A DNA stretch of 30,304 nt from an uncultured Candidatus Bathyarchaeia archaeon (GTDB taxonomy: Archaea > Thermoproteota > Bathyarchaeia > Bathyarchaeales > DTEX01), in contig CAYURV010000001.1 of the NCBI GenBank assembly GCA_964447115.1, positions 1 to 30,304 of the forward strand, read 5' to 3'. This document shows, piece after piece, positions 1 to 30,304 of this stretch (its first letter is position 1; every line of letters starts with the position of its first letter). The translations under genes and the position numbers were made by a program. Under the pieces are notes generated by a model. That model did no database searches and was not told where the DNA came from. It worked only from the letters and a program-made list of their open reading frames with translations.

Positions 1-52
1 TCCAAGTGAGTCCAGACTTGAATTCCACTTTCATCTGGGAGGCTTCAGTCAT
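1..52 (-). CDS. 5' end of a divergent gene running off the window (MTEASQMKVEFKSGLTW...), product unknown
   Basis: ATG at 52 on the minus strand, open to the window edge; AT-rich spacer (about 60-140) shared with the large plus-strand gene. Only 17 codons are visible. Confidence 0.4.
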   Translation of the reverse strand, partial: MTEASQMKVEFKSGLTW

Positions 53-144
53 GTGCCTTCACATCTCTTAAGTTCTCTATTGCTAGAAAAATATTATTAG
101 GCGAATCTATTTTTATATCTTATCAATGAATTAGTGATGCGCAC

Positions 145-3100
145 ATGGGGAAACCAGTAGAGTGGTTCAAGCGGGTGAAGATACTTTCCATCTTTCTTAC
201 CTTTCTACTTTCACTCTCAGTTCTTCCCTTTACGCTTGTGTCCAATTCTCATGCTGCTGTGGGAATTTCGCCTGCGGTGATAGACTGGGAGACAGCCGTG
301 GACTATGCAAGAGTGAGTGAACACGTAGCCCAATTTTCAAGTCACGGCTCGAGGGTGACCGGCTATCCCGGATATTATGCTGCTAAAGAATACATCAAGA
401 CAGAATTCAGAAAATATGGCGAGAGATACCAGTTTGGGTTCGAGCTTGATGTTCAGGAATACAACATAACAGTTCCTTTAGAATATGAGACCCGACTTAG
501 AATTACTTCGCCAAGCAACCTCATTCGGGAAGTGAAAGCATATACAGCTTGGCCGAATGACATTCAGACGTGTCCAACACCTCCGGATGGAGTGATTGGT
601 AGTTTAATCTATGTGGGGGAAGGAAACCTAGAAGATTTCGATGGATACGATGTTGAGGGTTCAATAGTCCTTATGGACTTCAACACCAAGGCCAATTGGC
701 TAAACGCCGCCAAGCTAGGGGCCAAAGCCGTCATATTCATCGAACCTGAAGACACAATATACCTTCAATGCATGAGCAAGTTCCTGACCACCCCGGTTCA
801 TTTCACACGTCTATATGTCAGCAGGGAGGACGGAGAACTCCTTAAGAAAGCTAACGAAGTTCAAATAGTCTCAAGGATGTTCTACCGAGCGATTAGAGCT
901 GAGAACATAATAGCCAAATTTACCGGGGCAGATTCTAGGCTTGTTAATGATGTCATAGTGATCTCCGCACACTACGATGCGTGGTCCCCATTTCCCAACA
1001 TGTCATACGCAGCACATGAGGCAATAGCACCTTCAATACTACTTGAACTTGCCAAGTTCTTCAGCGAACACCCGCCTTCAAAAACTGTTTGGCTGGTAGC
1101 CCTTTCCGGTCACTGGGAAGCACTTGCTGGCGCAAGAGAGTTTGTTGAGGAGTACTATTTCAGACCTGAAGTCCTGAATGGAGATCAGAGGCTCTGGATA
1201 ATGTTAAGTCTTTGGGGAATCGATAGTGAGGGAGATGGGCTGCAGTTCCTGGTTTCTGGGCACTACAACTTCTATGGTGCTAAACCTTCAGATGGCACCC
1301 TTAATCTGCGCTTTGCAGAGATAGGCAACATTATCGAAAGGTTTCTCCGAGAACAAGATATAGTCAATCCTTTCCGAAAAGTTATGCAAGAGGAGTTTGG
1401 GCGGCAGCTGTTTCCATGGAACTTCACGGAGGGAACCATTCACAATTACCAGTATGCCAGTACAACTTTATGGTATGGAACAGAGGCATATCCGTATATG
1501 CTGGATTCGGAACCGGCAACAATCGCTGGATGCATAGGTCTAGGATTGTCCACACGGAACACGTACAGACAGTATCGTGGGACGCCAAAAAACGACTTTG
1601 GGGAGATAGACTTTAGAAAGATTAAGCCTCAATTCATGGTTATCGCCTACCTAGCCTATCGGCTCTCAACTGAGGAGAACTGGCAAATAAGATGGGCTGA
1701 TGTTGCTCCTACAAGAATTGACATGATTAACCCCCAGAGAAGTTGGCCCGGATTTATCACCCTAAAAGGGAAAGTTGTGGCTTTCAACGTTTCCTCTGGG
1801 TGGTATAAACCTATGCCGGGCGCGCTTGTTGAAGTCTCCATCGGTTTAGCTCTCCCCTTCCAAAGGGTGATAACGATAGCCGATGAGAATGCGAAGTATG
1901 AGGTTCATGGAATAGCCCCGGCGGCTACTGGGGGAACGGCGGTGGAAGTTATGCTCACAGCAACGGGAATGCTTTTCGAATGGTTCACGTATGGGTGGGT
2001 GATAAACGAGTTCGATGGCACAATTGAGTACGCTCTGGACCTAGGAATACAAGGTGCTCACCAGACTTCACCAATTGCTGCTCCATTAAGGCATCCCGAA
2101 GAGGTGACGACGACTATTACCCCCTGTGTCCCTGTAACCCTCTTCGATGTGATTGACCCTAGGACAATTAGACCCTCGAGGATTCTTGATCCTCGGTTCT
2201 CAGGATACTGGCAAGAAACGACGACTAGGGCAGGATTCTTTTACTTTGGGGTTGGCGCTGTTGGCATAATCGACTTCTCCTCTAAGAGCATGTTTCTAGT
2301 AGGCTACGGAGCTTACTACAATGGTTGGGATCCCGTTGCCTTGGTCTTCACGCCACCAAATACTAGATTTGTCCTAGGAGTGGGTGTGATGGGAGCTCTA
2401 TGGCCAACGATGGTGTTAACCAACTCAACCGAAGACTATCCAGAGGGAACCGGCATGATAGCTGACAAGCCTCTGACAATAACCTTTACAGCATATAGGG
2501 CAGCAGTAGACATGATCCGTCTATCCAAGAGCAGATACAGCATGATGAGCAGTCGCTTCGCAGGGAGCGCAAGCACCGAAAAAAAGATCCAAATGGCTGA
2601 GAGTCACCTGGCCAAAGTCGAAGACGCTATCTCCCAAAAGGCTTGGGGCGAAGCCTATGCTGAATCTTTGACGGCTTGGGCGCTAGCTTTCAGAGCCTAC
2701 GCAACAGAGGTCATGCCTCTAATCAATGATGCCTCAACCTCGGCGCTTATGATCTTTGCGCTCACGATACTTTCAGCCTTCTTCTGGGAAAGACTGCTCA
2801 TTCACACTGAGGAAAGGGCAAGGATATTCTCTATGATAGTTGCTGGCGGCACCATTTTGGGCATTTTCTCATTTATACATCCAGCCATAACCTTGATGAG
2901 TAACTCATTCATGGGTCTTCTCGGGGCTCTAATCTTCATAGTGTTCTTAATCGCGATTCTCCTCCTCACTAGACTCGGGGAACAGGTTAGAAAGACTTTT
3001 GAATTGGAGATTCTGGGGATTCATAGGTCCGAGTTAAGCTGGGTGGATGTTGTCTCAACTTCAGTTTCTGTCGGACTTGAGAATATGAGGAAGAGACGGT

Positions 3101-4857
3101 TCCGAACGGTGTTGACGCTCATGACAATCATAGTAACGACGGTAGCACTGACATCCTTCACATCAGTCTCTTACTATACCTTTGAAGAACTTGTCCTCGG
3201 TGGAGAACAGGGATATCGGGCTCCTGGATATTATGATGGTATTCTCATAAAAGAAGGCTGGGGATCTCCCCCAACGGGAGCTCTGGATCCCACCCTTGTA
3301 CAAACTATAAAGAGTATGGTCGGGGACGAGGGATATGTGCTACCAAGAGCCTGGTATTACCCGCCTTCACATCCACATAGGTCACCCTACGTCTACGAGA
3401 ACTTATCAACCCCGTATGGAAGCGAGATAATATTTTCAGCTCTCGGCATAACTGTCGATGAGTTCAACCTCACTTTTAGAGATGCTACAACGGGATTCGG
3501 TTTCTCAAGCAAGGAAATCTATCAGTCGTGCCTTTTACCCACTATAGCTGCAGACCACTTATACCCAGCACAACGTGGGGAGGAGCCGCGTCCTGAAATG
3601 GCTATAGGGAAAACCATAAAGGCTTTCGGTCTTAACCTGACGATTGCGGGTATCTTCGACACGACGTTACTATTGCCAGACCTAGATACACCTTCCGAAC
3701 TAAGGTCTTCCTGGGACTATGGAACGCCTGTGGACGCTAGGTTCAACAACCTCCTAAGCCCAGCTGGCACATTGCCCCTTATACAAACTGGGATCCCAGT
3801 CATTCCAACCCCGCCGAACCAGACTATGATAATCCCATTCGAGTTGGCAATGGACCTTGGAGGATACGTGGGCGAGATCGTTGTGAAGTTCGATAAGGGA
3901 ATAACGCGGGAAAAGCTGGTCAGTTATGCTCAAGAGTTGTCTGCGTTCTTCGACGGAAAGGTTTTCATGTCGTGGGGTGGAGACGTGTATAGGGTTTCGA
4001 GAATTCGTTGGTTCCAAGCATTAGGTTGGGAACTCGTGCCTGCAATACTGATAATCGGCGCCCTCAATGTCGCCACCACAATACTTGGGAACGTAAAGGA
4101 AAGAACCAAGGACATCTTTGTCTTCAGTTCGGTTGGTCTCTCACCACTCGGCGCAAGTGTCCTCTTCCTTGTGGAATCAGTCACCTACGCTGTCATAGGT
4201 ACAACGATAGGTTACTTGTCTGGCCTTGGGTTCAACGCTCTTCTGATAGCGCTGAATATCGTACCAGTTGGGCATGTGTTCAACTATGCCTCAATCTTCG
4301 TAGTGATTGCACTGGTCGCTGTGTTGGTGTCAGCCCTAGCCTCTTCGTTATATCCGTCATTCGTGGCCTCTAGGCTAATCACGCCGTCTCTGGAAAGGAA
4401 GTGGAAGCCGCCTACTAAGCCGCATCACGACGAATGGACTATGGATCTTCCAGCAGTATTAACCTCAATAGACGAGGCATACGGTCTGATTGAATATCTG
4501 TGGGAGTATTATACTGGAGCTGGCGCAGCGAAACCCTCATTCATAGTCCGTGCAGTCTCCCCGCCAAACTTCGAAGAACTAAGACTAGAGATAGGTACCA
4601 TGAGCCTAGCTCCTTACGAGACACACACAGACCAAAGAGTCATGATCCAATGCTTCAGGGCAAAGGGCGAAAAGGAACTCTATAACTTAGGAGTCTACCT
4701 GAAGATGCTTTCGGGCAACCGCAGCGTATGGGTTTCCTCAAACTACTACCTCATAGACGATCTTAGGAAGCAGATACTCATCTGGAGGTCGCTTCCTCAA
4801 GAGAGCCGTGAAAAACTCATGAGAACAGCGAAGGTATCTTTAGAGAGAGCCAAGTAG
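145..4857 (+). CDS. 1570-aa membrane protein: signal peptide, M28 peptidase-like domain with PA insert, beta-sandwich, helical segment, TM bundle, then MacB/FtsX-type ABC permease
   Basis: N-terminal hydrophobic leader ending SHA/A; GSRVTGYPG and ISAHYD (M28-like); PA-like LIYVGEG..GSIVLMDF..GAKAVIF; MacB TM1 motif NMRKRRFRTVLTLMTI; FtsX motif VKERTKDIFVFSSVGLSP followed by TM helices. Confidence 0.85.
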   Translation: MGKPVEWFKRVKILSIFLTFLLSLSVLPFTLVSNSHAAVGISPAVIDWETAVDYARVSEHVAQFSSHGSRVTGYPGYYAAKEYIKTEFRKYGERYQFGFELDVQEYNITVPLEYETRLRITSPSNLIREVKAYTAWPNDIQTCPTPPDGVIGSLIYVGEGNLEDFDGYDVEGSIVLMDFNTKANWLNAAKLGAKAVIFIEPEDTIYLQCMSKFLTTPVHFTRLYVSREDGELLKKANEVQIVSRMFYRAIRAENIIAKFTGADSRLVNDVIVISAHYDAWSPFPNMSYAAHEAIAPSILLELAKFFSEHPPSKTVWLVALSGHWEALAGAREFVEEYYFRPEVLNGDQRLWIMLSLWGIDSEGDGLQFLVSGHYNFYGAKPSDGTLNLRFAEIGNIIERFLREQDIVNPFRKVMQEEFGRQLFPWNFTEGTIHNYQYASTTLWYGTEAYPYMLDSEPATIAGCIGLGLSTRNTYRQYRGTPKNDFGEIDFRKIKPQFMVIAYLAYRLSTEENWQIRWADVAPTRIDMINPQRSWPGFITLKGKVVAFNVSSGWYKPMPGALVEVSIGLALPFQRVITIADENAKYEVHGIAPAATGGTAVEVMLTATGMLFEWFTYGWVINEFDGTIEYALDLGIQGAHQTSPIAAPLRHPEEVTTTITPCVPVTLFDVIDPRTIRPSRILDPRFSGYWQETTTRAGFFYFGVGAVGIIDFSSKSMFLVGYGAYYNGWDPVALVFTPPNTRFVLGVGVMGALWPTMVLTNSTEDYPEGTGMIADKPLTITFTAYRAAVDMIRLSKSRYSMMSSRFAGSASTEKKIQMAESHLAKVEDAISQKAWGEAYAESLTAWALAFRAYATEVMPLINDASTSALMIFALTILSAFFWERLLIHTEERARIFSMIVAGGTILGIFSFIHPAITLMSNSFMGLLGALIFIVFLIAILLLTRLGEQVRKTFELEILGIHRSELSWVDVVSTSVSVGLENMRKRRFRTVLTLMTIIVTTVALTSFTSVSYYTFEELVLGGEQGYRAPGYYDGILIKEGWGSPPTGALDPTLVQTIKSMVGDEGYVLPRAWYYPPSHPHRSPYVYENLSTPYGSEIIFSALGITVDEFNLTFRDATTGFGFSSKEIYQSCLLPTIAADHLYPAQRGEEPRPEMAIGKTIKAFGLNLTIAGIFDTTLLLPDLDTPSELRSSWDYGTPVDARFNNLLSPAGTLPLIQTGIPVIPTPPNQTMIIPFELAMDLGGYVGEIVVKFDKGITREKLVSYAQELSAFFDGKVFMSWGGDVYRVSRIRWFQALGWELVPAILIIGALNVATTILGNVKERTKDIFVFSSVGLSPLGASVLFLVESVTYAVIGTTIGYLSGLGFNALLIALNIVPVGHVFNYASIFVVIALVAVLVSALASSLYPSFVASRLITPSLERKWKPPTKPHHDEWTMDLPAVLTSIDEAYGLIEYLWEYYTGAGAAKPSFIVRAVSPPNFEELRLEIGTMSLAPYETHTDQRVMIQCFRAKGEKELYNLGVYLKMLSGNRSVWVSSNYYLIDDLRKQILIWRSLPQESREKLMRTAKVSLERAK

Positions 4858-4918
4858 AGTCAACCCTTGGATTAGCTAAAGAGTATCTCGTCCTATAACC
4901 GGAATTGGTTCCAGATGC

Positions 4919-4930
4919 TTTCTTTTTCTT
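4919..4930 (+). terminator. Possible oligo-T archaeal terminator between convergent genes
   Basis: TTTCTTTTTCTT tract about 60 nt after the stop at 4857 and just before the stop of the convergent gene. Confidence 0.3.
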
Positions 4931-4940
4931 AGGATTCACC

Positions 4941-5903
4941 TTATTCTAAGTACCTGATGGCTTTTGGCTCTTTGCCAGTCGAAACAAGCTCCCTCATGTA
5001 TCTCAATGCTGCTTTCACGTGCCTGTCCACGGCCTCGATGCCCTGATATTCATGATCCTCTAAAACCGGGCTGCATTCCTCAGACGCGATGAAGCCGTCG
5101 AAGCCTATTCTTTTCAACTCTCTTATGAATGCAGGATAGTTTACAGGTTTGAGTTTGCGGTCTCTGATTAAGATGTCTCCGGATGGTGACTCGTCGAATC
5201 CGAGGGACCCATAGTGCGAATGAACGATGCCTATGTGCCTGCAAGCTTCCACAGCCTCATGAATATACTCTTCACTTTGGTTGGTGAAAAGCGGGACGTC
5301 CAGGCATAGTTTCACGTTATCCATATTAATTTCACTAACCATCTGTAAAACATCTTCATAACCCGGACGCAAAACGGGAGGATGATTTTGTAACGCGACA
5401 ACGACACCACATTGCTCTGCCCATTCAGCTGCGTCTCTGATTCCCTCAACGGCCCATCTCCACCGTTGAATGTCTGGCACAAGGTTCCCTTCGAAGTCAA
5501 ATATTCTACGGCCAAAATCGTAGGTGCCGAGGTTGTCATGTCTGCTGGTTCCAGGCCAAGCTGCGAAGACTTTGACTATCTTGGCCCCCAAATCGTCTGC
5601 AAGTTCTATAGCCTCCCTAACCATACATAGATTGTTCTCTCTATCTTCTATCAGTGGTCTCGAGAAATTCGACATTGTCTCGACTGCGCATACTGGAATA
5701 TCTTGCGAGGCCGCAAGTTGCTTGATTCCCTTTCTAGCTTTCCTATCCAGGTCGCATGGGAGCGCAACAGGCCTCTTCGTTTCTATGGATACACCGTCGA
5801 AGCCGAGGTCTCGAGCCTTCACGATCTGTTCTGTTAGAGACAAGGCCTCCCCTTTATACCACAGACCACAGTATGTTACTGTAAACAAGGCTAACTTGAT
5901 CAT
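4941..5903 (-). CDS. Sugar phosphate isomerase/epimerase family protein (xylose-isomerase-like TIM barrel)
   Basis: GFDGVSIE, ALQNH, VKLCLD, HSHY and GFDGFIASEEC carry the E/D/H/E metal-ligand pattern of this family. Confidence 0.85.
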   Translation of the reverse strand: MIKLALFTVTYCGLWYKGEALSLTEQIVKARDLGFDGVSIETKRPVALPCDLDRKARKGIKQLAASQDIPVCAVETMSNFSRPLIEDRENNLCMVREAIELADDLGAKIVKVFAAWPGTSRHDNLGTYDFGRRIFDFEGNLVPDIQRWRWAVEGIRDAAEWAEQCGVVVALQNHPPVLRPGYEDVLQMVSEINMDNVKLCLDVPLFTNQSEEYIHEAVEACRHIGIVHSHYGSLGFDESPSGDILIRDRKLKPVNYPAFIRELKRIGFDGFIASEECSPVLEDHEYQGIEAVDRHVKAALRYMRELVSTGKEPKAIRYLE

Positions 5904-6107
5904 GTTAATCTGTTTCGGCTTAAGTGGTATTTATCGTTACCGTCTTTGCGTCTGCCGGATGACTGCAAAGGGAGAGACAAAGATGCTCTCAAGGCTCGCA
6001 GGTACAATTATCTTATACTTATGACAATTGTGGAAGGCTGATATGTCTCCTTGCGGGTAAATGTAGTATAGGTGTCACGCCGTATAGACCCAATAAGGCA
6101 AATTTTC

Positions 6108-6617
6108 TCAGCAATATCTCTCCTTAGTGTATCGGTTAGCCATCTTTACGACCTTAAGGTTAAACTTATGCAAGTTCCCAAGATTGATCTCACCCGTTGA
6201 TCGATCCAGAATATCTTCGCGTTCCGCAACCAACTTTGTGTAGAGGCTTATCTTCTGCATCTCGGCAGGAAACAGGTAAAGGTAAAGGTCGAAGCCACCG
6301 CCAATATCCGATTCACTGCCAACCCTTACGATGATTGTCCCATTTTTAACAACCCGCAGCGGAAAGCTTCCTTTCTCGGTGGCGAATCCTTCTTCTTTGG
6401 CTATTCGCGAAAGCAACCCTTCGTCTATCTTGTCATGGAACTCGATCCTAATGGCTTCTATCGTGACTCTCTCGATCTTCGCTATGCCTTTGGGAAGGAA
6501 CATGGAGGTTGCATTGAAGTCAAAAAGATCAGAGATGGCTTGAAGAAGACTCACAGAACGGCAATAATCATCCTCTAGAACTGAATCCTTAGCACTATCC
6601 AATGAAGCGTCACCCAA
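6108..6617 (-). CDS. Hypothetical protein (169 aa), probably co-transcribed with lysS
   Basis: TTG start 9 nt after the lysS stop, same strand, protein-like composition; no family recognised. Confidence 0.65.
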   Translation of the reverse strand: MGDASLDSAKDSVLEDDYCRSVSLLQAISDLFDFNATSMFLPKGIAKIERVTIEAIRIEFHDKIDEGLLSRIAKEEGFATEKGSFPLRVVKNGTIIVRVGSESDIGGGFDLYLYLFPAEMQKISLYTKLVAEREDILDRSTGEINLGNLHKFNLKVVKMANRYTKERYC

Positions 6618-6626
6618 CCTTAATAG

Positions 6627-8237
6627 TCAGGATTTTTCATGTGATATACTTAGGCTCTTTCTGAAAGCTTCGATTGCGTTCTCTCTCCCTATGTCGATTA
6701 TGTAGGGACCTAGCCTTGGCCCTGATGGCGTTCCTAGCAGTATTGAGTAGAGTGTCTCAAAGAACTCTTTCGGCTTTATCTCATTGACCCTGGCAATCTC
6801 GAAGACGGTGCTCTGGATCTTCTCAGCATCTTCCATAGTCTGAAGCGCATCAATCAACTGTCTAACAGCATTTCTTTCTACATGGCTCAGTCTAGTTTCT
6901 ATCTTGACCACCTCCTTGAAATCTTGGACCCAGTTAAGAGCATATTCAATTCGCTTCCCCACGCCGGGTGGGATAACCTCATTGATGTACTGGTAGTCCC
7001 GAAGCTTCTTTGTGATGAACTCTGTTTCCATTGCTTCTGGAGCTACTTTAGCCATGTAAGCCAATAAGTTGTATGGAATATGAATACCGGAGACTCGAGG
7101 TGGCTTCATGAACCAGCAGTATCTATATAAGCCTACAAGTTTCGCTGTTTCTTTTTTACCTCGGATCCGTTTTCTTCCGAAGTATATGTCCTCTAGTTCA
7201 TCTAGTTCGTCCATGTAACGCGGAATGTCAAAGACTGAGATGTGCCGAGTTCCGGCGAACCGTTTCAATGTGAGAAGAACCATTGACTGGGGCGAGCCAT
7301 ACCTGAACCAGACTTGAGGCGTGAAGACGTTGCCTACAGACTTTGAGATCTTCTTTCCACTCTTATCTAGAAACATCTCATACTGGATGTGCATCGGAGG
7401 CTCGTAGCCAAGGATCTCGCGAGAAATTCTATCGTTTACACCGACTGAGTCTGCTATGTCTTTGCCATAGGCTTCGAATTGGATCCCAAACGCGCGCCAC
7501 CTAGCTGCGAATTCCCCGGCTTTCCAGCTAATTTTCCCCTCTCCCTTAGTATAGTCTGCCTCGCCTTCGTATCCACAGCCTTCCAGCCACTTATGTTTGA
7601 TCTCCATACCTTCGCAGATATACAAGACTTTATCCTCTTCGGGGAGAAACTTGTACGCTTTTGTTGTGTATATTCTTCCGCAAGAGTGGCAAATGGGGAA
7701 ATATGGTAGGGCTTCTAGGTATTTTTCCTGTCCCGTTTCCTCCCTCACTATCTCTCCCACTTGTCTACCGTTCTTTAGAAGAATTCTAATTTCCTCGTTC
7801 AGCAGACCTTTCCCGTACACCTCAATGGCTGACATGAAAGTGTGTTTGACGCCACAATGGTCCAATGCATCGAGGAGAAGATAAACCATATGGTCGCCAT
7901 AGCTGCTATGACAGTCGAAGGGGTCAGGAACCTCTGTAACAGGAAACCCTAAGAACTTTCTCAACGATGTAGGAAGCCCCTTTGGGACGCTTCTTAGTCC
8001 GTCTTTGTTATCAGAGAAGACGATGAACTCAGAGTTGTAGCCTTGCTCTTTAAGAGCCAGGGACACAGCGTAGTTCCGCGTAACCTCGCTGAGACTGCCG
8101 ATGTGAGGGATTCCAGAGGCTGCAACTCCACTTTCAACCCTAATCAGGTCGAGGCTTCTGCTGAGTTCCTGTTCTCTTTTGGATATCTCGAAGGCAACTT
8201 TGTCGTACCACGTTCCGTGACCTATTATATCTGACAA
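6627..8237 (-). CDS. lysS: Lysine--tRNA ligase, class I
   Basis: HIGH-type ASGIPHIGS, DNKDGLRSVP, YGKDIA, KMSKS-type KISKSVGN, and C-terminal GPRLG of class I LysRS. Confidence 0.97.
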   Translation of the reverse strand: MSDIIGHGTWYDKVAFEISKREQELSRSLDLIRVESGVAASGIPHIGSLSEVTRNYAVSLALKEQGYNSEFIVFSDNKDGLRSVPKGLPTSLRKFLGFPVTEVPDPFDCHSSYGDHMVYLLLDALDHCGVKHTFMSAIEVYGKGLLNEEIRILLKNGRQVGEIVREETGQEKYLEALPYFPICHSCGRIYTTKAYKFLPEEDKVLYICEGMEIKHKWLEGCGYEGEADYTKGEGKISWKAGEFAARWRAFGIQFEAYGKDIADSVGVNDRISREILGYEPPMHIQYEMFLDKSGKKISKSVGNVFTPQVWFRYGSPQSMVLLTLKRFAGTRHISVFDIPRYMDELDELEDIYFGRKRIRGKKETAKLVGLYRYCWFMKPPRVSGIHIPYNLLAYMAKVAPEAMETEFITKKLRDYQYINEVIPPGVGKRIEYALNWVQDFKEVVKIETRLSHVERNAVRQLIDALQTMEDAEKIQSTVFEIARVNEIKPKEFFETLYSILLGTPSGPRLGPYIIDIGRENAIEAFRKSLSISHEKS

Positions 8238-8536
8238 GATTCCATCGTTCCATCCGTTAAAGGATGTTATTATGAACTATGATAAACGGGCGTGTCAAAT
8301 AAAAGTTACTTGAGGAGTTACAGGCTTGGACGGGTTCCTGTCTGGAATATCAATATGTAAAGATCGTGAAATATTCTGACCATCCCCAATGACAAGTTGA
8401 CATATTTCTTTGCACCATATATTGGATAACTATATCACTGCTTCTTAAGCTGAATAAGAAGCAGTATCTATGGATATTATGAGTCCTTAAGTGAGACGGC
8501 TCTAGCTGAATCATATTGAAAAGGCAAGACTTAGTA

Positions 8537-8770
8537 ATGCAGACGAATAAGCAAGGAAAGAGAAGGGAGTCTCAACCGCCTAGTTCAACAGTCACAATGC
8601 TCGCAAATCTTCTCTATTTAGTAACAGTGTGCTGGGTAATTCCAGTCGTTCCTATGGTGATCGTCTGGGTATTACGTTGGTCATTTGGTGCGTTTCTAGT
8701 CATGTGGGTCGATGCAATGCCTCTTCTAATAACAGGCTGGTATCTTCTCTTCAAGGCATCTAGGGAGTAA
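8537..8770 (+). CDS. Small hypothetical membrane protein (about 2 TM helices)
   Basis: Basic N-terminus followed by long hydrophobic stretches; ATG at 8537 preferred over TTG at 8516; no family recognised. Confidence 0.45.
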
Positions 8771-8897
8771 CTCCTTAAAGGCTGGTGGGAATGCCGCCTC
8801 TGATCAAACCAAGTTTAGTAGTATTTTGAACAATCATAACATATTTCAGCGGCAGCAAGCAATCGACTTATTAAACTCATCGAACAGAGAGTCTATC

Positions 8898-9344
8898 ATG
8901 TCACTTGAAGTGTATCAGCGGAAACGGAACTTCGAGAAGACTGACGAACCCAAAGGAGAACCTCAACCTTCTGAGAATCGCGGAAATATCTACGTCATCC
9001 AGAAACATGACGCCAGTCACCTCCATTATGACCTTAGGCTGGAAAGAGATGGTGTTCTTAAAAGCTGGGCTGTGCCAAAGGAGCCACCTGCCGAGAAGGG
9101 CGTCAGAAGGCTCGCCGTCGAAGTCGAGGATCATCCGCTCGAATATGCAGCCTTCGAGGGTGTAATCCCTGAGGGCGAGTACGGCGCTGGAACAGTAGAG
9201 ATATGGGATAAGGGAAGCTACAAGACTGAGAAGTGGCACGAAGATGAAATCGTAGTCTACATAAACGGAAACAGACTGAACGGTAGATACCGCATGATCA
9301 GATTCAAGAAACAGGAAAACGCCTGGTTGCTCTTCAAATGTTGA
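8898..9344 (+). CDS. Stand-alone LigD-type 3'-phosphoesterase (PE) domain protein
   Basis: [44 protein letters not shown] and [12 protein letters not shown] are characteristic PE motifs. Start set at ATG 8898 (MSLEVY). Confidence 0.93.
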
Positions 9345-9495
9345 TCCTGGATACAATAGAAACACAGTCACAATTCTGCTTTCTTTCCGCGGCGACTAGA
9401 GGTCAAGACTTCATTCAAGGTTAGGAAACGAACGTTCAAAACTTAATAAGATACACGGCTTACATCGTCTAATATTGCTTTGAAACGGGTGGAAG

Positions 9496-10167
9496 ATGGA
9501 AAAAGAGAAAGTTGTTGTTGTCTCATCATTGCGAAAGGGGTACAACATGGATGGGCTAGTAGTAGAAGCGCTCAAAGGTGTTGACCTTGAAGTCGCCGAA
9601 GGCGAATTTATCGCGGTGAGCGGTCCATCAGGCGCTGGAAAGACGACTTTACTCAATATAATCGGTGGCCTAGACAAGCCAACCAGCGGCAAGGTCTCGG
9701 TTTTTGGACACGATTTAGCAAAGCACGATGAGGGTTTCCTTGCAACCTTCCGCTGCGCCTATGTCGGATATGTGTTTCAGTCATATAATCTGATCTCTAC
9801 GCTTACTACGCTGGAGAATGTCGCGTTCCCAATGCAATTGGCCAAATGGTCTGATGAACGTGTAGAGAAAAGGTCCGAAGTTCTGTTGAACATGGTCGGG
9901 TTGATGGACCGATCTGGCCATTTTCCATCTCAGTTAAGCGGTGGCGAGATGCAGCGAGCCGCCTTCGCGAGGGCTTTAGCTACTGATCCCCCGCTCTTCC
10001 TTGTCGATGAGCCCACTGGCAACCTCGACTTGGACACAGGTCTCAAGATAATCAGGATCTTAGAAGGCTTGAAGGGCAAGAAAACCATCATAGTTGCTAC
10101 TCACGACAGGCGTATCCTTGGGCTCGCTGATCGAGCTTTGGCTATGTTGGACGGAAGGATTGTCTAA
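9496..10167 (+). CDS. ABC transporter ATP-binding protein (LolD/MacB-like)
   Basis: Walker [10 protein letters not shown]-loop VFQSYNL, signature LSGGE, Walker B/D-loop [11 protein letters not shown]-loop ATHD. Confidence 0.95.
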
Positions 10168-10168
10168 G

Positions 10169-12055
10169 TTGAGCGAAGCTGGCAGATGGGGATTCCCTTT
10201 CAAGGACTTGGCGAGGAGGAAGTTTCAGACCGCGCTGACAATCATCAGCCTTGGCGTCTGCATATCTGTAACAGTTTTCCTCGTATCCTTCGGCGACAAC
10301 ATAGGCGTTAAAATCATCTCGATTACGGAAAGAGGACAAATCATAGGCTTCTCAGGCGTGTTTCTTAGGTTCATCTTCATGGTTGTCATTCTTAATTCCG
10401 TTGCCGGCATCATGGTTGCTTACTTTTTGATGACGGTGTCGACTTCTGACCGTGTTCGAGACATAGGCATCATGAAGGCTGTGGGTTGCCTGACGGATGT
10501 TGTCTTTGGCTATTTCAGTACTGAGCTCGCTGTTATCGTCTTTGCAGGCTGTTTGCTCGGCATCACGGGGGGAATCCTTCTCAACTTTGCCTCAATAGGC
10601 TTGATGAACGTGCTCGGCTTCTCTTTTACGATGAACTTCTCCAACCCATTGCTGATCATACTTATTGTCTTCTCGTTTGCCTTCAGTTTCTACATCTTGG
10701 GAATGCGCAAAATCGTTAGTTCAACTAGGATTGAACCTGCCAAGGCGTTGTCACCTCTCTTCTCTTTGAAGACTGTCCGACCATCTGGTTCTGGGTTTCC
10801 GCTCTCCTTTGGAAAGGGCTTTATAGCAAAGGTCGCTTCCAGAGACTTAAGCCGGAGACGATCGATGACTCTTCAAATTGTGGCTTGCCTCTCCGCGATT
10901 ATGGTATTGACAACCTTGGCCGTGGTCGGCGGGGTTGTAGCGAACGAGACCATGCAGAGCTATGTCGAAAGAGCAGTTGGAAGAGAAGTCTTACTCATTG
11001 CCGAGACTAGAATGGCAGAACACTATGAAAGTCTTCTCCGCACCTACGTTGGGGATAGCGCGACAGATAAAGTAAGCTACCTTGACGGCGAATACGTCAT
11101 TCCTGTCCGTGTTATTGAAGAGATTACAGCAATTGAAGGGGTCGTCAAAGTTGATCCTCGCCTCATCTTGGAAGCTACAGTCAACGAGTACCCATACATC
11201 CAGCCCGATCCCGATAAGCCCGGTCAGTACATCGAAACGGGCGGTTACAGGTCAACCACCGCTCTTATCGTAGGAGTCCAACCTCAAAGAATTGTGAGCG
11301 ATTGGCTGATACTAGGAGAAAGGATCTCTGCCGCCAATCCAGACGCCGCATTAGTTGGTGACACATTGGCGTTGACCATGTTCCAGAACCCTTGGCTACA
11401 GACTTTCAGGACTTTGAACTCTCAGTTCAAGGTTGCTGGTCTATGTTTGGACCCCTTGAACAACGGTCTGGTTGTGTATGTCCCCTTCGATCGGTTGTCC
11501 TCAATCACCCAGCACGACGCGTATAATATTTTGCTTGTGCAGGTCGACCCGTCTTATCCGTTGAGCCGTTCAAGGGTTCTTAGTGATATTGAAGCTATCA
11601 TCTCTGGGACGGGCTTAACAGTGCGTGACTTGAGTGTCGCTGTTGATGGGCAAAAGGCGTTTCTGAATCACCTCTGGTCGCTGCTGCTTTCGCTTTCATT
11701 GTTCTGCTTTGTAAACGCCGTCTCATCGCTTGCTGGCTACTTGATGCTTTCTATGTCGAGCCAGCAGAGGGACTTGGGGATAATGCGCGCCTTAGGCGCC
11801 AAGCCCAGAACTATCACGGGGCTTGCTCTGTTTGAGACAGCTTTACTCGTCTTGGTTAGCGGGATGATTGGGTTGCCAATAGGAACAGTCATAGTCTTCT
11901 GGTTCTTCATACCCGAAGCCGTTGTGTCCCAAAGAGCAATTCTCACAGCGGCTGGACTGCTCTCAGGGCTATTGTGCGCCTTATGCCTCACAAGCTTGTA
12001 TCCCGCCAGAAGAATCGTGAGGACACCCATAACTAGGGCGATGTCTCAAACCTAG
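10169..12055 (+). CDS. FtsX/MacB-family ABC permease with two permease repeats
   Basis: Two R(K/R)xxT-type TM1 motifs (LARRKFQT, LSRRRSMT) and two FtsX motifs (RVRDIGIMKAVG, QQRDLGIMRALGA). Start set at TTG 10169, 1 nt after the ATPase stop, rather than 10094. Confidence 0.9.
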   Translation: MSEAGRWGFPFKDLARRKFQTALTIISLGVCISVTVFLVSFGDNIGVKIISITERGQIIGFSGVFLRFIFMVVILNSVAGIMVAYFLMTVSTSDRVRDIGIMKAVGCLTDVVFGYFSTELAVIVFAGCLLGITGGILLNFASIGLMNVLGFSFTMNFSNPLLIILIVFSFAFSFYILGMRKIVSSTRIEPAKALSPLFSLKTVRPSGSGFPLSFGKGFIAKVASRDLSRRRSMTLQIVACLSAIMVLTTLAVVGGVVANETMQSYVERAVGREVLLIAETRMAEHYESLLRTYVGDSATDKVSYLDGEYVIPVRVIEEITAIEGVVKVDPRLILEATVNEYPYIQPDPDKPGQYIETGGYRSTTALIVGVQPQRIVSDWLILGERISAANPDAALVGDTLALTMFQNPWLQTFRTLNSQFKVAGLCLDPLNNGLVVYVPFDRLSSITQHDAYNILLVQVDPSYPLSRSRVLSDIEAIISGTGLTVRDLSVAVDGQKAFLNHLWSLLLSLSLFCFVNAVSSLAGYLMLSMSSQQRDLGIMRALGAKPRTITGLALFETALLVLVSGMIGLPIGTVIVFWFFIPEAVVSQRAILTAAGLLSGLLCALCLTSLYPARRIVRTPITRAMSQT

Positions 12056-12132
12056 AAGAAATTTATTGTTCCCATTGTGAAGGGAGACCGACAAGACTTA
12101 ATAATGTTACTGAAACTACAATATGTAGAGAG

Positions 12133-12543
12133 TTGCCGGTGAGCTATATGTCCGATGGCGACCGTCTAAGTCTGATTCTGACAGGGTCAGTGATTGGCGC
12201 GGCTATTAACACAATCGTAACATATCCATTATTGGTTATCAAAGAGTTTTTCTTCGGCCTGTTTACTGCGTTTTTGATCATTGCGGCAGCAATCATTTTC
12301 TTAAGGTTCTATCGTAGTTCGAATCTTGAAAGTTCAAGAAAGAGGCGTTTTTTGCTTCAAGGAATCAGCCTTGTTTCGTTCTTGTATGCAGGTGCGGATA
12401 TAATGCAGTTCTGGGTTGGTTCTTCGTTCATCATAGTGTCGTATGACCCTCCTTACCTTTGGCTAGGAGGAATCCCGTTGCCCGCTTTTCTGGGATCATT
12501 TTTGCTCGCTGGGCTTTTCACGCTCGCAGAACGGCTAGTTTAG
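12133..12543 (+). CDS. Hypothetical membrane protein (about 4 TM helices)
   Basis: Four hydrophobic segments with short loops; start uncertain (TTG 12133 or a downstream GTG/ATG). Confidence 0.6.
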   Translation: MPVSYMSDGDRLSLILTGSVIGAAINTIVTYPLLVIKEFFFGLFTAFLIIAAAIIFLRFYRSSNLESSRKRRFLLQGISLVSFLYAGADIMQFWVGSSFIIVSYDPPYLWLGGIPLPAFLGSFLLAGLFTLAERLV

Positions 12544-12588
12544 GTTCTTAAAGAGGAGAAGTCGAGAACTCTAGCTAAACCAACAATC

Positions 12589-13629
12589 TCATTGACCGTT
12601 GTATCGGTATCCGCGGCATTTTTCTATAACCCACATGACCCTTCGAACGCTTTCAGGAGTGACACCAAGCGGGGCTCTTTGACGTAATGTTTTGTAAAGT
12701 TCATCATAGAAGGTTAATGCGCCGCCGTCATGGTCCTCGACTGTTGCCCAGGTTTCCTCCTTCCAAGGAATTTCCTCCCAATTATAGCTCCGGTCGGGCA
12801 TCGGCTCTGTTTCCACCTGCCTCGGAGGAAGGTCATCAGGATCAAAGTACTTCCATTTAAGAGAAGAGGCTTCTCCTGTCAGACTTCCCTGGGTTCCCAT
12901 TACGAGCCATCTTTTCTCCGGATAAGCACATGCACGCGTCACTTCTATGTCGATTAAGGGAGACTCAGGTGCATTCAGGATTATTTTCACATGGTCTTCT
13001 GCATCACCCAAGGTCAGCGTCCTCTTTAGATCGCAGAAGACTTCTGGCTCTTTTTCTCCCAGAAGCTGAAGCGCTTGATCTATTACGTGAGGACCATTGT
13101 TACTCAGCTCGCCTCCCCCAAACCTTTTTAGGGTCTGCCAATCCCAACGCCTGCCAAAAGAATGCGAGCGCATTTTGATGAGAACGATGCATCCCAGCTT
13201 ACCTGACTTAATGACTTCTTTGACCTTTAGGAAGTCTGGGTCATACCTTCTATTTTGAAATACGGTTAAAAGATTGCCTGTATCTTTCCCCACTTCTATC
13301 ATGGCGTCTGCATCGGTGAGACTTGTTGCCATGGGTTTTTCGCAAACTACTTTCTTTCCGGCTTTTAGTGTACTTATAGTTTGTGAAGCGTGTAGATGGC
13401 TTGGTGTGGCTATCACCACTAACTCGATTTCATCCTCTCCGAGGAATGTACCGAAGTCTGAATAGGCCTTACACCCAAACTTCCGAACAGCTTCGACGCA
13501 CCTTTCCCCGATAGGATCAGAAACCGCAATTACCTTGTACATGTTTGGACGTTTGGCAAAGGCGTCGGCATGTATTCCCCAGCCACTTCTTCCAAGCCCT
13601 ACGATCCCAACTTTTACCTCCTTGCTCAT
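12589..13629 (-). CDS. Gfo/Idh/MocA family NAD(P)-dependent oxidoreductase
   Basis: Rossmann GIVGLGRSG, family motif VVCEKPMA, FQNRRYD and GGGELSNNGPHVID. Start ATG 13629 (TTG 13638 possible). Confidence 0.93.
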   Translation of the reverse strand: MSKEVKVGIVGLGRSGWGIHADAFAKRPNMYKVIAVSDPIGERCVEAVRKFGCKAYSDFGTFLGEDEIELVVIATPSHLHASQTISTLKAGKKVVCEKPMATSLTDADAMIEVGKDTGNLLTVFQNRRYDPDFLKVKEVIKSGKLGCIVLIKMRSHSFGRRWDWQTLKRFGGGELSNNGPHVIDQALQLLGEKEPEVFCDLKRTLTLGDAEDHVKIILNAPESPLIDIEVTRACAYPEKRWLVMGTQGSLTGEASSLKWKYFDPDDLPPRQVETEPMPDRSYNWEEIPWKEETWATVEDHDGGALTFYDELYKTLRQRAPLGVTPESVRRVMWVIEKCRGYRYNGQ

Positions 13630-13652
13630 GTCTTCCAAAACCTTCTACACAT

Positions 13653-14414
13653 CTAACGGAACAAGTTCAAAAGATACTTGGCGAATTCTGGTACACCAAT
13701 TTTGGCATCTTCCCTCTCTTCATACTCGATTGAGAGGAAACCATTGTAACCCAAGTCTCCAAGTATCTCCTTTATCTTCTCATAATTTAGTTTCACACCC
13801 TCAGCTACGCTCACTTTACTATGGATGTGAACAGCGTATGGAACCGTCTTGGCAACCTCGTCATAGGTTGATTCCCTATAGTTGCCCAAGTCCAGATTGA
13901 CCCTTACCCAAGGTGAATCCACCTGCTCAACGATCTTAACAACGTTATCCGCAGTAGCCGTAATACCACCATGGTTCTCCATGGCTATCACGATGCCTTT
14001 ATCCTCAGCATAGCTCGCGCACGACTTAAGAGATTCCACTGTCCACCCTGTTGCATCCTCAAGCGAATAGCCTTTAGGAATGTACCCAGCGAAAACGCGT
14101 AGACATGGAGCACCAAGTTCGCAGGCCAAGTCTAACCCTTCTATCACAAGTTGCATTGCATGTCTTCTTTCAGAGAAGTCTGGGTTACAGAAATCAGTGG
14201 AAATCCCTGCGCATGATACAGATAGCCCCCCTAGCAGTGATAGACACCTGAGCTTCCTAAGATAGATGGGATCCTTTGAAGGAAGCCAATAAAGCGTGAA
14301 TTCAATTCCGTCTAGTCCAAGACGGTAAGCTTCCTCTACGAAATCCTCATAACTCATTCTTCCATCTTCCAGATACTCTCTGTACGAGTAGGATGCGCAA
14401 CCTATCTTTATCAT
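13653..14414 (-). CDS. Sugar phosphate isomerase/epimerase family protein (TIM barrel)
   Basis: GLDGIE, AMENHGG, VNLDLGN, HIHSK and GYNGFLSIEYE; directly upstream of the oxidoreductase on the same strand. Confidence 0.9.
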   Translation of the reverse strand: MIKIGCASYSYREYLEDGRMSYEDFVEEAYRLGLDGIEFTLYWLPSKDPIYLRKLRCLSLLGGLSVSCAGISTDFCNPDFSERRHAMQLVIEGLDLACELGAPCLRVFAGYIPKGYSLEDATGWTVESLKSCASYAEDKGIVIAMENHGGITATADNVVKIVEQVDSPWVRVNLDLGNYRESTYDEVAKTVPYAVHIHSKVSVAEGVKLNYEKIKEILGDLGYNGFLSIEYEEREDAKIGVPEFAKYLLNLFR

Positions 14415-14472
14415 CCGCGTTCGCCCATGTTCAATAGAGGCTTTCAGTTTTTAAACCCTGTATAGGATTCAT

Positions 14473-15237
14473 TTGTATGTCTTACTACTCAACCATGTTG
14501 AAAGCTTTATTATACAATTGCTCCAAAGAAGCTATGAACTCGACTCTCAGAGATATGATCTAGGAGGTTCTGCCACGTCACTGGCAATCAACCCTGATGT
14601 AAGAGATATTTTTCCAGATTTATACGTTCTTGTCAGTATTATCAGAGGCGTTATAGTGAAGAAGGCTGATCCGCAGCTTGAATCCTTCAAAGAGGCCGTC
14701 ATCACAGAAACAAGGAAAACCTATGACCTGCAATCGGTGAAGGATGAGCCCATCTTCAGAGCATACCGAGACTTCTTCTGGAAGGTGAAAGTTGACCCAA
14801 CTAAGAACCGCCCTGCTGCCGAAGCCTTGATACGAAGGGCTCTAAGCGGCAATCCCTTACCCCAGATAAACACTCTAGTAGATTCTTATAATCTGGCCTC
14901 CATAAAAACAGAGATCGCCATCGCAGCTTTCGACGCTGATCGATTAAGCGGGAACCTCACGATGCGTTTTACAGACAGAGGCGAGGAGTTCCTCGGCATC
15001 GGCATGAAGAAACCTATGGCTCTTCAAGGAGGAGAGATCGTCATCCAAGATGAAAAGAAGTTGGTCGCCATTTACCCCTATAGAGATGCTGAAAACTCCA
15101 AGATCACGAACTCTACAAGAAATGTCATCCTGCTTTTCTGCGGCGTGCCAGGGATAAGTCTAGAAAAACTAGGTGCTGCGGTGACACTGGCTTCTGACTT
15201 GGTTAGGAAGTTCTGCGGAGGGGCCGCAAAACCTTAA
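14473..15237 (+). CDS. Stand-alone B3/B4 (PheRS beta editing-like) domain protein
   Basis: AYRDFFWK..VDPTKNRPAAEALIRR, LPQINTLVDSYNLAS, FDADRLSG and IYPYRDAENSKIT. The true start is probably downstream of 14473. Confidence 0.85.
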   Translation: MYVLLLNHVESFIIQLLQRSYELDSQRYDLGGSATSLAINPDVRDIFPDLYVLVSIIRGVIVKKADPQLESFKEAVITETRKTYDLQSVKDEPIFRAYRDFFWKVKVDPTKNRPAAEALIRRALSGNPLPQINTLVDSYNLASIKTEIAIAAFDADRLSGNLTMRFTDRGEEFLGIGMKKPMALQGGEIVIQDEKKLVAIYPYRDAENSKITNSTRNVILLFCGVPGISLEKLGAAVTLASDLVRKFCGGAAKP

Positions 15238-15279
15238 AATCCTAGAAAAAGATTGAGAAGGCGTGGAGAGGGACATGAA

Positions 15280-16041
15280 TTGTCGTTCGGGCTCAAGATG
15301 AAAGCGTCAGAGGAGAAGAAAGGCTCCAATATTGTCTTAGCCTTGGATCAGGTTCCAGGCGAACCTAAGATGCTGCTTTCTAAGAGCCTCGAAATCCTAG
15401 AAAAGGTACATCCATACGTCTGCGCGGTGAAGATCAATCGGCATCTCGTCCTTCCACTCGGACTGTTCCACGGCGTAGACAAGATTGTTAAGAAGGCGTT
15501 CATTCTTGGGTTGCCCACCATAATGGACTGTAAGATCAACGATATAGGATACACAAACCGGGTCATAGCGGAAAATTATTTCAAGGCAGGTTTTGACGCT
15601 GTGATTGCGAATCCCTTTGTAGGATGGGCGGAAGGGCTTCAGCCAGTGTTTGAACTTGCCAAGGAGATGGATCGCGGGGTAATTCTACTAGTCTATATGA
15701 GCCACAAAGCCGCTTGTGAGGGCTACGGCCAGAGGGTCCAAGATCCACGAACAGGAGAGGTCAAGCCTCAATACATGGTCTTCGCTGAAAAAGCCTTGGC
15801 ATGGGAAGCTGATGGCGCAGTTGTGGGAGCAACATATCCCGACAAGATAAAAGAAGTATATGCTATCTTGAAAGATGCGGTTCCCATCTACTCACCCGGC
15901 GTAGGCGTCCAAGGTGGAGACCTTAGAGCCGCTGTCGAAAATGGTGCGCGCTACTTAATCGTGGGGAGATCCATAACGCTGGCGGACAAGCCTGAAGAAG
16001 CTGCAAGAACCATTAGAGACGCAGCAAAGGGTAGGACCTAG
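15280..16041 (+). CDS. pyrF: Orotidine-5'-phosphate decarboxylase
   Basis: IVLALD, AVKIN, catalytic DCKINDIGYTN, VVGATYP, SPGVGVQGG and IVGRSI. Start TTG 15280 chosen (15253 or ATG 15298 possible). Confidence 0.95.
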   Translation: MSFGLKMKASEEKKGSNIVLALDQVPGEPKMLLSKSLEILEKVHPYVCAVKINRHLVLPLGLFHGVDKIVKKAFILGLPTIMDCKINDIGYTNRVIAENYFKAGFDAVIANPFVGWAEGLQPVFELAKEMDRGVILLVYMSHKAACEGYGQRVQDPRTGEVKPQYMVFAEKALAWEADGAVVGATYPDKIKEVYAILKDAVPIYSPGVGVQGGDLRAAVENGARYLIVGRSITLADKPEEAARTIRDAAKGRT

Positions 16042-16154
16042 ACCCTCAAGGGGCATAAAAGGCAATAGGACGACTGTACAGTTTCCTGATCACAAGCTTC
16101 TTTATGCGCGAACGAAATCTCAAAATAAGCAGTAAGGCGTAACACTATTGATAC

Positions 16155-16298
16155 TTACCGAGTCCATAGTTCCCGTCTGAGCAGGTCTCGAACCGCGGCT
16201 CGTATGGCTGCGCTTCGGCTGGGATACATGTTCTGTCTGACCAGTTCGTCGAGCCCCTCAAGATAAGCTTCAGGGAGGAGAACAGTTACAAGCTTCAT
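16155..16298 (-). CDS. Ribbon-helix-helix (CopG/Arc/MetJ) transcription regulator, CdrS-like, 47 aa; not in the supplied ORF track
   Basis: Hand translation of the minus strand: MKLVTVLLPEAYLEGLDELVRQNMYPSRSAAIRAAVRDLLRRELWTR*, ATG at 16298, TAA at 16155-16157; beta-strand, helix, SRSxAIRxAVR helix. Confidence 0.9.
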   Translation of the reverse strand: MKLVTVLLPEAYLEGLDELVRQNMYPSRSAAIRAAVRDLLRRELWTR

Positions 16299-16324
16299 GT
16301 TTTCACGCCCTTAACATAATATCA

Positions 16325-16360
16325 ACGTATATTAATACGTATTGTGCTTAGGTTTAAAAG
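16325..16360. promoter_or_regulatory. Divergent promoter region between the RHH gene and guaAB: inverted repeat ACGTAT-N4-ATACGT and TATA-like TTTAAAAG
   Basis: Inverted repeat at 16325-16340 and TTTAAA at 16353-16358, read directly; function is inferred. Confidence 0.4.
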
Positions 16361-16436
16361 AATTTGCTCCTAATGCAGATTATAGTCTGGGACCAATAGA
16401 GACCCTAGTTTATGTCTGCAAGGAGAGATCTTCGAT

Positions 16437-17639
16437 ATGGAAGAGTTTGAACCCAGAACCTTTGTGGAGAAGCAGATAGAAGAGATAGGAAATGCTCTTG
16501 GAGGCGAAAGAGCAGTAATTGCAGTGTCGGGTGGCGTGGACAGTTCAACTTGCGCTGTATTAACGCATCTTGCCGTCGGAGATAACCTAATCTGTGTGAT
16601 ACTGGACGACGCCTTCATGAGGGAAGGCGAACCTGAAAGAGTCGCCGAGCTACTCTCAAAGCCTCCTTTGAACCTGCCGATGAAGATAGAACGGGTTCAA
16701 GAACGATTCCTAGACGGTCTAAAAGGGCTGAGAGATGCCGAAGAGAAACGTAAGGCATTCAGGGAAACCTTCTACAGAACCCTCGGCGAGATATCCAAAA
16801 GAGAAGGAAGCCGATACATCGTTCAAGGAACAATATTGGCGGACATAATAGAGACAAAAGGAGGAATAAAGACTCAGCATAATGTTCTTGAGCAAATAGG
16901 AATCAGGACACGTGAACTCTACGGGTTTAAAGTTATCGAGCCCTTGGTGTCTCTTTTAAAGTGGCAGGTCAGAGAGGTCGCAAGATACCTGAAGATTCCA
17001 GCAGAAATTTCTGAGCGACAACCGTTTCCTGGGCCTGGGCTGGCTGTCAGGGTTGTTGGCGAAGTGCGATCCGAGAAGCTGGCTTCGCTCAAAAGGGCAA
17101 CGGCGATAGCAGAGGAGAACTTAGCCAAACACAAGCCGAGCCAGTACTTCGCGGCTATTATAGACAATCAAGAGAAGCAGGGCTACCCTTATCTAGGACG
17201 AATCCGAGAGACCGCTGCGAGATGTCTAGGGATTGATCGTGAGATGGTTTCGGCGAAAGTCTTTGTGGACAAGGCTACGGGTATCAAAGGTGAGGTTCGT
17301 AAGTATGGAGATATCGCGGCTCTAAGTTGTCTTGATGCCAAAGGCAAGATCTATTGGCCCAGTCTACAGGATTTGATCAAGCTCCAGAGAGCGGTCATAA
17401 GCGAAAGTCCATTCGTCGCTCGGGTCTTGTACAAGATATCTAAAAAGAAAGGTCGAGAGCCATATGTAATTGCGATTAGGGCTGTTGAAACTAGGGACTT
17501 TCTTACGGCTGAAGTGGCAGACGTGCCGTGGTTAACGCTGCAAATGACTGCTGACGGTATCCTAAAGAGGTGTTCGAATGTCTCAGCTGTCTATTATGAT
17601 GTGACACCTAAGCCACCTGCAACGATTGAGATGGAATGA
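16437..17639 (+). CDS. guaAB: GMP synthase subunit B (ATP pyrophosphatase subunit) with an extended C-terminal domain
   Basis: PP-loop AVSGGVDSS, QGTILAD, IKTQHNV, RQPFPGPGLAVRV and C-terminal YDVTPKPPATIE; no glutaminase domain. Confidence 0.93.
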   Translation: MEEFEPRTFVEKQIEEIGNALGGERAVIAVSGGVDSSTCAVLTHLAVGDNLICVILDDAFMREGEPERVAELLSKPPLNLPMKIERVQERFLDGLKGLRDAEEKRKAFRETFYRTLGEISKREGSRYIVQGTILADIIETKGGIKTQHNVLEQIGIRTRELYGFKVIEPLVSLLKWQVREVARYLKIPAEISERQPFPGPGLAVRVVGEVRSEKLASLKRATAIAEENLAKHKPSQYFAAIIDNQEKQGYPYLGRIRETAARCLGIDREMVSAKVFVDKATGIKGEVRKYGDIAALSCLDAKGKIYWPSLQDLIKLQRAVISESPFVARVLYKISKKKGREPYVIAIRAVETRDFLTAEVADVPWLTLQMTADGILKRCSNVSAVYYDVTPKPPATIEME

Positions 17640-17726
17640 GTCCCGTAGACTTTGGTTTGGAGAGAAACAGACAAGTCACTATTTAAGTAACGTATGTATA
17701 AATGTGAAAGGGGCGAAAGGGTATTG

Positions 17727-18050
17727 ATGAGGGTCATAGTTCAACGCATAGAATCCATAAAGGATCCATCGGGGAACCTTGGCAAACGCATAGAACTGGT
17801 TGAAGAAGACATGGTGCCAAGCTTCGCAATCAGACCTCCAAGTGAGGAGGCAAGGATGATTCAAGATGTTGTCAAGGCATTCCAGCAGCAGATACCCATG
17901 CTCGGTGTACGTACACAATTTAGCACGCCAAAGATTATCCTATTTCTTACAGAACAAGAATACGAAGAGCTAGGCGTACGGTTTGATGTGAACCAAGTTT
18001 ACGAGGTCGAACTATCAAGCCAATCCATAAAGTTTAGGAAGGTCTCTTGA
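17727..18050 (+). CDS. Arcadin-1-like protein (tentative)
   Basis: 107 aa; beta-rich ends with a central Gln/Pro segment and PKIILFLTEQEYEELG..FDVNQVYEV, matching my recollection of arcadin-1 family proteins. TATA-like TTTAAG at 17682. The ORF is solid; the name is less so. Confidence 0.6.
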   Translation: MRVIVQRIESIKDPSGNLGKRIELVEEDMVPSFAIRPPSEEARMIQDVVKAFQQQIPMLGVRTQFSTPKIILFLTEQEYEELGVRFDVNQVYEVELSSQSIKFRKVS

Positions 18051-18139
18051 ACTTCTACTCATATTTCATTTAAGAACAAGGGCTAACTGTGACTATTCGG
18101 CAATTCCGATGATCAAGAGGCGCCTTTGAGGTGTAGCTC

Positions 18140-18415
18140 TTGAGGGTTAGGGCTCACGTCTTTGTCAGGGGGTTTGTCCAAGGCGTCTTTTTCAGGCATG
18201 AGACTAGAAAGGCAGCGTATCGTCACAGTGTGACTGGATGGGTGCGGAATCTCCGCGATGGAGGGGTTGAAGCGGTCTTTGAGGGGGAGAGCAGGGATGT
18301 AGAAGCTGTGATCACCTTTTGTCAAAGAGGCCCACCCGGCGCATTTGTGAAGAATGTTGAGGTCATCTGGGAGGAACCAACTGGAGAGTTTAGAGATTTT
18401 CAGGTGCGTTATTGA
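18140..18415 (+). CDS. acyP: Acylphosphatase
   Basis: GFVQGVFFR phosphate loop, GWVRNLRDGGVEAVFEG and GPPGAFV. Confidence 0.96.
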   Translation: MRVRAHVFVRGFVQGVFFRHETRKAAYRHSVTGWVRNLRDGGVEAVFEGESRDVEAVITFCQRGPPGAFVKNVEVIWEEPTGEFRDFQVRY

Positions 18416-18539
18416 CCCTGCTCCTTATCCTAGTAAGACGTTAAGCTGGACCAAAAGGGATATTAGTCATTGGGTGTTGATATTGGTGAGTCTAGGTGGA
18501 TTACGAGGAGAAAACATTTCAAAAGACCGGATCGAGGTG

Positions 18540-18905
18540 ATGGGGTTGAGCAAAGGTTGGGTCCAAATCTGCCAAGATATCCTTGACCAGATGAAGAAGC
18601 TTTCAGAGAAAAAGGATAAGGACCGGTTGGACTTGGTTCAATCGATGAGGTTCTCTCTTTACGCCTTACATAGAAGTATCCTTGGCTGGCTGAACTGGGT
18701 GAGCAATCCTGATATAATGTCTTCTTTCAAGCAAGAGGAGCTTGACGAGATGAATGAGAGGCTCGTAAAATACGTTCAAGAGTTTATAGAGTATGATGTT
18801 GAGATAACAGAGAAGGGGGCTGATAAGAACTTGGCAGCCCAGAAGACAAGACGTGAGATCGAAGAAAGAGCCAGAAGAGGGCCGGAGGACATCTTCTACA
18901 TATAG
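18540..18905 (+). CDS. DUF2153-like conserved archaeal helical protein
   Basis: WV...DRLDLV...GWLNWVSNPDI...EFIEYDVEIT pattern. Start set at ATG 18540 after GAGGTG; the 18354 extension overlaps acyP and is unlikely. Confidence 0.75.
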   Translation: MGLSKGWVQICQDILDQMKKLSEKKDKDRLDLVQSMRFSLYALHRSILGWLNWVSNPDIMSSFKQEELDEMNERLVKYVQEFIEYDVEITEKGADKNLAAQKTRREIEERARRGPEDIFYI

Positions 18906-19439
18906 GAAGGCTGAAGTAACAAGCCATTCAGTCTGAAGATGAATTGTTTGCTTAATGTATGTTTGTTGATTCATAGGGAAAATCGTTAGTGGTCTCATTT
19001 TCTATTGCTGAACCTTAATATAGAGGACGATTTGTTTCTCTTCTAATGAAAGAGACAATACTAACTAATGATGATTCTTTTCTCTTATTGTTTTTTGAGG
19101 CAGTGAGGCTCAGATTGGTCATTTCTAGAAGTAGATTTCATTATAACAGAAGTGAAAAATATTGCTTTTCGATCATTGAAGCAAGTAAATAACAGTGATT
19201 CTCCCCCTATTTGCATTGTAGATCCGGTATGGAAAAAGTGAATTCGACCAACTGTCACCTCTGGAATCTTCAACTGCACAAAGCTGAATGTTACCTTTCG
19301 ATTCTACCTTTACCTTAAGTAAACGATACTTTCGATTCAAAACACTACAATCACCGGGTGCTCATTTTTGCACTTAAATGCCCTCCAAGGGGTTGAAGAA
19401 GCGTGTAATTTATGGAGGTTCTATGAAAAAGAGGGGAAT

Positions 19440-20375
19440 CTAAAATCTCTTTCTAATTAGGTAAAGTACCACTGCAACCACGGCTATAACCGCTGCTACT
19501 CCTCCATACAACGTCAATGGCATCTCTGGTGCTGCCTTTACGGTCAAGTTCTGCGAAGTCTGAGTCGATTCATATCCATCTTTTTCGACTGTAATGATGA
19601 TGCTATAGGTTCCTACTGGCAGATCAGCAGTCTCAAGTATCCCCTCATAGTTGCCACCTCCCAGATCTGACAGACTCACAATCTTTTCATCTATTCTTGC
19701 ACTCACCGTTGCTCCCTCGATCGGGTTTTCTGCCTCATCCTTTACAACGGTTGATATTGTCACAGTCTCTCCTTGGGTTGGAGTGTCAGAAGACAACTCT
19801 GCAGTTGCTTGCAGAGTCGGAGACCAAATGCTAGTCTCTATAGCAGTATATCCGCCAGCCCAACTTTCAGTGGGCGAAGACTTATTTAGAATAAGTTCAA
19901 CAAGAACCCCAGAGGTCTGATCCCAGTAGGCAACCATTTCTGTGTCAACATCGTATTCTGACACATTAAGAAGATTTACACTTCTGCTTGCCCCTGCATA
20001 TGTTCGTGTAACAGTATCGTTTATGATCCAAGTAGCGTATCCAATACGAAAGGCATCCCCTTTGCTCAAGTCAGCGGGGACTATCCATGGTTGACCACCC
20101 GTCTCTACGTCCCAATTAATTGTGTTGGTCTCCTCTCTTCCGTCTTCGTAATGAATAGTCGCCAGTACGGTGATTTCAGTGCCACTCAGACTTTGAACCT
20201 CCATCTTTACCCACTCATATTGATCTAGCTGAGGAACTGTTCCGTAAACGACATATTTTATCCAGTCTCCTACCTCTACGCCCACGCTATAATTCGCAGC
20301 CCAAACTGGGACTACAGAAATCGTCACTGCAACAAGAATCCCTGCCAAAATACACCTCATCATTTTTTCTTCCAT
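19440..20375 (-). CDS. Secreted or cell-surface protein with signal peptide, beta-rich domain, Ig-like domain and C-terminal TM anchor
   Basis: Leader ending VWA/A; GVEVGDWIKY beta-rich domain; Ig-like TVTISTVVKDEAENPIEGATVSA...GTYSIIITVEKDGY; terminal helix followed by RKRF. Confidence 0.8.
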   Translation of the reverse strand: MEEKMMRCILAGILVAVTISVVPVWAANYSVGVEVGDWIKYVVYGTVPQLDQYEWVKMEVQSLSGTEITVLATIHYEDGREETNTINWDVETGGQPWIVPADLSKGDAFRIGYATWIINDTVTRTYAGASRSVNLLNVSEYDVDTEMVAYWDQTSGVLVELILNKSSPTESWAGGYTAIETSIWSPTLQATAELSSDTPTQGETVTISTVVKDEAENPIEGATVSARIDEKIVSLSDLGGGNYEGILETADLPVGTYSIIITVEKDGYESTQTSQNLTVKAAPEMPLTLYGGVAAVIAVVAVVLYLIRKRF

Positions 20376-20600
20376 ACGAGTCACTGAAAAGGGAATATGA
20401 ACTATTAGTTATTTAAAATTTCTTGAAGGAGCCGTGTCCGTTATTTCTGTCAGCCTCTATCGGGATTTGAATCTTTCCACGTTTCCTTGTCTATTTCATG
20501 AGCCTTAATAGAGAACGTGGAAATTCGATTTTCTAGGTGAGATTGAAAGTACTTACTGATGAGCCTACTCTACTGTGACCATTACCTTCGCTCTCCTTGA

Positions 20601-21050
20601 CTAAAGTCTTCTTGGTATTCTAAAGTGTGAGTCTTTTCCCGCGCTGACATATTCTCCTCCGAGCTGCTCCCTTATTATGGCGGCTATGCGCCTAAAGTTG
20701 TCTGAGCCTAAGTACTGCCTTGGCTTCACCAGAACGTAATCTTCTGTAACTTCAAAATAAAGCATGCCAGCCAAATCCTGAGGAAATACCTTTTGAACAT
20801 CATCTATGGTTCGCGACCCGACCGAAATTGGAGTAGCTGGAGGAGGAGCCGGCCCTTCAAAAGATATCGTTTGTTGAGCCGATGTAGGCGGCATTAGTGG
20901 CTGGGCTGGCTGCTCTGTGGAAGGGATGTTCATCAATTCCCTGAGGTTTTTAGAGAGCTCGCTGAGGTCTTGCGACAGGAACCTCAGAATTCTGATGAGC
21001 TCGTCGATGCGCCGTAGCACATCCTCCACTTCAGGCTTGTCTTCACCCAT
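20601..21050 (-). CDS. Hypothetical protein: N-terminal coiled coil, Pro/Gln linker, small C-terminal alpha/beta domain
   Basis: Heptad-like N-terminus, PSTEQPAQPLMPP...PAPPP linker and globular C-terminus ending GGEYVSAGKDSHFRIP. Confidence 0.75.
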   Translation of the reverse strand: MGEDKPEVEDVLRRIDELIRILRFLSQDLSELSKNLRELMNIPSTEQPAQPLMPPTSAQQTISFEGPAPPPATPISVGSRTIDDVQKVFPQDLAGMLYFEVTEDYVLVKPRQYLGSDNFRRIAAIIREQLGGEYVSAGKDSHFRIPRRL

Positions 21051-21171
21051 AAGGAACACCTTTCACAGCTTAGTTGCCTCCTTGCATCTCTATCAGAATA
21101 TGTGTCCTCTACTATTAATTGGTTAACCCTCATCATACATCATTCATCTGTTCCAAGTAGTCTTCAATTCT

Positions 21172-21939
21172 TCAGACTTCTGAAAGAACCGTTATAACTG
21201 CCCCTAGAAGCTTTTTCATGTTCCTCTGAACTGACTCATGCTCAAAGGCTTGTAGCCATCCAGTTTCTTTTAGAACGTCAGATATAACCTGCGCAGAAGC
21301 TGCCTCGACAGCTCTATATTTGGCAAGAGAGAAGATCGCTGAAGTTTCCATATTTACGGCTAAGACGCCTTGGTCTCTGAATTTACGGAATTTGGCGCGT
21401 GTTTCCCTGTAGACCCCGTCAGTGGACCAAACAGGACCAACGAGGCACCCGATTTTTTTCTGTTTTAAATGCCTGATTAGCTTCTCTCTGAGTCGCGCCG
21501 AGGACTCAACCCTAATTTCCGGCGGAAGATAGTGATATGAGGTGCCTTCGTCTCGAACCGCTTCTGTGACCACTATTATGTCCCCTGGCTCAAGAAAGCC
21601 CTGCAGACCCCCAGATGCACCGACTTCGAAGATGATCCTTCCTCCGCAGGCAATCAGTTCCTCTAATGTCATAACAGCTGCAGGTGCGCCAATCCAGAAG
21701 AGACCTAGACCGATCTGGGTATCACCGAACTTGCCGACGCAGAAAGGTTGGCGTTCTCCATATATCCACCAATCAGGAAGTCTGCCGCCGATGAGCTCCC
21801 TCCCATATTCATACACATCTCTTTGATACATTATCACTAGGCGTTCTGGAACTCTTACGGTATCCAGCGGCACCTTCCTACTCTCTATTATGTAACGAAC
21901 AAAGTCAGAAGGCGTAAAGATGGGTTCGTCTTCACTCAA
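21172..21939 (-). CDS. Nucleoside phosphorylase (PNP/UDP family)
   Basis: IGAPAAVMTLEEL, AVRDEGTSYHY, WSTDGVYRET and VNMETSA. Confidence 0.9.
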   Translation of the reverse strand: MSEDEPIFTPSDFVRYIIESRKVPLDTVRVPERLVIMYQRDVYEYGRELIGGRLPDWWIYGERQPFCVGKFGDTQIGLGLFWIGAPAAVMTLEELIACGGRIIFEVGASGGLQGFLEPGDIIVVTEAVRDEGTSYHYLPPEIRVESSARLREKLIRHLKQKKIGCLVGPVWSTDGVYRETRAKFRKFRDQGVLAVNMETSAIFSLAKYRAVEAASAQVISDVLKETGWLQAFEHESVQRNMKKLLGAVITVLSEV

Positions 21940-22003
21940 GCTTGTTCACATCAGAATACTATGAATTATACCAATGAGATAGATGATCCTATGACCTATC
22001 TCT

Positions 22004-23299
22004 TTAGTGTTTAAGTTTGTTAAGGAGATGCTCTAGACTCACTGGTTCCTGCCTTCTTTCCTCCATGTCACGTAAGACGACGTTACCCTCTTCCATTTCT
22101 CTTGGACCGACAATGACGGTGCGTTTGATTCCCTTCCTATCAGCTTCGGAAAGGGCTTGAGAAACCGACCTTCCCATGGCCTCAATCTCAGCGCAGAACC
22201 CTTCATTTCTAAGAAGCGAGGAGATCTTGAAAGCTGTACCAATCATCTCAGCATCGACAGGGATGACAAGAATTCTCTCTTCTTTGGATGTCTTCAGGGC
22301 AATTCCTTGCTTTTCCAACGCGAGCGAGATACGGTCTATGCCTGGGGCAACGCCCACGCCTGGGATCTTTCCCCCACCAAAGAGCTCTATGAGTCTGTCA
22401 TATCGGCCTCCTCCGCCGAGAGCCACGTTCATCTCAGGAACATAGACCTCGAAAACCATGCCCGTGTAATATTCCAGGCCTCTAGCAAGTCCGATGTCTA
22501 GGACAAGATCGACTTCTACGTCGCCGGATTTGAGAAAGCTAAGAATCTTTTCTAGATTCTGCAGGGCACTTAAGGCTTCCGGGTAATCATTTACGATCTC
22601 CCGTATGGCTTCAACAGCCTCCTCAGGTTTCTTACTTCTTGTCTTAAGAAGCGCTTCTAGGTTGTCTAGGCATGTTTTGGATCCTCCCAACTCGCGCACC
22701 ATCTTCAACGCGTCATCCCAAAGCTTCCCGTCGAGCAGCTGCATGATGCAGTTCTGCTGGTCTTCGCTGAATCCTTCCTTTTCCACAATGCCTCTGAGAA
22801 TTCCTACGTGACCGACCTTGAAGTAGTAGTTGCGTAGGCCCGTTTTCTTCATGAGGTCATTAGTCAAAGCGATGATTTCAGCATCCGCCACAGGTTCGGT
22901 TGAGCCAAAGAGTTCATAATTCGCTTGCCAGAACTCGCGGTACCTGCCGAACTGCGGCTCGTCGTAGCGGTAAAGGCTTCCGACAGAGAAGAGCCTTAAT
23001 GGTTTGGGAACGGTCTGCATCTTGAAGGCTACCAGCCTTGCCACAGAGGCTGTGAACTCGGGTCTAAGGGCAACCATTCTTCCGCCCCGGTCTTCGAAGA
23101 CGTACATGCGTTTCCTGTTCTCTTCACCAACCTTAGCAGCTAAAAGCTCAAAGTTCTCGACAACAGGGGTGATGACTTCATTGTACCCATAAAGCCTCGC
23201 CAGTTCTCGAGCTCTCTGCTCGATAAACCTAAGCTTCTCGGCTTCTCCAGGTAGGAAGTCCCTCATCCCTCGAACGGTTCGACGGAAAGACGAAGACAA
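22004..23299 (-). CDS. hisS: Histidine--tRNA ligase
   Basis: GMRDFLP, LRPEFTASVAR, motif 2 YRYDEPQFGRYREFWQ, RGLEYYTG, GGGRYD and a C-terminal anticodon-binding domain. Confidence 0.98.
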   Translation of the reverse strand: MSSSFRRTVRGMRDFLPGEAEKLRFIEQRARELARLYGYNEVITPVVENFELLAAKVGEENRKRMYVFEDRGGRMVALRPEFTASVARLVAFKMQTVPKPLRLFSVGSLYRYDEPQFGRYREFWQANYELFGSTEPVADAEIIALTNDLMKKTGLRNYYFKVGHVGILRGIVEKEGFSEDQQNCIMQLLDGKLWDDALKMVRELGGSKTCLDNLEALLKTRSKKPEEAVEAIREIVNDYPEALSALQNLEKILSFLKSGDVEVDLVLDIGLARGLEYYTGMVFEVYVPEMNVALGGGGRYDRLIELFGGGKIPGVGVAPGIDRISLALEKQGIALKTSKEERILVIPVDAEMIGTAFKISSLLRNEGFCAEIEAMGRSVSQALSEADRKGIKRTVIVGPREMEEGNVVLRDMEERRQEPVSLEHLLNKLKH

Positions 23300-23435
23300 T
23301 CGAATCCCTCATTTCAGCAGGCATCAAGCTGCATTGTGGGTAATAAGACTATAAAGATTTCCTTTGGAGACTGAAGACCTGCAATGGTCTCTTGAATCAG
23401 TTCGACAATATATTAATACATGATGAACCAGGGGT

Positions 23436-24446
23436 CTAGAACACCTTGCTCAGTGTTTCAAAAGCGTCTTCCTCTTTTTCCTTGATCCTTCTTAATTCTT
23501 CTGCGCCATTCTTCCTCATTTCTGTGGTCCATGTCGTTGTGTCAATCATGCCTTTTGGCGTCCAGGTTATCCCCTCTTCCTTCTTTACCCAGTGGGGAAA
23601 CGGGAAGTAGATCCATTTGTCGAATAGAGCCTTCATTATGCTGTCGAACTGTTCGGCGGCTTTGCTGATTACCTGTTTTTCTTTAGTTTGGAATTCCTCC
23701 GTTACTCTTCGCAGGTACCTCGCGGCTGCTAGTCGAGCATCGAATAGGCTGTCGTAGACCCAACCATTAACATGCCAGTAATGATGAAAAGCAGCCTCGT
23801 CCAACTTGTTGAACAGATCTTCGTTTTCCAGGTCTTTAATCCAAGCATCGTATGCGGCGAGACCATTAACATAATCATCAATCTTCTCTTTATGCGCCAA
23901 CTCAGCGGCCAGCCTGAACGATTCACGGATGCACTCGAGTCTATTTGGCGCCGACTTAACCTTTTCCAGCTTGAGGATCGACCACGGATCTTTTTCTGCG
24001 ACTGAATACTCGTCGCCTTGGTCATAATAACTTCGGCAGAGAAGCTTACCGTTCTGATAGCCAGTGACGACGCCCCAATCTGGGACCCTAACCAAATTAA
24101 TAGCAACAACAGGGATACCTTGGTCTATTTCTTCCATTACGACTCTCTTTATCTCATCGGGTCTCGAGGTCTCAGATACAAACTGCCCACTATAACCCAC
24201 GGATCTCAAAGCAGGTTTCACATAAGTCTCGTCAAGAGCCGCGTCCGGTGAGCTGGGACACCAGTCCGGCTGATGAAACCTGAGGCGGAAGGCTGCGCCT
24301 GAGACACCCATCAGATAAACGTAGTCCACTACTTCGCCAAGGTAACGAAGCGTCGCATCCAGCGCCCCATAGAATGTGCATTCAATGTCCATTCCCCATC
24401 CGAGGCGGGGTACACCTTTTAGAACCTTTTTCCGAACTTTAGTCAT
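23436..24446 (-). CDS. Hypothetical protein, possibly a BtrH-N/C39 papain-like domain plus helical C-terminus
   Basis: ECTFYGAL, YLMGVSGAAFR, IDQGIPVVA and DWGVVTGY; start set at ATG 24446. The fold call is tentative. Confidence 0.65.
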   Translation of the reverse strand: MTKVRKKVLKGVPRLGWGMDIECTFYGALDATLRYLGEVVDYVYLMGVSGAAFRLRFHQPDWCPSSPDAALDETYVKPALRSVGYSGQFVSETSRPDEIKRVVMEEIDQGIPVVAINLVRVPDWGVVTGYQNGKLLCRSYYDQGDEYSVAEKDPWSILKLEKVKSAPNRLECIRESFRLAAELAHKEKIDDYVNGLAAYDAWIKDLENEDLFNKLDEAAFHHYWHVNGWVYDSLFDARLAAARYLRRVTEEFQTKEKQVISKAAEQFDSIMKALFDKWIYFPFPHWVKKEEGITWTPKGMIDTTTWTTEMRKNGAEELRRIKEKEEDAFETLSKVF

Positions 24447-24502
24447 AAATCCTATCTCCCAAAACCTGACTCTACGCACGGTTCCTTTACATATAAGGCT
24501 TG

Positions 24503-25087
24503 TCATTCGAAAGCCAAACGCGAAAGAGAGTAATAAACAATCTCACCTCTTCTGTTCAAAACAGCAAGGACCAAAGCCTTCTTTAAGCTCTGGACCTGCG
24601 TCAGGATTCGGGCCAAATCCTCTACCGCAACAGGCTTCCCCTCCTTAATACCCAGGATCAGGTAGTCTGCCGTAGACTTGCCGTACTCGCCTCTTTTGTA
24701 TACACGGAAGTCTATGCCTAGACCGAACCCTTCCCTTACCACGTAACCTCTGCTTCTCAGATCTCTGTAGATTAGGTATCTGACCCAAGAGTCTTCATCG
24801 ACGAGGCGAGCTTTTTCAAGAAGTTCCTGAAATGTAATGTTGACACGCCTTTTTTCATCTTCAATCATAATTATGCCTTTGTCGAGAAGATACAACGCCT
24901 CATGAAAGGCTAAAATTAGGCTCCCGTTCTCGGATTTTCCGTAACCCCGAGTAGTGAGACCCTCAGTATCCTCCGAAGACCGAACGAAGACGCCGTCCTC
25001 CCTAAGGACGGTTCTGATAACAATCTTTTCTTCTTTTTCAGGGGCTGCCTCATCATCTTCTTGTGGTTGCATGTTTTCCCTCTCCAA
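24503..25087 (-). CDS. endA: tRNA-splicing endonuclease subunit, probably the non-catalytic (structural) subunit
   Basis: EALYLL, YLIYRDLRSRGYVV, DFRVY and GEIVYY are EndA motifs; catalytic Tyr and His positions appear substituted. Confidence 0.88.
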   Translation of the reverse strand: MERENMQPQEDDEAAPEKEEKIVIRTVLREDGVFVRSSEDTEGLTTRGYGKSENGSLILAFHEALYLLDKGIIMIEDEKRRVNITFQELLEKARLVDEDSWVRYLIYRDLRSRGYVVREGFGLGIDFRVYKRGEYGKSTADYLILGIKEGKPVAVEDLARILTQVQSLKKALVLAVLNRRGEIVYYSLSRLAFE

Positions 25088-25098
25088 AGTCTATGACA

Positions 25099-26130
25099 TT
25101 AGCTTTCAGGGGCTAGCTTATCCATGAATCTCTCGAAGTCTTGTCGTGACATGACGCCCTCTTCGCATATGATAGCCTCAACGTACTTGAGGGGGGTGAC
25201 ATCGAAGGCTGGGTTCGTCACCCTCACGCCCCGAGGGGCAATCCTTTCTGACCCGATATGTGTTACCTCTTCTGGCTTTCTCTCTTCTATGGTTACGTCT
25301 CTTGCTCTATGTGACGGATCGAATGTTGATATAGGAGCTGCGACGTAGAAAGGAACCTCATGTTCGTGCGCTAGAACCGCAACTGTATAGGTGCCTACCT
25401 TGTTTATAACAGCATCCCGAACGATCCTATCAGCGCCCACAACAACCTTGTTCACTGAGCCCTTAAACATCAAATACCCAGCCATATTGTCTGTGATCAA
25501 AGTTACTGGTATCCCGTCGCGCATAAGCTCATAGGCTGTGAGCCGTGCGCCTTGGAGCTTCGGTCTAGTCTCGTCTACGACCACGTTTATCCGTTTTCCT
25601 TCTTCCCATGCCACTCTCACAATAGCCAAAGCCGTGCCATAATCCACGGTTGCTAGGCTTCCAGCGTTGCAGTGGGTCAGAATAACGTCGCCGTCTGCAA
25701 TCAGGCTGGAGCCATGCTTGCCGATCCTACGGTTGACTTCAATGTCCTCATCAGCCATCTTTTGGGCTTCGTTGACAACGGCTTGCCTTAACATTTCAAC
25801 ATTGCCACTTATCTCCTTAACTCGGCTTAAGATTCTTTCGACTGCCCAGAAAAGGTTAACAGCCGTTGGCCTGGTATTCCTAAGGGTCTCCGCTGATTTT
25901 TCCAGTTCCTTTAGGAGTGTATCTCTTCTTTTAGCCTTCGAATGATAAGCTGTTAACGCCATCCCATATGCCGCTGCGACACCTAACAACGGCGCGCCTC
26001 TCAGCCTCATCTCTTTGATGGCTGAGGCCATTTCCTCGCAGTCTTCAACTGTAATCAAAATCTCTTTGTTAGGTAGAGCTGACTGATCAATCGTGACGAC
26101 GACGCCCTCTCTCCATTCAATCGTCCTCAT
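25099..26130 (-). CDS. mtnA: S-methyl-5-thioribose-1-phosphate isomerase (eIF2B-like family)
   Basis: IDQSALP, LRGAPLLG, TRPTAVNL, THCNAGSLATVDYGTAL, DETRPKLQGARLT, VVGADRI and NPAFDVTP. Start ATG 26130. Confidence 0.92.
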   Translation of the reverse strand: MRTIEWREGVVVTIDQSALPNKEILITVEDCEEMASAIKEMRLRGAPLLGVAAAYGMALTAYHSKAKRRDTLLKELEKSAETLRNTRPTAVNLFWAVERILSRVKEISGNVEMLRQAVVNEAQKMADEDIEVNRRIGKHGSSLIADGDVILTHCNAGSLATVDYGTALAIVRVAWEEGKRINVVVDETRPKLQGARLTAYELMRDGIPVTLITDNMAGYLMFKGSVNKVVVGADRIVRDAVINKVGTYTVAVLAHEHEVPFYVAAPISTFDPSHRARDVTIEERKPEEVTHIGSERIAPRGVRVTNPAFDVTPLKYVEAIICEEGVMSRQDFERFMDKLAPES

Positions 26131-26280
26131 GAAGCCACCGTCTAACACAATTTACCGACTACCTTGAAAATACAGATACTATACTATTAATATTCTTTCC
26201 ATTTGCTGAATATGTTCCTCACAGTCTCAGCACAGACCAAACCAGCTGTCATCCGAGCCCCAGAGTTCTACCGAGGTTCC

Positions 26281-26712
26281 TTATCCTTGATAGTTCAGAA
26301 TCCAAAACATAACGGCTTCGGTGGATATGAAAGCTAGAAGAAGCAGAGTCACCCCTCCTATGGAGAGAAATGAGACCTGACGTGGGTTGCGGACATACTT
26401 TGTGCTATGGTAGATCAGCAACAACCCCGCAACGCCTATGGCATATAGAATCATAACTCCTATGCTTCCGACAAGAAGCTGTTCATGTATACGGTAGGGA
26501 ATGTAGGAAAGAAACCTGCCCGACCCTATAGGTAGAATCGCTAGGGGTTCCATGAAAATATCATATATTCCCCCTCCTAAGAGGAAAATGGATATGCCCA
26601 TGACAATAATGGCAATGAAGATAGGAGAAGGCCTATAGGTTGCCAGCTTCAGACCGGCCTTCTGGAGGGAGTAACTGGCTGATGACAGTCTTCTCCTTGT
26701 TTTCTTCGACAT
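26281..26712 (-). CDS. Three-TM membrane protein resembling oligosaccharyltransferase subunit OSTC/DC2 (Ost3/Ost6 TM region)
   Basis: GGGIYDIFMEP...FLSYIPYRIHEQ aligns by eye with human OSTC as I recall it (GGIIYDVIVEP...AFLAYRVNGQ); similar length and TM layout. TATA-like TTTAAA at 26773-26778. Confidence 0.7.
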   Translation of the reverse strand: MSKKTRRRLSSASYSLQKAGLKLATYRPSPIFIAIIVMGISIFLLGGGIYDIFMEPLAILPIGSGRFLSYIPYRIHEQLLVGSIGVMILYAIGVAGLLLIYHSTKYVRNPRQVSFLSIGGVTLLLLAFISTEAVMFWILNYQG

Positions 26713-26807
26713 GTTCTTTCCCTCTGATCACTGACAATTACGGGGTGTGATTATCATAACAACGCGACGAGATTTAAACCTTATTCAACAACATGCATGT
26801 CGCCTGC

Positions 26808-27035
26808 TTAATTATCCTGTTCTTTGGCAGACTCCAAAGCCAAGAGGTGCTGAGCAACCTCCTTGACCCAAACGCCTGTAAGAAGGTTTCCTTGTATTTC
26901 CCTCAGGTATTCATTCCATGATATACCCATAGACTTCTTCCAAGCGTCATAGTTCTTTATGAGATTCTTGTGAGCCTCTTCATGCAGCTTGCAGAGCCCG
27001 CTTTCGGCCTTTCTGCCACAAATCTTACATTTCAT
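26808..27035 (-). CDS. Small zinc-finger protein (CxxC-x9-CxxH), translationally coupled to topA
   Basis: CKIC...CKLH motif; the ATG immediately follows the topA TAG. Confidence 0.8.
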   Translation of the reverse strand: MKCKICGRKAESGLCKLHEEAHKNLIKNYDAWKKSMGISWNEYLREIQGNLLTGVWVKEVAQHLLALESAKEQDN

Positions 27036-29111
27036 CTATGTCTTTCCTTCTTTAGATGGACATTGTTGGTTGATGCAGAATATCCAGGGACGTTTCCCCT
27101 GTACTTTGAAACGAATCATAGGCCACCCACACGTTCGGCAACCTTTCTGTGCCGGTTCCACCGTGCCCTTCTGCGGGAGGGGAGCAGAAGTCTTGCATCC
27201 GCCCTTGAAGAAACTTGTGCAGCCTATGAACCTTTTCCCAGTTCGCCGAGAATACAAGATCATCAACTTGCCTGTCCCGCAGACTGGGCAATCTCCAACG
27301 ATACGTTGCTGCATACGAGCTTTTCTCACTGCCTCACTCAACTCTTCACCCACAGGTTCCTGGTGTGACGCAAGTTCTTCTAGAACGGGCCTGAGCCGAT
27401 GTTCGGCTTTGTCAAGCGTGTTCACCATCTTCTCATTGCCGTTTTGAATCTTTTCCATGCTCTCTTCGAGCTCCCGTGTGAAATCAACCGAGATCACCTC
27501 TGGGCAGTATATGTTAAGGATGTCGATAACACCCAGTCCCAATTCTGAGACAACGGCTCGCTCCCCGCTTATGTATCCTCGACTGTAGAGAGTGTCAATG
27601 ATTCCCGCTCTCGTCGCCTTGGTTCCGATGCCCTCAGACTCCATCTTCCTGAGTAAACTGCCGGGGTTATAACGAGGAGGGGGTTTTGTGAATCTGTCTT
27701 CGCATACAACTTCCTTGACTTCAACCTCTTGCCCCTTTTCTAGAGGAGGCAGAACAACCTCCTCTGCACGTATGAAAGGCTTATAGAAGACCATCCATCC
27801 TTCCTTGAGAATTTGCCTTCCCCGCAGATAGAATAGATGACCGTTCACTGTTATGGATGCCTTCACGCTTTGCTTCAGAGCGGGCTCACCGAAAACAGCC
27901 ATGAACCGTCTCACGACTAAATCCCAAAGTCGTCTTTCAGGGTCGCTCAAAGTTCTCTCCGGCAGGTTCCCTGTTGGGTACACCGCAGGATGAGCTGGGT
28001 CTTCTCTCTTCCCCTCTTTTGGGACAAGGTCCCGTTTGAGAAGTTCTTGGGCCAGTCTCTGGTATTTCGGTTCACGGCTTAGGGACCCAAGTATAGCGCG
28101 GTAACCGATTACCCGTGGAAGTTTCTGACTGGCTGTTCTGGGATATGAGATTAAAGCCTCAAGGTAGAGCCTCTCCGCTATGTCTCCTGTCCGCCTTGGT
28201 GTGTACTTGAAAAGGCTGTATGCCTCGCTTTGTAGCGTACCAAGATCGAAGGGAATTGGAGGGTTCTGGAGCGATCTTCGGATCTCCAAATCTGTTATCT
28301 TTGCTCTTTTCCCCTCACATTCGTGTACAATATTCTGGGCTTCGTCTCGGTTTTCTATAACATCTAGTTCATACTCAACATCATAAATTGAGCCGTCAAT
28401 CTCAACTTTTGCCTTTATCCCCCAATGCGGTGTCGGAACAAAGGAGTTGATTCTCCTTTCCCTGTTGACCAAGAACTTCAGAGTTGGACCTTGCACTCTA
28501 CCCGTGGTCAGCACTGCGTACCTTCCACTCCAACGTTTCGCCGCGACAGTCATGGCCCGCGAGAGGTTAATGCCATACATCGCATCTAGGAAGTGGCGGC
28601 ACTCTCCAGCTTCTACGGTTGGGAACTCGATATTTTCTGAAAGCTCATTGTACGATTGTCTGAGCTCCTCCGTTGTAAGCGTCGAGAACTTCATCCTTTT
28701 AGCTTCCTTGTCTTTACCGCCGCAAGCGTACTTGAGGATCGTATAACCCAAAGTGGCTCCTTCCACATCATAATCGGTAGCTAGTATGTACTCTTGCGCT
28801 TGCTCTGAAAGCTTTGAGATGACCTTGATCCAAGTTTCTGTTTCCTTCGCCTTTCTTTCAGCCACGTATTTCGGAACCCAATGAAACTCGAAAATGGGAA
28901 AAACATTCCGGTCTCTCACTGTAGGAGCAACTGTGTAGAGATGACCTAATGCAGCGACGATGGTCAGTTTCTTTCCTTCCCTAGCAGCTTCGTAATAAGG
29001 AACCCCTTCAATCTTCTTTATCTGAGGGCTGCCGTTTTCGTCTAAGGCCCCAGCAAGACGCTTCGCGGCGCTAGGCTTCTCGCACAAGACTAGAACATTC
29101 TTGCCTTCCAT
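27036..29111 (-). CDS. topA: DNA topoisomerase I (type IA) with C-terminal zinc ribbons
   Basis: TOPRIM LCEKPSAA and ATDYDVEG, GRVQGPTL, catalytic ISYPRT, GIGTKATRA, and C4 ribbons CPVC..C..C and CRTC..C..C. Confidence 0.97.
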   Translation of the reverse strand: MEGKNVLVLCEKPSAAKRLAGALDENGSPQIKKIEGVPYYEAAREGKKLTIVAALGHLYTVAPTVRDRNVFPIFEFHWVPKYVAERKAKETETWIKVISKLSEQAQEYILATDYDVEGATLGYTILKYACGGKDKEAKRMKFSTLTTEELRQSYNELSENIEFPTVEAGECRHFLDAMYGINLSRAMTVAAKRWSGRYAVLTTGRVQGPTLKFLVNRERRINSFVPTPHWGIKAKVEIDGSIYDVEYELDVIENRDEAQNIVHECEGKRAKITDLEIRRSLQNPPIPFDLGTLQSEAYSLFKYTPRRTGDIAERLYLEALISYPRTASQKLPRVIGYRAILGSLSREPKYQRLAQELLKRDLVPKEGKREDPAHPAVYPTGNLPERTLSDPERRLWDLVVRRFMAVFGEPALKQSVKASITVNGHLFYLRGRQILKEGWMVFYKPFIRAEEVVLPPLEKGQEVEVKEVVCEDRFTKPPPRYNPGSLLRKMESEGIGTKATRAGIIDTLYSRGYISGERAVVSELGLGVIDILNIYCPEVISVDFTRELEESMEKIQNGNEKMVNTLDKAEHRLRPVLEELASHQEPVGEELSEAVRKARMQQRIVGDCPVCGTGKLMILYSRRTGKRFIGCTSFFKGGCKTSAPLPQKGTVEPAQKGCRTCGWPMIRFKVQGKRPWIFCINQQCPSKEGKT

Positions 29112-29299
29112 TCAAGCTTGTTCCTCCGCTTCAATATGCAACGATCTTTCAGAGCACCCGTACCTCCTAAGGCGCTCACAAGACTACGCTCTTGAATCTA
29201 GTTATCTGATGTCAGGAGAGATTTAAATGTGCCTTGCCGTTTTGCTTATTAGGAAGAACCACTTTATCTCTGGTTAACCGCCCGAGAGGATGTGGAGGC

Positions 29300-29494
29300 T
29301 TGCCTCAACAGGTAAACTGTCACGAATGTGGTGCGGTTCTTTACCGGGGCGACGATCTTAAGTCTCCCGAAGAGATAATCCAGATTCATACCGGAAAATG
29401 TCCCAAATGCGGCAAAAGATTGTCTTTGACGCCACAGAACGTGGATGTCAAGCCGGCTGGAAGGTGGACAGTCGAGAAGTTCACAAGGGAATAG
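29300..29494 (+). CDS. Small zinc-ribbon protein (CHEC...CPKC)
   Basis: Two CxxC pairs; TTG at 29300 after a purine-rich leader; TATA-like TTTAAA at 29222; divergent from topA. Confidence 0.75.
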   Translation: MPQQVNCHECGAVLYRGDDLKSPEEIIQIHTGKCPKCGKRLSLTPQNVDVKPAGRWTVEKFTRE

Positions 29495-29549
29495 TTGTCT
29501 CGTTTTAGCTAAGGATATCTTGTTCTGCTAAGTATTGAAAAGCATGAAA

Positions 29550-30074
29550 TTACCTAGCCAGACTATCATAGCCACTCGTCTTCTCATTGCTGGATTTCAA
29601 GCGAACCAATGTTGATGAGAATTTCTCGGGATCCCCTACTATTCCCAATGGATGTCTGACTTTGCCCAAGGGGCGGGCAGGCACGCCTCCTACAAACGTG
29701 TACGGCGGAACATCTTTGCTAACTACAGACCCAGCGGCGACCACGGCACCTCTGCCGATCCTTACGCTTTGGGTAATTATCGCCCCGGGCCCGATGAAAG
29801 CGTCATCTTCGATCACTATTCCCTGCTTTTCCCCTTTAGGTCTAAAATGGGCAAACAGCATACAACCGACGCCGAGCATCACATTGTTGCCTATTTCTAT
29901 CCATTCAGGATATTCATCGTCGATGTATACGCCAGCTCCTATCCAAACTGTTCCATTGATCCTCACACCCCTCATTCGGTGTATAGCTGGCCTAACGGTG
30001 TAGGCGCCGACAATGTTCCTGGCAAGCACATTCAATACTCTGTTTACCAATCCTTTGAGGTAGCCTTTGACCAT
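29550..30074 (-). CDS. Hexapeptide-repeat (left-handed beta-helix) acyltransferase
   Basis: VWIGAGV, IGNNVMLG, IEDDAFIGPGAII, IGRGAVVAAGSVVSKDVPP and GGVPAR. Confidence 0.9.
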   Translation of the reverse strand: MVKGYLKGLVNRVLNVLARNIVGAYTVRPAIHRMRGVRINGTVWIGAGVYIDDEYPEWIEIGNNVMLGVGCMLFAHFRPKGEKQGIVIEDDAFIGPGAIITQSVRIGRGAVVAAGSVVSKDVPPYTFVGGVPARPLGKVRHPLGIVGDPEKFSSTLVRLKSSNEKTSGYDSLAR

Positions 30075-30134
30075 GTTCCCGACCTCATCATCTTACAAGC
30101 TTGCGTTTGTACCGAGTGCACTAGGCTGGTGGTT

Positions 30135-30304
30135 CTACGTTTCACTATTTATGACTGAATACTTACTTGATTGCAGGTCATAAATGCCTTTCCCAGTCTT
30201 CCTGCCAAGGTATCCTTTCTGAACAAGCTCATCCAGTATTGGGCAAGGTTTGTATTTATCCTTCTTAGTCCTTTTGTATAAGTTCTGCAGTATGTTCAGG
30301 CAGA
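30135..30304 (-). CDS. 3' end of a 3-hydroxyacyl-CoA dehydrogenase family gene (partial; not in the ORF track)
   Basis: Hand translation: CLNILQNLYKRTKKDKYKPCPILDELVQKGYLGRKTGKGIYDLQSSKYSVINSET*, containing the family C-terminal GxLGxKTGxGxY motif. Confidence 0.85.
   Translation of the reverse strand, partial: CLNILQNLYKRTKKDKYKPCPILDELVQKGYLGRKTGKGIYDLQSSKYSVINSET

What the first reader, a model, noticed from the sequence alone, without database searches (positions are those of the whole stretch)
145..4857. Giant (pseudo)peptidase-MacB/FtsX permease fusion: candidate undescribed envelope machine
Seen: one chain joins an exported M28/PA-like domain, a beta-sandwich (LKGKVV...GALVEV...ADENAKYEVHGI), a long helical stalk, about 4 extra TMs, a full MacB/FtsX permease and a cytoplasmic tail. 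Known: MacB/FtsX transporters work by mechanotransmission, and FtsEX uses this to control separate extracellular hydrolases. Inference: here the controlled or sensing module is fused to the permease, suggesting ATP-driven capture, processing or uptake of peptides or surface polymers in an archaeon without peptidoglycan. No ATPase gene follows it. I know of no characterised member.
Basis: partly seen in the sequence, partly recalled or inferred. Interest (0 to 1): 0.78.

Follow-up and report, generated by a model that had tools for sequence, protein, structure and literature searches.

The report
Dead-peptidase permease fusion with transporter partners
This 1570-residue archaeal membrane protein joins a catalytically dead aminopeptidase-like surface domain to a MacB/FtsX-type permease, and belongs to a large uncharacterised family in archaea and bacteria that is almost always encoded beside oligopeptide-transporter-like (OPT) genes, so it probably handles peptides at the cell surface by an unknown mechanism.

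Summary
ORF 145-4857 (+) encodes a 1570-aa protein: signal peptide, PA/M28 aminopeptidase fold, two beta-rich domains, helical stalk, three extra TM helices, a MacB/FtsX-type permease with its ectodomain, and a conserved cytoplasmic tail. The M28 di-zinc and catalytic residues are replaced throughout the family (EE to H-W/F), so it is a pseudo-peptidase. The tail is a family-specific domain, not an ATPase.

The gene is part of a module conserved across domains. In 69 of 84 archaeal loci it abuts one or two OPT-superfamily permeases (OPT-like ~640 aa; DUF6785/DUF6784 ~700 aa). The window's own copy starts at nt 52-1 (minus strand) and runs off the edge. Bacteria have the same module, fused or split at varying points.

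An ABC ATPase is adjacent in 0 of 84 archaeal loci and 1 of 80 bacterial-type loci. About 15% of bacterial-type loci and 1-3 archaeal loci add a small FtsX, a LolD-type ATPase, a PqqD-like peptide chaperone and a 293-aa protein.

Best reading (about 0.4): a surface receptor or gate for OPT-type peptide transport. ATP-driven mechanotransmission is unproven. No characterised member or paper was found.

The parts
1..52 (-). First 17 codons (MTEASQMKVEFKSGLTW...) of the divergently transcribed OPT-like partner A gene (641 aa). The rest lies outside the window.
   Evidence: The window aligns to L001 3248 onward. The full gene is L001 1374-3299(-). It is 36% identical over its full length (E 2e-133) to a member that matches Pfam OPT at 1.2e-17.
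53..144 (.). 92-nt AT-rich divergent intergenic region between partner A and the giant gene. It has TATA-like runs (TTTTTATAT at 110-118, ~27-35 nt before the ATG at 145). The promoter role is inferred.
   Evidence: Read directly from the sequence. Not tested.
145..4857 (+). Giant ORF, 1570 aa: pseudo-M28/PA ectodomain fused to a MacB/FtsX-type permease with a family-specific tail.
145..255 (+). N-terminal signal or anchor helix (hydrophobic core residues 13-31, then SNSHA|AV). Cleavage is inferred.
   Evidence: Hydropathy; helix 7-25 in the model, followed by a low-confidence linker.
277..1719 (+). Exported PA + M28 aminopeptidase-fold domain (residues ~45-525), with the PA insert at residues 152-231 (nt 598-837).
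   Evidence: Pfam; PDB sequence matches 2ek8 and YwaD; Foldseek 1e-21.
964..1149 (+). Degenerate metal and catalytic site (residues 274-335): SAHYDAW, AAHEA in place of GADD, and SGHWEALAG in place of xxEExGLxG.
   Evidence: Alignment to 2ek8. Column counts in 46 archaeal and 68 bacterial-type homologues: the EE pair is never present, D278 is invariant, and H323 is found in 40/46 and 67/68.
1732..2484 (+). Two beta-rich domains (residues ~530-600 and ~613-780).
   Evidence: Secondary structure and pLDDT of the AF2 model; no Pfam match.
2488..2739 (+). Helical stalk (helices 782-802, 809-830 and 834-865, the last running on into the first extra TM helix).
   Evidence: AF2 models.
2740..2967 (+). 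Three extra TM helices (866-886, 894-912, 923-941) that bring the chain to the cytoplasm. They contain conserved polar residues E882, H912 and P913.
2968..3162 (+). Cytoplasmic linker with invariant H960, the FtsX-type elbow helix (ENMRKRRFRT), and permease TM1 (988-1006).
3163..4029 (+). Extracytoplasmic domain of the permease (residues 1007-1295), MacB periplasmic-core-like.
   Evidence: Foldseek 5c59, TM-score 0.54 normalised to the target; weak PF12704 match here (E 0.021), with PF12704 precomputed in many homologues.
4030..4350 (+). FtsX permease TM2, coupling-helix region (KERTKDIFVFSSVGLSP), TM3 and TM4.
   Evidence: Pfam FtsX; LolC and MacB alignments.
4351..4857 (+). Conserved cytoplasmic tail (residues 1403-1570; beta-alpha-beta4-alpha-alpha; motif TPSLERKW..P..P...W), followed by the stop codon. 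This domain is the signature of the family.
   Evidence: One of the best conserved regions. 917 clusters carry it, and in the 150 listed it is always C-terminal. No Pfam or PDB sequence relative. Only weak helix-grip fold matches, and not a nucleotide-binding domain.

Best explanation
The protein is the large subunit of a conserved multi-protein membrane module whose other core subunits are one or two OPT-superfamily permeases. Here these are the 641-aa gene that starts at window nt 52 on the minus strand and, in near-identical contigs, a 710-aa DUF6785 gene further upstream. I propose that the exported, catalytically dead PA/M28 domain acts as a receptor or lid that captures oligopeptides, in the way the M28-derived transferrin receptor captures its ligand. 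The stalk, the three extra TM helices and the MacB/FtsX-type permease domain would hold it against the OPT permeases and pass conformational changes across the membrane. The OPT permeases would do the actual translocation, driven by the proton gradient. Under this reading this lineage has no dedicated ATPase. Shown: the architecture, the loss of the catalytic site, the synteny and the co-diversification. Inferred: peptide as the substrate, inward direction, physical contact between the subunits, and the energy source.
For: Architecture and folds.
Catalytic and zinc ligands replaced in every homologue examined, while D278, E292 and H323 and the PA domain stay conserved, which fits a binding pocket under selection.
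OPT-like genes lie within 400 nt of the giant gene in 69 of 84 archaeal loci, in several orders and orientations, often with overlapping stop and start codons.
The same holds in 59 of 80 bacterial-type loci (68 of 80 within 6 kb).
Partners belong to the OPT superfamily: Pfam OPT matched over nearly its full length (profile positions 2-615 of 623) with best E 1.2e-17; DUF6785/DUF6784; the two partner groups are homologous at hhalign probability 99.9%.
Bacteria encode the M28 part, the FtsX+tail part and the OPT parts as separate adjacent genes split at different points, so the fusion joins proteins that work together.
Giants and their adjacent OPT-A partners co-diversify (r = 0.95; Mantel 0 of 999 permutations; nearest neighbour agrees in 47 of 62), including old paralogous modules within one genome.
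Two to four modules per MAG, as is typical for nutrient-uptake systems.
No ATPase is adjacent in any of 84 archaeal loci, and the tail is not a nucleotide-binding domain.
Characterised OPT proteins are proton-coupled peptide or metal-chelate importers, and genome context suggests peptide uptake for prokaryotic ones (PMC3061005).
Some loci also encode a PqqD-like peptide-binding domain.
Against: All of the evidence is computational, and nothing shows that the proteins touch.
Every studied MacB/FtsX-type permease works with an ATPase.
The coupling-helix and elbow-helix motifs are still conserved.
About 13 of 80 bacterial-type loci and archaeal L076 (perhaps also L080) do carry a small FtsX plus LolD-type ATPase(s) in the gene string, so ATP input may be part of the system and be encoded elsewhere in this genome.
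A Nitrososphaerota/Caldarchaeales clade keeps the giant gene but has no adjacent OPT gene.
GFO/IDH/MocA oxidoreductase and sugar-isomerase-like neighbours recur and could point to a non-peptide substrate.
The conserved Asp/Glu/His at the old active site could still be catalytic.
I could not inspect model coordinates to see where the tail sits.
Confidence: 0.4

Rival explanations
1. It is a true type VII ABC mechanotransmitter. A LolD/FtsE-type ATPase encoded elsewhere docks on the permease domain, possibly together with a small FtsX protein as a hetero-partner. ATP hydrolysis then moves the fused ectodomain to capture, process or release its substrate. The OPT partners may still carry out the transport.
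For: The permease has an intact MacB-type fold with conserved elbow-helix and coupling-helix motifs. The extended string giant - OPT-A - p293 - PqqD-like - small FtsX - LolD-type ATPase recurs in about 13 of 80 bacterial-type loci. Archaeal L076 carries two such ATPases plus a small FtsX divergent from OPT-B/OPT-A/giant, and L080 has the same ATPase type 2.1 kb upstream. The window holds a LolD/FtsE-type ATPase at 9496-10167. It scores 250 bits on the cluster-ATPase profile, between the cluster type (330-366) and unrelated importer ATPases (150-160).
Against: An ATPase is adjacent in 0 of 84 archaeal and 1 of 80 bacterial-type loci, and lies within 6-8 kb in only about 12-18%. A marine clade has p293 and PqqD but no ATPase despite enough flanking sequence. 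Where an ATPase is present it comes with its own small FtsX permease, so it could be a self-contained transporter. The window's ATPase overlaps its own 653-aa permease gene, is separated from the giant gene by LysRS and other genes on the opposite strand, and this arrangement is seen only in near-identical relatives. The conserved tail sits directly after TM4, on the face where an ATPase would dock. That last point is an inference.
Confidence: 0.25
2. The ectodomain is not dead but a non-canonical enzyme. The conserved Asp278, Glu292 (or an acidic residue at 291) and His323 would form a new single-metal or metal-free site that trims peptides or another surface polymer, and the products would be taken up by the OPT partners.
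For: D278 is invariant (46/46 and 68/68). H323 is present in 40/46 and 67/68. An acidic residue at 291 or 292 is nearly universal. The pocket region and the PA domain are among the better conserved parts. OPT genes are often next to, or fused with, real peptidases (PMC3061005).
Against: Most of the zinc-ligand positions and the catalytic Glu are substituted. The first ligand His is Tyr or Phe in 65 of 68 bacterial-type members. The fourth and fifth ligand positions, read by eye from the consensus, are also not conserved. Known M28 homologues with such losses (transferrin receptor, nicalin) are non-enzymes. That statement rests on established knowledge; both matched the family profile at E about 2e-7 to 2e-6.
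Confidence: 0.15
3. The module exports, matures or gives immunity to a ribosomally made peptide. The PqqD-like domain would bind a precursor peptide, the small FtsX plus LolD-type ATPase would export it as bacteriocin systems do, and the giant protein would be an extracellular processing or immunity scaffold.
For: A PqqD-like domain (weak NCBIfam matches to PqqD and to the lasso-peptide chaperone, E 3e-8 and 2e-7) and a LolD/DarD/lactococcin-972-type ATPase with a small FtsX occur in the extended clusters.
Against: These genes are present in only a minority of loci: PqqD-like in 20 of 80 and the ATPase in 14 of 80 bacterial-type loci, and they are rare in archaea. No precursor peptide or maturase genes were seen. 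I did not search for them systematically. Characterised OPT proteins are importers. The PqqD matches are below the curated cut-offs.
Confidence: 0.1
4. It is a structural or biogenesis factor of the cell envelope: a nicalin- or nicastrin-like gatekeeper or scaffold for membrane or surface-protein assembly, with the OPT-like proteins serving a non-transport role.
For: The family profile matches nicalin, a pseudo-M28 subunit of a membrane-protein biogenesis complex, at E 2e-6. The protein combines a pseudo-M28 domain, beta-sandwiches and many TM helices.
Against: The match is far weaker than to active PA-M28 aminopeptidases (7e-25). Several diverged paralogous modules per genome fit a housekeeping machine poorly. 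The family is patchy rather than universal. The partners are transporter homologues.
Confidence: 0.05

Closest known systems
MacB / LolCDE / FtsEX (type VII ABC transporters, FtsX permease family PF02687)
   Same: A four-helix FtsX permease domain with an N-terminal elbow helix, a large extracytoplasmic domain between TM1 and TM2, and a coupling-helix motif. Sequence matches to LolC (1e-14) and MacB (3e-10); fold matches at 4e-10.
   Different: No fused or adjacent ATPase. About 990 extra N-terminal residues: ectodomain, stalk and three TM helices. A unique 165-aa cytoplasmic tail. Obligate neighbourhood with OPT-type secondary transporters, which is not reported for any studied member.
PA-domain M28 aminopeptidases (Aneurinibacillus 2ek8, B. 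subtilis YwaD/BSAP, P. aeruginosa PaAP)
   Same: The closest relatives of the ectodomain by sequence (profile E 7e-25) and by fold (1e-21). Same PA insert within the M28 fold.
   Different: The di-zinc ligands and catalytic Glu are replaced throughout the family. The domain is membrane-tethered and fused to a permease rather than being a soluble secreted enzyme.
Transferrin receptor 1 / nicalin (M28-derived non-enzymes)
   Same: A PA + M28 fold that has lost catalysis and serves as a membrane-anchored receptor or complex subunit. Foldseek 8e-19 to TfR1; profile 2e-7 to TfR1 and 2e-6 to nicalin. This is the functional analogy for the receptor model.
   Different: No sign of common descent closer than the M28 superfamily. 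No TfR-type dimerisation domain was detected (no Pfam match). The membrane parts and partners are different.
OPT oligopeptide transporter family (PF03169, TC 2.A.67) - for the partner genes
   Same: The partner A group matches Pfam OPT over nearly its full length and above the cut-off. Size is ~640 aa with 13 or more hydrophobic segments. Prokaryotic OPT genes often sit beside peptidase genes (PMC3061005).
   Different: Very divergent: the window's own copy gets no direct Pfam match. They come as two paralogues (A, and the DUF6785/DUF6784-type B) coupled to a giant accessory protein. No solved structure or characterised prokaryotic member was found.
ADOP 'duplicated orphan permeases' (NCBIfam TIGR03434)
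   Same: FtsX-type permeases that, from my memory of the family description, are not encoded next to ATPase genes. It was the best NCBIfam match, though far below the cut-off (25.5 against 622 bits).
   Different: ADOP proteins have two FtsX domains and no M28 domain, tail or OPT partner. The orphan status of ADOP is recalled and was not checked here (one search found no paper).
Binding-protein-dependent secondary transporters (TRAP, TTT)
   Same: Analogy only: an extracytoplasmic binding component feeding an ion-driven permease. This is the logic of the proposed mechanism.
   Different: No homology. In those systems the binding protein is a small soluble or lipid-anchored protein, not a 1570-aa polytopic fusion.

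Membership tests
Peptidase family M28 (MEROPS) | Alpha/beta aminopeptidase fold | tested here: met
   Pfam PF04389 at 27.1 bits, above the 21.3 cut-off; 2ek8 profile E 7e-25; Foldseek 1e-21.
Peptidase family M28 (MEROPS) | Five co-catalytic zinc ligands (His, Asp, Glu, Asp/Glu, His) | tested here: not met
   Only the first His is present here (H276). It is kept in 36 of 46 archaeal and 3 of 68 bacterial-type members. The bridging-Asp position is variable and the ligand Glu is replaced by Trp or Phe. The fourth and fifth positions are not conserved, judged by eye.
Peptidase family M28 (MEROPS) | Catalytic general-base Glu (first Glu of the EE pair) | tested here: not met
   Replaced by His323 in 40 of 46 and 67 of 68 sequences, and never Glu. 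It should be filed as a non-peptidase homologue.
PA (protease-associated) domain | PA fold inserted in the peptidase domain | tested here: met
   PF02225 at 24.4 bits, just above the 23.9 cut-off; aligned with the PA insert of 2ek8 and YwaD; strongly conserved motif NWLNAAKLGAKAVIFIEP.
MacB/FtsX type VII ABC transporter | FtsX four-TM permease domain with elbow helix and coupling helix | tested here: met
   PF02687 at 37 bits, above the 25.5 cut-off; LolC and MacB alignments; Foldseek 4e-10.
MacB/FtsX type VII ABC transporter | Large extracytoplasmic domain between TM1 and TM2 | tested here: met
   Residues 1007-1295. Foldseek match to the MacB periplasmic domain 5c59 (TM-score 0.54 normalised to the target). 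PF12704 is weak here but precomputed in many homologues.
MacB/FtsX type VII ABC transporter | Cognate ABC ATPase, fused or encoded alongside | tested here: not met
   None fused: the tail is not a nucleotide-binding domain. None adjacent in this locus or in any of 84 archaeal loci, and adjacent in 1 of 80 bacterial-type loci. A partner encoded elsewhere cannot be excluded.
MacB/FtsX type VII ABC transporter | ATP-driven mechanotransmission | not testable with these tools
   Needs biochemistry or a structure of the complex.
OPT oligopeptide transporter family (partner gene, window nt 52-1 and beyond) | Near-full-length match to the OPT profile, polytopic ~16-TM protein | tested here: inconclusive
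   The window's own partner has no direct Pfam match. It is 36% identical over its full length (E 2e-133) to a member that matches OPT at 1.2e-17, and it has 13 hydrophobic segments by a simple scan. Membership therefore rests on transitivity.
OPT oligopeptide transporter family (partner gene) | Proton-coupled oligopeptide or metal-chelate uptake | not testable with these tools
   No prokaryotic member had been characterised as of PMC3061005.
ADOP duplicated orphan permease (TIGR03434) | Two tandem FtsX permease domains | tested here: not met
   A single FtsX domain; 25.5 bits against a cut-off of 622.
Transferrin receptor / GCPII subfamily (M28B) | C-terminal helical dimerisation domain after PA+M28 | tested here: not met
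   No TFR_dimer match in Pfam. The M28 domain is followed by beta-rich domains. The fold similarity covers the PA+M28 part only.

The most novel reading that the evidence does not exclude
This is a previously unrecognised class of composite membrane transporter, conserved in Archaea and Bacteria. A catalytically dead aminopeptidase-fold receptor, mounted on a MacB/FtsX-type mechanotransmission scaffold that has lost its own ATPase, feeds or gates a pair of OPT-type secondary permeases. In effect this would be 'binding-protein-dependent OPT transport'. The family-specific cytoplasmic tail would replace the nucleotide-binding domain as the inner end of the transmission device.
Probability: 0.3. 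Interest if true: 0.85.

Novelty: new variant of a known kind. Interest (0 to 1): 0.72.

Why it matters
Prokaryotic OPT transporters are widespread but had not been characterised biochemically as of a 2011 survey, and I found no later work. MacB/FtsX-type permeases are understood only as ATP-driven machines. This family links the two.

- It is large: the tail domain alone marks 917 clusters at 50% identity.
- It spans many archaeal and bacterial phyla, from hot springs to the open ocean.
- It is present in several copies per genome in uncultured heterotrophs such as Bathyarchaeia, Thermofilaceae and Brockarchaeota.

If the receptor model is right, it would define a new way of coupling substrate capture to secondary transport. 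It would give a first functional handle on prokaryotic OPT proteins, and would show that the type VII ABC fold can work without its own ATPase. If instead an ATPase is supplied from elsewhere, it would be the first type VII system found coupled to OPT permeases. Either way, the gene set identified here (giant, OPT-A, OPT-B, p293, PqqD-like, small FtsX, ATPase) is a concrete list of parts to reconstitute.

Tried and rejected
- **Tail as a degenerate ATPase: rejected.** The model gives beta-alpha-beta4-alpha-alpha with only weak helix-grip matches, and there is no Pfam or PDB sequence relative.
- **The 339-aa and 296-aa genes of the Nitrososphaerota/Caldarchaeales clade as a split OPT partner (339+296=635): rejected.** They show no similarity to either partner profile. 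The 339-aa protein has about three TM segments and the 296-aa protein is soluble. The 296-aa protein turned out to be a homologue of the bacterial accessory protein 'p293'.
- **Shorter tail-bearing proteins (about 480-970 aa) as a separate short architecture: mostly rejected.** They start mid-domain with no signal peptide, so they are truncated gene calls. L087 and L088 reach their contig edges with no in-frame stop, so they are undecidable. Genuine split versions were then found in L089-L092.
- **Look-up of the window protein by DNA reference:** found nothing. The identical database entry P0001 worked.
- **First-pass labelling of the bacterial-type loci:** this mislabelled fused ORFs as 'M28' only. 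Corrected.
- **Profile search of the OPT-like partners against solved structures:** no relative.
- **Homology search with partner A:** only 15 hits, because the word index saturates on membrane sequence.
- **Literature searches** (FtsX+M28+archaea; DUF6785; OPT/FtsX/M28/PqqD; type VII orphan permeases; ADOP): nothing relevant.
- **Not possible here:** I could not read model coordinates, so the position of the tail relative to the coupling helix is unknown.
Full report
**Observation**

The window has one uninterrupted ORF at 145-4857 (+) encoding 1570 aa. Pfam finds PA (152-231), Peptidase_M28 (254-335, only the N-terminal 78 of 193 profile positions) and FtsX (1301-1410), each above its gathering score. 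NCBIfam gives only sub-threshold LolC, ADOP and MacB matches on the permease region.

Hydropathy gives the following layout.

| Segment | Residues |
|---|---|
| N-terminal signal or anchor helix | 13-31 |
| Exported region (~830 aa) | 32-~865 |
| Three extra TM helices | 866-886, 894-912, 923-941 |
| Cytoplasmic linker with FtsX-type elbow motif (ENMRKRRFRT) | 942-987 |
| Permease TM1 | 988-1006 |
| Second exported domain (~290 aa) | 1007-1295 |
| Permease TM2-TM4 | ~1297-1402 |
| Tail | 1403-1570 |

The odd number of extra helices is what the topology requires.

**Structure**

The protein exceeds the 1200-aa limit, so I modelled residues 1-962 and 801-1570 with a 46-sequence family alignment.
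- **N-terminal half:** pLDDT 86.6, pTM 0.85. It matches PA-containing M28 aminopeptidases (2ek8 1e-21, BSAP, PaAP), transferrin receptor 1 (8e-19) and GCPII/III.
- **C-terminal half:** pLDDT 84, pTM 0.69. It matches MacB (4e-10), LolC/E, YtrF, HrtB and the isolated MacB periplasmic domain.
- **Between the M28 fold and the membrane:**
- **Tail:** beta-alpha-beta4-alpha-alpha. It gives only weak helix-grip matches (E about 0.03) and has no Pfam or PDB sequence relative, even as a profile. It is not a nucleotide-binding domain.

**Pseudo-peptidase**

Aligned with 2ek8 and YwaD, the zinc-binding HxD is kept (SAHYDAW). GADD becomes AAHE, and the catalytic/ligand EE becomes HW.

| Position | 46 archaeal homologues | 68 bacterial-type fused homologues |
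|---|---|---|
| 276 (first ligand His) | His in 36 | Tyr or Phe in 65 |
| 278 | Asp in 46 | Asp in 68 |
| 291 (bridging Asp) | variable | Glu or Asp in 59 |
| 292 | Glu in 43 | variable |
| 323-324 (the EE pair) | His in 40, Trp in 41; never EE | His in 67; next residue Phe, His or Tyr |

The di-zinc site is therefore lost throughout the family, but an Asp/acidic/His constellation stays under selection. With the family profile, the nearest solved relatives are active PA-M28 aminopeptidases (7e-25), then TfR1 (2e-7), NAALADL (1.6e-6) and nicalin (2e-6).

**Family and distribution**

The search returned 501 hits. The top 120 are mostly full-length (~1370-1580 aa) at 31-41% identity, plus copies at 87% and 100%. 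They are named only 'hypothetical', 'M28 family peptidase' or 'FtsX-like permease'. In reference genomes 226 relatives were found, in Thermofilaceae, Bathyarchaeia, Brockarchaeota, Nitrososphaerota/Caldarchaeales and Desulfurococcaceae. The nearest (87%) is in a Bathyarchaeia-labelled MAG, and there are two to four paralogues in many MAGs.

The tail alone retrieves 917 clusters at 50% identity. In the 150 listed it is always C-terminal, and the proteins are of this architecture or truncated calls of it. The tail is among the best conserved regions.

**Context: the key finding**

The window starts 144 nt before the ORF. The identical protein lies on a JGI contig (L001) and on a 566-kb contig (L085) that extend upstream. 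The order there is: giant, then divergently a 641-aa polytopic protein, a 216-aa gene, and a 710-aa DUF6785 protein. The first 17 codons of the 641-aa gene are window nt 52-1 on the minus strand.

Clustering all neighbours across 84 archaeal loci gave one dominant family. It has ~640-aa and ~700-aa members, is present in 70 loci, and lies within 400 nt of the giant gene in 69. It appears upstream or downstream, on the same or the divergent strand, often with overlapping stop and start codons.
- The ~640-aa group (A) matches Pfam OPT over nearly its full length (positions 2-615 of 623) and above the cut-off (best E 1.2e-17).
- The ~700-aa group (B) matches DUF6785 and DUF6784.
- The two groups are homologous (hhalign 99.9%, 599 columns).
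- The window's own partner is 36% identical over its full length to an OPT-matching member (E 2e-133).

Giants and adjacent OPT-A partners co-diversify: r = 0.95, Mantel 0 of 999 permutations, nearest neighbour agrees in 47 of 62. This includes old paralogous modules in one genome. Shared inheritance through linkage would also produce this, so it shows that modules duplicate as units, not that the proteins touch.

**Cross-domain conservation**

One OPT-A homologue came from an Omnitrophica contig, where it overlaps a gene for the giant's residues 959-1557, tail included. Searching with that protein found 392 relatives. The top hits are about 40-60% identical or more, and those with a source name come from bacterial MAGs (Omnitrophica, Gemmatimonadota, Latescibacterota, Planctomycetota, Armatimonadota, Pseudomonadota).

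On long contigs the components appear as separate adjacent genes: M28-like (507-914 aa), FtsX+tail (656-981 aa), OPT-A-like (652-660 aa) and DUF6785. They map onto the giant with different break points: after the M28 domain in L091 and L092, and between the extra TM helices in L089. The separate bacterial M28 subunits are also pseudo-peptidases.

A metagenome scan gave 80 further loci of the bacterial type.

| Feature in the 80 bacterial-type loci | Loci |
|---|---|
| M28 part in the same ORF as the tail (1460-1680 aa; six of ~2420-2450 aa) | 75 |
| OPT-like gene within 400 nt | 59 |
| OPT-like gene within 6 kb | 68 |

The fusion is thus not peculiar to archaea, and the varied split points are classical evidence that the parts act together.

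**The ATPase question**

*Archaeal loci.* An ABC ATPase lies within 8 kb in about 10 of 84 loci and is never adjacent.

*Bacterial-type loci.* One lies within 6 kb in 14 of 80 and is adjacent in 1. About 13 of those loci share a string: giant - OPT-A - a 293-aa protein ('p293') - a PqqD-like protein - a ~210-aa FtsX - a LolD-type ATPase. A marine clade has p293 and PqqD but no ATPase, although there is room for one.

*Archaeal loci with accessory genes*:
- p293 is the 296-aa gene of the clade that lacks OPT neighbours.
- L076, from a complete genome, has p293, two such ATPases and a small FtsX, divergent from OPT-B/OPT-A/giant.
- L080 has the same ATPase type 2.1 kb upstream.

*This window.* The ATPase at 9496-10167 is LolD/FtsE-type. 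It overlaps its own 653-aa duplicated FtsX permease gene (10094-12055). LysRS and other genes on the opposite strand separate it from the giant gene. The arrangement recurs only in near-identical relatives.

ATP coupling is therefore neither shown nor excluded. It is not a constant feature of the module.

**Mechanism**

What is constant is a dead aminopeptidase-fold ectodomain, a MacB-type permease with a private cytoplasmic domain, and OPT-type permeases. Three components point to peptides:
- the M28/PA fold;
- OPT proteins, whose characterised members are proton-coupled importers, with prokaryotic ones predicted from context to take up peptides (PMC3061005);
- the PqqD-like peptide-binding domain, where present.

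Several diverged modules per genome in heterotrophs is the pattern of uptake systems. I therefore favour a receptor or gate for OPT-mediated peptide uptake, by analogy with the transferrin receptor as an M28-derived uptake receptor (confidence about 0.4). The rivals are:

| Rival | Confidence |
|---|---|
| Mechanotransmission driven by an ATPase encoded elsewhere | 0.25 |
| A non-canonical hydrolase using Asp278, Glu292 and His323 | 0.15 |
| Export or immunity for a ribosomal peptide | 0.10 |
| An envelope-biogenesis scaffold | 0.05 |

These are not fully exclusive. OPT-linked uptake could also be ATP-assisted.

**Comparison and novelty**

The protein passes the fold tests for M28, PA and MacB/FtsX. 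It fails the defining functional features of both parent families: it has neither the zinc ligands and catalytic Glu nor a cognate ATPase. It should be called an M28 non-peptidase homologue fused to an FtsX-type permease, not an aminopeptidase and not an established ABC transporter.

No paper in the searchable library describes the fusion, DUF6785, or an OPT-FtsX association. I rate it a new variant of known kinds, embedded in a conserved and previously undescribed gene module.

**Limits**

Everything here is computational. Contact between the subunits, the substrate, the direction of transport and the energy source are all inferred. I could not inspect model coordinates or model complexes.

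Noticed in passing
window 9496-10167 (+) and 10094-12055 (+): A LolD/FtsE-type ABC ATPase whose ORF overlaps that of a 653-aa permease with two FtsX domains (ADOP-like, far below the cut-off). It is a self-contained MacB-type pair 4.6 kb from the giant gene and is conserved only in near-identical relatives. A possible but unsupported ATPase donor.
   Followed up: partly
L003/L004/L015/L017-L019/L023/L034/L060 (Nitrososphaerota/Caldarchaeales loci), e.g. L003 12760-14662: This clade keeps the giant gene but has no adjacent OPT-like gene. Instead a 339-aa membrane protein and a 296-aa soluble protein follow it. The 296-aa protein is a homologue of the bacterial accessory protein 'p293' (E about 1e-18). 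What replaces the OPT partners there is unknown.
   Followed up: partly
window 4941-5903 (-), 12589-13638 (-), 13653-14414 (-); L003 6804-7880; L092 11135-12205: GFO/IDH/MocA oxidoreductases and xylose-isomerase-like TIM-barrel genes recur near giant genes: in 19 archaeal loci, within 400 nt in 8 cases, and in one bacterial locus. This could hint at a sugar-like substrate, or it could be lineage-bound synteny.
   Followed up: no
L126, L127, L139, L141, L157, L161 (metagenome loci): 'Super-giant' versions of 2420-2450 aa, with about 900 extra residues on the same M28-FtsX-tail protein. The extra part was not analysed.
   Followed up: no
L085 11932-12582 (-) = L001 718-1368 (+); L085 14960-16872: In the window's own organism a 216-aa soluble protein with no family match sits between OPT-A and OPT-B (similar genes in 7 loci). 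A Peptidase_U32 gene plus a 289-aa gene follow OPT-B. A further FtsX protein of at least 1034 aa lies at the end of L085 and may be a second paralogue.
   Followed up: no
L076 644-3272 (-): In a complete archaeal genome (CP117708), two tandem paralogous LolD-type ATPase genes accompany a single 211-aa FtsX gene next to the module. Two ATPases for one small permease would fit a hetero-complex that also includes the giant's permease domain. This is speculation.
   Followed up: no
window 17694-18050 (+), 18354-18905 (+): An arcadin-1 gene (Pfam Arcadin_1, E 3e-24) and a DUF2153 protein. Arcadin-1 is, from memory, tied to the crenactin cytoskeleton of Thermoproteota. It is notable in a genome whose nearest relative is labelled Bathyarchaeia.
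   Followed up: no
window 19440-20384 (-): A 314-aa protein with sub-threshold CarboxypepD_reg and Ig-like matches, perhaps a surface protein.
   Followed up: no
window 8826-9344 (+): A stand-alone LigD 3'-phosphoesterase domain gene (E 4e-41), with no ligase or polymerase domain gene identified nearby in the window.
   Followed up: no
window 6108-6617 (-), 12133-12543 (+), 20601-21059 (-), 23436-24506 (-): Four ORFs of 136-356 aa with no Pfam match. The rest of the window is housekeeping (LysRS, HisRS, OMP decarboxylase, GMP synthase, topoisomerase, IF-2B family, tRNA intron endonuclease). No tRNA genes were found.
   Followed up: no
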